Shown in pieces: positions 1-64,000 of a stretch of 64,000 bases of DNA. The position numbers and the translations under genes are program-made. The notes beneath the pieces were generated by a model, which was not told the DNA's origin, made no database searches, and saw only the letters and a list, made by a program, of their open reading frames with translations. Every line of letters starts with the position of its first letter. Within the stretch, counting starts at the first letter, position 1. Where the stretch lies: assembly GCA_018663865.1 (NCBI GenBank), contig JABJPM010000025.1, positions 9,024-73,023 of the forward strand, written 5' to 3'. The stretch comes from Candidatus Woesearchaeota archaeon. GTDB taxonomy: Archaea; Nanobdellota; Nanobdellia; SCGC-AAA011-G17; PNOQ01.

Positions 1-217
1 TATCTTTTTCTAAATTTGCAGAATACCCAAGGGATTTGATTTTTTTGATAAAGTCATTTTCACTAATTTTTGATTCATTATATTCTATATTTGCATTAGA
101 GGTAGAAAAATTAACATTAGAGATTTTTACTCCATCTAATTTTTTAAGAGATTTTTCTATCAAAGTAGAACAACTTGCACAATGCATTCCAGAAATATTT
201 AATTTAATTTTTTTCAT
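1..217 (-). CDS. Partial CDS (its 5' end is in the window; the rest lies past position 1) encoding an HMA (heavy-metal-associated) domain. It could be the N-terminus of a CopA-type P1B ATPase or a CopZ-like chaperone.
   Basis: Translating the minus strand from the ATG at 217 gives MKKIKLNISGMHCASCSTLIEKSLKKLDGVKISNVNF..., which carries a GMxCxxC metal-binding motif. It is not in the ORF track because it runs off the window. Confidence 0.5.
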   Translation of the reverse strand, partial: MKKIKLNISGMHCASCSTLIEKSLKKLDGVKISNVNFSTSNANIEYNESKISENDFIKKIKSLGYSANLEKD

Positions 218-232
218 TTTAAAAAATTATCT

Positions 233-1639
233 TTATCCTCCACATCCACATCCGCCACCAGTTGCTCCGCAAGAACCTCCTGTTGGGGCAGGAAGCTTTT
301 TTATTGCAGATTGATCATAGTCACTCAGATCATCAACAACGATAAATGTGCCAGGTATCATCCCCATCCAACAACTCCAAGAGATAGTTCCACTTTCAGT
401 TGGAGTAAATTCCACAATTTGTTCACCAGGTATTACATTAAATCCCAAATCATATTTTGGAACTTGTATTGCATTATTACAACCACTTATCTCAATTCCG
501 TTTACTATCCATTTAACAGGAATTCCTTTTTGCAAAACAAATTTATTTGGAGACCAACCACTATACATCACATCCATTTTTATTTCTTGATATCCATCTT
601 TTAATACTGCAACTTCATTCGATGGCAAATCGTCATAATTTGATCCAATTGTATTACCCGTAATTAAGCTATTGGCATCATATCCGCTTCCAGTTAATGC
701 GATTCCCCTATTCATCATAACCGCACCAAGAAGAATCACAACAATTGCAGATACCTTGAGGATTTTTTTGGTAGAATTTGCGCTGATTAGTGAAGTAACA
801 AATCCAAATCCGATTAATACTGGCAATGTCCCTAATCCAAATGCAGTTAAACTTAATGCTCCATCAATCATATTTCCAGTTCCGGCTGCGTAGATATACA
901 TTGCTTGTAATGGTCCGCATGCAATAAGTAAACTATTCAATAGTCCAATTTTAAATGGATTTTTAGATTTATGTGATTCTGCAGCATATTTATTCAAAAA
1001 TTTTGGGGATTTTATTCTAATTTTTTTTAACCAAGGAAATATGTTTAACATATTTAGACCAAAGATTACGAGGAATAATCCTGCAAATAAAGCAGCATAA
1101 CCTCTCAATTGCGGAGTAAATGCTATGAACGATCCAAATAAACCAAACAATCCACCAATTGCCGCATAACCAATTGTTTTACCTAGACCATATTCAAAAT
1201 GAGATTTAAATTTGCTTTTTGATTTAGTTGCATAAGATACAACAAATCCACCACACATACCAACACAATGAAATCCAGTTAATAATCCCAAAAAGAATAA
1301 AATTCCTAAAGAGACTTCTTTTGTTAAATCAGGAAAAAAATCAAAACCAATTGTGCCTTTAACAATTATGTATGTTCCAAATAATAAGAATGCAATTCCT
1401 GCAGCCCATAAATACATAGTATTCTTTTTAGGTTTGGATGTTGAGGGAGTATACCCCTTTTTTATTATTATATCAAAGATTTCATTTTGAGTAATTTTAT
1501 TTTCATCAAATCTTATCACAACTTTGCCTTCCCCATAGTTTGCATTTATTTCTTCAACTCTATGCTCTAATGTCTTTTCTAATATTTTTTCACAACCAGT
1601 ACAAGTCATGCCAGAAATATATATTGTTTTTTCTATCAT
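233..1639 (-). CDS. Polytopic membrane protein with an N-terminal HMA domain (MTCTGC), a DsbD_2-like transmembrane core (HCVGMCGG and ACGP motifs) and a C-terminal cupredoxin-like domain ending in a Cys/Gly-rich tail. Putative copper/heavy-metal handling protein.
   Basis: 468-aa ORF. I recognised the GMTCTGC HMA motif, GFHCVGMCGG within transmembrane helices, a C-terminal beta-rich domain with Cys/Met candidate ligands (SWSCWMGMIPG), and the tail GGSCGATGGGCGCGG. Confidence 0.6.
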   Translation of the reverse strand: MIEKTIYISGMTCTGCEKILEKTLEHRVEEINANYGEGKVVIRFDENKITQNEIFDIIIKKGYTPSTSKPKKNTMYLWAAGIAFLLFGTYIIVKGTIGFDFFPDLTKEVSLGILFFLGLLTGFHCVGMCGGFVVSYATKSKSKFKSHFEYGLGKTIGYAAIGGLFGLFGSFIAFTPQLRGYAALFAGLFLVIFGLNMLNIFPWLKKIRIKSPKFLNKYAAESHKSKNPFKIGLLNSLLIACGPLQAMYIYAAGTGNMIDGALSLTAFGLGTLPVLIGFGFVTSLISANSTKKILKVSAIVVILLGAVMMNRGIALTGSGYDANSLITGNTIGSNYDDLPSNEVAVLKDGYQEIKMDVMYSGWSPNKFVLQKGIPVKWIVNGIEISGCNNAIQVPKYDLGFNVIPGEQIVEFTPTESGTISWSCWMGMIPGTFIVVDDLSDYDQSAIKKLPAPTGGSCGATGGGCGCGG

Positions 1640-1839
1640 ATTTTATATCCCTCATCCATTATCAATTCTTTAATCAATTTTAATGTTTCACTAGATCCAT
1701 TAAAATTCAATTTAATTATGTCTTTTTCATGATCGGGGATTGCATTTACAACTCCAGAAATATTTTCAAGTTCTCCTTTCAAAATAATTTCGCAACTTTT
1801 ACAATGCATACCTTCAACTTTCAATATTACCGCATCCAT
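1636..1839 (-). CDS. copZ: CopZ-like heavy-metal (copper) chaperone, a single HMA domain.
   Basis: 67 aa with GMHCKSC (MxCxxC) in a ferredoxin-like HMA fold length. It overlaps the upstream HMA membrane protein by 4 nt, which suggests an operon. Confidence 0.7.
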   Translation of the reverse strand: MDAVILKVEGMHCKSCEIILKGELENISGVVNAIPDHEKDIIKLNFNGSSETLKLIKELIMDEGYKI

Positions 1840-1892
1840 AATAGAATTAGTGGATGAAACACCTTATAAGCGATTGTAAGAAACTAGTTTCT

Positions 1893-2357
1893 TTATTTGA
1901 GTATAACCACATTGGTCATTCCACGTCGTTTTCTTTCAATAATGTTCAGCCCTTCTAATCGATCTAGGATTCTGGTGATTTTGACTTTATTAAATTCCGT
2001 TTTTTCAACTAACGTTGATTGAAAAATACTCCCATCTTCTTCTTTTATTTTATCTAAAACAAATTTTTCATTTTCATTCAACTTTTTTAAAATTTCACTA
2101 TAGTCTTTTTTAGATTCTATTGGAGAATTTATTTTTTTTCCAGAAAAAAATAGGTATGCCCCGCCAAATAATATAAATAAAACTAATCCAATACTAATAT
2201 TCGTTTGCAATTCAATAGTTCCCCACATCGCACATTCTGAACCATGGGAACAAGAATCTGCAACAATATCTTTCAAAGCCTTGTTAAATGAGAAAACTAT
2301 AAATCCAATTAATAGTGATACCCCCATTAATAATGTGCCAACTTGTTTATTCTTCAT
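1893..2357 (-). CDS. Membrane-anchored protein with a C-terminal winged-helix-like segment. Possibly a metal-responsive regulator, but uncharacterised.
   Basis: 154 aa with two N-terminal transmembrane helices and a CSHGSECAMWG Cys/His cluster between them. The C-terminal ...KITRILDRLEGLNIIERKRRG resembles a wHTH recognition helix and wing. It overlaps the glyS end by 4 nt. Confidence 0.35.
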   Translation of the reverse strand: MKNKQVGTLLMGVSLLIGFIVFSFNKALKDIVADSCSHGSECAMWGTIELQTNISIGLVLFILFGGAYLFFSGKKINSPIESKKDYSEILKKLNENEKFVLDKIKEEDGSIFQSTLVEKTEFNKVKITRILDRLEGLNIIERKRRGMTNVVILK

Positions 2358-3790
2358 TTCAAATCCTCAAACTTTAAATCACCGCTAAGCAATTCTCTAA
2401 AAATATTTTTCAATTCAGAAACTTTAACCCTAACTTGATTCATACTAGAAATTTCTCTAAGGGTAACATCTCCATCCGTCAAAGAAGCATGATCTACAGT
2501 TATACAAAATGAAGTACCAACTTCATCCATTCTCCTATATCTCCTTCCTATTGAACCAGAATCATCATAAATGCACGCAAATTCTTTATCTAAATCTGAA
2601 AACAATTCTTTGGCTAAATCTCCCATGCCATCTTTTTTCATTAAAGGGAATATTGCCACATCTATTGGGGCCATACCAGGTTCAAATTTTAACCAATCTC
2701 TCTTATCATCATCTACTAATGAGTTTTCTAATAATGCATATGCAGACCTTTCTAAACCAAAAGCTATTTCCAAAATTGTTGGGATTTCTCCCTGAACTTC
2801 CATTTTAGTTTTGGAAAATTCAGCATGCCTTTTCAAATCATAATCCTGTCTATCGTGGACACCACAGATTTCCATCCACCCATACCTTTCAGTATTGATT
2901 TCAATATCCCATGCATCCTCAGCATAAAATGCTAATTCCGAAGGATCGTGTTGTCGAATTCTTAATTTAGTTTTATCAAATCCCATGTCCAACATTAATT
3001 TGTATGCAACATAATTCATAAATGCATAAGATTCTTTTTTCATGAATTTCTTCTCAACACTTTCACCAAGTTTAATGTATTCTATTTTATCCGATCCAAA
3101 TTTCATCAAAGGCAATTCATTTTCAGAATAATCATTAAAATGCTCTTTCAATAAAAATAATTGGGCCTCCATTTGAGTAAATTCTCTGGTTCTAAAAACA
3201 CTTTGACGAGGACTTATTTCATTTCTATATGCCTTCCCAAGTTGAAAAACACCAAATGGCATCTTTGTTCTAAAAAATCTATATAGTTCTGGGAACAATA
3301 AATAAGTTGTAGTCGCTGTTTCAGGTCTTAAAAAAACTTCCTCATCAATTCCAACCACAGTACTCATCATCAAATTAACTGGTTCAACTGATCCAAATCC
3401 CCCCTTATTACAGGAAGGGCATTTTATATCTTTTTCAATCAATAGTTTACTTAATTTTTCTTCATTAAAATCATCAATATCTTCAATTAAATGGTCGACC
3501 CGATGGGATGCACCACATTTAATACATTTAGTAACATAATCTACAAAACTATCTAAGTGTCCAGATGCTTCCCAAACTTTCTGAGGCATAACTGTTGGGC
3601 ATTCAACTTCCCAAAAACTAAATCCTGAAAATCCTTTTCTTAAAACATTCTCAACTTTATTTTTTAATAATTTACCAAGTGGACCCCAATCATAAAATCC
3701 TCTCAACCCACCATCATAAATGTTTGGGCTAGGTCCCCATATGAATCCTCTTCGTTTTGCTAAATCTAGAACTTTATCTTCGATTTTCAT
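2354..3790 (-). CDS. glyS: Glycyl-tRNA synthetase, archaeal/eukaryotic class II type.
   Basis: The N-terminus LAKRRGFIWGPSPNIYDGGLRGFYDWGPLG is the hallmark of alpha2-type GlyRS. 478 aa. Confidence 0.9.
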   Translation of the reverse strand: MKIEDKVLDLAKRRGFIWGPSPNIYDGGLRGFYDWGPLGKLLKNKVENVLRKGFSGFSFWEVECPTVMPQKVWEASGHLDSFVDYVTKCIKCGASHRVDHLIEDIDDFNEEKLSKLLIEKDIKCPSCNKGGFGSVEPVNLMMSTVVGIDEEVFLRPETATTTYLLFPELYRFFRTKMPFGVFQLGKAYRNEISPRQSVFRTREFTQMEAQLFLLKEHFNDYSENELPLMKFGSDKIEYIKLGESVEKKFMKKESYAFMNYVAYKLMLDMGFDKTKLRIRQHDPSELAFYAEDAWDIEINTERYGWMEICGVHDRQDYDLKRHAEFSKTKMEVQGEIPTILEIAFGLERSAYALLENSLVDDDKRDWLKFEPGMAPIDVAIFPLMKKDGMGDLAKELFSDLDKEFACIYDDSGSIGRRYRRMDEVGTSFCITVDHASLTDGDVTLREISSMNQVRVKVSELKNIFRELLSGDLKFEDLK

Positions 3791-3828
3791 AATAACTTAG
3801 AATTTATCTTCATTTTTATAAGTTTTGT

Positions 3829-4509
3829 TTAATAACTGTGGTAATCGACTAATTTGCTCCCAATTATATCTTTGAGAGAAACAATATTATTCGCTTCCAA
3901 CCTAGGGCAAGAAGTATTTACCCATAATTTAATGTCATTAAAATCTTCTAATTTAGCAACATCAATCTCATTTTCCATAAAAACATATGCCTCTTTTCCA
4001 CAATTTTTAGCAAAATTCAAAGCGACTTTCAATGCCTGTTGCCCAGGTTTAACTGAAACCAAAATTCCAATTTTGTCTGCCATGAGGTACCTCTTTATTT
4101 TGCCTTCATTTTTTCTCTCTAGTTTAATCAAATCCTTTTTTTCAAATTTAGTAATATTGTGTGAAACAGGATTAACTAAGTAAACAGCATTAACTCCAGA
4201 ATAATTAACTAATTCAAGTGGATGAAATTCCCCACTCCCAATAAATACATATGTATCTACTTCATCTTTTATTTTAATGGCATTAGACGAGTTACAACCC
4301 ACCATTTGTCCAGCAATCACTACAGAATGGCCCTCACCCTCCAAATATTTTTCAACTTGATCTAGATAATCTATATATTGAATTGCAGAAATTAAACCAA
4401 TTCTTTTCTCTTTAATCTTTAATTTTTTAAGAACCGGCATTACATCAATATTTTTTGCTTTAGCAGGGATAAATATTGTCTTCAATCCACTGATTTTTTT
4501 ATTTTCCAT
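3829..4509 (-). CDS. Dph2-like diphthamide biosynthesis protein (2-(3-amino-3-carboxypropyl)histidine synthase family), shortened form.
   Basis: 226 aa with three spaced Cys residues including a WVNTSCPRL (CPR) motif like the Dph1/Dph2 Fe-S cysteines. It is shorter than the canonical ~340 aa. Confidence 0.4.
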   Translation of the reverse strand: MENKKISGLKTIFIPAKAKNIDVMPVLKKLKIKEKRIGLISAIQYIDYLDQVEKYLEGEGHSVVIAGQMVGCNSSNAIKIKDEVDTYVFIGSGEFHPLELVNYSGVNAVYLVNPVSHNITKFEKKDLIKLERKNEGKIKRYLMADKIGILVSVKPGQQALKVALNFAKNCGKEAYVFMENEIDVAKLEDFNDIKLWVNTSCPRLEANNIVSLKDIIGSKLVDYHSY

Positions 4510-4543
4510 AGAAATAATAAAAAAACGATGTTAAAAAACCTTT

Positions 4544-5062
4544 CTATTTCAATTTAGAAACTTCAGTTTTATCAGATATAATCGCAGAATTCCCACTCTT
4601 ATCTTCAATAATGATTTTCAAAGGGATTTCCCCCAATTTAACTTTCCATATTTTTTTTAATAAATTCTTTGCTTTTTTACGAATAGTCTTATCATCAGTC
4701 GTATCTCTCTGGGTTTCTAAAATCTTTTCAAATCTCCCTATTAATCCTTCGACATTGGTAACAAAACCTTCCGAATTCTCTCCAGGATCCATAGACATTC
4801 TTAAACCAGGAAGTTTAACTTTAGCAGTACTAGATTTAATCACTCTTGAAAATAAATCTTCCTCACAATTAACTTCAAATACTATTTTAGCAGGATCTTT
4901 TTTCTCTTTAAATTCAACATCTGCTTTAGAGAATCCACATTCAGAACACTGCATAGCAAAAACAAAAGTTTTACCAAAATATGGAACCTCAATTTCTCTA
5001 TCTCTTAACGTCAATCCATTTTTCCCACAAACGGGGCAAGGTTGTTTAGTCGATTCTTCCAT
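4544..5062 (-). CDS. ZPR1-type zinc-finger protein.
   Basis: 172 aa with CPVCG...CSECG (C4 zinc ribbon) followed by a ZPR1-like beta domain. Confidence 0.65.
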   Translation of the reverse strand: MEESTKQPCPVCGKNGLTLRDREIEVPYFGKTFVFAMQCSECGFSKADVEFKEKKDPAKIVFEVNCEEDLFSRVIKSSTAKVKLPGLRMSMDPGENSEGFVTNVEGLIGRFEKILETQRDTTDDKTIRKKAKNLLKKIWKVKLGEIPLKIIIEDKSGNSAIISDKTEVSKLK

Positions 5063-5094
5063 AATTAATAAAAAAAGAATAAGTATTTATAAAA

Positions 5095-5499
5095 TTATTC
5101 GTCTCCAAATGATTCCATTGCATTAGTTCTATGTACACTGGCAAAACTAGGAGTAACTACTATCCAATCTCCACCAAATCCTGCGATATCACCATCTATT
5201 GCATCACAAGTTTTTTTCAATTTATTAACTGCTCTTTTTAATTCAATCATATCTCTTTCTCTCAATGGCCCAATATTAACTAAAGCAATTGTATATCCTT
5301 CTCTCAATGAATCAAGTACAGGTTTTATATCTGAAAAATCTTGAACAATAAATGGCCTAACTACTATTCTAGCTTTGGGAACATCCCCGTCGGCAGTTAA
5401 TTCAACATAATCTTCTTCGAACTCTTTAGGCATATCTTCATCATAGGAAAATTCTTTTTGTCCCACACTACTTTTTATTTTTGAAAGGAATTTTTTCAT
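5095..5499 (-). CDS. sepF: Cell division protein SepF (DUF552), the archaeal FtsZ membrane anchor.
   Basis: 134 aa with the SepF-core-like ...RIVVRPFIVQDFSDIKPVLDSLREGYTIALVNIG...DGDIAGFGGDWIVVTP. ftsZ is about 2.6 kb away. Confidence 0.7.
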   Translation of the reverse strand: MKKFLSKIKSSVGQKEFSYDEDMPKEFEEDYVELTADGDVPKARIVVRPFIVQDFSDIKPVLDSLREGYTIALVNIGPLRERDMIELKRAVNKLKKTCDAIDGDIAGFGGDWIVVTPSFASVHRTNAMESFGDE

Positions 5500-5536
5500 C
5501 TTAACAAGGGAAATATTAGCAAATTTATAAACATTT

Positions 5537-5791
5537 CTATTGTTTAATACATTCTAATTTTGATACTATAGAATAAATTTGAGTTTTTGTAAAAGCAGGC
5601 AAATTTGAATTTTCAGAAACATCATCCAATTCTTGCAAAGATGAATCAACTTTCATAAAAATATCTCTTTCTTTACAATTCAATGCATCGATCGCACATC
5701 CAATTTTCTTCCGGATATTTCTTGGAATATCTTCATCTTTGTGCAATTCAGAAAGTAAATCTAATATTTCTAAAACCTGATCATTGTTCAT
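5537..5791 (-). CDS. UPF0147 family small archaeal protein.
   Basis: 84 aa. The IPRNIRKK motif and C-terminal SKLE.IK match my memory of UPF0147 proteins. Confidence 0.45.
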   Translation of the reverse strand: MNNDQVLEILDLLSELHKDEDIPRNIRKKIGCAIDALNCKERDIFMKVDSSLQELDDVSENSNLPAFTKTQIYSIVSKLECIKQ

Positions 5792-6119
5792 TTTTCATAG
5801 ATTCCATAACTTCTTTTTGTAATTCAGATGCCTCTTCTCTCAGTTTTCCTTCTTCTTTTTCTAAATTTGAAATTTTCATATCAGCCATTTCTTTTTTTGA
5901 CGTTAATTCTTCTTTCAATTTAGCCTTATCTACTGAGATCATAACATTACCTACAACTTTGTAAGTATCATCAGAATTATCAATTTCTTTTAAAGCGTTA
6001 TCGGATTCCATACTTTGAGTTTGAAATGATTGTTTTTGCATTGCGAAACTTTGCAATCTTTGTTCCAACATTTGTAGTTTAGAAATTTTCTTTTTTGTAT
6101 TGTCATCTATATTTTCCAT
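5781..6119 (-). CDS. pfdB: Prefoldin beta subunit.
   Basis: 112 aa with a coiled-coil/beta-hairpin/coiled-coil layout (QMLEQRLQSF...YKVVGNVMISVDKAKLKEEL...). It sits in the conserved L37ae-rpoP-pfdB neighbourhood. Confidence 0.75.
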   Translation of the reverse strand: MENIDDNTKKKISKLQMLEQRLQSFAMQKQSFQTQSMESDNALKEIDNSDDTYKVVGNVMISVDKAKLKEELTSKKEMADMKISNLEKEEGKLREEASELQKEVMESMKNEQ

Positions 6120-6120
6120 T

Positions 6121-6258
6121 TTAAACCGCCTTTACCTTGGTGCTAACGGATCTAGGTTTAAATAATATCTTTGATCCGCAATATATACACCTAATTCTTT
6201 TTCTTAAGGATGTACTTTCTATTTTTTTCCCACAATTAAAACATTTATATTCAGCCAT
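6121..6258 (-). CDS. rpoP: DNA-directed RNA polymerase subunit P (Rpo12/RpoP).
   Basis: Manual translation of the minus strand gives MAEYKCFNCGKKIESTSLRKRIRCIYCGSKILFKPRSVSTKVKAV, 45 aa, with a CxxC...CxxC zinc ribbon. It lies 2 nt downstream of L37ae. It is not in the ORF track because it is under 60 aa. Confidence 0.8.
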   Translation of the reverse strand: MAEYKCFNCGKKIESTSLRKRIRCIYCGSKILFKPRSVSTKVKAV

Positions 6259-6259
6259 T

Positions 6260-6472
6260 TTATTCACCTAGTGTATATGCCCTTCCAGCAAATTTAGTAT
6301 CACATTTATGGCAATGCCAAATTCCAGAACTAACTCTTTTAACACTATGTTTTAAACATAATGGGCATTCATAAAGTTTTTTTTGTTTCTCTTCAATATT
6401 AAGTCTCTTTCGCTTCAATGGTGCACCGTATCGTGCCCCGAATCTTCCGCTTCCTTTAGTTTTTTTTACCAT
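6260..6472 (-). CDS. rpl37ae: Ribosomal protein L37ae (eL43).
   Basis: 70 aa with MVKKTKGSGRFGARYGAPLKRK...CPLC...CHKC zinc ribbon. Confidence 0.9.
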   Translation of the reverse strand: MVKKTKGSGRFGARYGAPLKRKRLNIEEKQKKLYECPLCLKHSVKRVSSGIWHCHKCDTKFAGRAYTLGE

Positions 6473-6533
6473 CTTTCTAAAACTCTACTTTCAGAGTTAA
6501 ATTTCCGTTTAAAAGCCTTTCTAATTTTGAATA

Positions 6534-6606
6534 TGGGGTAACGAGGATTTGAACCCCGATTCCGACGCCCCAAACGTCGAGTGCTACCAAGTTACACCAT
6601 TACCCC
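6534..6606 (-). tRNA. tRNA-Pro (anticodon UGG).
   Basis: I folded the cloverleaf manually on the minus strand. The acceptor stem GGGGTAA/TTACCCC is fully Watson-Crick, the anticodon stem is CGACG/CGTCG with loop TTTGGGG (UGG), the T-loop is TTCAAAT, and the discriminator is A. No CCA is encoded. Confidence 0.85.
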
Positions 6607-6660
6607 TCAATAGTTCAACCGGTTTTAATGTATTAATAAATGTTACTAAAATAAAAAAAA

Positions 6661-7323
6661 TTAAGAAGATGGCTCTTCTTTTTCAGTCGCTTCTTCAGCA
6701 ATTGCAGTATCAGCAGCTTTATCTTCTTCGATTTTAGCCAATTCTTTACTGTACCTTTCCTCTAAAGAATCATTTACACTCTTTAAATCAGAACTTAATT
6801 GTTTAAGTTTATCCTCACTAACTTCTGTTTTTCCAGAATTTATTAGATCATCATATTTGCCATCATCAATTTCCTTAAGAATTATATTTAATTGTTTACC
6901 TTCAACAATAATTCCCATCGGTCCACAACTTCCAACAACTGTTTTTACAGATGCCTTAAGATCTTTAGATAACATAGAATCTGTTTTCATTTTAGCAACC
7001 TTGATAATTTGTTCAATTGCCATATTAGCAGATTTTTTAATTTTTTGTAATCCTGAGCCCTTTTGGATATTAAGTTCTTTTTTCATAAGTTCAGAAACAG
7101 GTGGTGTACCAATTTCCAAATCAAAAGATTTATCATCAGTATCCACAATAACTGTAACTGGGACTTTCATACCTTTAAAATCTGCAGTTTTTTCATTAAT
7201 TTTCGCTAAAATCTCTTGAATATTTACTCCAAGTGGACCAAATGCTTGTCCCATTGCAGGACCTGCTGTAGCTTTTCCGCCTTCAACCATTACTTCTACT
7301 TTTTCGTTACTCATCTTTTTCAT
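6661..7323 (-). CDS. rpl11: Ribosomal protein L11 (uL11) with an acidic C-terminal extension.
   Basis: MVEGGKATAGPAMGQAFGPLGVNI is the L11 signature. 220 aa. Confidence 0.9.
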   Translation of the reverse strand: MKKMSNEKVEVMVEGGKATAGPAMGQAFGPLGVNIQEILAKINEKTADFKGMKVPVTVIVDTDDKSFDLEIGTPPVSELMKKELNIQKGSGLQKIKKSANMAIEQIIKVAKMKTDSMLSKDLKASVKTVVGSCGPMGIIVEGKQLNIILKEIDDGKYDDLINSGKTEVSEDKLKQLSSDLKSVNDSLEERYSKELAKIEEDKAADTAIAEEATEKEEPSS

Positions 7324-7795
7324 CTCCTTCCCTTCTTATCACTTTAACTGAATCCAAACTTACAGTAATTGGAATCGGAACTGCAGCCTCTAATAATTCA
7401 ACTACTACTTCCTCTTTTGTTTCGTCAATTCTAACTATTTTTGCCTTTTCTCTTTTGAAAGGGCCCGAAATAATTTCAACAATATCATTCTTTCTAATAT
7501 CTACTGTGGCCTTTGCCTGTTCAATCATATGTTCAATTTCAGAATAATCTAAATTACCTGGCAATATTCCTCTTGCATATGGGACTCCGGCACATGCTTC
7601 TTCAGCATCTGCTCTGCTTCGTGCCTCGATAAATACATAACCCCTTAATCCATGAGGTTTAAATATACTATAAACGTGCAATCCTTTTTTTTCAACATTT
7701 GCAGAGACAAAATCTAAAACTTGATCCTCTCTGTTTGCCGTTGTCCTTAAAGTTAATATTTCTACTTCCTGAGTTGTTGTTGTTTCTGATTCCAT
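7307..7795 (-). CDS. spt5: Transcription elongation factor Spt5 (archaeal NusG).
   Basis: 162 aa with an NGN domain plus a KOW motif (...IVEIISGPFKREKAKIVRID...). It sits between secE and L11 as in other archaea. Confidence 0.85.
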   Translation of the reverse strand: MESETTTTQEVEILTLRTTANREDQVLDFVSANVEKKGLHVYSIFKPHGLRGYVFIEARSRADAEEACAGVPYARGILPGNLDYSEIEHMIEQAKATVDIRKNDIVEIISGPFKREKAKIVRIDETKEEVVVELLEAAVPIPITVSLDSVKVIRREGDEKDE

Positions 7796-7796
7796 T

Positions 7797-7997
7797 TTAA
7801 CCTATTAATAATCTCCATACCAAATGAATTAAAAAACCCATGGCACCAATCAATAATATTCCAATTCCTGTAACTTTTACCGTGATTTTTAACTCTTCAT
7901 TTGTTGGTTTTTTTGTAATCTTGAATACTCTCTTACTTTGAGTTATAAAACTTTTCAATTTCGAGATTATGCTTCTTTTTCTGTTTTCGTGTTCCAT
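7797..7997 (-). CDS. secE: Preprotein translocase subunit SecE (Sec61 gamma).
   Basis: 66 aa with a single C-terminal transmembrane helix and a basic N-terminus, in the conserved position upstream of spt5. Confidence 0.7.
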   Translation of the reverse strand: MEHENRKRSIISKLKSFITQSKRVFKITKKPTNEELKITVKVTGIGILLIGAMGFLIHLVWRLLIG

Positions 7998-8082
7998 CTT
8001 GGGCTATTAACTCCTTAGAATAACATATGTTGAGGAAAATATTTAATTTATAAAGGTTTCTAAAATAAAAAGAAAAGTAGAT

Positions 8083-9210
8083 TTAATCTACAAAATCAAT
8101 ACCAAGTTCATTTTCAATTTCTTTTTTCTCAACTTCTTTATTGATTTTCCTTGGTCCGAAGATTTGAGGGCTGTGAACACCTGTGACAATCAACATAACC
8201 CTCAATGTTTTTTCTAAATCTTCCATAACTTGTGCTCCCCAAATAATTCTTGCATCTTCATCAAGTTTTTCAGAAACAGATTCGACAACTTTTTTTGCTT
8301 CTTCCAAAGTCATATCTGCGCCACCACAAACATTGATCAAAGCGCCGTTTGCACCAGTTATATCTACATCTAATAATGGATTATGGATTGCCTTTTCTAC
8401 AGCTTCTCCTGCACGATTTTCACTATCGGATTCACCGACGCCAATCATTGCAACCCCGCCATTCCCCATCACAGTTTTTATGTCTGCAAAATCAAGATTA
8501 ACCAATCCTGCTTTAGTAACTAACTCTGCAATGCCTTTTACCGCATTCGTCAAGATTTCATCTGCAACCTTAAATGCTGTGTGCAATGGTAGATCGGGAG
8601 CTAACTCCAACAATTTATCATTCGGTATAACAATTAATGTATCCACAATACTCTCCATTTTTTCAAGGCCAAGTATTGCATTCTCATATCTCCTGTGGCC
8701 TTCCATTTCAAAAGGAAGTGTAATAATTCCAACAGTCAATATACCTGCTTTTTTAGCAATATCTGCAATAACGGGTGCAGCACCTGTTCCAGTTCCACCG
8801 CCCATTCCACATGTGATAAATGCCATATCTGCGCCTTTTATAACTTCGCGAATGTCATGTTCACTCTCTCTTGCAGATTCTTCCCCAACTTGAGGAATAC
8901 TTCCTGCTCCAAGTCCCTGAGTCAATTCTTTACCAATTAAAATTTTATGATCTGCATTAGTATATAATAAATCTTGGGCATCAGTGTTAACTGCAACCGT
9001 TTCAGCACCAGTAATTCCCACTTCAGAAATCCTATTAATGGTATTATTTCCTCCACCACCAGCACCAATAACTTTTATTTTCGCCTTCTGTTTTGATAAA
9101 ATTGCTTCCAATTCTTCATCAACAGAGCTTAACCTTTCAGGCATCCTTTTGTCATATCTATTAGGAATAACTGGATTCCTATCTTGAACGTTTTGAATCA
9201 TACTATCCAT
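8083..9210 (-). CDS. ftsZ: Cell division GTPase FtsZ.
   Basis: KVIGAGGGGNNTINRI tubulin signature (GGGTGTG-type) together with the T7 loop. 375 aa. Confidence 0.95.
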   Translation of the reverse strand: MDSMIQNVQDRNPVIPNRYDKRMPERLSSVDEELEAILSKQKAKIKVIGAGGGGNNTINRISEVGITGAETVAVNTDAQDLLYTNADHKILIGKELTQGLGAGSIPQVGEESARESEHDIREVIKGADMAFITCGMGGGTGTGAAPVIADIAKKAGILTVGIITLPFEMEGHRRYENAILGLEKMESIVDTLIVIPNDKLLELAPDLPLHTAFKVADEILTNAVKGIAELVTKAGLVNLDFADIKTVMGNGGVAMIGVGESDSENRAGEAVEKAIHNPLLDVDITGANGALINVCGGADMTLEEAKKVVESVSEKLDEDARIIWGAQVMEDLEKTLRVMLIVTGVHSPQIFGPRKINKEVEKKEIENELGIDFVD

Positions 9211-9291
9211 TTAAAATCCCCCTTATATTTGTCATATGGTATCAAGAAAGGGAATCCAATTTAATTTATAAAGTTAATTATCCTAAAGTGG

Positions 9292-9963
9292 TTATTTAGG
9301 TTTTTCCTCTATAAATTCAATTTTTTTAAGCTCAGGAACTAGTTTTTTGAATTTTTCTGCAAAACTTTTCTGAATTTGTTCCGGCATTTTAATTTTAGAA
9401 GTAATTTCAAGATTTCCCTCTGTTAAAGTCTTACTAAACATGTCAGGGCCAAACATTTCTAACCCAAATTTCATAACACTGTTTACCTTTTCTTTAATAT
9501 CCTCAACTTTTTTTAAAATTTTGAAAGTATAAACTAATTCTCTTCCTGCCAACGGATGGTTAAAATCTAAATTGACCCTCCCTCCACTAACACTTCGAAC
9601 AGTTCCGATCATTCCATCTGCATTAATTTGTAACCCTGGATAAGGGTTCATTTTTTGTTTTCTAAATAAGGACATGGAGACAATTTTCATTTTTTTGGGA
9701 TCTTTTTTACCAAATGCATTATCAGGAGATACCACTATTTCATATTCTTTATCTATATCTTTATCCCCTAATTCAGAATCTAATCCCTGTAAAACATTTT
9801 TTTCACCAATACAAATTGTAATTGGGCCATACTTCATTTTTTCATTATAAATATCATTAGTTTTTGCAATTTTTTGATCGGAAGTATCAAACACTTTATT
9901 CATCAATTTAATCTTACCTGTATATTCCAATTCAACGAAATCGCCTTTCTTTACTTTTACCAT
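9292..9963 (-). CDS. FKBP-type peptidyl-prolyl cis-trans isomerase, long archaeal form with an insert-in-flap domain.
   Basis: MVKVKKGDFVELEYTGK...VNLDFNHPLAGRELVYTFKIL is an FKBP core. 223 aa. Confidence 0.85.
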   Translation of the reverse strand: MVKVKKGDFVELEYTGKIKLMNKVFDTSDQKIAKTNDIYNEKMKYGPITICIGEKNVLQGLDSELGDKDIDKEYEIVVSPDNAFGKKDPKKMKIVSMSLFRKQKMNPYPGLQINADGMIGTVRSVSGGRVNLDFNHPLAGRELVYTFKILKKVEDIKEKVNSVMKFGLEMFGPDMFSKTLTEGNLEITSKIKMPEQIQKSFAEKFKKLVPELKKIEFIEEKPK

Positions 9964-10048
9964 AGTATAGTTTGAGTTTAGACTTATTATTTAAATTTAA
10001 CTGTACAACAAAAACTTTTTAAATTTATTCCCACTCCCCCATGGTAAG

Positions 10049-10336
10049 ATGAACTGGAGAAATGAAATAGAACCGGCAATAAGGGACCATGTTGAAGGGA
10101 GAATAACACAGGCTTCGACAAATAGAGAATCATTAATTCTTTCAAAAAATCCAAGAGAGGCACAACTTTGGTGCGCATTGGGAAATATATCTAAAGAATT
10201 AGCTGAAACAAATATTAAATTAAAATACATGGAAAAAATATTGGCGGATACTTTAATGGAAAAGAAAAAAAAAGTAAGATCCAAGAAGCAACAAAAGGAA
10301 ATTGATGATATTGTAAAGACTTTGGCAAGACTATAA
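10049..10336 (+). CDS. Hypothetical small protein.
   Basis: 95-aa ORF in the fkbp-aIF5A intergenic region with a protein-like composition. The overlapping minus-strand ORFs are Phe-rich and look like junk. No recognisable domain. Confidence 0.3.
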   Translation: MNWRNEIEPAIRDHVEGRITQASTNRESLILSKNPREAQLWCALGNISKELAETNIKLKYMEKILADTLMEKKKKVRSKKQQKEIDDIVKTLARL

Positions 10337-10378
10337 ACAAAAATTTTATAAACTCCCGACTTTCTTTCTTTTTTTATA

Positions 10379-10765
10379 ATGGATACAAAATTAATTCATG
10401 CAAATGGTTTGAAAGTAGGTGGCTTCGTTATTTTCGATGACAAAGCCTGCAAAGTAACATCTATTGAAATTTCCAAAACTGGAAAACACGGACATGCAAA
10501 AGCAAGAATTGCTGCAGCCTCAATAACTGATGGTTCAAAGATCATCAAAGTGTTTCCAGGGCACGACAAAGTTGCAGTTCCAATTATTGAAAAAGAAACT
10601 GCTCAAGTATTGTCTATTGCTGGAGATAAAGCAAATGTTATGGATATGAAATCCTATGAAACATTCGATTTGAATATACCGGAAGATTTAAAAGACCAAG
10701 TAAACGAAGGTGATCAAGTAAATTATTGGATTATCTTAGGTAAAAAAGTCTTAAGATCTAAATAA
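10379..10765 (+). CDS. eif5a: Translation initiation factor 5A (aIF5A).
   Basis: The hypusination loop STSKTGKHGHAK is present. 128 aa. Confidence 0.9.
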   Translation: MDTKLIHANGLKVGGFVIFDDKACKVTSIEISKTGKHGHAKARIAAASITDGSKIIKVFPGHDKVAVPIIEKETAQVLSIAGDKANVMDMKSYETFDLNIPEDLKDQVNEGDQVNYWIILGKKVLRSK

Positions 10766-10767
10766 AA

Positions 10768-10935
10768 ATGGCATCTAAATTTGAAGAAACTCAAGCAAGA
10801 CTATTCAAAAATGTCTTCGTATGCAAGAAATGCAAATCTAAACAAAAGTCTACAACTCAAAAAGTATTGCAAGGAAAAATTCTTTGTAGGAGTTGCGGTG
10901 CAAAAGCGTTTAGAGTATTGAGAAAGTCGAAATAA
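10768..10935 (+). CDS. rpl40e: Ribosomal protein L40e (eL40).
   Basis: Manual translation gives MASKFEETQARLFKNVFVCKKCKSKQKSTTQKVLQGKILCRSCGAKAFRVLRKSK, 55 aa, which fits the L40e pattern ARL..N..VC.KC...N......C..CG...LR.K. It starts 2 nt after the aIF5A stop. It is not in the ORF track because it is under 60 aa. Confidence 0.8.
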   Translation: MASKFEETQARLFKNVFVCKKCKSKQKSTTQKVLQGKILCRSCGAKAFRVLRKSK

Positions 10936-10943
10936 TAATTAAA

Positions 10944-12167
10944 ATGGTGATATCTACTTTTATAGCCGCAAATACGGATTATGTAATGTTAATTTTATTT
11001 GCACTTGTGATGTCAGTAATTTTATATTTCAAAAGAAAGAATTTAGAAGTTCAAAAAATATTATTTCCTTTTTTATATTTAATTATGTACAAAACAAAAT
11101 GGGGCCTAACAAAAATGGATTCCATTGCAAAAAGACTTGAAAAACATAAAAATAAATTAAGTTATACTTCTATTATAGTGGGATTCACAGGAATGGCCAT
11201 TATGACCGCCTTGTTCCTAATGTCCGTTTACAAATATTTCTTTGTTGAACGAGCAGCAGTGGTGGCACCGTTATTGCCTGGATCAACAATACCAGGGATG
11301 CCAACATTATCTTTTGTACACTGGATAATTGCAATTTTCGTTTTAGCAACAGTTCATGAGTTTTCACATGGGATCTTTGCAAGGATGCATAAAATAAAAG
11401 TAAAATCCTCTGGATTCGCATTTATGGGAATAATACTCCCTATAATTCCTGCAGCATTCGTTGAACCGGATGAGGAACAAATGCAAAAGAAATCAAAAAA
11501 AGCACAACTATCTGTACTTTCAGCAGGAACATTTTCAAATTTCATTTTCGCAGGAATATTTTTCCTAATATTATCATTTGTATTAACTCCCATTTCTGGA
11601 GCAATAATGGAACCGCAAGGAGTCATGATTGCAGGTGTTTATGATGGCTCTCCAGCATTCGAAGCAGGAGTAAATGATGGGGAAATTATAGATTCTTATA
11701 ATGGTGTAAAAATAGATTCAACAGATCAATTATTTATAGAATTAAACAAGACGAGCCCATTTGAAAAAGTAGTTTTAGTAACAAAAGAAAATTCATATAA
11801 TGTCGTTCTTGGAGAACACCCAGAGGGTGAAGAAAGGGGTTATATGGGGATTGGATTAGCAAATAAATCTGGAGTAAAACAATCAATACTAGAAAATGTG
11901 GGAAAAATACCAATAAAAATATTTGCTTGGATTTCAGTCTTGATCTATTGGTTATTCTTGACAAATTTAATGGTGGGGCTAGTTAATTTATTGCCACTCG
12001 GAATAGTAGATGGTGGACAAATGTTCTATATCGCATTAGGTTCAATAATTAAAAATGAAAAAACAGTAAAATCCATTTTTGCAGTAGTAAGCATAGCGTT
12101 ATTATTATTATTATTATTCTTTTTACTTCCTGCAATGTGGGGATATTTCACATCACCATTCCAATAA
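10944..12167 (+). CDS. Site-2 protease (M50 family membrane zinc metalloprotease) with a PDZ domain.
   Basis: HEFSHGIFA (HExxH) lies in a transmembrane helix, a PDZ-like segment sits in the middle, and NLLPLGIVDGG (LDG motif) is present. 407 aa. Confidence 0.85.
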   Translation: MVISTFIAANTDYVMLILFALVMSVILYFKRKNLEVQKILFPFLYLIMYKTKWGLTKMDSIAKRLEKHKNKLSYTSIIVGFTGMAIMTALFLMSVYKYFFVERAAVVAPLLPGSTIPGMPTLSFVHWIIAIFVLATVHEFSHGIFARMHKIKVKSSGFAFMGIILPIIPAAFVEPDEEQMQKKSKKAQLSVLSAGTFSNFIFAGIFFLILSFVLTPISGAIMEPQGVMIAGVYDGSPAFEAGVNDGEIIDSYNGVKIDSTDQLFIELNKTSPFEKVVLVTKENSYNVVLGEHPEGEERGYMGIGLANKSGVKQSILENVGKIPIKIFAWISVLIYWLFLTNLMVGLVNLLPLGIVDGGQMFYIALGSIIKNEKTVKSIFAVVSIALLLLLLFFLLPAMWGYFTSPFQ

Positions 12168-12198
12168 TTTTAAAAACTAATTCTGTTTCTAATAATCT

Positions 12199-12933
12199 AT
12201 GTTAGTTGATGTCCACACTCATTTAGATTTACTAGAAAAAGAAAAAGATTTAGACAAAGTGTTAAAAAATTCTGAAAAAGTAAAAGTAATTATTACAAAT
12301 GGCACTGGCCCAGAATCAAATAGGAGAGTATTGGAGATTTCAAAAAAATATGAAAAAGTAAAACCTGCATTGGGCCTTTATCCAGATAAGGCAATCTCTC
12401 TAACCGATGAAGAAATAGAAGATGAAATCAGATTTATAAAAAGTAAAAAACCTGTTGCAATTGGTGAAGTAGGATTAGACAACTACCGGATTGAAAACTT
12501 AGAAAGGCAGAAAAAAGTCTTAATTAAATTCATAAAATTATCAAAAGAATTGGATGTGCCAATAATTATTCATTCAAGAAAAGCAGAGGAAGAAACTTTA
12601 AACATATTAGAAAAAAATGATGCGAAAAAGGTGATTATGCATTGTTTTTCTGGAAACAAGGAGTTAACAGAAAGGGCAGTATCACTAGGATATTATTTTA
12701 CCATCCCTTGCACAATAACAAGAAATAAAACGTTTAGAAAATTATCCAAAAGAATCCCTCTGAATAGATTATTAACTGAAACCGATGCGCCTTATCTTTC
12801 ATCAAGGGATGAAGCAAACGAACCTGCATTTATCGAAGATTCAATAAAAAAGATTGCAGAATTAAAACAATTGAATGAAGAAGAATTAGAAAAAATAATT
12901 TTTATGAATTATCAAAACATATTTTTAAAATGA
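12199..12933 (+). CDS. tatD: TatD-family metal-dependent hydrolase/DNase.
   Basis: MLVDVHTHLD at the N-terminus and a later HCFSG. 244 aa with a TIM-barrel TatD pattern. Confidence 0.85.
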   Translation: MLVDVHTHLDLLEKEKDLDKVLKNSEKVKVIITNGTGPESNRRVLEISKKYEKVKPALGLYPDKAISLTDEEIEDEIRFIKSKKPVAIGEVGLDNYRIENLERQKKVLIKFIKLSKELDVPIIIHSRKAEEETLNILEKNDAKKVIMHCFSGNKELTERAVSLGYYFTIPCTITRNKTFRKLSKRIPLNRLLTETDAPYLSSRDEANEPAFIEDSIKKIAELKQLNEEELEKIIFMNYQNIFLK

Positions 12934-13859
12934 ATATAGATAAAAAGATTTTAGAAAAACAAGGATATAGATTTACGGGCGATCATAGTTCAGTAAAAAT
13001 CTGCTCCTGGACAAAGAACTCATTGCAAGATAAGGGAGAATGTTATAAAAAAAAGTTCTATGGGATAAAAACTCATCGATGTGCCCAAATGACCCCCTCA
13101 ATGATTTGCCCAAACAGATGCGTGTTTTGTTGGAGAGATTTAGACTATTACACTGCAGAGAAGATGGACAAAATTGACGATCCAAAAGAAATAATAAAGA
13201 ATACAATCGAACAACAAAGAAAATTATTATCTGGGATGAAAGGAAACAAAAATATAAATCTAAAAAAATTCCATGAGGCGCAAGATCCAAATCAATTCGC
13301 AATTTCCCTAACTGGCGAACCAACCATTTATCCACGGTTAAACGAATTGTTAATAGAAATTCACAAACTAAATGCAACTTCTTTTTTGGTAACAAATGGG
13401 ATGTTCCCAGATGCACTAAAAAGTTTAGAAGAACTCCCGACCCAAGTCTATCTTTCATTAGATGCTCCAACAAAAGAGATGTACCGGGCAACCGACAACC
13501 CACTAATAAAAGATTTCTGGGAAAGATTAAACAAATCATTAAGGATAATCTCAGAATTAAAAACTAGGACAGTAATACGGATAACGGCCGTAAAAGGAAT
13601 AAATATGTCTAATGAAAAAGAGTATGCAGATTTAATTAAGATTGCGAATCCAAATTGGGTAGAGATAAAATCTTACTCCTTCATTGGCGAATCTAGGGCA
13701 AGATTGGTACAAGAAAATGTACCGACATTCAATGAATGTAAAATTTTTGCAGAAAACATTGGAAAATTTTTGGGTATGAAAATCATAGATACTCACGAAA
13801 GATCAAAAGCAATATTGTTAGCAAAAGAAGAAACAAAAGACAGATTACTCAACAAGTAA
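12930..13859 (+). CDS. taw1: tRNA 4-demethylwyosine synthase (Taw1/TYW1), radical SAM.
   Basis: CPNRCVFCWR (CxxxCxxC radical-SAM motif) plus an upstream Cys cluster for a second Fe-S. The N-terminus ...RFTGDHSSVKICSWTK is typical of Taw1. Confidence 0.8.
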   Translation: MNIDKKILEKQGYRFTGDHSSVKICSWTKNSLQDKGECYKKKFYGIKTHRCAQMTPSMICPNRCVFCWRDLDYYTAEKMDKIDDPKEIIKNTIEQQRKLLSGMKGNKNINLKKFHEAQDPNQFAISLTGEPTIYPRLNELLIEIHKLNATSFLVTNGMFPDALKSLEELPTQVYLSLDAPTKEMYRATDNPLIKDFWERLNKSLRIISELKTRTVIRITAVKGINMSNEKEYADLIKIANPNWVEIKSYSFIGESRARLVQENVPTFNECKIFAENIGKFLGMKIIDTHERSKAILLAKEETKDRLLNK

Positions 13860-14411
13860 ATCAAGACTATTTAAATCGTCATCAATTCTATCTTGACGAG
13901 TATAAATTCCAAATGATGGGCCCAAATCAAACAAGGTTGCCCTTTTGGAATCTTGGACCAAGATATTCGAAGATACAATGTCTAATCCCGCATATCCTCT
14001 TGAATGCATCTCATCTATTTGTGATTTGACACAATTATATTGATGAAAATTCAATAGTTCTCCTTCGACATTTTTCAAGATTGTCCCCGGAATATATTCT
14101 TTTATTAATATTGCAGGATTTCTCCTCCTCCAACCTCCCATTTTGAATGATTCTAAAATTTCAAATTCTTTTTCACTACTGCCCATATAATCTCGATATA
14201 ACATAATTCTTGGCATCCAATCCAAATCTTGATTTTCACGTAATCTTTCCCTTTCTTCATAAAGATCTTGGGCATTTTCAGATTTAACTGCAATCTTTGC
14301 GATAGCAAAATTATCCTCTTTTTCAATTTTATAAACTGCAACGCTACTTGGGCCAATACACTTTAATGGTTCATATCCGAATATCCTAATGTAATCTTTT
14401 TCCCAACACAT
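13845..14411 (-). CDS. Atypical small protein-kinase-like protein (Bud32/RIO/Kdo-kinase superfamily).
   Basis: 188 aa with AIAKIAVK (VAIK-like lysine), HSRGYAGLDIVSSNILV (catalytic-loop-like H..D....N) and LFDLG (DFG-like). Confidence 0.4.
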   Translation of the reverse strand: MCWEKDYIRIFGYEPLKCIGPSSVAVYKIEKEDNFAIAKIAVKSENAQDLYEERERLRENQDLDWMPRIMLYRDYMGSSEKEFEILESFKMGGWRRRNPAILIKEYIPGTILKNVEGELLNFHQYNCVKSQIDEMHSRGYAGLDIVSSNILVQDSKRATLFDLGPSFGIYTRQDRIDDDLNSLDLLVE

Positions 14412-14472
14412 AATATTATTTTTCTGGCATTGTTTATAAGCTTTACTATTTGTAACTACTATTAAGAAATAA

Positions 14473-15060
14473 CTAAACTTTCAAAATCTTCCCTTTATCT
14501 CCAGGATTAATTATTACTGTTTTCCCAACACTATCAATTTGATTGAAATTTTCTTCAATATGTCCGCAAATAACAAGCATTGGTTTTACCTCTTTAATTA
14601 ATTTCAATGCAGATTTACTTCCAACATGTCCTGCCCACTCAATATAATCTGTTTTCGTCCCATATATTGGAGCATGGGTAACAAAAATAACTTTTTTTCC
14701 CTTCGAACGTTTTTTTAAGGAAGGAATAATTTTTTCTAAATCCTTATATCTTTCTGAAAATCCGCCGTACCCATATCCAAAGAATAAGTAATCTCCAACG
14801 ACAATACTTTTTTTATGAAGGAATTTAACTTTTTTATTATTTTTTAATATAGAAAAATCCTCTCCCTCTTCGTGGTTTCCAGGGATGATCAATGTTGGTT
14901 TTTTGAACTTATTAAAATCCTTAATTAGTTTATTAAAATTTTTCCCAAAGTTAGTAAAATCTCCAGCGCAGACAACAATATCTGCCTTTTTTGCCTTGGC
15001 AATTAATCTACTATTTATTGCCCCATAAAAATGAGGATCCGTAAATGCTAATATATTCAT
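14473..15060 (-). CDS. Calcineurin-like metallophosphoesterase (YfcE/MJ0936-like).
   Basis: The DPH, GDFT, GNHE and VTHAPIYG motifs appear in order. 195 aa. Confidence 0.8.
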   Translation of the reverse strand: MNILAFTDPHFYGAINSRLIAKAKKADIVVCAGDFTNFGKNFNKLIKDFNKFKKPTLIIPGNHEEGEDFSILKNNKKVKFLHKKSIVVGDYLFFGYGYGGFSERYKDLEKIIPSLKKRSKGKKVIFVTHAPIYGTKTDYIEWAGHVGSKSALKLIKEVKPMLVICGHIEENFNQIDSVGKTVIINPGDKGKILKV

Positions 15061-15370
15061 AAAAAAAGTTAAATTTAAGGTTTTTTAAAGCTTATTATGC
15101 TTCCAAAAATCCTTGCATGAACCCAGAATCATTGGGATCGATGTCTCCATCCTCTTCAAGGCGGATTACACATTCGATTTCATAGAAATTTGGATCATCC
15201 ATTTTCACACCTTCAGGTGGCAAATTGCACCATTATGAATTAATTTCCAAAATTTCATTTCTAATTCTTCTTCAACAAAATCTTCCCATTGTAAATATTT
15301 AACCATTCAGCATCACCTCCATGACGTATTCAAATTATGTGAAAAATTGTTTATATACCTCACCCGCGAG

Positions 15371-15388
15371 TTTGGCAAGCTGTCAAGC
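15371..15388. repeat. Left copy of a perfect 18-bp inverted repeat, TTTGGCAAGCTGTCAAGC. It contains an internal CAAGC-N3-CAAGC direct repeat.
   Basis: It is the exact reverse complement of 17903-17920. It lies between a TATA-like box (TTTATATA at 15345) and the ATG at 15400. Confidence 0.85.
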
Positions 15389-15399
15389 TAAAAACCAAT

Positions 15400-15825
15400 A
15401 TGGATACCTTTATAAACAGACGATTTAGCCAAGAATTCATGGTAATGCCAAAAAGTAAAGGAAAAAAGAATAATCGTTCAAAGAAAAGTCAAACATTTGA
15501 AGAATATTCAGAAGGAAAAGATTTTTCCAAAAAAGGTTCAAGGAATTCAAAAAGTAGATCTTACGGTAGAGGAGACTCCAAAAGGGGTAATTCGGAAAGA
15601 AGAGATTCAAGAAGAAGAGATAATACTCGGATAGAGAAGACTACTGTTACATGCGATGATTGTAAGGAAAAATGCGAAGTGCCATTCAAACCAACATCTA
15701 ATAAACCAATCTTTTGTGATAATTGTTTCAAAAAGAACAAAGATCAAAAAGATAATAAACACATTAAGGAATTAGAATTAATTAATGAAAAATTAGATAA
15801 AATAATGGTTGCCTTAAAAATTTAG
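15400..15825 (+). CDS. Basic Arg/Ser-rich protein with a C-terminal C4 zinc ribbon. Putative nucleic-acid-binding protein.
   Basis: 141 aa. The middle is an RS/RD-type low-complexity stretch (SRNSKSRSYGRGDSKRGNSERRDSRRRD). The C-terminus is TCDDCKEKCEVPFKPTSNKPIFCDNCF (CxxC-x15-CxxC). Confidence 0.5.
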   Translation: MDTFINRRFSQEFMVMPKSKGKKNNRSKKSQTFEEYSEGKDFSKKGSRNSKSRSYGRGDSKRGNSERRDSRRRDNTRIEKTTVTCDDCKEKCEVPFKPTSNKPIFCDNCFKKNKDQKDNKHIKELELINEKLDKIMVALKI

Positions 15826-15870
15826 ATTTCTAATGGAAAAACATATAAATTAGAAATCTATAATTCTATC

Positions 15871-16437
15871 ATGAGTGATAGGAAATTAGTAAAGTTAGCA
15901 AAAGACTATTGTTACAATTATCACGAGGGTCAATTAAGGAAAGGAACCAAACTTCCTTATCATACCCATCCAATTGCAGTGGCAGAAATTTTAGACGAAT
16001 TTGGATACACAGATGCAACCACAAAATGCATAGCATTATTACATGATGTAATTGAGGATTCTCCAGTAATCACTGGTGAAATAAAGGAAAAATTTGGTTA
16101 TGAAATCGCAAACGGAGTTTATATTCTATCAAAAAATACAATCAATAAAGAGATAATAAAACAATTAGACAATAGTTCACAAATAGACATAAAAAAATTA
16201 TCCCCCGATCAAGTATACAAATTTAGATTATCTTTTGCAAGAAAAAAAGTAAAAAGAATAAAAATAGCAGATTTAATTCACAATACAAGAGATTTAAAAT
16301 CATTGAGTGACAGAGGGATTAAGAAAAAACTTACTAATGCAAAAGAATTTTACATCCCATTGGGAAAAAGAATTGCCCCGTTGATGATAAAAGAATTAGA
16401 AAAAAATATAGTGAAATATAAAAAACAACAAATTTAA
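15871..16437 (+). CDS. HD-domain phosphohydrolase of the RelA/SpoT type. Putative (p)ppGpp pyrophosphohydrolase (small alarmone hydrolase / Mesh1-like).
   Basis: YHTHPIAVAEIL...TKCIALLHDVIEDSPVITGEIKEKFG matches the Rel/Spo HD signature (HP..VA, LLHDvvEDt...I...FG). 188 aa. Confidence 0.7.
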   Translation: MSDRKLVKLAKDYCYNYHEGQLRKGTKLPYHTHPIAVAEILDEFGYTDATTKCIALLHDVIEDSPVITGEIKEKFGYEIANGVYILSKNTINKEIIKQLDNSSQIDIKKLSPDQVYKFRLSFARKKVKRIKIADLIHNTRDLKSLSDRGIKKKLTNAKEFYIPLGKRIAPLMIKELEKNIVKYKKQQI

Positions 16438-16464
16438 ATACAATTAATCAAATTCAATTTTATA

Positions 16465-16818
16465 ATGACAGATTTAATAGCATTTTTATCAACAGGAAAG
16501 GGAACATGGGGCCAAGTAAGTGCCTTAATTAATGCAGAGGGTTGGGATAAAGTTTATTTATTAACAAATGATTTTGGAAAAGAAAAATTCACTGCTGAAG
16601 AAAATACCGAATTAATAGTTGTAAATTCATCCGCCCCCGAAGGGGAATTGAGAGATGAGATTGCAGAAATTCTAAAAGAAAAAGTAAATGGTGAAATTGC
16701 AATAAATTTTGTTTCTGGAACGGGAAAAGAACACATGGCCCTAATTGCAGCACTAATGAAGTCCGGGGTAGGATTTAGATTCGTAGTGCAAACCGATGAA
16801 GGTACAAAAGAACTTTAG
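16465..16818 (+). CDS. Hypothetical small Rossmann-like protein. It may be a CARF/SLOG-like ligand-binding domain.
   Basis: 117 aa. The N-terminus LIAFLSTGKGTWGQV and the C-terminus INFVSGTGKEHMALIAAL resemble the GxS and TGGxK motifs of CARF-type domains, but the match is weak. Confidence 0.3.
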   Translation: MTDLIAFLSTGKGTWGQVSALINAEGWDKVYLLTNDFGKEKFTAEENTELIVVNSSAPEGELRDEIAEILKEKVNGEIAINFVSGTGKEHMALIAALMKSGVGFRFVVQTDEGTKEL

Positions 16819-16853
16819 ATAACTTTATATCTTTCTTTATTTTTATTAAAATC

Positions 16854-17900
16854 ATGAGTGGATTATTTGACAACATTTTACATGACAATGAGAGCTTATT
16901 CTTAGATGAAATTGCACTAGATTATGATTATATTCCGAAGCAAATACCCTATAGAGAAACCCAACAACAATTTATTGCAGAATGCATTTCACCTTTATTA
17001 CAAAATAAAACTGGAAGAAATTTATTCATCCAGGGAGCCCCAGGAATTGGAAAAACATTAGCCGCATTATATGTAAAAAGAGAGTTAGAAGAAAAAACTA
17101 GCGATGTAAAAACAATTTACATTAATTGTTGGAAAAAAGATTCAAGCTACAAAATTTTATTAGAGATTTGTAACCAAGTTGGATACAAATGGACACAGAA
17201 TAAACGAACAGATGAATTGATGGACATCGTTGCAAAAGAATTAAACAAAGGGACAGTAGTTTTATTTTTAGATGAAATCGACAAAGTAAGAGAAGTAGAT
17301 ATATTATATTCTTTTTGCGAGGATTTGCTAAAAAAATCATTAATTCTTATAGCAAATAATAAAGAATGGTTAAATCAATTGGATGATCGGGTAAAATCAA
17401 GGCTAATGCCCGAATTATTAGAGTTTAATGAATATAATGCGAAAGAGACCGAAGGAATTTTAAGGGAGCGAACAGATTATGCATTCGCAAAGGGAATCTG
17501 GGATCCGGATGCTTTGCAAGCAGTAATAAATAAAACAATTCAAATGGGTGATATTCGTTCAGGATTATTCATATTAAGGGAATCTGGAAATTGTGCAGAA
17601 GCAAAAGCATCTAGGAAAATAAATATCGAACACGCACATAAGGCGCTATCAAAATTAGAGGGATTCAAAATAAAAAATTCATTAGATTTTGGAGATGATG
17701 AGCAATCAATTTTGGACTTAGTAAGGGGAAATTCTGGAAAAACAGTAAAAGAATTGCATTCTCTTGTAGAAAAAAAGTTTTCATATCGAACATTTCATCG
17801 GAAAATAGATGAATTAAGAAAAAATAATATGTTGGATGTTTTAGAAGTTCCAGGGAAATCATCTATAGTAAATTATTCTAAAAAATTAACGGAATTTTAA
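16854..17900 (+). CDS. orc1: Orc1/Cdc6 family AAA+ initiator protein.
   Basis: The N-terminus FLDEIALDYDYIPKQIPYRETQ is present. Walker A is QGAPGIGKT and Walker B is LFLDEID. The sensor-2-like GDIRSGLFILRESGNCAEAK follows, with a C-terminal winged helix. 348 aa. Confidence 0.85.
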   Translation: MSGLFDNILHDNESLFLDEIALDYDYIPKQIPYRETQQQFIAECISPLLQNKTGRNLFIQGAPGIGKTLAALYVKRELEEKTSDVKTIYINCWKKDSSYKILLEICNQVGYKWTQNKRTDELMDIVAKELNKGTVVLFLDEIDKVREVDILYSFCEDLLKKSLILIANNKEWLNQLDDRVKSRLMPELLEFNEYNAKETEGILRERTDYAFAKGIWDPDALQAVINKTIQMGDIRSGLFILRESGNCAEAKASRKINIEHAHKALSKLEGFKIKNSLDFGDDEQSILDLVRGNSGKTVKELHSLVEKKFSYRTFHRKIDELRKNNMLDVLEVPGKSSIVNYSKKLTEF

Positions 17901-17902
17901 TT

Positions 17903-17920
17903 GCTTGACAGCTTGCCAAA
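17903..17920. repeat. Right copy of the 18-bp inverted repeat, GCTTGACAGCTTGCCAAA.
   Basis: It is the exact reverse complement of 15371-15388. It sits 3 nt after the orc1 stop and just upstream of the TATA-like box of the next gene. Confidence 0.85.
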
Positions 17921-17962
17921 CGCTAAGAAACAATTTATAAACATTGATTAATAATTTCTAGC

Positions 17963-18418
17963 ATGGCCAAAACAATTTCAAAAGATACCCCATTATCTGA
18001 GATAACGCTTAGGAGATATGAAAAACCTTCCGCGTGCTCGAAAAGGGATTTAACAAGAAAGGTCTGCCTTTCAATAGGATTGTTACAGCCAGGAGATTCA
18101 AGAGACATAATTGTAGATATTTTGCAAGTTTTGATGGAAAATAAAGAAGGCCAAGTATTCATGAATTCTGAAGAGATAAGGAGTAAAGTAATTTCTCATA
18201 GAAAAAAACAAAAACTTCCAATTAAGGGTGTAGCCCCCTCCAATGTCCGGAGACAATTAAAAAGATTAAGAGATATATATTTAGTTGAAACGATAAGAAA
18301 CGAATACAGGATTGCAGAATTTGAAGAATTGCATGTAATTTTCAAAAAACAAATAAAAGATTTCTATTTAAAGAATATCTTGGAAAGAGTAGAAGATTAT
18401 TTCAAGGAGATAAAATGA
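17963..18418 (+). CDS. Hypothetical protein, possibly a winged-helix DNA-binding protein.
   Basis: 151 aa with a basic, helix-rich composition and no diagnostic motif. It overlaps the downstream methyltransferase by 4 nt. Confidence 0.35.
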   Translation: MAKTISKDTPLSEITLRRYEKPSACSKRDLTRKVCLSIGLLQPGDSRDIIVDILQVLMENKEGQVFMNSEEIRSKVISHRKKQKLPIKGVAPSNVRRQLKRLRDIYLVETIRNEYRIAEFEELHVIFKKQIKDFYLKNILERVEDYFKEIK

Positions 18419-18933
18419 TTTACGAACCAGCAGAAGATTCATACTTACTTCAAAAACAAGTAGAGAAATTTATAAAAAAAGAAATGGATGTTTTAGATAT
18501 TGGCACAGGATCAGGAATCCAAGCATTGACCGCAAAAAAACAAGGGGCAAATGTTATTGCAGCAGACATTAACTCAGAATGTGTAACTCACGTAAACAAA
18601 TTAGGAATAAAAACGCTACAATCGGATTTATTTGAAAATATAACTGGAAAATTTGATTTAATAATTTTCAATCCACCATACCTTCCAGAAGATGAAAGAG
18701 AGCCAGAAGATTCAAAACTAGTTACCACTGGTGGAAAAAAGGGTAATGAAATTCTTGCAAGATTTTTGGCAGGGGCAAAAGATTATTTGAAAGAAGATGG
18801 AAAAATTTTGATAGTATTCAGTTCATTAACTCCGGATGTAGATCAATTAGTGGAAGAGAATAAATTTACTTTTGAAAAAATTTCAGAACAAAAAATAGAT
18901 TTTGAAAAATTAATAGTTTATGAATTAACCTAG
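18415..18933 (+). CDS. HemK/Mtq2-like SAM-dependent methyltransferase (protein N5-glutamine methyltransferase family).
   Basis: VLDIGTGSGI (SAM motif I) and FNPPYLP (NPPY motif) are present. 172 aa, the size of archaeal Mtq2. Confidence 0.7.
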   Translation: MIYEPAEDSYLLQKQVEKFIKKEMDVLDIGTGSGIQALTAKKQGANVIAADINSECVTHVNKLGIKTLQSDLFENITGKFDLIIFNPPYLPEDEREPEDSKLVTTGGKKGNEILARFLAGAKDYLKEDGKILIVFSSLTPDVDQLVEENKFTFEKISEQKIDFEKLIVYELT

Positions 18934-19629
18934 TGGATAAACTTTTTTATCCATAATATCTTTAGAAATTTTAAAAGAATCAATCATCTCATTTTTTTCA
19001 ACAGGGAATTCACCAAATTCATCCAAATAATAAAATGGTTTACCAAATTTAATTTTCGCACTTTCAAATTTTGGCCACAAATTGTCTTTTTTCCCATTTA
19101 TTCGAATATTAACTGGAAAAATTTGAGGATTATCCAAATTAGAAACTAATCTTCCCAATCCAGGATATATCTTAGTCCCCACGCTATCCACCAGTTTAGA
19201 TTTTTGTCCACTATTGCCCTCTGGAAATATTAAAACATATTCATTCTTTTCTAAATAATTTCTGGATGGATCTATTATCCCATATTTTGACGCAGGAATT
19301 TGCTGTAATGCTTCAAGCAATCCCTTGCGCAGTCGATTTTTATAGTGTGCCTTCGAAACAATCGCGTGAAATTTTTGATCAGAATTTAAATATGCCGCAA
19401 TTAATAGTTGATCTACTGAATGTGTATGTAAAATAATTTTGCCCTCTTTATCTTTTTTATATATCCAATCTTCCTGAGGAGTATCATGATTGGAAACAAT
19501 GATTCCGCCCTTTTTATCATTAATTATATTTTCTAATCCCTCGATCTCAACATCATAATAATTTTCAAAAATAAAATTGCAGGCCCCACTAATGAAATCA
19601 TAATTCCAATTTCTTATTACATCCCTCAT
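18925..19629 (-). CDS. PlsC/LPLAT-family acyltransferase (1-acyl-sn-glycerol-3-phosphate acyltransferase-like).
   Basis: VSNHDTPQED (HxxxxD acyltransferase motif) and IFPEGNSG (FPEG motif) are present. 234 aa. Confidence 0.65.
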   Translation of the reverse strand: MRDVIRNWNYDFISGACNFIFENYYDVEIEGLENIINDKKGGIIVSNHDTPQEDWIYKKDKEGKIILHTHSVDQLLIAAYLNSDQKFHAIVSKAHYKNRLRKGLLEALQQIPASKYGIIDPSRNYLEKNEYVLIFPEGNSGQKSKLVDSVGTKIYPGLGRLVSNLDNPQIFPVNIRINGKKDNLWPKFESAKIKFGKPFYYLDEFGEFPVEKNEMIDSFKISKDIMDKKVYPLG

Positions 19630-19630
19630 T

Positions 19631-20320
19631 TTAAATTAAACTCTCCAACGTATGCACCTTTTCTTCCATAATATGTTTTGAGATTTCTATCATCTCTTTC
19701 CTACCAGGCTCATTAAAAAGATATTTTTCAATATTTTTCATATCTTTAAAAAAATAATAAGGTTCTCCTATTGAAACACTCGCTTTATTATAATCTGGGA
19801 TAATGAAGTTTCCGCCATCAATAGAATTCACATCTACCCTAACTGGAATAATTGGTTTTGTTGGAGAATCAATTACTAATTTTCCCAAACCAGGATAATA
19901 TTTTTTCCCATTTTGTTTTCGTTTCAAAATATTGCTACTCATCCCTTCCGGAAATATTGCGACACAATCATCTCTGCTCAAATACTCTTTTGCGAGTTTA
20001 AAACATTCCTTATTTATCTTAGAAGCAAAAGATCCTGGATTAACAGGGATTTGTTTAGTTTGATTTAAAACAAATCTTAAAGCAGGATTTCGATAAATTC
20101 CGCTATAAACAAAAAAGTGTAATGGGATATCAATTCCAAATGCAGAGCATACCAGTAGATGGTCTTTTGATCTCTCTCCTGCCCCAGAATGATTTATTGC
20201 AACAATGCCACCATCAATATTTTCTAGATTTTCTTGTCCAAAAACATTTATATCTACATGATGATTTATGTATTTATTACTTAAATTACATATGTTTTTA
20301 TACACTTTTGATGATTTCAT
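19631..20320 (-). CDS. PlsC/LPLAT-family acyltransferase, a tandem paralog of the previous gene.
   Basis: The INHSGAGERSKDH and IFPEGMSS motifs are present. 229 aa. It lies 2 nt from the upstream paralog. Confidence 0.65.
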   Translation of the reverse strand: MKSSKVYKNICNLSNKYINHHVDINVFGQENLENIDGGIVAINHSGAGERSKDHLLVCSAFGIDIPLHFFVYSGIYRNPALRFVLNQTKQIPVNPGSFASKINKECFKLAKEYLSRDDCVAIFPEGMSSNILKRKQNGKKYYPGLGKLVIDSPTKPIIPVRVDVNSIDGGNFIIPDYNKASVSIGEPYYFFKDMKNIEKYLFNEPGRKEMIEISKHIMEEKVHTLESLI

Positions 20321-20409
20321 ATAAATGTGGAGTCACGAAACATTTATAAATCTTACAATTCGACTTATTTCATACCCAATATCACTACATGATGTAGGAG
20401 GGAGTTCAA

Positions 20410-21102
20410 ATGAATAAAAAAATAATATTAGATTCTATAAAAAAACTAAGGGAAATCTCTAAACAGAGGAAATTCCCACAAACATTGGACGTTTCAGTTA
20501 ATTTGACTAAGCTTAATTTTAAAAAAAATCCTGATCAAAAAATAGATTTATTCCACAAACTGCCACATAACACTGGAAAAAAACCAAAAATATGTGCTTT
20601 AGTTGGAAAAGAATTAGAAACAAAAGCAAAAATTTTCGATAAAGTTATTCTAAATGAAGAATTTGGAAATTTAGTAAAAGATAAAAAAGCATTAAAGAAA
20701 TTAGCAAGAGAATATGATTATTTTGTAGCACAAGCAAATTTGATGGCAGATATTGGAGCAAAATTCGGTAGAGTTTTAGCACCAATTGGAAAAATGCCAA
20801 ATCCAAAAGCTGGATGCATTGTACCTCCAACTGCAAATTTAGAACCATTATTGGAAAGGTTAGAAAGCACATCAAGGTTACAAACAAGGGATCAAGCTAG
20901 CATAAAGGCTATTGCTGGATCAGAAACAATGTCTGATGATACTTTAGCAGACAACATAAATTCAATATTCAATACAGTTTTACATGAATTGCCACAAGAA
21001 AAAGCAAACATAAAATCATTGATAATTAAATTTACAATGAGTAAACCAATAGAAGTAACTGATAAAGGCCCAATATTCAAGGCGGAGGCAAAGGAAGAAT
21101 GA
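20410..21102 (+). CDS. rpl1: Ribosomal protein L1 (uL1).
   Basis: 230 aa with an L1 fold pattern (...FVAQANLMADIGAKFGRVLAPIGKMPNPKAG). Confidence 0.9.
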   Translation: MNKKIILDSIKKLREISKQRKFPQTLDVSVNLTKLNFKKNPDQKIDLFHKLPHNTGKKPKICALVGKELETKAKIFDKVILNEEFGNLVKDKKALKKLAREYDYFVAQANLMADIGAKFGRVLAPIGKMPNPKAGCIVPPTANLEPLLERLESTSRLQTRDQASIKAIAGSETMSDDTLADNINSIFNTVLHELPQEKANIKSLIIKFTMSKPIEVTDKGPIFKAEAKEE

Positions 21103-22133
21103 AAGCTCACGTTTCCGATAAGAAAAAGAAAAAGGTAACTGAATTAGTTAAAGATTTACAATCAGAACCAATTATTGGAATAATTGATTTAACAAGTTTG
21201 CCTTCTGCACAATTTCAAAAGATCAAACACAAATTAAGAAAAGATTTCAAAGTTGTTGTAGCAAAAAAATCATTAATAAAAATTGCAATTGAAAAGGTAA
21301 AAGATTCGAAAAAAGGAATCGAAAAATTAGATGCATATTTAGAAAATGCTATGCCTGCAATCCTATTCACAAAACAAGACGCTTTCAAGGTAGCAAAATC
21401 TCTATCGAAAAACAAATCTTCAACAGCTGCAAAACCAGGGCAAATTGCTCCAAAAGATTTAAACGTTCCTGAAGGGCCAACTGCATTCGCACCAGGACCA
21501 ATTATTGGAGAATTAGGTGCAGCAGGGATTAAAGCATCAATAGAAAATGGAAAAGTTATTATCAAGGAAGAATCGACAATTGTGAAAAAAGGTGAAGAGA
21601 TAACCCAATCTCAAGCAGACATGCTTGCCAAATTCGGCATTGAGCCAATGGAAATTGGATTAAATATCACTGCAATTTATCAAGATGGAAACATTTTTGA
21701 TAGCGAAGTATTATCTATTGATGATGCTGAATATTTGAATAGAATCAAATTGGCAGCTACTGAAGCATTGAATCTTGCAGTTTTTGTAGTATATCCAACA
21801 AAAGAAACTGTTGAAATATTGTTACAAAAAGCTGAAAGAGAAAAGCTATCGATAGAATCAAAACTTCCAGCAGAGGAAACTCTAAAAGAAGAGCCAAAAA
21901 CTGAAGAACAACCAGTGGAACAAAAAACAGAAGATAAAGTTGAAGAAAAATCAACTCAAGATTCTGATAAAGAACCAGAAGTTAAAGACGAAGCTCCAAA
22001 AACACAGGGGAAAGAAGAAGATCAAAAATCAGAAGAAAAGCCATTAGAAACAAAAGATCAAAGTGGCTATTCTGAAGATTCGGCCAAAAAAGCTGAACAA
22101 CTTTTAGATCAATTAAAACAGGATAATATATAG
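21099..22133 (+). CDS. rplP0: Ribosomal stalk protein P0 (uL10) with a long acidic K/E-rich C-terminal extension.
   Basis: 344 aa with an L10 N-domain and a stalk-binding region. The C-terminus is ...EEKPLETKDQSGYSEDSAKKAEQLLDQL. Confidence 0.9.
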   Translation: MKAHVSDKKKKKVTELVKDLQSEPIIGIIDLTSLPSAQFQKIKHKLRKDFKVVVAKKSLIKIAIEKVKDSKKGIEKLDAYLENAMPAILFTKQDAFKVAKSLSKNKSSTAAKPGQIAPKDLNVPEGPTAFAPGPIIGELGAAGIKASIENGKVIIKEESTIVKKGEEITQSQADMLAKFGIEPMEIGLNITAIYQDGNIFDSEVLSIDDAEYLNRIKLAATEALNLAVFVVYPTKETVEILLQKAEREKLSIESKLPAEETLKEEPKTEEQPVEQKTEDKVEEKSTQDSDKEPEVKDEAPKTQGKEEDQKSEEKPLETKDQSGYSEDSAKKAEQLLDQLKQDNI

Positions 22134-22142
22134 GAGGACAAA

Positions 22143-22442
22143 ATGGAATTAATATATGCAGCATTACTTATTCACAAAGCTGGCAATGAGGTCAATGAAG
22201 AAAACTTGAAAAAGGTTTTAGCATCCGCTGGAGCAAAAGCAGATGATTCAAAGATTAAAGCTTTAGTTGCAGCACTTGATGGCGTAGACATTGAGCAAGC
22301 AATAAAAGAAGCAGCTACAGTTAGTGCAGCTCCAGTAGCTACAGCAACTGAAGAAGCACCAGCTAAAGAAGAAGAAAAGAAAGAAGAAAAGAAAGTAGAT
22401 GACGGACAAGCAGCAGCAGGTCTAGGCGCACTTTTCGGATAA
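22143..22442 (+). CDS. rplP1: Ribosomal stalk protein P1 (L12e).
   Basis: [26 protein letters not shown]...[10 protein letters not shown] is the classic P1 protein. Confidence 0.9.
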
Positions 22443-22495
22443 ATTTTTCTTTTCTTTTTATTTTTTTTATTTTTAAAACAGACGTAGGACAAACA

Positions 22496-23332
22496 ATGAC
22501 ATCAGAAAAAGAACTAAAAAAAGGAATTACAGAGTTAAAAGAAACTCTCAATATTTTGAATGTAGAAAAAGAAGAGTGGTTTACAAAAAAAGAGAGCTTA
22601 AAAAAAGAAGTTTCTAATCTAATTTCACAAATTAAAAAAATTAAATTTCCAAAAGATTCCGAAAGTGCAGAAGTAAAAAAATTAAAATCAAAAAGAGATA
22701 AATGCAATAAGGAAGTTCAAAAATTAATCAAGCAATTCAAAAAATTAAATTCTGAAAAATTAAAAATTATGAAGGATAAGAAAATAACATTTAATCCTGC
22801 AGAGATATCAAAACAAATTGAAACACTAGATTATTCTATTCAAACTGAAGCATTATCTTTCGATAAAGAAAAGAAGATAATGATTCAAATTAAACATTTA
22901 AAAAAACAAATGGCAAATGCGGGAGATGCGCAAGGAGTATTTAAAGAGTTAAAAGAAGTTTCAGACAAGATAAAAAAAGCAAAAGATATTGCAGAAGAAC
23001 ACCATAAGAAGTTACAAAAAGAAATAAAAGATAATAAACCTGATTATGAAGAATTCAGAAAGTTAACAAAACAAATTAATGAATTAAAGAAAAAACAAGA
23101 GAAAGCATTTGCAAATTTTATAGATTCAAAAAATAAATTTTCAGAAATTAATTCTCAATTAAAGGGAAAATTAAAAAATACAAAAGGCATGAGAACTGAA
23201 TCAGATTTCAAGTACAAAAAAGAAAATGCAAAATTACTTGAAGAAAAAACAAAAGAAGTAGAAGAAAAATTAAAGAAAAAGAAAAAATTAACAACAGAAG
23301 ATCTTCTAATCTTTCAAGGTTCTAAAAAATAA
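22496..23332 (+). CDS. Lys/Glu-rich coiled-coil protein of unknown function.
   Basis: 278 aa, predicted to be almost entirely alpha-helical coiled coil. Confidence 0.4.
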   Translation: MTSEKELKKGITELKETLNILNVEKEEWFTKKESLKKEVSNLISQIKKIKFPKDSESAEVKKLKSKRDKCNKEVQKLIKQFKKLNSEKLKIMKDKKITFNPAEISKQIETLDYSIQTEALSFDKEKKIMIQIKHLKKQMANAGDAQGVFKELKEVSDKIKKAKDIAEEHHKKLQKEIKDNKPDYEEFRKLTKQINELKKKQEKAFANFIDSKNKFSEINSQLKGKLKNTKGMRTESDFKYKKENAKLLEEKTKEVEEKLKKKKKLTTEDLLIFQGSKK

Positions 23333-23374
23333 TTTTACCACAAACTAATTAAATACTTTATTCGATTAAGTTTT

Positions 23375-23830
23375 ATGAATAATTTAATCTATGGCATAAT
23401 TTTAAGTGCATTGCCAATTGCAGAATTAAGAGGGGGAGTGCCACTTGCAATGTCCTCTGGTGCACCGATCTGGATGGTATTCATATTATGTGTTTTAGCA
23501 AATATTTTAATTATTCCAGTAGTATTTTTCTTTTTAGATTTTTTGCATGAGAGATTTATGGGCAGAAGATTTTACAGGGTTTTATTTTCAAAAATAGTAA
23601 ATAGGACAAGAAAGAAAATAGAGCACAGAATTGGGACAAAATGGGAATATCCAGCATTACTTTTATTGGTTGCAATCCCATTTCCAGGGACAGGGGCATA
23701 TGCCGGGTCTTTGGCAGCATGGCTGTTCAAATTAAATCGGAAAAAATCATTAATTACAATTGCATTGGGAGTTTTAATCGCAGGGGTATTGGTAACATTT
23801 GCATCATTAGGAATTTATTCTCTTATATAA
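23375..23830 (+). CDS. Putative small multidrug export protein family member (PF06695-like membrane protein).
   Basis: The N-terminal LPIAELRGGVPLA motif and about 4 transmembrane helices are present. 151 aa. Confidence 0.5.
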   Translation: MNNLIYGIILSALPIAELRGGVPLAMSSGAPIWMVFILCVLANILIIPVVFFFLDFLHERFMGRRFYRVLFSKIVNRTRKKIEHRIGTKWEYPALLLLVAIPFPGTGAYAGSLAAWLFKLNRKKSLITIALGVLIAGVLVTFASLGIYSLI

Positions 23831-24364
23831 TTCTTTAATATCCGAAATGAGGGGTATATTCTCCACTTTGAATTTTTTAACCAAATAAATCCATACTATT
23901 GCAACATAAACACCCGAAACAAAATTCCAAAAAATCATGTGTGTTTTTTCAAAAAGATCAGAACCAAATTCCATTAGAATAAAGATTAACAAATCAATTC
24001 TTAAAATATTCATTGCTAGAATTAATCCTGCCCCAATAAAAAACATTTTAAAACTTTCATTTAATGAAATTCCCCTAGTAAACAATATTAGGAATAATAG
24101 CAAAGAATATGCCATTCCGGCAACACATGCAGGAATTATATTGACCATATTTCCACCAATGAATATAGCATCATTGATCATATTAGCAGGATATCCCAAT
24201 TTAATAAAGAAGTAAGCAGGATATGCAGTTAAAGGGAAAATAATTTTATGGAAAAATCCATACAAATTAACAAAGAGGATGGCAAAGGCCAACCTCAGTA
24301 TAATATTCTTATAATATTTCATTGTTGTTGTTTGTTTTAACAAATTTATAAGCTTTAGTAACAC
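23807..24364 (-). CDS. Polytopic membrane protein, possibly an archaeosortase/exosortase-like transpeptidase.
   Basis: 185 aa with 5-6 transmembrane helices. A Cys lies in a transmembrane helix (IPACVAGM) and a later AMNILRID motif resembles the conserved Cys and N..R(I/V) of exosortase/archaeosortase. This is a weak, memory-based assignment. Confidence 0.3.
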   Translation of the reverse strand: MLLKLINLLKQTTTMKYYKNIILRLAFAILFVNLYGFFHKIIFPLTAYPAYFFIKLGYPANMINDAIFIGGNMVNIIPACVAGMAYSLLLFLILFTRGISLNESFKMFFIGAGLILAMNILRIDLLIFILMEFGSDLFEKTHMIFWNFVSGVYVAIVWIYLVKKFKVENIPLISDIKELYKRINS

Positions 24365-24426
24365 TTATAAAGCGATTTACAACTCCAGAAGTGTAACAAA
24401 ATCATGATTTTGGAGGATATACAAAA

Positions 24427-26076
24427 ATGAATAAAAAATTATCAATTATTGGAATGTTATTAATATTAGTTTTCTCAGCTGGGGCAGCGATAATACCTGG
24501 CACGATGGATACAACTTTAAATCCTGGAGAAGAATTCAATGGAGCATTTACAATAAATAATACACATGGTACAAATTTAACAAATATCACATTCGAATTA
24601 AATGTTTTCAATGGAGTTATTGTAGAGGCATTCACACCAAGCCTAATAGAACAATTAAATAATTCAGAAATTAGTGATGAAATAACTTTCAAGTTTACAG
24701 TTCCAGCAGGAACTGAACAAAACAATTATACTGGGACATATTCATACTCTGCTGATCAATTAAATTCAACACAATTTGAATCTTTCAATTTCACAGTTAA
24801 TGAAGTCAAAGATATTGCTATTGATTTCAATCAAGCAAATCTTAATGATTTATTGCCGGGGGAAAGTAGAAATACTACTTTGGTAATAACTAACACTGGA
24901 AATGTGGATTTAACAAATATATCTATTTCACACGATTTAACAGATTTCATGGATGCGGGCGATAATCAAATAGATATTAATTTTTCAGAAGAAAATGGAT
25001 TTGATTTATTGGTAAATTCCCAAGCAAAGGAAATAATTGTTACAGTAACAACACATACAAATCAGTATTTCTATCCTGAAGAAACAAATGATTATTCTGG
25101 GCCTATAACTATTGCTAGTGCAGAATATACTGAAAGTTTCAATTTAAACGTAGATTTAGAGATGATGGCATTTAAGAATATAGAGATAACAAATTTAGGG
25201 GATTTTGAAGATTTAATTCCTGGAGAGGAATTCGATATAGAAATTGAATTTGATTATGCAAAATTTGATATTGACGATATAGAAGTTGAAATGGTAATTT
25301 CAGATTTTGATGCCGGAGATGATCTAGAAATGGATTCAGATGAATTCAATATGGATCATAAAGAGGATTATGAGTTAGAATTCAGTTTAGGAGTTCCCCT
25401 AGATGTAAATGATGACAGATATGGGATTTTACTAAATATCAATGGTGATTCAGATTCTGATGATGAATTAGATGAGGATTTCGAATATAATGTATATTAT
25501 GGGCGGGCCATAGATGTAAAAAAAGATGAAAATTATGATGCAGGATTTAATTTTGTAAGATTGGAGCCTGAACTGCCAATGTGTGGGGGATCATTCACTT
25601 TAACTGCAGAGGTAATCAACACTGGAGAAAAACGATTAAATGATATGTATATCAAGTTAAAGATTAATGAATTAGATATTTTGGAAATCTCTGAAGAATT
25701 CGATCTAAAAATAACCGAAAATAACAGAGACGAAAAAGTTGAATTTTTCATAAATCTTCCAACTGGAATGGAAGCTAAAGAATACGATATCGAAATAATC
25801 GCTTATGATGAAGATAATGACATAATTGGAAGTGAAATAGTAACATTCACTCCATATGGAAACTGTGTTCAAGTTGAAGCTGAACAAGAAGAATCATCTG
25901 AAGAACCTTCTAGTGCAGATTCACCCGAAGGGACACTTTTCATGCCAACAGGATGGTCCGTAGGTAATTTCTTAGGAAATGATACTGCAAAAACATCATT
26001 TTGGGTTATTGGAGATTTAGCTTTAATAGTGATAATAACTTATTTCCTTTTTCTTTTCTTTAAGAAAAGGAAATAA
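24427..26076 (+). CDS. Secreted, highly acidic cell-surface protein with a C-terminal transmembrane anchor and basic tail.
   Basis: 549 aa with an N-terminal signal peptide (MNKKLSIIGMLLILVFSAGAA), a D/E-rich repetitive beta-rich body with N-glycosylation sequons, and a C-terminus ...FWVIGDLALIVIITYFLFLFFKKRK. Confidence 0.6.
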   Translation: MNKKLSIIGMLLILVFSAGAAIIPGTMDTTLNPGEEFNGAFTINNTHGTNLTNITFELNVFNGVIVEAFTPSLIEQLNNSEISDEITFKFTVPAGTEQNNYTGTYSYSADQLNSTQFESFNFTVNEVKDIAIDFNQANLNDLLPGESRNTTLVITNTGNVDLTNISISHDLTDFMDAGDNQIDINFSEENGFDLLVNSQAKEIIVTVTTHTNQYFYPEETNDYSGPITIASAEYTESFNLNVDLEMMAFKNIEITNLGDFEDLIPGEEFDIEIEFDYAKFDIDDIEVEMVISDFDAGDDLEMDSDEFNMDHKEDYELEFSLGVPLDVNDDRYGILLNINGDSDSDDELDEDFEYNVYYGRAIDVKKDENYDAGFNFVRLEPELPMCGGSFTLTAEVINTGEKRLNDMYIKLKINELDILEISEEFDLKITENNRDEKVEFFINLPTGMEAKEYDIEIIAYDEDNDIIGSEIVTFTPYGNCVQVEAEQEESSEEPSSADSPEGTLFMPTGWSVGNFLGNDTAKTSFWVIGDLALIVIITYFLFLFFKKRK

Positions 26077-26126
26077 TCTTTTTTTTATTTAGTTAGTTTT
26101 ATATATTTCTTAGACAATTAATCCCT

Positions 26127-26888
26127 ATGGAAAAAAGAGAAGAGGGAAAGGTAATTATTGAATTAAAAAACGTTTGTAAATATTATCGAATGGGGGATAA
26201 TATTGTAAAAGCAGTTGATAATGTTTCTTTGATGATTAAACGTGGAGATTTTGTAGCAATAATGGGGCCATCAGGTTCAGGAAAATCAACGATGATGAAC
26301 CTAATTGGAAGTTTAGATGTTCCAACAAGGGGAAAAATATTTTTAGACCAGCACGATATTTCCACATTGACAGAATCAGAGCTTGCGCAAATAAGGGGAA
26401 AAAAAATTGGATTCATATTTCAATCTTTCAATCTAATTAATAATTTGACAGCAAAGGAAAATGTAATGATTCCAATGCTATTTCAAAATAATTTAAAAGA
26501 TGAGAAAAATTTTAGGGCAACCAAATTAATGGAGTTGGTAGGTCTAAAAGATAGGATGCATCACACTCCAAATGAGTTATCAGGTGGGCAACAACAAAGA
26601 GTTGCTATTGCCAGGTCATTGGCAAATTCTCCAGAGGTAATACTTGCAGATGAACCAACAGGAAATTTAGATACAAAAACGGGTGCATCGGTAATGGAAT
26701 TTTTAGAAAATTTAAATAAAAAAGGAAAAACAATTATTATGGTTACACACGATCCAGATTTAGCAAAAGATCATGCAGATATAATTTTCTGGTTAAAAGA
26801 TGGAAAAGTAGAAAAGATAACTGGGAAAAAAGATGGATGGAGTAAGTTAGGAAAAGAAAGATTAAAAGAGTTGAAGGAGAATAAGTAG
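26127..26888 (+). CDS. ABC transporter ATP-binding protein, MacB/LolD-like.
   Basis: Walker A GPSGSGKST, signature LSGGQQQRVAIARSL and Walker B ILADEPTGNLD. Confidence 0.9.
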   Translation: MEKREEGKVIIELKNVCKYYRMGDNIVKAVDNVSLMIKRGDFVAIMGPSGSGKSTMMNLIGSLDVPTRGKIFLDQHDISTLTESELAQIRGKKIGFIFQSFNLINNLTAKENVMIPMLFQNNLKDEKNFRATKLMELVGLKDRMHHTPNELSGGQQQRVAIARSLANSPEVILADEPTGNLDTKTGASVMEFLENLNKKGKTIIMVTHDPDLAKDHADIIFWLKDGKVEKITGKKDGWSKLGKERLKELKENK

Positions 26889-28112
26889 ATGATATCTGAT
26901 CTTTTCTCTTTAGCATCTAAAAATATCAAACGCAGAGGTTTGAGATCATGGTTAACATTATTAGGAATTTTTATAGGAGTTACTGCAGTAGTAGCATTAA
27001 TATCATTAGGAAATATTTTGCAATTAGCAGTTTCAAGTCAGTTAGGTTTGGATACTAATGAGTTCATAACAGTCCAGGCTGGAGGCCTGAGTGGATATGG
27101 CCCACCCGGGAGCAATGTTGTAGATCCTCTGCGGGAAGATGATGCAAATGCTATCGAGAGGTTGGGCAGTGCAAAAAATACCATAAAAAGAAATATGGTT
27201 TCTACAAAAATAGAATTTAATGAAATAATTGATTATAAGTATGCTGGGAGTCTCCCAAATAATAAAAAAGATTTAGACTTAGTTTATGCTCAACTTGGTT
27301 TGGATATTTTCGAAGGAAGATTGATGAGCCCTTCAGATTCTGGAAAAATAATTTTAGGATATAATTTTTATAATAAAAAAGAAAATTGGGGCGGAAAACA
27401 AATCACTCCCGGAAAAACAGTTTATGTAAATGATGAAAAATTTCAAGTAATTGGAATATTAACAAAAGAGGGCAGTTTAATCAAGGACAATATGGTTCTA
27501 ATGAATGAAGATGATATGGGTGATATCTTTGATTATGGGGACGAGGTAGATGTAATAGTTGTTGAACCAGAAAACAAAGATAAAATACAAAAAACCAAGG
27601 AAGATATTGAAGAATTACTTAGAAAAAGGAGAGGAGTAAAAAAAGGGGAAGAAGATTTCGAGGTAAGTACTCCAGAAGCAACACTTTCAACAGTTAACAA
27701 TCTTCTAAAAGGGGTCCAAATTTTCATAGCAATAATTGCATTAATTTCAGTATTTATTGGGGCAATTGGAATTGTTAATACTATGACTACTTCTGTATTG
27801 GAAAGAAAAAGAGAGATTGGAGTAATGAAGTCTGTTGGAGCAAAAAATAAACATATATTCTTACAATTTTTTATCGAATCAAGTTTACTGGGATTAGTTG
27901 GGGGTGTAGCAGGGGTATTGTTTGGAACATTAATAGGATTCGCTGGTGCGATAGCAATGAATAATTTTGCAGGGACAGAAGTAACTCCAGAAATAAATTT
28001 AATTTTAATATTATCAGTACTGGCTGGAAGTTTTCTAATTGGGGGAATTGCAGGAATAATCCCCGCATTAAATGCAGCTAAACAAAATCCAGTGGAGGCA
28101 TTAAGGTCATGA
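26889..28112 (+). CDS. ABC transporter permease, FtsX/MacB type with a large extracytoplasmic domain.
   Basis: 407 aa with an N-terminal transmembrane helix, a roughly 230-aa external domain and a C-terminal FtsX 3-transmembrane bundle. The start overlaps the ATPase stop. Confidence 0.8.
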   Translation: MISDLFSLASKNIKRRGLRSWLTLLGIFIGVTAVVALISLGNILQLAVSSQLGLDTNEFITVQAGGLSGYGPPGSNVVDPLREDDANAIERLGSAKNTIKRNMVSTKIEFNEIIDYKYAGSLPNNKKDLDLVYAQLGLDIFEGRLMSPSDSGKIILGYNFYNKKENWGGKQITPGKTVYVNDEKFQVIGILTKEGSLIKDNMVLMNEDDMGDIFDYGDEVDVIVVEPENKDKIQKTKEDIEELLRKRRGVKKGEEDFEVSTPEATLSTVNNLLKGVQIFIAIIALISVFIGAIGIVNTMTTSVLERKREIGVMKSVGAKNKHIFLQFFIESSLLGLVGGVAGVLFGTLIGFAGAIAMNNFAGTEVTPEINLILILSVLAGSFLIGGIAGIIPALNAAKQNPVEALRS

Positions 28113-29314
28113 TAAATAAAGAAAGCATGAATTATTCTCTGAGAAATTTGAATAAAAATAAGGGGAGGAGCCTCCTAACAATTTTTTCAATACTAGTCGG
28201 AATAACAACAATTTTCATATTTATTAGCTTTGGATATGGATTATATGATTATACAAATGAATTAACCTCTGGTTCATCTGCAGACAAAGTATTAATCATA
28301 CCAAAAACCGCAGGAGGATTTGGGGCCCCAGATGAAATAATTTTAAATGAAGATGATGTAGATGAAATTAAAAAATCAACCGATGTATTGGATGCAACTG
28401 GATTATATTATGATGCAGTCTTAGTTAAACAAAATAGTGACCAAAAGTATACATTCATAATTGGATATGATCCAAAAAAAGATTTTGTTATGGAATCTTT
28501 CAATATTGGTGCAGACGAAGGAAGGATGTTGAAATCAGGCGACATGGGGAAAGTTGTTTTGGGCCACAATTATAAAATTAAAAATAAAATTTTCGATAAA
28601 GCTTACGAACTAAATGATAATATAGAATTAAATGGAATCGATTTAAAAGTAGTCGGATTCATGGAAGAAATTGGAAATCCCCAAGATGATTCTCAATTAT
28701 ACATAAGTGATAGCCAATTTGAAGAATTATTCACGGATGTAAACTCCTATGGCCAAATAATTGCGAAAGTGGATATCAGCGAATTAGAGAAGGTCATAAA
28801 AAGTATAGAACATAATTTAAGAAAATCTAGAGATTTAGAAGAAGGAAAAGAAGATTTCTATGTGCAATCATATGATGATCTAATTGAATCATTTACCGGG
28901 GCACTAAATATAATAGTAATATTTATAATTTTCATAGCATTAATTTCAGTAATAGTATCTACGATAAATACTGCAAACACAATGATAACTTCTGTTTTAG
29001 AAAGATACAAGGAAATCGGAGTGTTAAAAGCAATGGGTGCAAAAAACAATAATATTTTTGAAATATTTTTATTTGAAAGTTCACTATTGGGCACAATTGC
29101 AGGAGTATTTGGAGTAATCTTCGGATGGGCAATTTCTTATACATTCGGAGTTATATTGGATAACATGGGGTGGGGATTTTTAAGTCCACATTTTTCAATA
29201 TATTTATTTGGAGGGCTGATATTATTCTCGGGTATAACTGGGGCGATCTCGGGTGTTTTTCCTGCAATCCAAGCAGCAAAAACAAATCCAGTAGATGCAT
29301 TGCGAACGGAATAG
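28109..29314 (+). CDS. ABC transporter permease, FtsX/MacB type, the second paralog.
   Basis: 401 aa with the same architecture. It overlaps the previous gene by 4 nt. Confidence 0.8.
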   Translation: MINKESMNYSLRNLNKNKGRSLLTIFSILVGITTIFIFISFGYGLYDYTNELTSGSSADKVLIIPKTAGGFGAPDEIILNEDDVDEIKKSTDVLDATGLYYDAVLVKQNSDQKYTFIIGYDPKKDFVMESFNIGADEGRMLKSGDMGKVVLGHNYKIKNKIFDKAYELNDNIELNGIDLKVVGFMEEIGNPQDDSQLYISDSQFEELFTDVNSYGQIIAKVDISELEKVIKSIEHNLRKSRDLEEGKEDFYVQSYDDLIESFTGALNIIVIFIIFIALISVIVSTINTANTMITSVLERYKEIGVLKAMGAKNNNIFEIFLFESSLLGTIAGVFGVIFGWAISYTFGVILDNMGWGFLSPHFSIYLFGGLILFSGITGAISGVFPAIQAAKTNPVDALRTE

Positions 29315-29355
29315 GTAAAGTTTATATAGTAAAAATGCAACAAAATACATAAAAG

Positions 29356-30237
29356 ATGGTGAATAAAAAAATAATAATAAGTTTATTAATTTTAGTAATC
29401 TTGCCAATGTTATCGGTAGATGCAAAGGCAGAGTGCAATATCAATTCAAATTTAATTTACCAGGATCCTCATCCAGCTTTGCCAGGAGATTATGTTGAAG
29501 TATTGTTTCAAATTTCCGGGGTAAGTAGTGGGTGCGAAGATGGCGCATCAATAGATTTAATTTATGATTATCCATTTTCATTAGATGGAAAATCAAGTAA
29601 AAAGAATTTGAATGCAAATACCTATGTTGGGTATAATTATGGATCAAATTGGAACGTAGTATATAATTTAAGAATTGATGAAAATGCAATTAAGGGAGAC
29701 TACGAATTAGAATTAAGGTATAAGGAAGGAGCAAATGCAAGTTGGAATAATTACGGATTTGATAATTTCAATATAACCATTGAAGATGGGAGAACTGATT
29801 TCGAAATCCACATACAAGATCATAATATTTTAGAAAGGAATATTGTTTTTGAAGTTCTAAATATTGGGGATCAAGATATAGAGGCTCTAACTTTAGAGAT
29901 TCCTAAACAAGAAAATATAGAAATAAAGGGTTCAAATAGAAACATCGTTGGTGACTTGGATTCAAATGAATATACTACTGCAGATTTTGAGGCAATTCCC
30001 GCAGATGGAGAAATTTTAGTAAGATTATATTATACTGATTCTACAAATGAAAGAAGAATGATAACAAAAACTGTTGTATACGATTCGACTTATTTTCTAG
30101 GTGCATTAGAAAATGTAGCGGAAGATAAAACTTTAACATACTTTATTATTGCAGCTGTAATGTTGGGAATAGGATTAATTTTCTTAAGGAAACGCAAATT
30201 AAAAAATCATAAAAAAAGAAAAAAATTCGAAATTTAA
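29356..30237 (+). CDS. Secreted surface protein with a C-terminal transmembrane anchor and polybasic tail.
   Basis: 293 aa with a signal peptide (MVNKKIIISLLILVILPMLSVDAKA) and a C-terminus ...YFIIAAVMLGIGLIFLRKRKLKNHKKRKKFEI. Confidence 0.55.
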   Translation: MVNKKIIISLLILVILPMLSVDAKAECNINSNLIYQDPHPALPGDYVEVLFQISGVSSGCEDGASIDLIYDYPFSLDGKSSKKNLNANTYVGYNYGSNWNVVYNLRIDENAIKGDYELELRYKEGANASWNNYGFDNFNITIEDGRTDFEIHIQDHNILERNIVFEVLNIGDQDIEALTLEIPKQENIEIKGSNRNIVGDLDSNEYTTADFEAIPADGEILVRLYYTDSTNERRMITKTVVYDSTYFLGALENVAEDKTLTYFIIAAVMLGIGLIFLRKRKLKNHKKRKKFEI

Positions 30238-30282
30238 TTTCTAATATCAATTTATTATCTTCTAACTATTATGGGAATTATA

Positions 30283-30354
30283 AGCGCACGCCCGGACTCG
30301 AACCGGGGATCAGAGGGTTGCAGCCTCTTGCCTTAGCCGCTTGGCTACGCACGC
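30283..30354 (-). tRNA. tRNA-Cys (anticodon GCA).
   Basis: Manual fold of the minus strand. The anticodon stem is AGAGG/CCTCT with loop CTGCAAC (GCA), the T-loop is TTCGAGT, and the discriminator is U. The acceptor stem has two G-U pairs. Confidence 0.75.
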
Positions 30355-30404
30355 ATATAAATAGCAAACAATATTCACTTATAAAAATATCGAAAAATAA
30401 TGAG

Positions 30405-30480
30405 CGGGCGCGAAGGGATTTGAACCCTCGACCCCTAGCTTAGAAGGCTAGTGCTCTAATCCAAGCTGAGCTACGCACCC
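30405..30480 (-). tRNA. tRNA-Arg (anticodon UCU).
   Basis: Manual fold. The acceptor stem is GGGTGCG/CGCGCCC, the D-arm is GCTC...GAGC, the anticodon stem is CTAGC/GCTAG with loop CTTCTAA (UCU), the T-loop is TTCAAAT, and the discriminator is G. Confidence 0.8.
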
Positions 30481-30505
30481 GTTAACAATTTAAGAGCACT
30501 TATTT

Positions 30506-30519
30506 CATTTATAAACATT
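30506..30519. promoter_or_regulatory. TATA-box element (CATTTATAAACATT) placed to serve the divergent tRNA-Arg(UCU) gene and leuS.
   Basis: The palindromic TTTATAAA core is centred about 31 nt upstream of the tRNA-Arg 5' end on the minus strand and about 50 nt upstream of the leuS ATG. Confidence 0.45.
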
Positions 30520-30565
30520 ACCCCTAAACCAAAATTATATAAATATACTATGGGACAAAAATGTT

Positions 30566-33193
30566 ATGGTTAACTTCAATGCGATAGAACAGAAATGGCA
30601 GAATAGATGGGAAGAAGAAAAAGCATTTGAAGTAAAAGAAACCAAAAAGAAAAAATTCTACGCATTAGAGATGTTCCCCTATCCATCCGGAACAGGATTG
30701 CACATAGGGCACGCATTCAACTTTACAATAACAGACATAATTTCAAGATTTAAACGATTAAATGGATTTAATGTTCTTTATCCAGTGGGCTATGATTCGT
30801 TTGGATTGCCGGCAGAAAATGCAGCAATAAAAGCAAAAAAACATCCAAAAGAATATACTGAAGCAGCAATAAAAAATTTCATAAAACAACAAAAAAAATT
30901 AGGATTTTCTTATGATTGGTCAAGATTAGTTTCAACCTCCAGCCCAGATTATTACAAGTGGGATCAATGGATATTTTTAGAGATGTATAAGAAAGGTTTA
31001 GCGTACAAAAAAAATGCACCTGTTAATTGGTGTTCAAAATGCAATACAGTTTTAGCAAATGAGCAAGTTCATGATGGGAAATGTTGGAGACATGAAACTA
31101 CCGATGTAGAAGTTAAAAATCTTAATCAATGGTTTCTAAAAACAACTGCCTATGCAGATGAGTTATATGAGGGGATAAAAGATCTAAAAGGTTGGCCAGA
31201 AGATATTAAAAAATTACAAAAGAATTGGATTGGGAAATCAAATGGAACAGAGATAAATTTTGAAATCGAAACTCCGCCTCACAAGGAAGGCACAATAGGT
31301 CCTACAACTACGTTGTACAATGTTTTTACAACTCGCCCAGATACACTATATGGCGTAACATTTTTAGTAATTTCTGCACAACATCCAAAGTTAATGGAGT
31401 TAGTAACCTCGGAACAAGAGAATAAAGTTAAAAAATTTACAAAAAAATTAAATTCAGTATCTGCAGAAGATATAGATAAATTGGAGAAAGAGGGAGTATT
31501 TACCGGGAGCTATGCAATTCATCCATTAACAAATAAAAAGATTCCAGTTTATGCTGGGAATTTCGTTTTGGCATCCTATGGTTCCGGAATGGTTATGGCT
31601 GTACCTGCACATGATCAGAGAGATTACGAGTTCGCAAAAAAGTATAATATTCCAATAAAGGTAGTAATTTCCCCAGAAAATAAAACATTAAATGAAGAAG
31701 ATATGACCAAAGCATACCAAGAAAGAGGAATACTAGTAAATTCCGAACAATTTAATAAATTACATTCAGAAAAAGCAAAAGAAAAAATAACAAAATATTT
31801 AGAAAAGCAAAAGAAAGGTAAAAAAACAGTAAATTTCAGATTGAAAGATTGGCTGATTTCGAGACAAAGATTCTGGGGAACCCCTATTCCAATAATACAT
31901 TGTGAAAAGTGCGGGGAAGTTCCAGATGAAAATCTCCCAGTAACTTTGCCAGAGAATATAATTCTAAAGGCTGGAAAAAATCCATTGGAAACATGCGATG
32001 ATTTCGTAAATGTAAAATGTCCAAAATGTAATGGTAATGCAAAACGAGAAACAGATACTATGGACACCTTCACAAATTCATCTTGGTATTATTTGAGATA
32101 TGCAGATTCAACAAATGAAAAACAAATTTTCGATAAAAAGAAAATAAAATACTGGTGCCCCGTGGATTTCTATATCGGTGGAAGGGAGCATGCATGCATG
32201 CATTTGATATATATACGGTTCTATACCAAATTTTTAAGAGATTTGAAATTATTAAATTTTGATGAACCATCAATAAATCAATTCAATCAAGGGATGGTGC
32301 ATGCAGAAGATGGACGGAAAATGTCAAAGTCATATGGGAATGCAATAGATCCCTTAACAGTTATCAAAGGATCTAGTGCAGACGCATTGAGGTTATTCTT
32401 AGTATCTGTTGCTAACCCAGATAAAGATTTTAGCTGGAATACAAGGGGATTGGAAAGTAATCACAGATTCATTTCAAAAATTTATGATCAATTTAATGAT
32501 TTGAAAATAGGGGAATCTTCAAAAAAAACAGAACATAGGATAAATAATGCAATAAAAAAAGTAACGAAATACATTGAAGAAATAAAATACAATTTAGCTA
32601 TAATCGAGATAAAAAATTTATTCAACACATTAGAAAATGAAATTTCAAAAAAAGATTATGAGTCTGCAATAAAATTATTATCTCCATTCTGCCCACACAT
32701 TGCAGAAGAGATATGGGAGAAAATGGGAAATAAGGAACTACTTTCTACAAATGTATGGCCCAAATATGAAGAAAATAAAATAAATATCGAATTAGATGCA
32801 GAAGATGAATTAATATTCAATACAATAAAAGATATACAAAATATTTCCAAATTTATAAAATCAAAACCAAAAAAAGTAATAATTTCAGTATCTGAAGAAT
32901 GGAAATATAAAACAATCAAAAGAATAAAAAAAGAAATGGAAACCGATTTCGAAATTTCACGAATAATGAAGAAAGTGATGGATAAGGATCATGCAAAAGA
33001 GATTTCAAAATTAGTTCCGCAGTTTATTAAAAATCCAAAAAAACTTCCAGAAATATTACTTTCTCAAGAAATAGAATTAAAAGTATTACAAAAGAACATA
33101 TCCGAATTTAAAGATAAATTTGATTTAGAAATTGAAATAAAATCAAATGATCCAAAAGCAATGCCTGGAAAACCGGCAATATTATTCGAATAA
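30566..33193 (+). CDS. leuS: Leucyl-tRNA synthetase, archaeal/eukaryotic type.
   Basis: MFPYPSGTGLHIGHAFNF (HIGH) and KMSKSYGN (KMSKS) motifs are present, with a CP1 editing insertion. 875 aa. Confidence 0.9.
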   Translation: MVNFNAIEQKWQNRWEEEKAFEVKETKKKKFYALEMFPYPSGTGLHIGHAFNFTITDIISRFKRLNGFNVLYPVGYDSFGLPAENAAIKAKKHPKEYTEAAIKNFIKQQKKLGFSYDWSRLVSTSSPDYYKWDQWIFLEMYKKGLAYKKNAPVNWCSKCNTVLANEQVHDGKCWRHETTDVEVKNLNQWFLKTTAYADELYEGIKDLKGWPEDIKKLQKNWIGKSNGTEINFEIETPPHKEGTIGPTTTLYNVFTTRPDTLYGVTFLVISAQHPKLMELVTSEQENKVKKFTKKLNSVSAEDIDKLEKEGVFTGSYAIHPLTNKKIPVYAGNFVLASYGSGMVMAVPAHDQRDYEFAKKYNIPIKVVISPENKTLNEEDMTKAYQERGILVNSEQFNKLHSEKAKEKITKYLEKQKKGKKTVNFRLKDWLISRQRFWGTPIPIIHCEKCGEVPDENLPVTLPENIILKAGKNPLETCDDFVNVKCPKCNGNAKRETDTMDTFTNSSWYYLRYADSTNEKQIFDKKKIKYWCPVDFYIGGREHACMHLIYIRFYTKFLRDLKLLNFDEPSINQFNQGMVHAEDGRKMSKSYGNAIDPLTVIKGSSADALRLFLVSVANPDKDFSWNTRGLESNHRFISKIYDQFNDLKIGESSKKTEHRINNAIKKVTKYIEEIKYNLAIIEIKNLFNTLENEISKKDYESAIKLLSPFCPHIAEEIWEKMGNKELLSTNVWPKYEENKINIELDAEDELIFNTIKDIQNISKFIKSKPKKVIISVSEEWKYKTIKRIKKEMETDFEISRIMKKVMDKDHAKEISKLVPQFIKNPKKLPEILLSQEIELKVLQKNISEFKDKFDLEIEIKSNDPKAMPGKPAILFE

Positions 33194-34576
33194 TTAATTT
33201 AATTTAACCACTTGATTCAATTTAGGAATAAAAGACTTAAATCCTTTTTTATCTATTTTTTCTTTGAATGCAATTGCTGAAGTTTCTTCACCATGCGCAA
33301 TAAATACTTCAATCGGTTTTTTCTTAAATCCCAATAACCATTTAATTAATTCGCGATAATCAGCATGTGCAGAAAAACTGTTTATTTTAACAATTTTAGC
33401 TTTAACTACAGTTTCAGTACCAAGCATCCTAACTTTTTTTGCACCCTCTAGGATATGCCTTCCCAATGTTCCTTCTGCCTGATACCCCACAAATAATACT
33501 GTATTCTTAGGATCCCATAAACCATGTTTAAAGTGATGTTTTATTCTTCCACCAGTGCACATCCCACTTCCAGCAATAATGACTGCGGGCTCACGATAAT
33601 TGTTTAGCATCATAGATTCATTAGCTTTTTGAGTAAATTTTAATCCTTCAAAATTGAATGGTTCTGGCAATTCCTTCTTAATTTCTTCATCATACACTTC
33701 ATGGTGTTTATTAAAAACTTTAGTAGCCCGTATTGCAAGTGGACTATCTAGGAATACTTTTTCCTTTGGCATTTTGCCTTCCTTAGAAAGTTTGTGCATT
33801 GCAAATAATAATTCTTGCGTTCGTTCAATAGCAAAAGAGGGAATAAGTAATTTTCCTCCACGTTTATACGTGTCAGATATATGTTTCAATAATAATTCTT
33901 TGCTTTTTCCCTTGTCTTTATGAATTCGATCACCATACGTAGATTCAATGAAAACATAATCTGCTTCAGAAATTAATGTCGGATCTTTAACGATTGGGAT
34001 ATTCCATTGACCAAGATCTCCAGAGAATACTAGTTTTTTCTCTTTTCCACCATCATTAATAAACATTTCAATTATTGCTGCCCCAACAATATGCCCCGCA
34101 TCCCGATATCGAACTTTAACTTGATCATCAACAGTATACATTTTACCATATTTTATATTTCTAAAATGTTTAATGGAATGTTTTGCATCCTCAACAGTAT
34201 AAAGTGGTTTTCTTGCGGGCAAACCTTGTCTTAATCTCATCCGATTTTCTCGTTCAGTATCTGATTCTTGAATTCCTGCACTATCTACAAACATAATCTT
34301 ACATAAATCTGTAGTTGCAGAAGTAGTTAAAATTCTACCTCTAAATCCCTGTGAAACCAATTTCGGAATTAATCCAGAATGATCTATGTGCGCATGGGTT
34401 AAAAACAAATAATCTATTTTTTTAGGATCAAAAGCAAATTTTTCATAATTAAGTTTGGTAATTTCTTTTTTACCTTGAAACATTCCACAATCAACTAAGT
34501 ATTGTTTACCTTTTATTTCCAGGTGATAACAAGATCCAGTAACAATTCGGGCAGCGCCACAAAATTTAACTTTCAT
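33194..34576 (-). CDS. Beta-CASP family metallo-beta-lactamase ribonuclease (archaeal RNase J-like).
   Basis: LFLTHAHIDHSG (HxHxDH) is present, followed by beta-CASP motifs. 460 aa with no KH domains, so it is RNase-J-like rather than aCPSF1-like. Confidence 0.75.
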   Translation of the reverse strand: MKVKFCGAARIVTGSCYHLEIKGKQYLVDCGMFQGKKEITKLNYEKFAFDPKKIDYLFLTHAHIDHSGLIPKLVSQGFRGRILTTSATTDLCKIMFVDSAGIQESDTERENRMRLRQGLPARKPLYTVEDAKHSIKHFRNIKYGKMYTVDDQVKVRYRDAGHIVGAAIIEMFINDGGKEKKLVFSGDLGQWNIPIVKDPTLISEADYVFIESTYGDRIHKDKGKSKELLLKHISDTYKRGGKLLIPSFAIERTQELLFAMHKLSKEGKMPKEKVFLDSPLAIRATKVFNKHHEVYDEEIKKELPEPFNFEGLKFTQKANESMMLNNYREPAVIIAGSGMCTGGRIKHHFKHGLWDPKNTVLFVGYQAEGTLGRHILEGAKKVRMLGTETVVKAKIVKINSFSAHADYRELIKWLLGFKKKPIEVFIAHGEETSAIAFKEKIDKKGFKSFIPKLNQVVKLN

Positions 34577-34606
34577 ATCATAATTTCAGTTTCAAGGTTT
34601 AAATAG

Positions 34607-36346
34607 TTATCCCTCCAAAATAGCTTTAATTCTTCTCACACCAGCACCAACAGATTTCTGTTTTACAATTTTAAAAGTTCCAAGTTTTGAAGCATTTGAA
34701 ACATGTGGGCCAGAACAGATTTCTTTTGAAAATTTCCCAATTGAATAAACAAAAACAGTTTCACCATATTTGTGGGAGAATTCCCCAAGTGCACCAGATT
34801 TTTTAGCTTTATCCACGTTCATTTCCTCTTTTGAAACTTTAACTTTATCCTTGATTTGTTTATTAACCATATCTTCAACTTTTCTAACTTCATTTTCTTC
34901 TAATTTTCTGTCAAAACTAAAATCAAATCTTAATCTCTCTGGATTGATATTTGATCCTTTTTGTTTACAATCATCCCCTAAAACTTTAATCAATGCAGAA
35001 TGCAATAAGTGGGCAGCAGTATGCAATTTAATTGTCTCTTCAGATTGATCTGCTAATCCAGATGCAAACTTCCCCTTTGTCGCAGTTCGCGAAAGTTTTT
35101 GGTGAGTTATAAATTCAGATTTATATCCTTTCAAATCAACTTTCATCCCTTTTTCAGATGCCAATTCTTGAGTCATCTCAATTGGGAAACCATATGATTG
35201 AAATAATAAAAAAGCTTCAGTACCAGAAACTTTTTCCCCAGAAATTTTCCCAAAAACACTCATTCCTTTTTTCAAGGTACGTTCAAATTTTCTCTCTTCT
35301 TTATCGATCTCAGTAATTATAAATAAACTATTTTTTTTTAAGTGACTATACTCCTCACTGTAATTATCAATTATAGTTTTTGCAATTTTTGAAACAAATC
35401 TATCTTCAATTCCCAATAATTTTCCCCTTCTTATTGCCAGTCTAATCAATTTTCGCAACACATATCCTTGCTCGATATTTGAGGGGGCAATTTTTTCAGC
35501 TAATAAAAATGTGGCAGAACGCAAATGATCTGCAATAATTCGTAAAGATTTTTCATCTTCAGAACTAGATAACTCAAGTATTTTTTCAATTATTGGGGTA
35601 AACAATGAGCTTTCATAAATATTCTCTACGCCTTCCAAAATAGAAAAAACTCTTTCATACCCCATGCCGGTATCAACATTTTTCTGTTTAAGTGGTTTAT
35701 ATTTCCCAGATGAATCTTTATCATATTCCATGAACACATCATTCCAAATTTCAACCCACCCAGAATTAGAGGGATCAAATTTTTCAGGAACATCCTCTGG
35801 TGAACTCCAGTAAAACATTTCACTGTCTGGTCCGCAAGGTCCAGTTTTTCCTGCTGGTCCCCACCAGTTATCCTTTTTTCCGAGACGAGCAATTCTTTCA
35901 GAAGAGATTCCAAGAGATTCCCATATTTTTTCACTTTCTTCATCTGCCGGAGCATCTTTATCTCCTCCGAACACACTGACACCCAATTTTTCAATTGGAA
36001 ACCCAAGATATTTCTTAGAGGTCAAAAATTCAAAACTCATTTCAATAGCTTCTTTTTTCCAATAATCTCCAAAACTCCAATTTCCAAGCATATTAAAAAA
36101 AGTTAAATGAAATTCATCTCCAACTTCCTCAATATCTCCAGTACGGAGACATTTCTGAATATTGACTAATTTTTTCCCAGAAGGATTCGGTTGCCCAAGT
36201 AAGAAAGGAACTAATGGGTGCATGCCTGCAGTAGTAAATAGGACAGTAGGATCATTGTATGGAATTAATGGTGAATCAACGATCTCTTTGTGGCCATTAT
36301 TAATAAAAAATTCAATGTATTTTTTCTTTAAATTTTTTGATTTCAT
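34607..36346 (-). CDS. alaS: Alanyl-tRNA synthetase, a shortened form lacking the C-Ala domain.
   Basis: The class II core FTTAGMHPLVPFLLG...QKCLRTGDIEEVG...HLTFFNMLGNWSFGDYWK is present, together with the editing-domain HTAAHLLHSAL motif. 579 aa. Confidence 0.85.
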   Translation of the reverse strand: MKSKNLKKKYIEFFINNGHKEIVDSPLIPYNDPTVLFTTAGMHPLVPFLLGQPNPSGKKLVNIQKCLRTGDIEEVGDEFHLTFFNMLGNWSFGDYWKKEAIEMSFEFLTSKKYLGFPIEKLGVSVFGGDKDAPADEESEKIWESLGISSERIARLGKKDNWWGPAGKTGPCGPDSEMFYWSSPEDVPEKFDPSNSGWVEIWNDVFMEYDKDSSGKYKPLKQKNVDTGMGYERVFSILEGVENIYESSLFTPIIEKILELSSSEDEKSLRIIADHLRSATFLLAEKIAPSNIEQGYVLRKLIRLAIRRGKLLGIEDRFVSKIAKTIIDNYSEEYSHLKKNSLFIITEIDKEERKFERTLKKGMSVFGKISGEKVSGTEAFLLFQSYGFPIEMTQELASEKGMKVDLKGYKSEFITHQKLSRTATKGKFASGLADQSEETIKLHTAAHLLHSALIKVLGDDCKQKGSNINPERLRFDFSFDRKLEENEVRKVEDMVNKQIKDKVKVSKEEMNVDKAKKSGALGEFSHKYGETVFVYSIGKFSKEICSGPHVSNASKLGTFKIVKQKSVGAGVRRIKAILEG

Positions 36347-36380
36347 AAAAATAAAAAAGAAGGATTATTTAAAAAATTAT

Positions 36381-36788
36381 CTAAAGATCAAGTTCGGCCA
36401 ATTTCTGTTTTATATCATCCAATTCAGCATCTAACCCACTCAAATGATCGATTTTCTTTTTTTCTGGCATTTTGACAGTTTCAGGAACAATAATTTTTTC
36501 TTTTTCCTGGAGGTCCTTGACTTTTGGCAATTCAGATTTAAATTTTTTAAATTCTTTCTCAATTTCACCCATTATTAAATGAAGATTTTTTATTTCCTTC
36601 ATTTTCAATTCCTTGAGAAGCTTATAGCTCTCAACATGTTTTAATAATGTGCCCGCTTCAATGGCAGTGCCAAGAAGATTCTTTCTGAAAGTAATTGCAT
36701 TATCAATTTTAACGTAAGTAGGATCTTCTTCTCTAACCCTTCTTCTTACAACTTTCTTCTTAACCGTCTTCTTTTTTTTAGCAACCAT
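36381..36788 (-). CDS. Hypothetical protein with a basic N-terminus and a helical C-terminus.
   Basis: 135 aa with an MVAKKKKTVKKKVVRRRVRE basic tract. No recognisable domain. Confidence 0.35.
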   Translation of the reverse strand: MVAKKKKTVKKKVVRRRVREEDPTYVKIDNAITFRKNLLGTAIEAGTLLKHVESYKLLKELKMKEIKNLHLIMGEIEKEFKKFKSELPKVKDLQEKEKIIVPETVKMPEKKKIDHLSGLDAELDDIKQKLAELDL

Positions 36789-36791
36789 CGT

Positions 36792-37286
36792 TTAAACTTC
36801 AAATAATTTTTTATCCACCAATAAAATTTTATCTTTTATTTTATCGACTTCTTCTTGCCATTTATTTAATTCTCTATCTTCTTCATCTCGCAATTTACTA
36901 ATTGAACTCAATGCTTTATCAGCTTCATTGCATAGTGCTTTTATTTTATCTACTTGAGTCATGGCAGATTTGTATTGCTCCATCTTTACATAAATTGGTT
37001 TATCTCCAACAATTGGCCTTTCAATTTCTACCGGGGCTCTTTGTACATGCTCAATTTTTTTCGGTACTTCAATATGTTTTGGAGCACTAAATGTCGGTTT
37101 AGAAATTTCTTTTTTTATATTATTGAATTCACTTTTGTAAGATGGAAATAATTCTTTTTCCTCTTTTGGTAAAACAGGTAATTTATTCTCATGTTTATTA
37201 GAAATTGGTTTAAAATCAGGAATTTCTTGAGAAAAATCTTCATGTTTTTTGTCTTTTTTTGATTTGAATAAACCCATAAATATCAA
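36792..37286 (-). CDS. Hypothetical protein with a C-terminal coiled coil.
   Basis: 164 aa with a Lys/Pro-rich N-terminal half and the C-terminus ...MTQVDKIKALCNEADKALSSISKLRDEEDRELNKWQEEVDKIKDKI. Confidence 0.35.
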   Translation of the reverse strand: MIFMGLFKSKKDKKHEDFSQEIPDFKPISNKHENKLPVLPKEEKELFPSYKSEFNNIKKEISKPTFSAPKHIEVPKKIEHVQRAPVEIERPIVGDKPIYVKMEQYKSAMTQVDKIKALCNEADKALSSISKLRDEEDRELNKWQEEVDKIKDKILLVDKKLFEV

Positions 37287-37428
37287 CCTCCGCTTAATAA
37301 AAAACCGATTTTACCTATTAAAAAGCTTTTTTACCACTCAGATGTTGTAAATTCGCCAAATACAGCTCAAAACAAGCCAAATGAAAACCTTTTTAAGTAC
37401 ATATATTAAAAAAATACTAAGGTGATTT

Positions 37429-37983
37429 TTGGTGATGGTATCAAGAGAAAAGATCAACCAACTTGCTATGCAAATTGGAGGGGAATTAGGAACTCAAGTA
37501 GTTGAGATTCTATTGGATCAAGGAGATAACACCTCAGAATTTTTAATTGCAGAAAAACTTGAAGTAAAAATTAATGTAATCAGAAAAACATTATACATGT
37601 TACAAGATGCGAATTTAGTTAATTCAATGAGAAAAAAGGATAAGAAAAAAGGATGGTATATTTACTACTGGACCTTTGATGAAATCCAAGCAAATGCCCT
37701 AATAAACAAAATGAGGGAAATGCGAATATCAAATTTAAAAAAGAGACTAAATGCAGAGCAAAATATAAGTTACTATACTTGTAAAAAACAATGCATTCGT
37801 ACAACATTAGAAAGAGCATTAGAAAGTGATTTTACATGCCTTGAATGTGAGAAAGTTATGCATGAGGTTGATAATTCTAAAAAAGTAAAATTGATCAAAG
37901 AAGAATTAAGTTTTCTAGAACAACCAGAGGAATTGGCAGAAGCTTTGATTGAAGAAACTAATACTGCGGAAGCAGAAGCTTAA
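37429..37983 (+). CDS. tfe: Transcription factor E (TFE, TFIIE-alpha homolog).
   Basis: An N-terminal winged helix (...FLIAEKLEVKINVIRKTLYMLQDANLV...) precedes a zinc-ribbon-like C..C....C..C (YYTCKKQC...FTCLECEKV). 184 aa. Confidence 0.7.
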   Translation: MVMVSREKINQLAMQIGGELGTQVVEILLDQGDNTSEFLIAEKLEVKINVIRKTLYMLQDANLVNSMRKKDKKKGWYIYYWTFDEIQANALINKMREMRISNLKKRLNAEQNISYYTCKKQCIRTTLERALESDFTCLECEKVMHEVDNSKKVKLIKEELSFLEQPEELAEALIEETNTAEAEA

Positions 37984-38546
37984 CTTGGTGGACCAAAAAA
38001 TACTTTAGCACCATCGAATGGTCCAAATGGTATCATATTGAAGAAAAATAATAAGATATTAACTTTCTGACTCATTAATAACGCAGCCCTTTGAGTCATA
38101 TTCATCTTTTTCAATTTTTTTAATAATGTTTTCGAAATTCCCCATAAAATCAAATTTGTAAGTGGGCCAGCAAAAGCAATTAATCTATATGCCATGGCAT
38201 TACTAAATGCTGCTTGGCTAATCGTTACATATCCTGGAGCTATAATCAGGAATGGTGATCCAATTGCTTTCAGGAAAACTCCCAAAATCAATCCAAATGA
38301 AAATAATTCAAAGGTAGCATTGAACCCAAATCCCATTGCAACAAATTTGTGTGCTAATTCATGCAAAATTATTGCTGGAGCGGCAACTATCGCTGCAAAC
38401 TTAAAATCTTCAAGTTTCACTTTTTTAGGATGCATCCTATCCCAAACAGTTCTAGGTCTCTTTACAAAAATTCCTGTAAAAATATATCCTATTGCAAGTG
38501 TTAGTATTGCAAAATAAAAAATTTCCTTGAATGTGATAAACTCCAT
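37980..38546 (-). CDS. M50-family (S2P/SpoIVFB-like) membrane metalloprotease, minimal form.
   Basis: HELAHKFVA (HExxH) lies in a transmembrane helix and NMIPFGPFDG (LDG-like motif) is present. 188 aa. Confidence 0.55.
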   Translation of the reverse strand: MEFITFKEIFYFAILTLAIGYIFTGIFVKRPRTVWDRMHPKKVKLEDFKFAAIVAAPAIILHELAHKFVAMGFGFNATFELFSFGLILGVFLKAIGSPFLIIAPGYVTISQAAFSNAMAYRLIAFAGPLTNLILWGISKTLLKKLKKMNMTQRAALLMSQKVNILLFFFNMIPFGPFDGAKVFFGPPS

Positions 38547-38580
38547 AATATCACAATTGGATAAGCACTTTTAAAACTTA

Positions 38581-39777
38581 CTAAAAAAATTCACTAATCC
38601 TCTTTTGAGTATTAATTTCATTCAAAACTTTACTAATGTTTAAAATTTCAGAAATATTTTGTCCAAATTTTTTTTTAACAAATGATTCTAGATATTCTAT
38701 TGCCAACTTTTTATCTTCAAATTCAATAAAACCTCCATTAACAGATGTCCTAGTTGCTTCCCTGCAAACCCACACTCCCAATGGATATTTGTCCTCGGCA
38801 GTTATAAACCTTAATGCCAAAACGGATCCTTGGATTCCAAGCTTTTTCAATTTTTCAATTATTCCAAGTCGGCAAGCGTAATATCCTCCTGCGGTTTCAG
38901 ATGCATAATTTTTTCTTGAATCAAACTTCTCATAATCAGTAGCATAATATTTTCCATTTTTGCTCCACGGATTTTCCTTGAATGGGACCTCCATTTCAAA
39001 CAATTCAAAGTTCCATACGCCTGGAAAAAAAGCAATCAAATATTGGTTTCCCAAATTTCCCCCAAAATAAACACGCGTATGGTCTATGCAATTTTCAAAT
39101 TTAACATCTTTCAACATTTCTTTTCCGAGTGTATCATCTATGGCAGTAATGCTCCATCGGGTAGGGACTAGTTTTCTATTTTTTTTCAATCCAAGTAATC
39201 CTATGGATAAAATTTTGCTGAGGAAATTTTCATCAATGCCTCGATCATACAATTTCTTCAATCCCCCGACTGACTTCAAATCAATGTCCGAAATTGTTTT
39301 ATCCACAATTGTTTTTATTTTTGGATTTTCCGTTAACCGAATATTCTTTGCATTAGCATTATTACTTAATGGGTTCCCAATCCTATCTAATTTTAGTTTA
39401 TTAATTGGTTTATTTTTCAACTCAACTTCAATTTCGACAGGTTTATGTGCCATCCCAATTTCTTGAGATAAATTAATAAATTTATGATTAAATCCCTTGA
39501 TTTTAGTTTTGAATCGAGAATTGACCAATTTCGATCTCAATTTTAATATATCTTCATCTCCAAAATTCATTTTTATCCAATCTTTCGGGGAATCCAACAT
39601 ATGGGCATCTTTCATAGTTTTTACAGGACTCAAAACTCCAACATTCACATCTGGATACCCGTGCCTACCCACGAAAACAGAGGGCGGAGAGTTTCCAAAA
39701 AATTCATTTTTATTTAAATCTAAATTTTCAAAATTAAATTTTATTATTTCTCGTTGCCCATATCCACTCTTTTGCAT
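38581..39777 (-). CDS. Conserved hypothetical protein, possibly in the Nre (DUF650/DUF651, COG1602) family.
   Basis: 398 aa and soluble. The N-terminus PPSVFVGRHGYPDVNVG vaguely recalls archaeal Nre-like proteins. Low confidence. Confidence 0.3.
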   Translation of the reverse strand: MQKSGYGQREIIKFNFENLDLNKNEFFGNSPPSVFVGRHGYPDVNVGVLSPVKTMKDAHMLDSPKDWIKMNFGDEDILKLRSKLVNSRFKTKIKGFNHKFINLSQEIGMAHKPVEIEVELKNKPINKLKLDRIGNPLSNNANAKNIRLTENPKIKTIVDKTISDIDLKSVGGLKKLYDRGIDENFLSKILSIGLLGLKKNRKLVPTRWSITAIDDTLGKEMLKDVKFENCIDHTRVYFGGNLGNQYLIAFFPGVWNFELFEMEVPFKENPWSKNGKYYATDYEKFDSRKNYASETAGGYYACRLGIIEKLKKLGIQGSVLALRFITAEDKYPLGVWVCREATRTSVNGGFIEFEDKKLAIEYLESFVKKKFGQNISEILNISKVLNEINTQKRISEFF

Positions 39778-39871
39778 GAGTTAGTTAATGGTGCATTATT
39801 TATATATCTAATCTCGGTGTTTGGCAAGCGTAGAAACATTTATAAATAAAACATTGTCCTCAGAATCTACG

Positions 39872-40429
39872 ATGTATAAATATATCCGAAATTTATGGAA
39901 AAAACCAAGTTCAGAATTGTTAAGGGCAAGATTGATCAAATGGAGAAAAGAAGAATCCTTTGTAAAAATTGATAAACCTACAAATATAGCAAGAGCAAGG
40001 CAATTAGGATATAAGGCTAAACAAGGATATATAGTTGTAAGAGTAAAACTTCCACGTGGTGGACGTATGAGACCTTTGATAAAAAAAGGTAGAAGATCCA
40101 AGCATAGAAGAAGATTAAAGATTCTAGGTAAAAACTATCAACAAGTTGCGGAAGAAAGAGCTTCAAGCAAATTCGTAAATTTGGAAGTATTAAATTCATA
40201 TAAATTAGCAAAAGATGGTAAACATTATTGGTTTGAAGTTATTTTAGTTGACCCAAATCACCCAGTGATAAAATCTGATAAAAAAATTAATTGGATTGGA
40301 GAACATAAGGGAAGAGTAAATAGGGGACTAACATCTGCGGCTAAGAAATCAAGGGGACTAAGGAATAAGGGCCTTGGAGCAGAGAATATAAGGCCATCTC
40401 AAAGAGCAAATAAGAGAAAGGCTAAATAA
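39872..40429 (+). CDS. rpl15e: Ribosomal protein L15e (eL15).
   Basis: [27 protein letters not shown]... is the L15e signature. I chose the ATG at 39872 over the track's longer non-ATG start. A TATA-like box lies at 39838-39850. Confidence 0.9.
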
Positions 40430-40463
40430 TTAGTCTTATATACCCTTTTTATATTTTATTTTC

Positions 40464-41498
40464 ATGTTATCTACTAAACAAATAGAGGAAATCAGAGGAT
40501 ATTTAAAGAAATCAGAAAATCCTCTATTCTTTTTTGATGATGATCCAGATGGATTATGTTCATACTTACTTTTAAAAAAATATATTGACAAGGGTAAAGG
40601 CGTAGTTCTAAAAACAAAACCAATTTTAGAAGAAGGACTATACATGAAAGTCAGAGAATATAATCCCGATTATATTTTTATTTTAGATATTCCGATTGTA
40701 GAACAAGAATTTATTGATAAAGCAAATGTTCCAATAATATGGTTGGATCATCATAAACCAATTGATAGAAAAGGGGTAAAATATTTCAACCCTAGGTTAA
40801 ATGATGACAAAAACAATAAACCAACAACTTACTGGGCACACAAAATTACTGAAGAAAAATTTCCTTGGTTAGCTGCAGTAGGGACAATATCTGATTGGTA
40901 TTATCCTTCATTTGCAAAAGAATTCTCAAAACAAAATCCAAAACTTTTGCCAACAAAAATTAAAACTCCGGATGAGGCAATATTCAATTCTAAACTGGGA
41001 GATATAATTACAATATTTACAATGGTTTTAAAGAATGCAACATCGAAGGTTCATCGCATGGCCAATTTATTGATGAAAATAGAAGACCCATGGGAATTAT
41101 TGGAAAATGAAACATCTCGATCAAAATTTATAAATCGAGAAATTTCAAAACATATGAATGAATATGAGATTTTATTCGAAAAAATTGACAAGTTAAAACC
41201 AACTAAAGAAAAAATATTTCAAGTTTACTTGCCTCCGACAAAAAATTCATATACCAGTACAATTTCAAATTATCTAATCTATAAATATCCTGAGAAAGTA
41301 ATTATGGTAATAAGGCAAAATGAAGAAAAAGTGATAATGAGTTTAAGGAGTACAAAAACAAAATTGCCAGATGCAATTTCAACCGCATTAGAAGGATTAG
41401 ATGGATTCGGTGGGGGCCACGAACTAGCATGTGGGGCAGGAGTCGCGAAGGACCAATTCCCAGAGTTTTTTGAGAGATTACAATCGCAACTTATATAA
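40464..41498 (+). CDS. DHH/DHHA1-family phosphoesterase (NrnA-like nanoRNase or RecJ/GAN-like).
   Basis: The DHH motifs FFFDDDPDG and WLDHH are present, and the DHHA1 motif GFGGGHELACGAG lies at the C-terminus. 344 aa. Confidence 0.75.
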   Translation: MLSTKQIEEIRGYLKKSENPLFFFDDDPDGLCSYLLLKKYIDKGKGVVLKTKPILEEGLYMKVREYNPDYIFILDIPIVEQEFIDKANVPIIWLDHHKPIDRKGVKYFNPRLNDDKNNKPTTYWAHKITEEKFPWLAAVGTISDWYYPSFAKEFSKQNPKLLPTKIKTPDEAIFNSKLGDIITIFTMVLKNATSKVHRMANLLMKIEDPWELLENETSRSKFINREISKHMNEYEILFEKIDKLKPTKEKIFQVYLPPTKNSYTSTISNYLIYKYPEKVIMVIRQNEEKVIMSLRSTKTKLPDAISTALEGLDGFGGGHELACGAGVAKDQFPEFFERLQSQLI

Positions 41499-41521
41499 AT
41501 AATTTTTTTCAATTTAATTAA

Positions 41522-43435
41522 ATGATAAAAAGATTAATTTTGATTATATTTATATTATTAATCATGCCCTTAACTTTTGCACAGCAAGAAAATTACAATG
41601 ATCGTACAGGATTAATAATTAATTACGATTCACATGGTGAAATTATTTTAGAGGGGCAATCAGGATTTAATTCTTTAACAACTACATTAAATTTAAACCC
41701 ATTAGAATCTCCAAGGCAAATAGTAAAATCCCTTTCGACAGATCCCGAACATTATTTAGATGAAGAAAATTTAGTTTTTGAGTGGGGAACATTTCAAAAT
41801 CCTTTTTCATATAATGTGAATTCTCAGATAGAGACAAAAAATAATCTTTACCCGGTCAAACATATACAATTCCCAATACAAAATTTAGAATCAAAATATG
41901 AAAAATATCTGGATGCAGGGGAGATAATTGATATAACTCCAGAAATTGTAAATAAGGCATCAGAAATAGTTAGCGGAGAAACAGACCTTTATTCTGCAGT
42001 ATTCAAGATCTCAGAATGGGTAAATGCGAATATAGAGTATAATCTTTCATCAACAACTGCTGATGCGGCATTACAATCTTCATGGGTATTGGATTCTCGA
42101 GAGGGCGTTTGCGATGAGATCTCATCGCTATTCATTTCATTGTCTAGGTCAGTGGGAATTCCAGCAAGATTCATTTCAGGATTTGCTTATTCAAACTTAA
42201 ATTACGATTTTGAAAATCATGGGTGGGCAGAAGTTTATTTTCCTGGAGAAGGATGGGTACCATATGATATTACTTTTGAACAATTTGGCTGGTTAGATCC
42301 CACTCACATAGCGTTGGACAAATCGATTGATTCGGGGGAGGCCTCAGTAAGATATACTTGGAGGGCAACAAATACAGAATTAGAATCTTCTTCATTTGAA
42401 GATGAAAAAACAATAGTTAGCACTGGGGAAAAAGTAGACAATCCATTCAATTTCGAAATTGAGCCATTATTTTATGAGGTGCAGCAGGGAAGTCATGTTC
42501 CAGTGAAAGTAACAATGAAAAATCCATTTGAAAATAAATATGTTTCAAATACAATAACAATCACAAAGGGGCCGACAATAATAGAAAACAATAGAAAACA
42601 AATTTTATTGAAACCGGGTCAAGAGGGGACGGTTTACTGGATAATGAGGGTTCCAAGCAATCTAAGTAAAAATTTGATATATACTGCAGAATTAGAAGCA
42701 AAAGATTTATTTGAAAAAAGAAAGTCCTCTCAAATTAAATTTGGAGATTCATTTGATTTTATTTCCGAGCAGGAAGCAAATGAATTGGTGGAAAGTTTAC
42801 TAGAAAAAGAAGATAGAAAATATTCGGAAGAATTATCTATCTCTTGCGAATCAGAAAAAGAATATTATTATGACTTTGAAGAAATAAACATACTTTGCGA
42901 TGTAAAAAATCTTGGAAACACGTTGCTAAAAAACACAAAAATATGTTTGGACACAAATTGTAAAAATATGGACTTAAAAATTGGTGTAAAAGAGACACTA
43001 ACATTTAGCAATGTAGAAAAGAAAGATCCAATATTAATTACTGCAAAAGTAAATGAAATTGATTTACTAACTGAGATAGGTGTAAAAATATTTTCAGAAC
43101 CCGATGTAAAGATTCTCGGGCTAAGCTATCCAAAACAAATTGAATATGGTAAAAATTTCAACATCACTTTCACAATAACTTCAATAGCAAAAGTAGAAAA
43201 TTTAAATATAAAATTGAATAATAAGGATCCATCAAATTTAAAAAAAGATTCATTATCTGAATCAGTAGTTATGGTTGCAAATTCAAAAGATTTTCTTTCT
43301 GGAGAAATATTCCTAAAATTAGATTATACTGATGAATATGGAAATGAATTTTTTCAAAAAAGGAATTCAGAAATAACAATAACTGCACTACCTTGGTATG
43401 CGAAAATAATTAGTATTTTCTATAATTTATTTTAA
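41522..43435 (+). CDS. Secreted transglutaminase-like (Cys protease fold) protein.
   Basis: A signal peptide is present. The core GVCDEISSLFISLSRSVGIPARFISGF...HGWAEVYFPGEGWVPYDIT gives a Cys-His-Asp transglutaminase-like triad context. 637 aa. Confidence 0.7.
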   Translation: MIKRLILIIFILLIMPLTFAQQENYNDRTGLIINYDSHGEIILEGQSGFNSLTTTLNLNPLESPRQIVKSLSTDPEHYLDEENLVFEWGTFQNPFSYNVNSQIETKNNLYPVKHIQFPIQNLESKYEKYLDAGEIIDITPEIVNKASEIVSGETDLYSAVFKISEWVNANIEYNLSSTTADAALQSSWVLDSREGVCDEISSLFISLSRSVGIPARFISGFAYSNLNYDFENHGWAEVYFPGEGWVPYDITFEQFGWLDPTHIALDKSIDSGEASVRYTWRATNTELESSSFEDEKTIVSTGEKVDNPFNFEIEPLFYEVQQGSHVPVKVTMKNPFENKYVSNTITITKGPTIIENNRKQILLKPGQEGTVYWIMRVPSNLSKNLIYTAELEAKDLFEKRKSSQIKFGDSFDFISEQEANELVESLLEKEDRKYSEELSISCESEKEYYYDFEEINILCDVKNLGNTLLKNTKICLDTNCKNMDLKIGVKETLTFSNVEKKDPILITAKVNEIDLLTEIGVKIFSEPDVKILGLSYPKQIEYGKNFNITFTITSIAKVENLNIKLNNKDPSNLKKDSLSESVVMVANSKDFLSGEIFLKLDYTDEYGNEFFQKRNSEITITALPWYAKIISIFYNLF

Positions 43436-44889
43436 TAACTTTTACCAAAGTAAGTAACAAATTTAGATTCCAATTCACAAGCAAAACATTTCCCAGTTAC
43501 TTTTCCATCAAACTCACTATTCAAACTTTTAGCACCAGTTTCACCTTTTATATTTTCTTCACAAGAGGGATTTCCACACCAGTTAGCTTTGCCAAATTTT
43601 TTAGAGTCAACTTCTCTTTTCAAATCCGAAATATTAGAAACTGATACAATGGAATTGTCCAATAATTTCCGTGCTCGCTCAAACATATCTGACTGAATTC
43701 GATCTAATAATTGAGTAACTCTTTCTGAGACTTTTGAAATATTTACAAATTCCTTTTCTCCAGTATCTCTTCTAACTAAAACAACCTGTTTCTTTTCGAC
43801 ATCCCTTGGGCCAATTTCTATTCTAATTGGGATTCCCTTCAATTCCCACTCATTAAATTTCCATCCAGCACTATATTCTGTCCTATCATCGAAAACTGCG
43901 GAAAATTTCCTTAATTTTTTGAAAATTTCTTTTGAAAATTTCAAAACATCTTCAGATTTGTTTTTGAATAAAATTGGAACAATTACAATCTTTTCAGTAG
44001 CAATTTTTGGAGGTATAACTAATCCCTTGTCATCCCCATGGACTGCGAACATAACTCCCAACATTCTAGTACTAATTGCCCAAGTATTCTGATATGGCAA
44101 TTGTTTATCTCCATTTTCATCTAAAAAATTAATATCAAACGCTTTAGCAAAATTTTTACCATCAAAATGTGCATCTGGGCCCTGAATTGCTTTACCATTT
44201 GGCATTAAGAATTCAGTACTCCAAGTATATTCTGCTCCAGCAAATTTTTCTTTTTCTGACTTTTGTCCAACCAATGAGGGCAGTGCCAAGTAATCGCTAC
44301 AAAAAGAATCCCACAATTTAATAATATCCTTCATTTCCTTTTCAGCTTCTTTTCTTTTTGCAAATACGGTGTGCCCTTCATTCCATAAAAATTCTCTCCC
44401 TCTCAAAAATGGGACTGCATGTTTGAATTCCCACCTAACTACATTATTCCACTGATTCAATTTTAAAGGTAAATCTTTCCAAGATCTAATCCACTTTGCA
44501 TATGATGGATACATGATTGTTTCAGAAGTAGGCCTAATTGCAAGACGCTCATCAAGTTTTGAATTTCCCGCATGAGTCACCCATGCAACCTCTGGAGAAA
44601 ATCCCTCTACATGATCTTCTTCTTTCATTAAATATTTTTCAGGAATAAATAGTGGAAAATAAGCATTCTGAACGCCCAATTTTTTTAATCTTTTATCCAC
44701 TTCTTTTTGAATAGATTCCCAAATAGAATAACTTCGGGGCCTATAAACTATTGAACCCGATACAGCAGTATAATCTGCCAATTCACTTTTTATGATAGTT
44801 TGAGTATACCACTCTGAAAAATTTTCAGATTTTTTAACAGTAATTCCCTGTTGAATTTCTTTTTTCATACAACAAGATTCAATTAGCAT
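43432..44889 (-). CDS. proS: Prolyl-tRNA synthetase, archaeal/eukaryotic type.
   Basis: FSEWYTQTI..., class II motifs and a C-terminal Zn-binding domain ending in ...Y are present. 485 aa. Confidence 0.9.
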   Translation of the reverse strand: MLIESCCMKKEIQQGITVKKSENFSEWYTQTIIKSELADYTAVSGSIVYRPRSYSIWESIQKEVDKRLKKLGVQNAYFPLFIPEKYLMKEEDHVEGFSPEVAWVTHAGNSKLDERLAIRPTSETIMYPSYAKWIRSWKDLPLKLNQWNNVVRWEFKHAVPFLRGREFLWNEGHTVFAKRKEAEKEMKDIIKLWDSFCSDYLALPSLVGQKSEKEKFAGAEYTWSTEFLMPNGKAIQGPDAHFDGKNFAKAFDINFLDENGDKQLPYQNTWAISTRMLGVMFAVHGDDKGLVIPPKIATEKIVIVPILFKNKSEDVLKFSKEIFKKLRKFSAVFDDRTEYSAGWKFNEWELKGIPIRIEIGPRDVEKKQVVLVRRDTGEKEFVNISKVSERVTQLLDRIQSDMFERARKLLDNSIVSVSNISDLKREVDSKKFGKANWCGNPSCEENIKGETGAKSLNSEFDGKVTGKCFACELESKFVTYFGKSY

Positions 44890-44997
44890 ATTTTTAAACC
44901 TTTTTATTCTTCAATGAAAATTAACGAAAAACATTTAAATAAAATAAATGAATTACACTCATCTTAAAGGGAGAAGAATATTATTTAAAAAAATAAA

Positions 44998-45459
44998 ATG
45001 TATCCACTAACTCATTTCTTGTTTGCATTAGTAATTGCATCAGTATTGCATCTTTACCAAATTTTCAATATATATTTTGTAATCTTAACTGCGATAATTG
45101 GAGTATTAGTAGATCTAGACCATTATTTGCATAGAATAATAAAATTCAAAGATTACAATATCAAAAATTGTTGGAACAGATCAATATTACACAAAGATAA
45201 AAAACAAAGAACATTGATCCATCACAAAAAAGGTGCAATGATAATAAGTGTAATATTACTAGGGATATATTTCATTTCAAAATCATTATTTTTGGCTGGA
45301 GCAATAGGATATTATTCTCACATATTTTTAGATAATCTACATTATAAATTAAAAGAAAAAATAAAATTCAAAGAATTCGGATTTATTGTGAGGATGCCAA
45401 TCCATGAACTAATTTTTGAAGTTATTTTAGCAATTTTAGTATTGTTGATTTATTTATAG
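44998..45459 (+). CDS. Membrane-bound metal-dependent hydrolase-like protein (DUF457/YdjM-like).
   Basis: 153 aa with 4 transmembrane helices and His/Asp motifs in helices (VLVDLDHYLH, HIFLDNLHY). Confidence 0.45.
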   Translation: MYPLTHFLFALVIASVLHLYQIFNIYFVILTAIIGVLVDLDHYLHRIIKFKDYNIKNCWNRSILHKDKKQRTLIHHKKGAMIISVILLGIYFISKSLFLAGAIGYYSHIFLDNLHYKLKEKIKFKEFGFIVRMPIHELIFEVILAILVLLIYL

Positions 45460-45464
45460 AAACC

Positions 45465-45538
45465 TGGCACCGCCCGAATTTGAATCGGGGTTATAAGGCC
45501 CCCAGCCTTATGTGATAACCAAGCTACACTACGGCACC
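45465..45538 (-). tRNA. tRNA-Pro (anticodon GGG).
   Basis: Manual fold. The anticodon stem is TAAGG/CCTTA with loop CTGGGGG (GGG), the T-arm is CCCGA-TTCAAAT-TCGGG, the acceptor stem is GGTGCCG/CGGTGCC, and the discriminator is A. Confidence 0.75.
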
Positions 45539-45551
45539 AAATAAAAAAAAG

Positions 45552-45625
45552 CGGCCTCGAGGGGATTTGAACCCCTATCTACCGGGCCGAAACCGATGGC
45601 TCTATCCAAATTAAGCTACAAGGCC
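45552..45625 (-). tRNA. tRNA-Arg (anticodon UCG).
   Basis: Manual fold. The acceptor stem is GGCCTTG/CGAGGCC, the anticodon stem is ATCGG/CCGGT with loop TTTCGGC (UCG), the T-arm is AGGGG-TTCAAAT-CCCCT, and the discriminator is G. Confidence 0.75.
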
Positions 45626-45710
45626 AACTCACGTTTAACATCGGAGAAAGCGTCACAGTTAGTTCGCACATAAACTCGGCTCCTTCGGCACAACATTAAA
45701 CAAGAATTAT

Positions 45711-48350
<2,640 letters not shown>

Positions 48351-48382
48351 CTATTTAAAACAAAATTTCCAAAATTAACATA

Positions 48383-49516
48383 ATGGAGTCATTAAAAACC
48401 CTGAGGGCAACAGCATTACTAACAGGCACTGTAATAGGGGCAGGAGTTTTAGGAATACCCTTTGCAATTGCAAAAGCAGGATTTCTTACCGGGTTATTGA
48501 TGATTGTTTTACTTGGTGCAGCAATGTTAATTTTAAATTTATTTTTTGGAGAAATAATTTTAAGAACTTCTGGAAGTCATCAATTTTCTGGTTATGCTGA
48601 AAGATATCTTGGTAAGTGGGGAAAATATCTTGCATCATTCGCATTATTTTTCGGGATATATGGTGCATTGATTGCATATATGGTTGGAGAGGGAGAGGCC
48701 CTTTCTGCAATTTTCGGACTGAAACCAATAATTTTCACATTAATATTTTTTGTATTAGTTGCAGCAATAGTTTTCAAAGGATTAGAGGCAATTTCAAAAT
48801 CAGAAATTTATCTTCTAAGTATAGTCTTATTATTGGTTGCAGTAATTTCAGTGATTACAATTTCATCTGGAAAGTTTGACATATCAAATTTAACTACATT
48901 CAATATATATCATATATTTATTCCATTCGGAGTAATATTATTTGCATTCAGGGGATTTGAAGCAATTCCTGAAATGAGGGAATATTTACAAAGAGATAGA
49001 AAAAAATTAAAAAAAGCAATAATAATTGGATCATTAATACCGTTGGTAGTATACATAATATTTGCATTTGCGACACTAGGAATAACTGGGGCAAATACCA
49101 CCGAAATCGTGACAATCGGACTTGGAGAATCTCTGGGCGAGGGAATGTTAATACTTGGAAGTTTATTTGCAATATTTGCAATGTTAACTTCATTTCTAAC
49201 TTTATCTCTAGCAATGAAAGAAATTTACATGTTTGATTATAAATTAAGTCCAAACAAATCCTGGGCTTTAACAATGTTTATCCCCATAATCATAATTTTG
49301 GCGGGAGCCACAGATTTCATAAAAGTGATCGGAATTACTGGCGCATTATCCGGGGGAATAGAGGGAATAATAATAGTTTTAATGCATAGAAAAGCAAGAA
49401 AACATGGGAACAGAGTTCCAGAATTTAAATTGGGAAAGAAAACCGGAATTGGACTATTTTTAATCTTATTGTTCATCCTTGGAATAATTTATCAGATATT
49501 ACAAATGATAAAATAG
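48383..49516 (+). CDS. Amino-acid permease (APC/aromatic amino acid transporter-like family).
   Basis: 377 aa with about 11 transmembrane helices. The N-terminus LLTGTVIGAGVLGIPFAIAKAGF is typical of amino-acid transporters. Confidence 0.65.
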   Translation: MESLKTLRATALLTGTVIGAGVLGIPFAIAKAGFLTGLLMIVLLGAAMLILNLFFGEIILRTSGSHQFSGYAERYLGKWGKYLASFALFFGIYGALIAYMVGEGEALSAIFGLKPIIFTLIFFVLVAAIVFKGLEAISKSEIYLLSIVLLLVAVISVITISSGKFDISNLTTFNIYHIFIPFGVILFAFRGFEAIPEMREYLQRDRKKLKKAIIIGSLIPLVVYIIFAFATLGITGANTTEIVTIGLGESLGEGMLILGSLFAIFAMLTSFLTLSLAMKEIYMFDYKLSPNKSWALTMFIPIIIILAGATDFIKVIGITGALSGGIEGIIIVLMHRKARKHGNRVPEFKLGKKTGIGLFLILLFILGIIYQILQMIK

Positions 49517-49551
49517 GAAAGTTTTAAATAATTATTAGGTTCACTTTTACT

Positions 49552-50856
49552 ATGTTAGCTAATAGGATTTTAATAAGGGATGCACTGGTAAAAAACCCAT
49601 CTTCTGAAGCAGTAGTTTCAGGATGGATAAAACAAATAAAACCTTTGGGAAAATTAATTTTTATAACTTTAAGGGATAGATCTGGCGAGATACAATTAAT
49701 TGCAAAAAAAGAACTGGACAATTTCAAAGTTCTTTCAAAAGTCACAAGGGAATCTTCACTAGTATTTAAAGGGAATATTCAAGAAAGTAAACAAAAATCA
49801 GGTGGAAACGAATTAGAAATAAAAGATTTTGAAATTTTAAATCAAGCAGAAACCCCCTTGCCAATAGATGTAGGGGCAGGAACTTCAAATATCGATAAAA
49901 GATTAGATCATAGATTTTTAGATACTAGGGAAGAAAAAATAAATGCAATTTTCAAGATAAGGAGCAAAATATACAAATTAACAACAGATTTTTTCGACGA
50001 TAATGATTTCACAAACATAACTACTCCAAAAATAACAAGTGCAGGAGTAGAATCTGGGGCAGAATTATTTGAGATGAAATATTTCAATAAAAAAGCATAT
50101 CTTTCTCAAAGTCCACAAATATACAAACAAATGTTTGTTGCAGGCGGATTCGAAAGAGTATATGAGTTGGCACCAGTTTTCAGGGCAGAGAATAGTAACA
50201 CAACAAGGCACCTAACTGAATTTACTGGAATAGATATGGAAATGGGGTTTATACAAAGCGAATCAGATGTAATGGATGTCATAGAAGAATTATTCAAATT
50301 TATTTTGAACAAATTAAAAAAAGAATGCAAAAGGGAACTAGAATTATTGGGGGTAAATCCTATTGTTCCAAAAAAAATACCTCGGTTATCAATGAAAGAA
50401 GTAAAAGAGATGCTCTCTGAAAAAGGGAAATCACTTTTAGAATCAGATGATCTAGATTCAGAAGCAGAATCAATAATTGGAAAAATAATAAAAGAAAAAT
50501 ACAATGAGGAATTTGTTTTTGTAACAAATTATCCGTGGGAGATTAGGCCCTTCTATCATATGAAACCAGAAGATGATAAAAATGGAACAAAATCTTTTGA
50601 TTTGATTTGGAATGGGGTGGAGATCGCAACCGGTGCACAAAGAGAGCATCGTTATAATATATTAAAAGAACAAGCAAAAGAAAAAGGAATAAATTTAGAT
50701 GAGATGGAATCCTATGCGGAAATTTTCAAATTTGGTTGTCCACCTCACGGAGGGATCGGGCTTGGTCTAGACAGGATGGTTCAAAGATTATTAAATTTAG
50801 ATAATGTTCGAGAGGCAATATTGCTCCCAAGAGATCCGGAAAGGTTAACACCCTAG
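49552..50856 (+). CDS. aspS: Aspartyl-tRNA synthetase (class IIb).
   Basis: An N-terminal OB anticodon-binding domain is present. The AspRS-specific QSPQ flipping-loop (LSQSPQIYKQ), the FRAE motif 2 and the GLGLDR motif 3 are present. 434 aa. Confidence 0.8.
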   Translation: MLANRILIRDALVKNPSSEAVVSGWIKQIKPLGKLIFITLRDRSGEIQLIAKKELDNFKVLSKVTRESSLVFKGNIQESKQKSGGNELEIKDFEILNQAETPLPIDVGAGTSNIDKRLDHRFLDTREEKINAIFKIRSKIYKLTTDFFDDNDFTNITTPKITSAGVESGAELFEMKYFNKKAYLSQSPQIYKQMFVAGGFERVYELAPVFRAENSNTTRHLTEFTGIDMEMGFIQSESDVMDVIEELFKFILNKLKKECKRELELLGVNPIVPKKIPRLSMKEVKEMLSEKGKSLLESDDLDSEAESIIGKIIKEKYNEEFVFVTNYPWEIRPFYHMKPEDDKNGTKSFDLIWNGVEIATGAQREHRYNILKEQAKEKGINLDEMESYAEIFKFGCPPHGGIGLGLDRMVQRLLNLDNVREAILLPRDPERLTP

Positions 50857-50893
50857 AAACATTTTTATAGATTATGAGGTATTTTAATAAAAA

Positions 50894-52192
50894 ATGGAAT
50901 ATTTATCAATAGAAAAAACATTTGAGAAAAAAGGAACAGTGAAAGTAAGAGGGTGGATACACCGAATTAGAAAAATGAAAGATAAGGTTTTTATTGTTCT
51001 TAGGGATTCTTCAGATGTTATTCAATGTGTGGTGAAAGATCCAGAAATAGTAAAGATTGCAGATGAATTATTGGTTGAAAGCTCATTAGAAATTGAAGGT
51101 AAAATTTACGAAGAAAAAAGGGCCCCAACTGGATATGAAATAGAAGTTTCAAAATTAAATATTGTACATCCTGCAGAGGATTTCCCAATAGGCAAAGATC
51201 AAAGTCCAGAATTTTTATTAGATCAAAGACATTTATGGTTAAGGTCAAGAAAAATGACTGCCATAATGAAAATCAGGAGTACAATTTTTGGCGCAATTCA
51301 CGAGTATTTTAGAAAAGAGGGATTTTATGAACATCAATCTCCGACTATGTTGGGTGCAGCAGGAGAAGGAGGATCATCAGTTTTTGAAGTAAATTACTTT
51401 GGAAAAAAGATCTATCTTGCACAAACTTGGCAATTACATGCAGAGGCAATGATGTTTGCATTGGAGAAAATATATACCCTTGCACCCTCATTTAGAGCAG
51501 AAAAATCATCAACTTCTAGACATTTAACAGAATATTGGCATGCAGAAATGGAAGTTGCATGGTGCAATTTCAAAGATTTACAAGACCATGTTGAAAAATT
51601 AGTAAAACACATTGTAAATAATGTCCTAAAAGAAAATAAAAAAGAATTAGAATTATTGAAGAGGGATTTAAAAACATTGGAAGCAACATCAAAAAAATCA
51701 TTTCCAAGAATGACATATGATGAAGTTTTAGAATTACTAAAAGAAAAAGCAGATTTGAAGATTCCTTGGGGAAAAGACCTTAGGACAATAGAGGAAGATA
51801 AATTATCTGCTTTATTCGATACCCCTGTAATTGTAACTGATTATCCTAAAAAAGTTAAAGCTTTTTACATGAAGGAATCTCCAGAAACTATAGATAAACC
51901 AGAAAATAAGAAAACTGTACAGGGATTCGATTTGATCGGCCCAGAAGGATATGGTGAATTAGTTGGGGCTTCACAGAGGGAAGAAAATATTGAAATAATA
52001 AAAGATAATCTAACAAAGGAAGGAGAGGATTTAAAAAATTATGAATTTTATCTTGATACTAGAAGATATGGTTCAATCCCTCACGGCGGTTTTGGGATGG
52101 GGGTAGAGAGGGTAATCTCCTGGATATGTGGATTAGATAATATAAAAGATGCAATCGCGTTTCCACGAACAATGACGCGGATGTCGCCATAG
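50894..52192 (+). CDS. asnS: Asparaginyl-tRNA synthetase (class IIb).
   Basis: It is a paralog of AspRS with AQTWQ in place of QSPQ, plus FRAEKSSTSRHLTEYWHAEMEVA and GFGMGVER. 432 aa. tRNA-Asn lies 38 nt downstream. Confidence 0.75.
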   Translation: MEYLSIEKTFEKKGTVKVRGWIHRIRKMKDKVFIVLRDSSDVIQCVVKDPEIVKIADELLVESSLEIEGKIYEEKRAPTGYEIEVSKLNIVHPAEDFPIGKDQSPEFLLDQRHLWLRSRKMTAIMKIRSTIFGAIHEYFRKEGFYEHQSPTMLGAAGEGGSSVFEVNYFGKKIYLAQTWQLHAEAMMFALEKIYTLAPSFRAEKSSTSRHLTEYWHAEMEVAWCNFKDLQDHVEKLVKHIVNNVLKENKKELELLKRDLKTLEATSKKSFPRMTYDEVLELLKEKADLKIPWGKDLRTIEEDKLSALFDTPVIVTDYPKKVKAFYMKESPETIDKPENKKTVQGFDLIGPEGYGELVGASQREENIEIIKDNLTKEGEDLKNYEFYLDTRRYGSIPHGGFGMGVERVISWICGLDNIKDAIAFPRTMTRMSP

Positions 52193-52230
52193 AAAAGCTT
52201 TTAAATTACCCACCTACCTTTTTTATTTAT

Positions 52231-52305
52231 GCCCCGGTGGCTCAGTCTGGTTAGAGCACATGGCTGTTAACCATGGGGTCGCAAGTTCAAATCTTGCCCG
52301 GGGCG
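52231..52305 (+). tRNA. tRNA-Asn (anticodon GUU).
   Basis: Fully canonical cloverleaf. The acceptor stem is GCCCCGG/CCGGGGC, the D-arm is GCTC-AGTCTGGTTA-GAGC, the anticodon stem is CATGG/CCATG with loop CTGTTAA, the T-arm is GCAAG-TTCAAAT-CTTGC, and the discriminator is G. Confidence 0.9.
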
Positions 52306-52324
52306 CTCATTTTCGACAAAACAA

Positions 52325-52338
52325 AACACTTATAAACC
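52325..52338 (+). promoter_or_regulatory. Putative BRE/TATA promoter element AACACTTATAAACC upstream of the DEAD-box helicase gene.
   Basis: An identical 14-mer recurs at 55527-55540 upstream of another gene. It fits the local consensus AACAnTTTATAAAC that I saw upstream of several genes (17927, 39833, 10343). Confidence 0.4.
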
Positions 52339-52423
52339 CTTCAAAAAACAATCAAATTAGTATTAAATGGAGATTGAAAAAGCAGTAATTACAATTACAC
52401 ACTTTTTCTAAACAAAATTTAAA

Positions 52424-53614
52424 ATGGAAAAATTTAAAGAATTAAATATAGGAAAATCAATATTGCAAGCTTTGCAAGAAGAAGGATTCGAAACTCCGAC
52501 GGAGATTCAAGAAAAATCCATCCCTTCTGCAATTGCAGGAAAAGATTTATTGGCTGGATCTGCAACAGGTTCAGGAAAGACATTAGCATTTGGAGCAGGA
52601 ATAATTCAAAACTCAGTAAAGGGTAATGGTATTCAAGCTCTAATTTTGACGCCGACAAGAGAATTAGCTCAACAAGTTAAAGAAGCATTAAAAAAATTCT
52701 CAAAACATAAACCTCTAACAATTTCAGCAGTTTATGGTGGGATGCCAATTGACCGGCAATTCAGAAGACTTAGAATTGCAGATATTGTAGTTGGAACTCC
52801 AGGAAGAGTCCTAGATCACATTAAAAGAAAAACAATAAAATTAAACAATGTAAAAACTTTAGTTTTAGATGAAGCAGATAGAATGCTTGATATGGGATTT
52901 ATAGACGATGTTGAGAGAATAATAAAAAGTGTACCAAATGAAAGGCAAACATTATTATTTTCTGCAACAATCCACGGGATGGTTGCAAACATAATAGAAA
53001 AATATCTAAATGATCCTGTAAAGATTGAAGTGCAATCTCATGTAGATCCAGCAAAATTAATACAAGGTTATTATGACGTTCCAGATCAATTGAAGTTTTC
53101 ATTATTAGTGCATTTACTAAAAGCAGAAACTTCTGGTTTAGTGATGGTATTTTGTAATACTAGGCACAACACTGATTTTGTTGCGAACAATTTAAAGGGA
53201 TTAGGAATACCTGCGGAAGCAATCCATGGTGGATTCACACAGGGAAAACGAAATAAAATCCTTGAAAGATTCCATTCTCAAAAAGTTTTAACATTGGTCT
53301 GTACTGATGTTGCAGCAAGAGGATTGGACATACCAAACATTTCTCACGTATATAATTATGATCTTCCAATAGATCCTAAGGATTACGTACACAGAATTGG
53401 GAGGACCGCAAGGGCAGGGAAAGAAGGGATTGCAGTAAACATTCTTGCATCTCGAGACCACGACAATTTCGGAAGAGTTTTAAAAGAAAATAAAATTAAA
53501 ATTCCGAAATTAGAAATGCCGCGGATTGAAAGAATAGAATTAAATTGGAGAGCCAAACCTAAAAAGTTCGGCGGCGGAGGCGGCAGCGGAGGGGGAAGAG
53601 GGCGGAGACGTTAA
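52424..53614 (+). CDS. DEAD-box ATP-dependent RNA helicase with a C-terminal Gly/Arg-rich tail.
   Basis: The Q-motif, GSGKT, PTRELA, DEAD, SAT, RGLDIP and HRIGRTARAG motifs are present. The tail is GGGGGSGGGRGRRR. 396 aa. Confidence 0.9.
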   Translation: MEKFKELNIGKSILQALQEEGFETPTEIQEKSIPSAIAGKDLLAGSATGSGKTLAFGAGIIQNSVKGNGIQALILTPTRELAQQVKEALKKFSKHKPLTISAVYGGMPIDRQFRRLRIADIVVGTPGRVLDHIKRKTIKLNNVKTLVLDEADRMLDMGFIDDVERIIKSVPNERQTLLFSATIHGMVANIIEKYLNDPVKIEVQSHVDPAKLIQGYYDVPDQLKFSLLVHLLKAETSGLVMVFCNTRHNTDFVANNLKGLGIPAEAIHGGFTQGKRNKILERFHSQKVLTLVCTDVAARGLDIPNISHVYNYDLPIDPKDYVHRIGRTARAGKEGIAVNILASRDHDNFGRVLKENKIKIPKLEMPRIERIELNWRAKPKKFGGGGGSGGGRGRRR

Positions 53615-55437
53615 TCTCCCCTCATAAAATCTTTCACATCTTCATAACTTCTAGCACCTTTCAAATTTATATGTTCAGGAAAATTTTTACGATAATTTCC
53701 CCACGCATACCGTTCATCTAAATAAATAATTATTCCTTTATCAGTTTCACTTCTAATACATCTTCCAGCATTTTGCATAATGGATGTAAATGCGGGCATA
53801 ATATAGGCATATTCCATTCCCTTGCCAAATCGCTCATCATAATATCTTGTCAGTTCCTTTATTTCCAAATCATTTCTAGCAAATGGCACCCCAACAATAA
53901 TTACACCCTTGAGTTTATCCCCATCAAGATCAATACTTTCTCCAAAGCTACCAGAACTAACCGCAAACAATGTAGCTCCTTTGTCTTTCATAGAAATAAA
54001 TTTTTTCAATATCAATTCTCTAGAATATTTGTCCATTCCAGGACTTTCAATAAATGTTTCTTCGTCTATATGTTCCAATACTTTGCCCATTATTGCATAA
54101 CTTGGAAAAAAGAAAATTTTGTTTCCATTGATTATCCCCATTAATTCCGAAACATGATGTGCAATTTTCTCATACATCTGACCATTCCTCTGATCAAATT
54201 TAGTAGAGATTGCAGGAACAACTAAATCTAACCTATTTTCTGCAGGGAATGGATTTGGATATTCCACTTTTAATGGTAACTTCAACCCAAACATCTCTTC
54301 ATACATTGTAAGGGGATAAAGAGTTCCACTCATAAAAATATTTGAATGTGATTCTTCCAAAATTGGATCGAGTACAATGCTAGGGTCAAGACAATTATAA
54401 AATAAACTAATAATTGGTTTCCCAGTTCTTGTAAAACTCCTTTTCAAAATTCTTGAAAATTTATCATTTTCTTTTTTCCATATTTGAAGAAAATTAACTA
54501 ATGAATTCAGATAACTTCGTTGTTCTTCCTCAACAACTTTGCTAGAAGTTTCATAAATTTTAGTAATCAGCTCATCATTTACAGAAATAAAATCATTTTT
54601 TGAAACAATAGTTTCATTTTTTTTCAATCCAAGTTTAGAACTCATATTTAATAGACTATTGCCGATTTCAACTATTTCTGGTTCAAGTTCCTGATTGAAT
54701 TTTCCTGCCTCTCGAACTGCAGAATCTAAACTTATTGTGCTAACATGTTCGCTCATCAAAGATCTTGCACGCGATGGAAGATTATGTGCTTCGTCCCAAA
54801 TCAAAATGCAATCTTTCAATTCCTTTCCGATTTTTTTAAAGAATCTCTCCCGCGTCCCAGAATTCAAAACATGAAAATAATCTAAAATTATAACTCTTGA
54901 TTTTTTTGCCAAATCCGATGCTGCCTCGAAACTACAAACCTCCGCATTACGACACTTATCTACAAGTTCATCAACATTCAATATATTGGTTTTTAATTCA
55001 TCAATTAATATCTTCTTTACGAATATTTTTTCTTTATTTCTATAGTTCTCATAATACTCGCATTCTTTATTCTCAACAACCGATTTACAAAATTCTCGAA
55101 ATTCCATGGAGTTCAAATTTGAAATATCCTCTCTTGGACACATCCATCGTTTCCCAATAAAATCCGCAACTTGAAAATTTATATCACTTTTTTCCTTTAT
55201 TTGTTTTAGAGTATCCACAACAACCTTGTGATGAGTATGTTTCGAAGTTAAAAAAAGTACAGTTTTATCATTTTCTATCGCATATTTTAATGAAGGAGCC
55301 AAAGTAGCAGCAGTTTTACCAACGCCAGTAGGGACTTGGGCCAATACATCTTTTTTATGGTTTAATGCGGTATTTACAACTCTAATGAAGGATTCCTGGC
55401 CCTTTCTATAGCTATCAAATGGAAATAAATCTTGCAT
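53611..55437 (-). CDS. xpd: XPD/Rad3-family 5'-3' DNA helicase with an Fe-S domain.
   Basis: PTGVGKT (motif I), DEAHN (motif II) and a Cys cluster in the insert (MCPRE...FCKS...KECE...) are present. I placed the start at MQDLFPFDSYRKGQ (55437). The track's 664-aa version has a hydrophobic, Cys-rich N-terminal extension that is unlikely to be real. Confidence 0.8.
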   Translation of the reverse strand: MQDLFPFDSYRKGQESFIRVVNTALNHKKDVLAQVPTGVGKTAATLAPSLKYAIENDKTVLFLTSKHTHHKVVVDTLKQIKEKSDINFQVADFIGKRWMCPREDISNLNSMEFREFCKSVVENKECEYYENYRNKEKIFVKKILIDELKTNILNVDELVDKCRNAEVCSFEAASDLAKKSRVIILDYFHVLNSGTRERFFKKIGKELKDCILIWDEAHNLPSRARSLMSEHVSTISLDSAVREAGKFNQELEPEIVEIGNSLLNMSSKLGLKKNETIVSKNDFISVNDELITKIYETSSKVVEEEQRSYLNSLVNFLQIWKKENDKFSRILKRSFTRTGKPIISLFYNCLDPSIVLDPILEESHSNIFMSGTLYPLTMYEEMFGLKLPLKVEYPNPFPAENRLDLVVPAISTKFDQRNGQMYEKIAHHVSELMGIINGNKIFFFPSYAIMGKVLEHIDEETFIESPGMDKYSRELILKKFISMKDKGATLFAVSSGSFGESIDLDGDKLKGVIIVGVPFARNDLEIKELTRYYDERFGKGMEYAYIMPAFTSIMQNAGRCIRSETDKGIIIYLDERYAWGNYRKNFPEHINLKGARSYEDVKDFMRGD

Positions 55438-55526
55438 CAAAGAATAACAATTGAGACATTTATAAAAACATAGGGACTCTAAACAAGGGAATATATTTAC
55501 TACTATTGAATAACAATAAATGGAAA

Positions 55527-55540
55527 CACTTATAAACCAA
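55527..55540 (+). promoter_or_regulatory. Putative BRE/TATA promoter element AACACTTATAAACC about 20 nt upstream of the 55558 ORF, which suggests a leaderless transcript.
   Basis: It is identical to the 14-mer at 52325-52338. Confidence 0.4.
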
Positions 55541-55557
55541 TTTAAGAATAATAAATT

Positions 55558-56067
55558 ATGAAAATATATCATTTTACTTCGGAACAGAATTGGAATCAGA
55601 TTCAAGAAGAATGGGCATTATTTCCCAGTTCCACCTATCGGAATATCTCCAATCATTTGGCACCACACCCTTCAATAGGCATATCAAGAATATATGGTTC
55701 TGGAATGAAACAATTTAATGTAGCATTGCAAAATGAAAGCGCATGGGAAGAATATGGATTATTAAAAACATTATTGAACCATACAACTGGAAAAATAAAA
55801 TTAGAATTAGATATGAAAAACAAAGAGGGAATTTTAGTTAGGGATCATGTTCATTTTTCACCAAAAAGAACAAAAGAATTGTATGGGGAGGATTTTTTCC
55901 ATGGATTAATTTCTGGTTCAAGTTCAAGAGATAATAAGGATCTGCATGATGCAATGGGAATGTACTATAATTCAACAATAAAATTAGAAGATTACAGTGG
56001 AAATTACAATGTTCCAGAGATTTGGATTCCCAACAGAATACCACTTTCAGAAATAATAGAAAGATAA
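55558..56067 (+). CDS. Hypothetical protein.
   Basis: 169 aa and globular-looking with Trp/His-rich, non-repetitive composition. No recognisable motif. A promoter-like element lies immediately upstream. Confidence 0.4.
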   Translation: MKIYHFTSEQNWNQIQEEWALFPSSTYRNISNHLAPHPSIGISRIYGSGMKQFNVALQNESAWEEYGLLKTLLNHTTGKIKLELDMKNKEGILVRDHVHFSPKRTKELYGEDFFHGLISGSSSRDNKDLHDAMGMYYNSTIKLEDYSGNYNVPEIWIPNRIPLSEIIER

Positions 56068-56068
56068 T

Positions 56069-56623
56069 TTATTTTTTTCTTAATCCAACAATATAAAATT
56101 CTTTACTTCTTTTTCTACTTCCAACCGGTTTAACAATTTTTGTAGTAAAAAAAGTTTTTTTAACCTCTTTAACAAATTTAGGAGAGAATTCACTTTGAAA
56201 TATTTTACAAACAAATTTACCATTTTTTTTAAGTACCTTTTTTGCAATCTCCAATGCCTTCATGCTAAGGTCATATGAATCCTCATTATCCAATGTGCGG
56301 ATACCAACTGTTTTTGGAGCAAGATCACTAAGAACAATGTCATACTCTTTTGAAATTTTTTCAAATAATGAATCAGAATAGATATCAACTTTTATCCAAT
56401 TGCCAAATTTAACTTCATTAACATCAACAGCATCAACTTTTGCACCCAATTCATCAACATATTGTGTCCAAGATCCGGGCGCGGCACCAAGGTCCAAAAC
56501 TTTATCTCCGGCCCTAATAACTTTAAATTTAGTTTGAATATCTTTTAGCTTATATACACTTCTTGCAAAATAACCTTCATATTTTGCCTTCCTAGTAAAT
56601 TTATCTCTTTGCATTATATCCAC
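56069..56623 (-). CDS. rlmE: FtsJ/RrmJ-type rRNA 2'-O-methyltransferase (RlmE-like).
   Basis: ARSVYKLKDI...VLDLGAAPGSWTQY...DIVLSDLAP matches the FtsJ K-D-K-E fold motifs. 184 aa. Confidence 0.85.
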   Translation of the reverse strand: MDIMQRDKFTRKAKYEGYFARSVYKLKDIQTKFKVIRAGDKVLDLGAAPGSWTQYVDELGAKVDAVDVNEVKFGNWIKVDIYSDSLFEKISKEYDIVLSDLAPKTVGIRTLDNEDSYDLSMKALEIAKKVLKKNGKFVCKIFQSEFSPKFVKEVKKTFFTTKIVKPVGSRKRSKEFYIVGLRKK

Positions 56624-57549
56624 TTCTTATATCTAAAGAATATAAAAAGTAATACTATGCTAAAAAACATAAATATTAGTGGTATAAAAAATCCATTTGG
56701 ATCATTATAGAAGGGGATTTTAGCAAAATTCATGCCCCATATTCCAGAAATCAACATAGGCAACAACAAAACAGATGCCAAAACTGTAAATGAGCGCATA
56801 ACATCATTTAAATTATTAGAAACCGAGGACATATGCATTTCAGAAATTCCCCTTATTTTCTCACCCTGATAACGGATCATATTTTCTGCTTGAGCAATTT
56901 CGACATGAGCACTATTTATGAAAATGTAATTTTTATCTGCAATAAATTTACTGGTTTTATTCAATAATTTATCTATAATCTCCAAATTTGAACTAATTGC
57001 CCTACCATAGCGAGATATTTGTTTTTTCAATGGAAAAATTTCATTAATATTATTCATTTTATTTTTTAAAACTTTATATTCAATCGCATCTAGCTTATCA
57101 TCAAAATCATTCAAATCCTTGTGCAAATTTCGGTTCATCTCAGAGACTATCTTATAGAATAAAAAATCAATTCCCCGCCCAAAGAATTCCGGACCTTCGG
57201 AAGTAAACATTATCTTAAAAAAGGTTGATATGGGTTTTAGAGGTTTAGCATGAATAGTAATTATAAAATTTTTACTTAAAAATATTCCAACTGGAACAGA
57301 ATTTTTCCCAATTAATGATCTAAAAACAATAAAAGAATATCGGTCCCTCGTTGATAATCTCGGAATTTCATTTTCATCTAAACTATCCACCAAATCTCGA
57401 GCATACAGTTTAAATTTATTTTTTAGTTTGTCTAATTCTTTCTCATTTGGAGATATAACATTGACCCAAACGCGATCTCTAATCAAATTAACTTTATCTA
57501 ATTCAACAGAGCTAGTTTTCTTTCCAGAATATTTAACACATTTAATCAT
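56614..57549 (-). CDS. corA: CorA-family Mg2+/Co2+ transporter.
   Basis: The C-terminal two transmembrane helices carry GMNF (WGMNFAKIP), and an acidic-loop soluble N-domain is present. I chose MIKCVKYSGKK (57549) as the start rather than the track's longer version. Confidence 0.8.
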   Translation of the reverse strand: MIKCVKYSGKKTSSVELDKVNLIRDRVWVNVISPNEKELDKLKNKFKLYARDLVDSLDENEIPRLSTRDRYSFIVFRSLIGKNSVPVGIFLSKNFIITIHAKPLKPISTFFKIMFTSEGPEFFGRGIDFLFYKIVSEMNRNLHKDLNDFDDKLDAIEYKVLKNKMNNINEIFPLKKQISRYGRAISSNLEIIDKLLNKTSKFIADKNYIFINSAHVEIAQAENMIRYQGEKIRGISEMHMSSVSNNLNDVMRSFTVLASVLLLPMLISGIWGMNFAKIPFYNDPNGFFIPLIFMFFSIVLLFIFFRYKKWI

Positions 57550-57618
57550 TACTCTAATTTTATTTTTTTTCTTTATAAATTTTCCTACCAATAGTCTTTT
57601 AAAGATAATTGTAAATAA

Positions 57619-57960
57619 ATGCCTATGCACGAGGGAATACATCATATTCAAAAAAGAAAAAGGACAAAGGGCAAGCATGAACCTTATCCTAGTAAAGATT
57701 TTTTAAAAAATATTTTAGATAGGGCGATTTATATTGCGGGAATTTTTGGGCTTGTAATGACCATCCCGCAAATATTAAAAATTTATGTAGAACAAAATGT
57801 TTCAGGAATTTCAGTTCTAACATGGGTTGCATATCTCCTAATGTCCCTGACTTGGGTAGCATACGGAATTGTTCACAAAGAAAAACCATTGATAATTACC
57901 TATTCGTTATGGGTAATAATGAAATTAGTAATTATTTTTGGAGTAATGTTATATAATTAA
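57619..57960 (+). CDS. Small PQ-loop/SemiSWEET-like 3-transmembrane membrane protein.
   Basis: 113 aa. A PQ motif lies in TM1 (VMTIPQILKIY) within a 3-transmembrane bundle of SemiSWEET size. Confidence 0.45.
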   Translation: MPMHEGIHHIQKRKRTKGKHEPYPSKDFLKNILDRAIYIAGIFGLVMTIPQILKIYVEQNVSGISVLTWVAYLLMSLTWVAYGIVHKEKPLIITYSLWVIMKLVIIFGVMLYN

Positions 57961-57961
57961 A

Positions 57962-58681
57962 ATGGATACATTAATTTGGATATTATTGGCAACATTATTT
58001 GTAAGTTTATTATCGTTAATTGGAATTATAACAATTTCTTTAAAAACTAAAATTTTAAAAAAAATATTATCTTTTTTAATTGCACTTTCTGCGGGAGCAT
58101 TATTGGGGGGAGCATTCATACATTTAATTCCAGAATCTCTAGAAACAACCACTGCCACGACCACATTCACATTTTTATTAATTGGGTTTATATTGTTTTT
58201 ATTAATTGAGAAAATTTTACATTGGAGACATTGTCATGATGTTGAGTGCAAGGTCCATACTTTTGCATACATGAGTTTATTTGGGGATGCGGCCCACAAT
58301 TTCATAGATGGGTTAATTATTGCTGTAAGTTTTATGACAAATATACAACTTGGTTTAACGACAACGTTGGCAGTAACTCTTCATGAAATTCCGCAAGAAA
58401 TAGGGGATTTTGGAGTATTGATCCATGGCGGGTTTTCAAAATTAAAAGCATTAACATATAACTTTATTTCAGCACTCGCGGCAATGGCAGGTGGACTGAT
58501 TGGATTTTTGCTACCTGTAAACAACATAGCACATTACTTGATCCCCATTGCAGCAGGAGGATTCATTTATATCTCTGCATCAGATTTAATCCCTGAACTT
58601 CGAAAAGAAACAAATTTAAAAAAATCAATGTTGAATTTATTGGTGTTCATAATTGGTATCTCAATCATGTATTTAATTTAA
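57962..58681 (+). CDS. zupT: ZIP-family divalent metal transporter (ZupT-like).
   Basis: The ZIP signature HEIPQEIGDFGVLIHGG is present with 8 transmembrane helices. 239 aa. Confidence 0.85.
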   Translation: MDTLIWILLATLFVSLLSLIGIITISLKTKILKKILSFLIALSAGALLGGAFIHLIPESLETTTATTTFTFLLIGFILFLLIEKILHWRHCHDVECKVHTFAYMSLFGDAAHNFIDGLIIAVSFMTNIQLGLTTTLAVTLHEIPQEIGDFGVLIHGGFSKLKALTYNFISALAAMAGGLIGFLLPVNNIAHYLIPIAAGGFIYISASDLIPELRKETNLKKSMLNLLVFIIGISIMYLI

Positions 58682-58747
58682 CATTACTTAAAAGTAGTAA
58701 AAATAGTAACATTTATAAATAAATAATTAATTTAGATAATACTAAAA

Positions 58748-59701
58748 ATGGATAAAGATAGTATTATTGCAACATATTCAAGGGATATCGCTAGATATGG
58801 CGGAATATTGGATGATTGTGAGCAAAAGGATTTGGCAGAATCAATCACATACAATAAATCCATTTCAAAAATTTATGCAAAGTCCCTAAACGATAAAAAT
58901 TTATCAATTAAATCCAGAGAAAGATTAAAATTAGAGTATGACGAAATAGAATCTAAAATTAATTCTGCAAGGGAAACATTAGCAATCACGAATTTACCAT
59001 TTGTAATTGCAAAAGCTAGAAAATTTGCCGGCAGGAATGTAGATATATTGGATCTAATCCAAGAGGGCAGCCTGAAACTTTATCAGAAAGCAACAGATAT
59101 GTATGATCCAAATCATTCTTCAAATTCAAAGTTTATATCTTATGCAGGATGGTGGGTAGATCATTCAATGCGTAGGACCCTTTCGAATCAATCTAGACAT
59201 ATTAGGTTACCAGTGCATGCAAGTGATCTAGAAAGAAAAATAAAATTATTCACAGATAATTTTGTGAATGAAAATCTAAGGGCGCCAAGTTCAGAAGAAA
59301 TTTCAGAAGGAATTGAAGAAAAACTAAAAAAAGTAAATGAAATGCAAATTAATGAAAGATTGAGAGATACCTTGAGTTTAGATTATCAAGGAGATAATGA
59401 CCATTCCACATTATTAGATACCATTTCTTACGATCCTCAGCAGGAGATGGATGGACAAATGAATTTTCACCAAGCAGGGATAATTGAAAAATTATTAAAA
59501 ACCGCAAAATTAACTGAAAAAGAAAGACTAATTATAGATGACAGATTTGGACTGGAATCTGGAAACGCACGTACATTGGCAGAAGTTGGTGATGAATTAA
59601 AATTGACAAGAGAAAGAATTCGCCAAATTGAAACGATGTCCTTAAAGAAATTAAAAAGGGCAGCAAAAAAAATGAATTTGAATTTTGAAGATTTGTTCTA
59701 A
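58748..59701 (+). CDS. Sigma-70 family RNA polymerase sigma factor (bacterial type), with regions 2, 3.0 and 4 present.
   Basis: Region 2 is LPFVIAKARKFAGRNVDILDLIQEGSLKLYQKATDMYDP...FISYAGWWVDHSMRRTLSNQSRHIRLPVHA (compare bacterial LDLIQEGNIGLMKAVDKFD...F.TYA.WWIRQAI...RTIRIPVHM). Region 4.2 is LTEKERLIIDDRFGLESGNARTLAEVGDELKLTRERIRQIETMSLKKLK. 317 aa. Its AT-richness is like its neighbours. Confidence 0.8.
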   Translation: MDKDSIIATYSRDIARYGGILDDCEQKDLAESITYNKSISKIYAKSLNDKNLSIKSRERLKLEYDEIESKINSARETLAITNLPFVIAKARKFAGRNVDILDLIQEGSLKLYQKATDMYDPNHSSNSKFISYAGWWVDHSMRRTLSNQSRHIRLPVHASDLERKIKLFTDNFVNENLRAPSSEEISEGIEEKLKKVNEMQINERLRDTLSLDYQGDNDHSTLLDTISYDPQQEMDGQMNFHQAGIIEKLLKTAKLTEKERLIIDDRFGLESGNARTLAEVGDELKLTRERIRQIETMSLKKLKRAAKKMNLNFEDLF

Positions 59702-60352
59702 TTATCTAGAATTATTAATATTATTTCGTTTACAATATTTTTTTATAACGCATTTACTGCAAAATGGAGATATTGGTGAACAAGTATTTTGACCATGGGA
59801 AACCAATAAATAATTAATTCTTTTCCAATATTTTTTTGGTAATTTTTCACGTAGTTTCATCTCGGTTTCATAAGGAGTATCGGTTTTAAGATATCCAATT
59901 CTATTAAAAATTCTGTGGACATGGGTGTCAACACAAATACCATATTTATCAAATGCAGAAATTCTAACAAGGTTGGCAGTTTTTCTCCCGACACCTGGCA
60001 ATTTAATTAAATCATCAATTTCTTCAGGAATTTTCCCATCAAATTCCTCAAAAATAACTCCTGGCAATTTTTTTAATTGTTTTGATTTATTTTTATAAAA
60101 ACCCACTGGATAAATTAGCTTTTCAATTTGCTTCAAGTTTAATTTTTTCAAATCCTTGAAGTTTTCAACTTTCTTAAATAGTTTTTCACAAACCTTTACA
60201 GTAGTTTCATCCCGTGTTCTAGCACTAAGAATGGTGGCAACTAAAATTTTGAATGGTGATTCAGTTTTTACTTTAATTAAATCAACAACCGGAACGTTAT
60301 AATTTTTAACTTCCTTATTCAGAATAAAATATATCTTATCTATGTTTGACAT
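59702..60352 (-). CDS. nth: Endonuclease III (Nth), a HhH-GPD DNA glycosylase with a [4Fe-4S] cluster.
   Basis: The HhH is LPGVGRKTANLV with catalytic K/D context, and the C-terminus is C-x6-C-x2-C-x5-C (CSPISPFCSKCVIKKYC). 216 aa. Confidence 0.9.
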   Translation of the reverse strand: MSNIDKIYFILNKEVKNYNVPVVDLIKVKTESPFKILVATILSARTRDETTVKVCEKLFKKVENFKDLKKLNLKQIEKLIYPVGFYKNKSKQLKKLPGVIFEEFDGKIPEEIDDLIKLPGVGRKTANLVRISAFDKYGICVDTHVHRIFNRIGYLKTDTPYETEMKLREKLPKKYWKRINYLLVSHGQNTCSPISPFCSKCVIKKYCKRNNINNSR

Positions 60353-60367
60353 AGTAAAAATATAAGA

Positions 60368-60745
60368 TTATGAGTCTCCCCATAATCCATGTAGATTGCA
60401 ATATGCTCTTACTCCGAAACTAGAATCCACATTATCAAATATTGCTTCTGGATTTTGCCCAGGTTTAAGCTGTTTCCTATAAACTCTATCCTCTGTTAAT
60501 AACTCAATCCATTCTATGTAATGATCTTCATCCATTGGATGATCGATTGATCCAACCCTAACACGGATGCTATTTTCTATTTTTTCAATTATGGGGACAT
60601 GTTTTTCCTCTGCAGCATCCTCATTATTTTCCTTCATTTCAATCATCGGCTTACCACAACAAAATAATGGAACTGGCGCACTATGCAAAATTTCAACGAG
60701 ATTCCCACATGTCGGACATTTATATATTTGATTTATTTCTGTCAT
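60368..60745 (-). CDS. dfx: Desulfoferrodoxin-type superoxide reductase (2Fe-SOR).
   Basis: An N-terminal desulforedoxin-like domain (YKCPTCGN...FCCGKPM) is followed by a C-terminal neelaredoxin domain (EEKHVPII...HPMDEDHYIEWIEL...AYCNLHGLWG). 125 aa. Confidence 0.85.
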   Translation of the reverse strand: MTEINQIYKCPTCGNLVEILHSAPVPLFCCGKPMIEMKENNEDAAEEKHVPIIEKIENSIRVRVGSIDHPMDEDHYIEWIELLTEDRVYRKQLKPGQNPEAIFDNVDSSFGVRAYCNLHGLWGDS

Positions 60746-60813
60746 TTTATATTCTCCTTATCAAAACAATTCATACTTAAATCTTTCTAAAAATAAAAAA
60801 AAATAAAAAAAAA

Positions 60814-61032
60814 TTAACAAGCCGATGTGCTATAGTGTAATTTTTTGATACCAACCAAAATTAACACGATTGCAAAAACTTGTGTAAGATTCAAATACCC
60901 GAACCATAAAATCAAACCTAATAATATTGATATTATGCCTCTAAATGCAAAAGCACCTTTGCCAGAATGACAACCTACTGCACAAGTATTACTTTCTTTT
61001 TTAACAACTTTTTTTCTTTTTTTAGCAACCAT
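60814..61032 (-). CDS. Small 2-transmembrane membrane protein with an N-terminal basic/Cys segment.
   Basis: 72 aa: MVAKKRKKVVKK...CAVGCHSGKGAFAFRGIISILLGLILWFGYLNLTQVFAIVLILVGIKKL. It lies upstream of dfx in the same orientation. Confidence 0.45.
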   Translation of the reverse strand: MVAKKRKKVVKKESNTCAVGCHSGKGAFAFRGIISILLGLILWFGYLNLTQVFAIVLILVGIKKLHYSTSAC

Positions 61033-61045
61033 TTTTCACCTCCGT

Positions 61046-61207
61046 TTATTTAGCAAAAATTCCCCAAAAGATTTTAGAAAATCCAGCTATGAACAATAGC
61101 AATGCAAATAGTTGTTCTAATGTCAATATCGCGCTCCATAATGCCCAGCCCAATATTAATGAAACTATTCCTGCAAAAATTAATCCAGACCTAGCCCTAG
61201 AACCCAT
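61046..61207 (-). CDS. Small 2-transmembrane membrane protein, a paralog of the adjacent 72-aa protein.
   Basis: Manual translation gives MGSRARSGLIFAGIVSLILGWALWSAILTLEQLFALLLFIAGFSKIFWGIFAK, 53 aa. It aligns with the previous protein as G-I-[IV]-S-[LI]-[IL]-L-G-x-x-L-W-...-L-x-L-x-Q-x-F-A. It is not in the ORF track because it is under 60 aa. Confidence 0.4.
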   Translation of the reverse strand: MGSRARSGLIFAGIVSLILGWALWSAILTLEQLFALLLFIAGFSKIFWGIFAK

Positions 61208-61328
61208 CCCTTTTTTCTTAACCATTAAATATCACCCTCCTATCCTAATTTTTATTTTTTCTATTTAAATACTTTTTCCTAGAATATATATAATCAATTG
61301 GGACAATCTTTAAAATAAGATCAAACAT

Positions 61329-62174
61329 TTGATATACATGGCCCAAAGAATACAAAGTCCAAGTTCAATAAATACTTTCAAACAATGTCAAAGAAAGTAT
61401 TACTATCAATATATTCTAAAGTTGGCACAAAAGGTGCCATCAATCCATTTACAAAGAGGAAAAATAGTTCATGAGGCACTGGAAGACTTATTCAAGATAG
61501 ACATTTCCAACATGGACAAAGAATATTACGAATTCGAGTTAAAAACACTATTACAAAGTCTATTCAAACAAAAATGGACAGCAGAAAAAAAAGAGTTAGA
61601 CAGAATTGGGATGACTCCGGAACAATTAGAATTTTATTTCAGAGAATCTCTTTATATGGTGAACAATTGGTTTAGAAATTTTATGAAAATCCTGGGCCCA
61701 AAAGTTGAAAAAGAAGGCCTAGTCGAAGGATTCAATCATGTTAAACCAAAAACAGAAGTATATTTTCTATCTGAAGAACATCAAGTAAGGGGATTCATTG
61801 ACGCAATTCATGAGATTGACGGGGAAGTATCGTTAATGGATTACAAAACCTCAAAGAGAGAAAAAATGAGTCCGGAGTATCGGTTACAACTTGCGATATA
61901 TGCTTTACTCTATGAGGAAAAATATGGAAAAAAGCCGCAATTGGTGGGGATAGATTTTCTAAGGCATAAACAACATTACTTGGATGTGGACCAAGATTTG
62001 GTGGATTTTGCAAAATTAGAATGTAAGTTTATTCAAGAGCAAACAATTTCTGAAGATATTTCAGATTATTCAAGAAAGAAAACTCCCCTATGCAATTATT
62101 GTGATTTTCAAGATGTATGTTTTGGACAGAAAACAATGGACGAATTCATAGCAGAAAATGGACCTAATAGATAA
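61329..62174 (+). CDS. Cas4/RecB-family PD-(D/E)xK nuclease (DUF83-like) with a C-terminal Fe-S cysteine cluster. It is stand-alone, with no CRISPR locus nearby.
   Basis: An N-terminal Cys (FKQCQRKYYYQYI) and the motifs GFIDAIH...DGEVSLMDYKTSK (D...D/ExK) and QLAIYALL (QxxxY) are present. The C-terminus is CNYCDFQDVC. 281 aa. Confidence 0.75.
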   Translation: MIYMAQRIQSPSSINTFKQCQRKYYYQYILKLAQKVPSIHLQRGKIVHEALEDLFKIDISNMDKEYYEFELKTLLQSLFKQKWTAEKKELDRIGMTPEQLEFYFRESLYMVNNWFRNFMKILGPKVEKEGLVEGFNHVKPKTEVYFLSEEHQVRGFIDAIHEIDGEVSLMDYKTSKREKMSPEYRLQLAIYALLYEEKYGKKPQLVGIDFLRHKQHYLDVDQDLVDFAKLECKFIQEQTISEDISDYSRKKTPLCNYCDFQDVCFGQKTMDEFIAENGPNR

Positions 62175-62403
62175 ATTCATAGTAGAATATTCGCCAGTAA
62201 TAATAAATTCCATAAGGGAATATAATCTAAGTCTAGCAAATTTTACAAATGAAAGATATTATCGAGATATTGGGCAATATTTTGATGAAATCAGTTTCGA
62301 GGATTTAGAGAGAAGCATTTTTTTATATGAAAAATCTCGAGAATTAATTGAAGATGCCTGGGAATTAGCAATAGAAAAAGATAAAATTTATTTAATTAAA
62401 TGA
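62158..62403 (+). CDS. Hypothetical small acidic protein.
   Basis: 81-aa ORF overlapping the end of the Cas4-like gene by 17 nt. No recognisable motif. Confidence 0.3.
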   Translation: MDLIDKFIVEYSPVIINSIREYNLSLANFTNERYYRDIGQYFDEISFEDLERSIFLYEKSRELIEDAWELAIEKDKIYLIK

Positions 62404-62415
62404 GATTAAAAAATC

Positions 62416-62691
62416 TCATTTATGTTTAATCATTTCTTCTATTTCACTATCTGGAAATTTATGTGTCCCAATTATCCGATCTAATTTCTTTTTTCCTTCA
62501 GAATCATTTTCATCTAGTGCCCCATACATTGATGCCTGAGTAAAGATATCTATCCTTGAATTACTATCATACATTTGCTCAAAAAATTTTGCAGCCTCAT
62601 CATAATTGCCATCAGTATTATTTAATACCTGTTCCGCACTTTCCCTTTTTATGTGATAATTCTTAACTAATTTTTCTATTTTATTTTCCAT
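62416..62691 (-). CDS. Small protein with a UBA-like (NAC-alpha/HYPK-like) helical domain.
   Basis: The start is taken at MENKIEKLVKNYHIKRESAEQVLNNTDGNYDEAAKFF, where a compact three-helix UBA-like signature E..A..AL....G....A resembles those seen in NAC-alpha and EF-Ts N-termini. The track's longer version begins with an unlikely MIRFIMCFSFQIIK. Confidence 0.35.
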   Translation of the reverse strand: MENKIEKLVKNYHIKRESAEQVLNNTDGNYDEAAKFFEQMYDSNSRIDIFTQASMYGALDENDSEGKKKLDRIIGTHKFPDSEIEEMIKHK

Positions 62692-62736
62692 TTTAATAAT
62701 TTGAAAACTGAAACACATTATAAATCTTATCAATGA

Positions 62737-64000
62737 TTATATCTTATATTTCGCAATTAAAGTAGAGGCTAACTTCCCATCAACCTTGCCAGAATATTTT
62801 TTCATTACTTCGCCCATTAATGCACCCATGCTCAAATCTTTATTTTTCTCAACAAGTGTTTTAATTTCTTTTTCTAATTTTGAATCATCAACTGGAGAAT
62901 AATTTTTCAAATTAATTTTTCTTCCTTCTGCAATATCTTTGAAAATATTAATCACCGAATCTTTTGTGATTTTTTTCAATTCTAATGCATTCAAAACAAG
63001 TCTGAAATCATTCTCACAAAATTCATGTTCTAACTTATATCTGGATTTAATATCTTTCGGAATTTCAACAAGAATATTCGAAATCAACTTTATATCTAGA
63101 TTGTACTGATAATCATCCAAATTAAATCCTGCTTTAACTAAGCCCCTGGATAAGGATGGATTCAATCCAAGTTTTTCATATTCCAAAATTTTATTATCGA
63201 TCAACTCAGAAACTTTTACCTCATCCAACAATCTCTTATCAATAATTATTGGTTTGACATCGGTTTCAGGATACATCCTGGATGCACCCGGCATTGGTCG
63301 CATAAATGTGGTTGTTCCATCAGGATTAGCGCCACGGACTTCAGGTTTAACTTTTATTTTTAATTGCCTCTTAATTTCCCCATCAATTATCTTGGGAATA
63401 TTTTTCAAATCCTGAAAACCTTTTATTTCAACTCTTTCACCATTCTTTATTGAAACGTTAACATCTTGCCTTATCACTCCGATCCCTCTTTTCACCTTTC
63501 CAGTACTTCGAAGAATCATTCCAAGTTTTTCTGCAGTTTCTTTACACTGAGTTGGATTTTTTATATCTGGACAAGTGGCAATTTCAACAAGGGGAATGCC
63601 CAATCTATCTAATCTATAAATGATTGATTTTTCTTTGTTAGTCTTAGTAGACAAAATTTTTCCAACTCTTCTTGCAGAATCTTCTTCTAAACAAACACTA
63701 TCAATTCCAACCCTGCCATGAGAGGTTTCTAAATATCCGCCCTGCCCAACCAACATGGTCCTTTGGAACCCGGAAGTATTACTTCCATTCACCACAGTTT
63801 TCCGCATAACTTGAATTTCATTAACAACATCACAGTTAAGCATCTTACAAATTTCTAATGTTATTTCTAATGCATTTTTGTTTAAATCATGAGGGGGCTC
63901 TTCATCAAATTCAACAGAACAAGTACTATCCGAATATCCCTCGTAGGTAAACTCTAATTCTTTATCTCTTTCATGTTTTGCAGCGATATCAATTTCCCCT
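62737..64000 (-). CDS. GatB/GatE-family aminoacyl-tRNA amidotransferase subunit. Only the C-terminal portion is in the window, and the gene continues beyond position 64000.
   Basis: The cradle-domain pattern GIGVIRQDVNVSIKNGERVEIKG is present, with a C-terminal GatB/YqeY-like helical domain (...LMGEVMKKYSGKVDGKL...). The reading frame stays open upstream to the window edge. Confidence 0.7.
   Translation of the reverse strand, partial: GEIDIAAKHERDKELEFTYEGYSDSTCSVEFDEEPPHDLNKNALEITLEICKMLNCDVVNEIQVMRKTVVNGSNTSGFQRTMLVGQGGYLETSHGRVGIDSVCLEEDSARRVGKILSTKTNKEKSIIYRLDRLGIPLVEIATCPDIKNPTQCKETAEKLGMILRSTGKVKRGIGVIRQDVNVSIKNGERVEIKGFQDLKNIPKIIDGEIKRQLKIKVKPEVRGANPDGTTTFMRPMPGASRMYPETDVKPIIIDKRLLDEVKVSELIDNKILEYEKLGLNPSLSRGLVKAGFNLDDYQYNLDIKLISNILVEIPKDIKSRYKLEHEFCENDFRLVLNALELKKITKDSVINIFKDIAEGRKINLKNYSPVDDSKLEKEIKTLVEKNKDLSMGALMGEVMKKYSGKVDGKLASTLIAKYKI

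What the first reader, a model, noticed from the sequence alone, without database searches (positions are those of the whole stretch)
58748..59701. Bacterial-type sigma-70 factor gene embedded in an unmistakably archaeal contig
The 317-aa product carries sigma-70 regions 2.1-2.4, 3.0 and 4.2 with near-canonical motifs: DLIQEGSLKLY, a WW-containing -10 recognition segment, HIRLPVHA, and TLAEVG...LTRERIRQIE. The rest of the window is archaeal: rpoP, spt5, tfe, orc1, L37ae/L40e/L15e and aIF5A. Archaea transcribe with TBP/TFB/TFE and have no sigma-dependent RNAP, so a native-looking sigma gene is highly unexpected. Its AT content and codon style match its neighbours, so it is not a freshly transferred island. 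It could be an ancient transfer that has been repurposed, for example as a DNA-binding regulator or an anti-TFB-like factor. It could also be an assembly chimera. The gene sits between a ZIP transporter and endonuclease III, with no anti-sigma or bacterial RNAP genes nearby.
Basis: partly seen in the sequence, partly recalled or inferred. Interest (0 to 1): 0.85.

Follow-up and report, generated by a model that had tools for sequence, protein, structure and literature searches.

The report
Bacterial-type sigma factor in Woesearchaeota
A real bacterial-style sigma-70 transcription factor gene is natively encoded in this DPANN (Woesearchaeota) archaeal genome; such genes have been published since 2013 and again in 2021, and what the protein does in a cell that transcribes with TBP/TFB/TFE is still unknown.

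Summary
ORF 58748-59701(+) encodes a 317-aa sigma-70 family protein with regions 1.2, 2, 3 and 4 and a SigA-like predicted fold. The 64-kb window is clearly archaeal (TFE, Spt5, RpoP, Orc1/Cdc6, aIF5A, L15e, L37ae, diphthamide synthase, Nre).

It is not a chimera. The identical protein occurs on at least 22 contigs from independent assemblies with the same gene order. Orthologues at 52-68% identity keep the ZIP-sigma-Nth synteny.

It is not new. The exact protein is in NCBI as [quoted passage not shown]. Archaeal sigma factors were described by Rinke et al. 2013 and, for Woesearchaeota, by Castelle et al. 2021.

What I add:
- The archaeal copies form one clade (NJ bootstrap 88%).
- Sigma is the fastest-evolving protein in its block (dN about 2-8x its neighbours, omega 0.19-0.32).
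- It has an archaeal TATA promoter with a conserved upstream element.
- Its sigma-4.2 (-35-reading) helix and sigma-2.2 LIQ motif are invariant, but the -10 melting/recognition residues have changed.
- Related lineages carry a second, FliA-like sigma in tandem.
- Bacterial-type promoters are not enriched.

Most likely it is an anciently acquired, domesticated sigma with a non-canonical regulatory role. The mechanism is unproven.

The parts
58748..59701 (+). Sigma-70 family gene (317 aa plus stop), group 1/2-like architecture without region 1.1
   Evidence: ORF; Pfam r2/r4 above cutoff; NCBIfam full-length RpoD/SigA-type match; AF2 model with pLDDT 79 whose best Foldseek hits are SigA chains in RNAP holoenzyme structures, E about 1e-12
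58760..58852 (+). Region 1.2-like N-terminus (aa 5-35; D.I..Y.RDI....IL...Q..LA.SI)
   Evidence: Alignment to TIGR02997 from profile position 3 and to E. coli sigma70 residues about 94-127. Q (E. coli E116) and A120 are invariant in all 10 archaeal copies.
58967..59197 (+). Sigma region 2 (aa 74-150): NLPFVI (2.1), DLIQEGS (2.2), MYDPNHSSNSKF insertion loop, YAGWW (2.3), VDHSMRR (2.4)
   Evidence: Pfam r2 81-150. Residue map: N383, L404-I405-Q406, F427, Y430, W434 and R441 are kept. N409->S, R423->S, Y425->S and R436->D in the window-type subclade. W433 is lost in P0003/P0004/P0143.
59234..59431 (+). Sigma region 3 (aa 163-228), including the 3.2 finger SLDY...LLDTISYD
   Evidence: Pfam r3 at 19.7 bits, sub-threshold. 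Helices predicted, with the 3.2 linker at low pLDDT as is usual for free sigma. S506-L-D508 and D521 invariant; G520->L and F522->T.
59504..59656 (+). Sigma region 4 (aa 253-303), with HTH recognition helix LTRERIRQIE
   Evidence: Pfam r4 at 1e-13. R584, E585, R588, Q589, I590 and E591 are invariant in the nine archaeal copies that have region 4 (P0148 lacks it); R586 is also kept in the four window-type orthologues.
59657..59698 (+). C-terminal tail ...KKLKRAAKKMNLNFEDLF; the most conserved segment within the window-type subclade
   Evidence: Pairwise identity 0.70, the highest of all regions. NLNFED[LI][FI] is shared by W, P0002-4 and P0143, and L..ED is shared by the whole archaeal clade.
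58712..58719 (+). TTTATAAA: candidate archaeal TATA box, 36 nt upstream of the sigma ATG
   Evidence: TTTAWA peaks at -27..-32 from the ATG in 19 of 50 window genes, the archaeal leaderless-promoter pattern; sigma has its box at -36.
58684..58711 (+). Conserved upstream element TTACTTAAAAGTAGTAAAAATAGTAACA (TTACT-N7-AGTAA-N4-AGTAA) directly upstream of the TATA box; candidate regulator-binding site
   Evidence: Near-identical in W, L004, L001 and in L012/L207, where sigma sits in a different genomic context. Unique in the window. No Rfam match. Identity over -66..-21 is 0.80-0.91 among window-type loci, against 52-68% aa identity for the CDS.

Best explanation
SHOWN. This is a native, vertically inherited gene of a Candidatus Woesearchaeota (DPANN) archaeon. 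It encodes a full-length sigma-70 family protein of group 1/2 type (regions 1.2-2-3-4, no 1.1). It descends from a single old transfer of a bacterial RpoD-like gene into this archaeal lineage. It is fully ameliorated and has an archaeal TATA-box promoter with a conserved upstream element. It is kept intact under purifying selection, although it evolves about 2-8 times faster than its neighbours.

INFERRED. It no longer works as a canonical bacterial initiation factor. The genome uses archaeal promoters and archaeal basal factors, no bacterial RNAP is seen, and the -10 melting/recognition module has changed at positions that are nearly invariant in bacteria. The parts that resist the fast divergence are the sigma-4.2 recognition helix (R584/E585/R588/Q589), the sigma-2.2 LIQ core-binding motif, the hydrophobic/aromatic core of 2.3, and the 3.2 SLD...D motif.

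My best guess for the mechanism is a regulated, sequence-specific DNA-binding transcription regulator that reads a -35-like element through sigma-4. It probably still needs the whole multi-domain sigma scaffold and may touch the archaeal RNAP.

The identity and native status are near certain. The mechanism is a hypothesis.
For: Identity.

Archaeal host. Organism label Candidatus Woesearchaeota for the identical protein (P0121) and for the window's own FtsZ and Spt5 clusters.

Not a chimera, and vertical inheritance: the identical protein is on at least 22 contigs (41 index blocks) with identical synteny, including NCBI GCA_018647965.1. Orthologues at 68/56/52% identity sit in the same ZIP-sigma-Nth-Dfx slot. 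More distant members P0294/P0295 sit in the same slot. P0143 is in another fully archaeal context.

Single clade: all 10 archaeal RpoD-like copies are exclusive of 113 bacterial sigmas, NJ bootstrap 88/100, and they share indels.

Amelioration.

Selection: omega 0.19-0.32 vs 0.02-0.13 for annotated neighbours, dN 0.21-0.36 vs 0.03-0.13. W vs L248: neighbours 67-85% identical, sigma 34%.

Archaeal promoter.

No sigma-type promoter excess: 96 vs 98.7 +/- 8.9.

Residue pattern. Constraint is spread over all domains, with region-wise pairwise identity 0.46-0.70.
Against: There is no direct evidence of expression, DNA binding or any partner. Fast evolution, mosaic loss of canonical motifs (IRIPVH -> IRLKGQAH and TRERIRQIE -> TREWARQIE in L248 sig1) and a naturally truncated copy lacking sigma-4 (P0148, three samples) could also mean that the function is weak, lineage-specific or being lost. 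No TTGACA-type target motif was found. The conserved upstream element is not a -35/-10 promoter, so autoregulation is unsupported. Only 64 kb of the genome was seen, so a bacterial-type RNAP or partner elsewhere in the genome cannot be formally excluded from my data alone. The woesearchaeal RpoA' clamp coiled-coil differs at the three beta' residues where single substitutions abolish sigma70 binding in E. coli (R275->I, E295->L, A302->H; the mutational data are from my own knowledge of Arthur et al. 2000). This argues against a ready-made canonical docking site.
Confidence: 0.55

Rival explanations
1. RNAP-docking modulator. The sigma binds the archaeal RNAP itself (sigma-2.2 on the Rpo1N clamp coiled-coil, sigma-4 on the flap/wall region). 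It competes or cooperates with TFE/Spt5/TFB, giving a hybrid bacterial-archaeal initiation or regulatory step.
For: The LIQ motif (including Q406, a principal beta' clamp-helix contact), the 3.2 SLD...D motif and L607/F610-equivalent C-terminal residues are retained through very fast divergence. Constraint is spread over sigma-2, sigma-3 and sigma-4 rather than over one HTH only. The clamp coiled-coil is the universal docking site for sigma-2, TFE and Spt5 (established knowledge). TFE and Spt5 are encoded in the same window.
Against: The woesearchaeal clamp coiled-coil is only 14/48 identical to E. coli beta' 262-309 and differs at R275, E295 and A302. N409->S in sigma-2.2. No complex prediction or binding data are available. 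The truncated P0148 lacks sigma-4.
Confidence: 0.2
2. Decaying relic. The gene is an old transfer that has lost its function and is drifting towards loss, and the intact ORF is incidental.
For: It is the fastest-evolving protein in the block. Different canonical motifs are eroded in different subclades. There is a truncated 230-aa variant. The second sigma is present in some lineages and absent from this locus in the window.
Against: Nine full-length intact ORFs of 316-322 aa (plus the truncated P0148) persist although dS exceeds 1 between the lineages compared. Omega is 0.19-0.32, well below 1. Forty positions are invariant, and they are concentrated in functional motifs. The promoter with its upstream element is conserved and even follows a relocated copy. 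Codon usage is well adapted.
Confidence: 0.15
3. Canonical sigma serving a bacterial-type RNAP, either an undetected one in the same cell or that of a bacterial partner or host.
For: The complete sigma architecture, the intact -35-reading helix and the partly intact core-binding helix. In related lineages an RpoD-like and a FliA-like sigma sit in tandem, reminiscent of a bacterial sigma hierarchy.
Against: No bacterial RNAP subunit in 64 kb. Woesearchaeota carry an ordinary archaeal RpoA'. Window promoters are archaeal TATA type. There is no -35/-10 excess. R436->D, Y425->S and W433 loss affect promoter melting/recognition positions that are 100% conserved in the bacterial set, except Y425, where F/Y alternate. 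Castelle et al. 2021 report TBP/TFB/TFE and no anti-sigma factors in these genomes. No secretion signal was looked for, and the context is housekeeping.
Confidence: 0.05
4. Assembly chimera, mis-binned bacterial DNA, or a mobile/viral/defence (MZA-like) cargo gene.
For: The best non-archaeal relatives are bacterial RpoD. There are generic hits to MzaA.
Against: The same junctions were recovered by independent assemblies and assemblers in ENA, JGI, Logan and NCBI. Composition and codon usage are typical of the window. No relatives were found in 2.9 million viral contigs. The MzaA match covers only its C-terminal sigma domain (428-660 of 683; 152 bits vs cutoff 800), with no Mza partner genes. 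The flanks are housekeeping genes with no integrase next to the gene.
Confidence: 0.02

Closest known systems
Archaeal (DPANN) sigma-70 homologues reported by Rinke et al. 2013 and Castelle et al. 2021 (their protein family fam00359, prevalent in Woesearchaeota)
   Same: A bacterial-type sigma-70 family protein on contigs with archaeal marker genes, in Woesearchaeota, with no anti-sigma factor, coexisting with TBP/TFB/TFE-type machinery, function unknown.
   Different: Nothing essential; this gene is an instance of that published phenomenon. I could not confirm formal membership of fam00359 because the supplement holds no searchable entry.
Bacterial group 2 / compact group 1 sigma factors (RpoS, cyanobacterial SigA-E type, SigA of Firmicutes/Actinobacteria)
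   Same: Length of about 320 aa, regions 1.2-2.1-2.4-3.0-3.2-4.1-4.2 in order, no region 1.1. Best HMM and PDB matches are to RpoD/SigA/RpoS. Predicted fold superposes on SigA in holoenzyme structures. The -35-reading residues are identical.
   Different: Only 33-40% identical to any bacterial sigma and below all equivalog cutoffs. Substitutions at near-invariant bacterial positions: N409S, K418M, R423S, Y425S, R436D, G520L, F522T. A 2-residue insertion between regions 2.2 and 2.3 and a clade-specific C-terminal tail NLNFEDLF. The host has an archaeal RNAP and archaeal promoters.
RpoD of Omnitrophota and other uncultured bacteria (nearest bacterial relatives of the less-derived archaeal subclade)
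   Same: P0144, a less-derived member of the archaeal clade, is 44-47% identical over about 73% of its length to RpoD proteins, several of them labelled Candidatus Omnitrophota. This is a hint at the donor group.
   Different: Those are 500-550 aa primary sigmas with regions 1.1/1.2 (PF03979, PF00140) in bacterial genomes. The donor inference rests on hit lists, not on a taxon-labelled phylogeny.
Nuclear-encoded plastid sigma factors (SIG1-SIG6) of plants and algae
   Same: Sigma-70 family genes of bacterial origin maintained in a non-bacterial genome (own knowledge).
   Different: Plastid sigmas serve a retained bacterial-type polymerase (PEP). No such polymerase is known or seen here.
FliA/WhiG (group 3) sigma factors, relevant to the tandem second gene in related loci and not to the window gene itself
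   Same: L248 sig2 (274 aa) best matches TIGR02479 FliA_WhiG at 1.4e-31 with regions 2 and 4.
   Different: 110 bits vs a cutoff of 189.6. Archaeal host, no flagellar context. No close relatives were found by the word-index search. Absent from this locus in the window.

Membership tests
Sigma-70 family (Pfam Sigma70_r2/r3/r4; NCBIfam TIGR02937) | Region 2 domain above the curated threshold | tested here: met
   PF04542 at 37.7 bits vs cutoff 24, aa 81-150
Sigma-70 family (Pfam Sigma70_r2/r3/r4; NCBIfam TIGR02937) | Region 4 HTH domain above the curated threshold | tested here: met
   PF04545 at 51 bits vs cutoff 24.1, aa 253-303
Sigma-70 family (Pfam Sigma70_r2/r3/r4; NCBIfam TIGR02937) | Region 3 domain | tested here: inconclusive
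   PF04539 at 19.7 bits, below cutoff 25.3. The region does align within full-length RpoD/SigA models and is helical in the model.
Sigma-70 family (Pfam Sigma70_r2/r3/r4; NCBIfam TIGR02937) | Whole-protein superfamily cutoff and sigma fold | tested here: met
   TIGR02937 at 76.8 vs 42.9. Foldseek top 50 hits are all sigma chains (SigA, sigma-S, sigma70), nearly all within RNAP complexes, E down to 1.2e-12.
Sigma-70 family (Pfam Sigma70_r2/r3/r4; NCBIfam TIGR02937) | Binds RNAP core and confers promoter-specific initiation | not testable with these tools
   Needs biochemistry. Only indirect residue conservation is available.
Primary (group 1) sigma RpoD/SigA | Scores above the RpoD/SigA equivalog or subfamily cutoffs | tested here: not met
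   TIGR02393 at 165.7 vs 354; TIGR02997 at 172.1 vs 384.5; PRK05658 at 147.8 vs 555
Primary (group 1) sigma RpoD/SigA | Region 1.1 / N-terminal extension | tested here: not met
   The protein starts at region 1.2. No PF03979 or PF00140 hit, unlike the bacterial hits.
Primary (group 1) sigma RpoD/SigA | Near-invariant -10 recognition/melting residues (K418, Y425 aromatic, W433, R436, Q437, T440) | tested here: not met
   K418M, Y425S, R436D, Q437H and T440R in the window protein. W433 is kept here but lost in P0003/P0004/P0143.
Primary (group 1) sigma RpoD/SigA | -35 recognition residues R584, E585, R586, R588, Q589 | tested here: met
   All identical in the window protein and its three close orthologues. 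R584/E585/R588/Q589 are invariant in all nine archaeal copies that have region 4.
Published DPANN/Woesearchaeota archaeal sigma factors (Rinke 2013; Castelle 2021 fam00359) | Sigma-70 gene on a contig whose co-encoded informative proteins are archaeal (Woesearchaeota) | tested here: met
   Archaeal markers throughout the window. NCBI labels the identical protein and the window's FtsZ/Spt5 as Candidatus Woesearchaeota archaeon.
Published DPANN/Woesearchaeota archaeal sigma factors (Rinke 2013; Castelle 2021 fam00359) | Listed in the authors' family fam00359 | not tested
   The held supplementary files contain no match to 'fam00359' or 'sigma'. Rinke et al. 2013 is not held.
MzaA (MZA anti-phage system sigma) | Full-length match including the roughly 430-aa N-terminal part, plus Mza partner genes | tested here: not met
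   The match covers only profile positions 428-660 of 683 (PADLOC) and 459-710 of 726, at 152.5 bits vs cutoff 800. The neighbours are ZIP, Nth, Dfx and CorA.

The most novel reading that the evidence does not exclude
The acquired sigma has been wired into archaeal transcription. It docks on the archaeal RNAP (sigma-2.2 on the Rpo1N clamp coiled-coil, the site used by TFE and Spt5) and uses its intact sigma-4.2 helix to read a -35-like DNA element. That would create a hybrid bacterial/archaeal promoter-selection or regulatory step. Its very fast evolution would then reflect co-adaptation to the new polymerase surface. In sister lineages, the tandem RpoD-like and FliA-like pair would form a small archaeal 'sigma switch'.
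Probability: 0.15. Interest if true: 0.85.

Novelty: already known. Interest (0 to 1): 0.4.

Why it matters
Sigma factors are regarded as the defining initiation factors of Bacteria, and papers still state that archaea lack them (for example PMC12316311). A sigma that has been kept intact for a long time in an archaeon must either have found a new partner or have become a stand-alone regulator. Either outcome would show how far the bacterial and archaeal transcription machineries, which share a homologous RNAP clamp, remain interoperable. It would also show how DPANN archaea integrate the many bacterial genes they carry.

The existence of such genes is already published, so the value of this locus is practical. 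It offers a well-sampled orthologue series: ten archaeal sequences, conserved synteny, a defined archaeal promoter, and a clear map of which sigma surfaces are conserved and which are lost. That material can guide binding, DAP-seq and complex-prediction experiments.

Tried and rejected
1. TTGACA depletion as a footprint of sigma-4 activity. The raw count looked striking (20 vs 45.5 +/- 6.8 in dinucleotide shuffles). It disappears under a 4th-order Markov null (21.0 expected). Under a synonymous-codon shuffle it is unspecific (z = -2.0, while control hexamers range from -4.7 to +6.1). Rejected.

2. Enrichment of -35/-10 promoter pairs: none (96 vs 98.7 +/- 8.9).

3. A regulon for the conserved upstream element: no further copies in the window. 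The public 17-mer scans returned mostly chance hits. Two Woesearchaeota hits lie inside the rpoA' coding sequence, encoding MAVVKIVTPE. The element is not an Rfam RNA. Its conservation is also not unique, because several neighbouring promoters are equally conserved between W and L001.

4. Peptide-pattern scan of GTDB species representatives for the clade: no hit, although a later DNA scan found one representative (L207).

5. Viral contigs: no relatives.

6. Defence-system membership (MzaA): only the generic sigma domain matches.

7. Intermediate-scoring hits P0005, P0145-P0147 and P0150 contain internally duplicated sigma segments and look like bacterial sigmas with assembly duplications, not archaeal intermediates.

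8. Literature: no functional or expression study of an archaeal sigma was found. Rinke 2013 is not held, and the Castelle supplement is not searchable for the family.

9. The search for relatives of the second (FliA-like) sigma found nothing close.
Full report

Yes. An ATG-initiated ORF lies at 58748..59701 (+) and encodes 317 aa with the quoted motifs. Pfam finds Sigma70_r4 (1e-13) and Sigma70_r2 (1.8e-9) above their gathering scores. Sigma70_r3 falls just below its gathering score (19.7 vs 25.3 bits).

NCBIfam aligns the protein over nearly its whole length with RpoD/SigA-type models (TIGR02997: protein 7-303 to profile 3-298 of 298, 1.6e-50; RpoD_Cterm 1.3e-48). The score exceeds the sigma-70 superfamily cutoff and is far below every equivalog cutoff.

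By sequence, the closest solved structures are RpoS, SigA and RpoD chains of RNAP holoenzymes. An AlphaFold2 model (mean pLDDT 79, with a low-confidence 3.2 linker as expected for a free sigma) retrieves SigA chains as its best Foldseek hits (E about 1e-12). The architecture is regions 1.2-2-3-4 without 1.1, which makes it group 1/2-like.

**2. Is the contig archaeal, and is the junction real?**

About 70 window ORFs were scanned with Pfam. They include:
- TFE-alpha, Spt5-NGN/KOW, RpoP (borderline score), Orc1/Cdc6 and aIF5A;
- ribosomal L15e, L37ae, P0 with the archaeal/eukaryotic insert, and P1;
- diphthamide synthase, ZPR1, Nre, XPD with an HBB domain, wyosine synthesis, prefoldin and SecE/Sec61-gamma.

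No bacterial RNAP subunit or anti-sigma family appeared. The sigma's GC (0.319), GC3 (0.236) and codon usage are typical of the window; its codon-usage distance is in the 10th percentile.

The exact protein (P0121) is indexed in 41 blocks of the public collection, and 22 contigs were read. The six places shown, from ENA, JGI and NCBI GCA_018647965.1, all have the same gene order. Orthologues at 68%, 56% and 52% identity occupy the same ZIP-sigma-Nth-desulfoferrodoxin slot in independent samples. A chimera or mis-binned fragment is therefore excluded.

NCBI already names the identical protein [quoted passage not shown]. The window's FtsZ and Spt5 clusters carry the same organism label.

**3. 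Is it new?**

No. Castelle et al. 2021 (PMC8204110) report sigma-70 genes in DPANN archaea, "particularly prevalent in Woesearchaeota". They rule out mis-binning, note the absence of anti-sigma factors and the presence of TBP/TFB/TFE, and call the mechanism unclear. A review attributes the first description of archaeal sigma factors to Rinke et al. 2013 (PMC6126073). From my own knowledge, that paper's abstract mentions complete sigma factors in Archaea similar to those in Bacteria; the paper itself is not in the library. I found no functional or expression study.

**4. What the related sequences add**

*A very small family.* An exhaustive profile search of 1.84 billion representatives shows a tiny family: P0143, P0144 and the fragment P0148 score above the bacterial continuum. 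A word-index search from P0144 adds P0293-P0295.

*A single clade.* In a neighbour-joining tree, all ten archaeal RpoD-like sequences form one clade that excludes 113 bacterial sigmas. Bootstrap support is 88/100, and 100/100 for the window-type subclade. They share a 2-residue insertion between regions 2.2 and 2.3, and all but the truncated P0148 share an L..ED C-terminal tail. This points to a single acquisition followed by vertical descent. The nearest bacterial relatives of the less-derived subclade are RpoD proteins, several labelled Omnitrophota, at 44-47% identity. That is a hint about the donor, not a result.

*Very fast evolution.* Sigma is by far the fastest-evolving protein in its syntenic block.

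| Comparison | Neighbours (aa identity) | Sigma (aa identity) | dN neighbours | dN sigma | omega neighbours | omega sigma |
|---|---|---|---|---|---|---|
| W vs L001 | 78-94% (annotated genes) | 57% | 0.04-0.13 | 0.31 | 0.02-0.13 | 0.28 |
| W vs L248 | 67-85% | 34% (positional counterpart) | not computed | not computed | not computed | not computed |

Mean distance within the archaeal clade (0.99) exceeds that among the sampled bacterial primary sigmas (0.77). Even so, the nine full-length copies are intact ORFs of 316-322 aa, omega is well below 1, and identity is spread fairly evenly over all regions (0.46-0.70). The gene is under purifying but relaxed, or partly diversifying, selection. dS is saturated (about 1.1), so absolute omega values are rough; the comparison with neighbours is the robust part.

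*What is conserved and what is lost.* I mapped the sequences to E. coli sigma70 numbering. The reference sequence was recalled from memory, and its length and 20 landmark residues were verified.
- Invariant in all archaeal copies: N383, L404-I405-Q406 (the sigma-2.2 contact to the beta' clamp helices), F427, Y430, W434, R441, S506-L-D508, D521, R562/G564, and R584, E585, R588, Q589, I590 and E591 of the sigma-4.2 recognition helix.
- Changed at positions that are 87-100% conserved in the bacterial set: N409S, K418M, R423S, R436D (all four window-type orthologues), G520L and F522T. Y425 (an aromatic F or Y in bacteria) is S. W433 is lost in P0003, P0004 and P0143. Q437 and T440, which read -12, vary.
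- The other subclade has eroded different motifs: IRIPVH -> IRLKGQAH and TRERIRQIE -> TREWARQIE in L248.
- P0148 is a 230-aa form without sigma-4, found in three samples.

So the -35-reading surface and part of the core-binding helix are the most durable features. The -10 melting/recognition module has drifted.

*Archaeal promoters around and in front of the gene.* TTTAWA peaks at -27..-32 from the ATG in 19 of the 50 genes with an upstream gap of at least 30 nt. That is the signature of TATA boxes on leaderless mRNAs. Sigma has TTTATAAA at -36 (58712-58719). Sigma-70-type -35/-10 pairs are not enriched (96 vs 98.7 +/- 8.9).

*A conserved upstream element.* Directly upstream of the sigma TATA box lies TTACTTAAAAGTAGTAAAAATAGTAACA (58684-58711). 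It is nearly identical in all window-type loci, including L012/L207, where the gene sits in a different, equally archaeal context of proteasome, aCPSF1 and CCA-adding enzyme. It is unique in the window and matches no Rfam family. Its conservation (0.80-0.91) is comparable to that of several neighbouring promoters, so it is not exceptional in itself. It contrasts with the divergent CDS, and it moved together with the gene. The gene is therefore expressed, and probably regulated, by archaeal machinery.

*A second sigma in sister lineages.* In the lineages carrying P0294 and P0295, the same slot holds two sigma genes overlapping by 4 bp: the RpoD-like one and a 271-274-aa FliA/WhiG-like one (TIGR02479, 1.4e-31). 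They sit among oxidative-stress and metal genes (Ogg, Nth, EncFtn/rubrerythrin, AhpC, SOD, FUR, ZIP, CorA). The window lineage has only the first gene at this locus.

**5. How it most likely works**

*Shown:* it is a native, anciently acquired, ameliorated sigma-70 family gene, selectively maintained and driven by an archaeal promoter.

*Inferred:* it does not act as a canonical sigma, for four reasons.
- The genome's promoters and basal factors are archaeal.
- No bacterial polymerase is in sight.
- Bacterial promoter pairs are not enriched.
- The -10 module has changed.

The sigma-4.2 recognition helix is the best-preserved functional surface, and all domains remain constrained. My best guess is a regulated, sequence-specific regulator that reads a -35-like element and still needs the whole sigma scaffold.

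Whether it also docks on the archaeal RNAP is open. In favour: the LIQ motif and the 3.2 SLD...D motif are retained, and the clamp coiled-coil is the shared docking site of sigma-2, TFE and Spt5. Against: a woesearchaeal RpoA' (L212) is only 14/48 identical to E. coli beta' 262-309 and differs at R275 (I), E295 (L) and A302 (H). Those are positions where single substitutions abolish sigma70 binding in E. coli. The segment and its numbering were verified; the mutational data are from my own knowledge.

A slowly decaying relic remains a serious rival (about 0.15). A canonical role with a bacterial RNAP is unlikely (about 0.05). An artefact, mobile-element or defence origin is effectively excluded.

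**6. Dead ends**

The apparent twofold depletion of TTGACA vanished under stricter nulls. No regulon was found for the upstream element. Most public 17-mer matches were chance. Peptide scans of GTDB representatives and viral contigs found nothing.

**7. Verdict**

The phenomenon is published and the protein is already annotated, so novelty is "already known".

The residual interest lies in the unresolved mechanism and in details that make it testable: a single clade, extreme evolutionary rate, mosaic retention of sigma surfaces, an archaeal promoter with a conserved operator-like element, and a tandem FliA-like partner in sister lineages.

Interest 0.4. The hybrid sigma/archaeal-RNAP reading has a probability of about 0.15 and would merit about 0.85 if true.

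Noticed in passing
L248:10948-11772 (+), the JGI 117.6-kb contig, and L011:1633-1986: In sister Woesearchaeota lineages the RpoD-like sigma is followed, with a 4-bp overlap, by a second sigma of FliA/WhiG type (271-274 aa; TIGR02479 1.4e-31, below cutoff). This tandem archaeal 'sigma pair' is absent from the window's locus. The second sigma has no close relatives by word-index search.
   Followed up: partly
L015:427-1119, L016:327-1019, L017:318-1010: P0148 is a naturally truncated member of the archaeal sigma clade: 230 aa, ending inside region 3.2, with no sigma-4. It was recovered in three different samples and still carries R436. It may be a pseudogene in the making, or evidence that sigma-4 is dispensable in some lineages.
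   Followed up: partly
window 15370-15386 (-), 17905-17921 (+), 39819-39829 (-): The motif GCTTGCCAAAC has 3 exact and 2 one-mismatch copies, against 0.8 expected (0 of 100 shuffles reach 5). The three exact copies sit about 13 nt upstream of a TATA box. Two are extended to TTGACAGCTTGCCAAAC and flank the orc1/cdc6 region in inverted orientation. It is a candidate transcription-factor site or origin-recognition box.
   Followed up: partly
L195:2690-2720 (Candidatus Pacearchaeota MAG; same sequence as L096) and L128: The 24-nt core of the sigma upstream element (TAGTAGTAAAAATAGTAACATTTA) plus a TATA box also precedes unrelated small genes: a 117-aa Cys-rich ORF in a Pacearchaeota genome and an ORF in L128. 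This is either a chance match (about 1 expected among the 17-mer hits) or a promoter/operator module shared among DPANN.
   Followed up: partly
window-wide, upstream of 50 genes: There is a sharp positional peak of TTTAWA at -27 to -32 from start codons (19 of 50 genes). This implies that mRNAs in this Woesearchaeote are predominantly leaderless or near-leaderless.
   Followed up: yes
window 30566-33193 (+): The leucyl-tRNA synthetase carries the PF13603 editing domain (6e-67), which as far as I recall is typical of bacterial-type LeuRS. It is possibly another bacterial-derived gene in this genome, in line with the 'hybrid proteome' described for DPANN.
   Followed up: no
window 18925-19629 (-) and 19631-20320 (-): Two tandem PlsC-type acyltransferase genes (PF01553), a family associated with bacterial-type ester phospholipid synthesis. 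This is unusual for an archaeon and was not examined further.
   Followed up: no
window 60368-61337 compared with L001:11661-16400, L004:1926-3960 and L248:12424-17650: The oxidative-stress/metal cluster next to sigma varies by lineage. The window keeps only desulfoferrodoxin. Relatives add peroxiredoxin AhpC and a FUR-family regulator (L001, L004), or Fe/Mn-SOD, EncFtn/rubrerythrin and Ogg (L248), and some insert an ABC/MacB transporter. The persistent linkage of sigma with redox and metal genes may be functional or may simply reflect synteny.
   Followed up: partly
window 53611-55605 (-) and 56614-57678 (-): The mechanical ORF starts are too long. Orthologues show XPD as 607-608 aa (not 664) and CorA as 311 aa (not 354), so the real starts are near 55437 and 57549.
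   Followed up: yes
window 49552-50856 (+), 50894-52192 (+), 62737-63843 (-): Two adjacent class-II AspRS/AsnRS-type synthetase paralogues lie in the same block as a GatB/GatE-type amidotransferase subunit. The window's GatB ORF is 368 aa against 469-471 aa in relatives, so either the start lies beyond the listed ORF or the gene is truncated.
   Followed up: no
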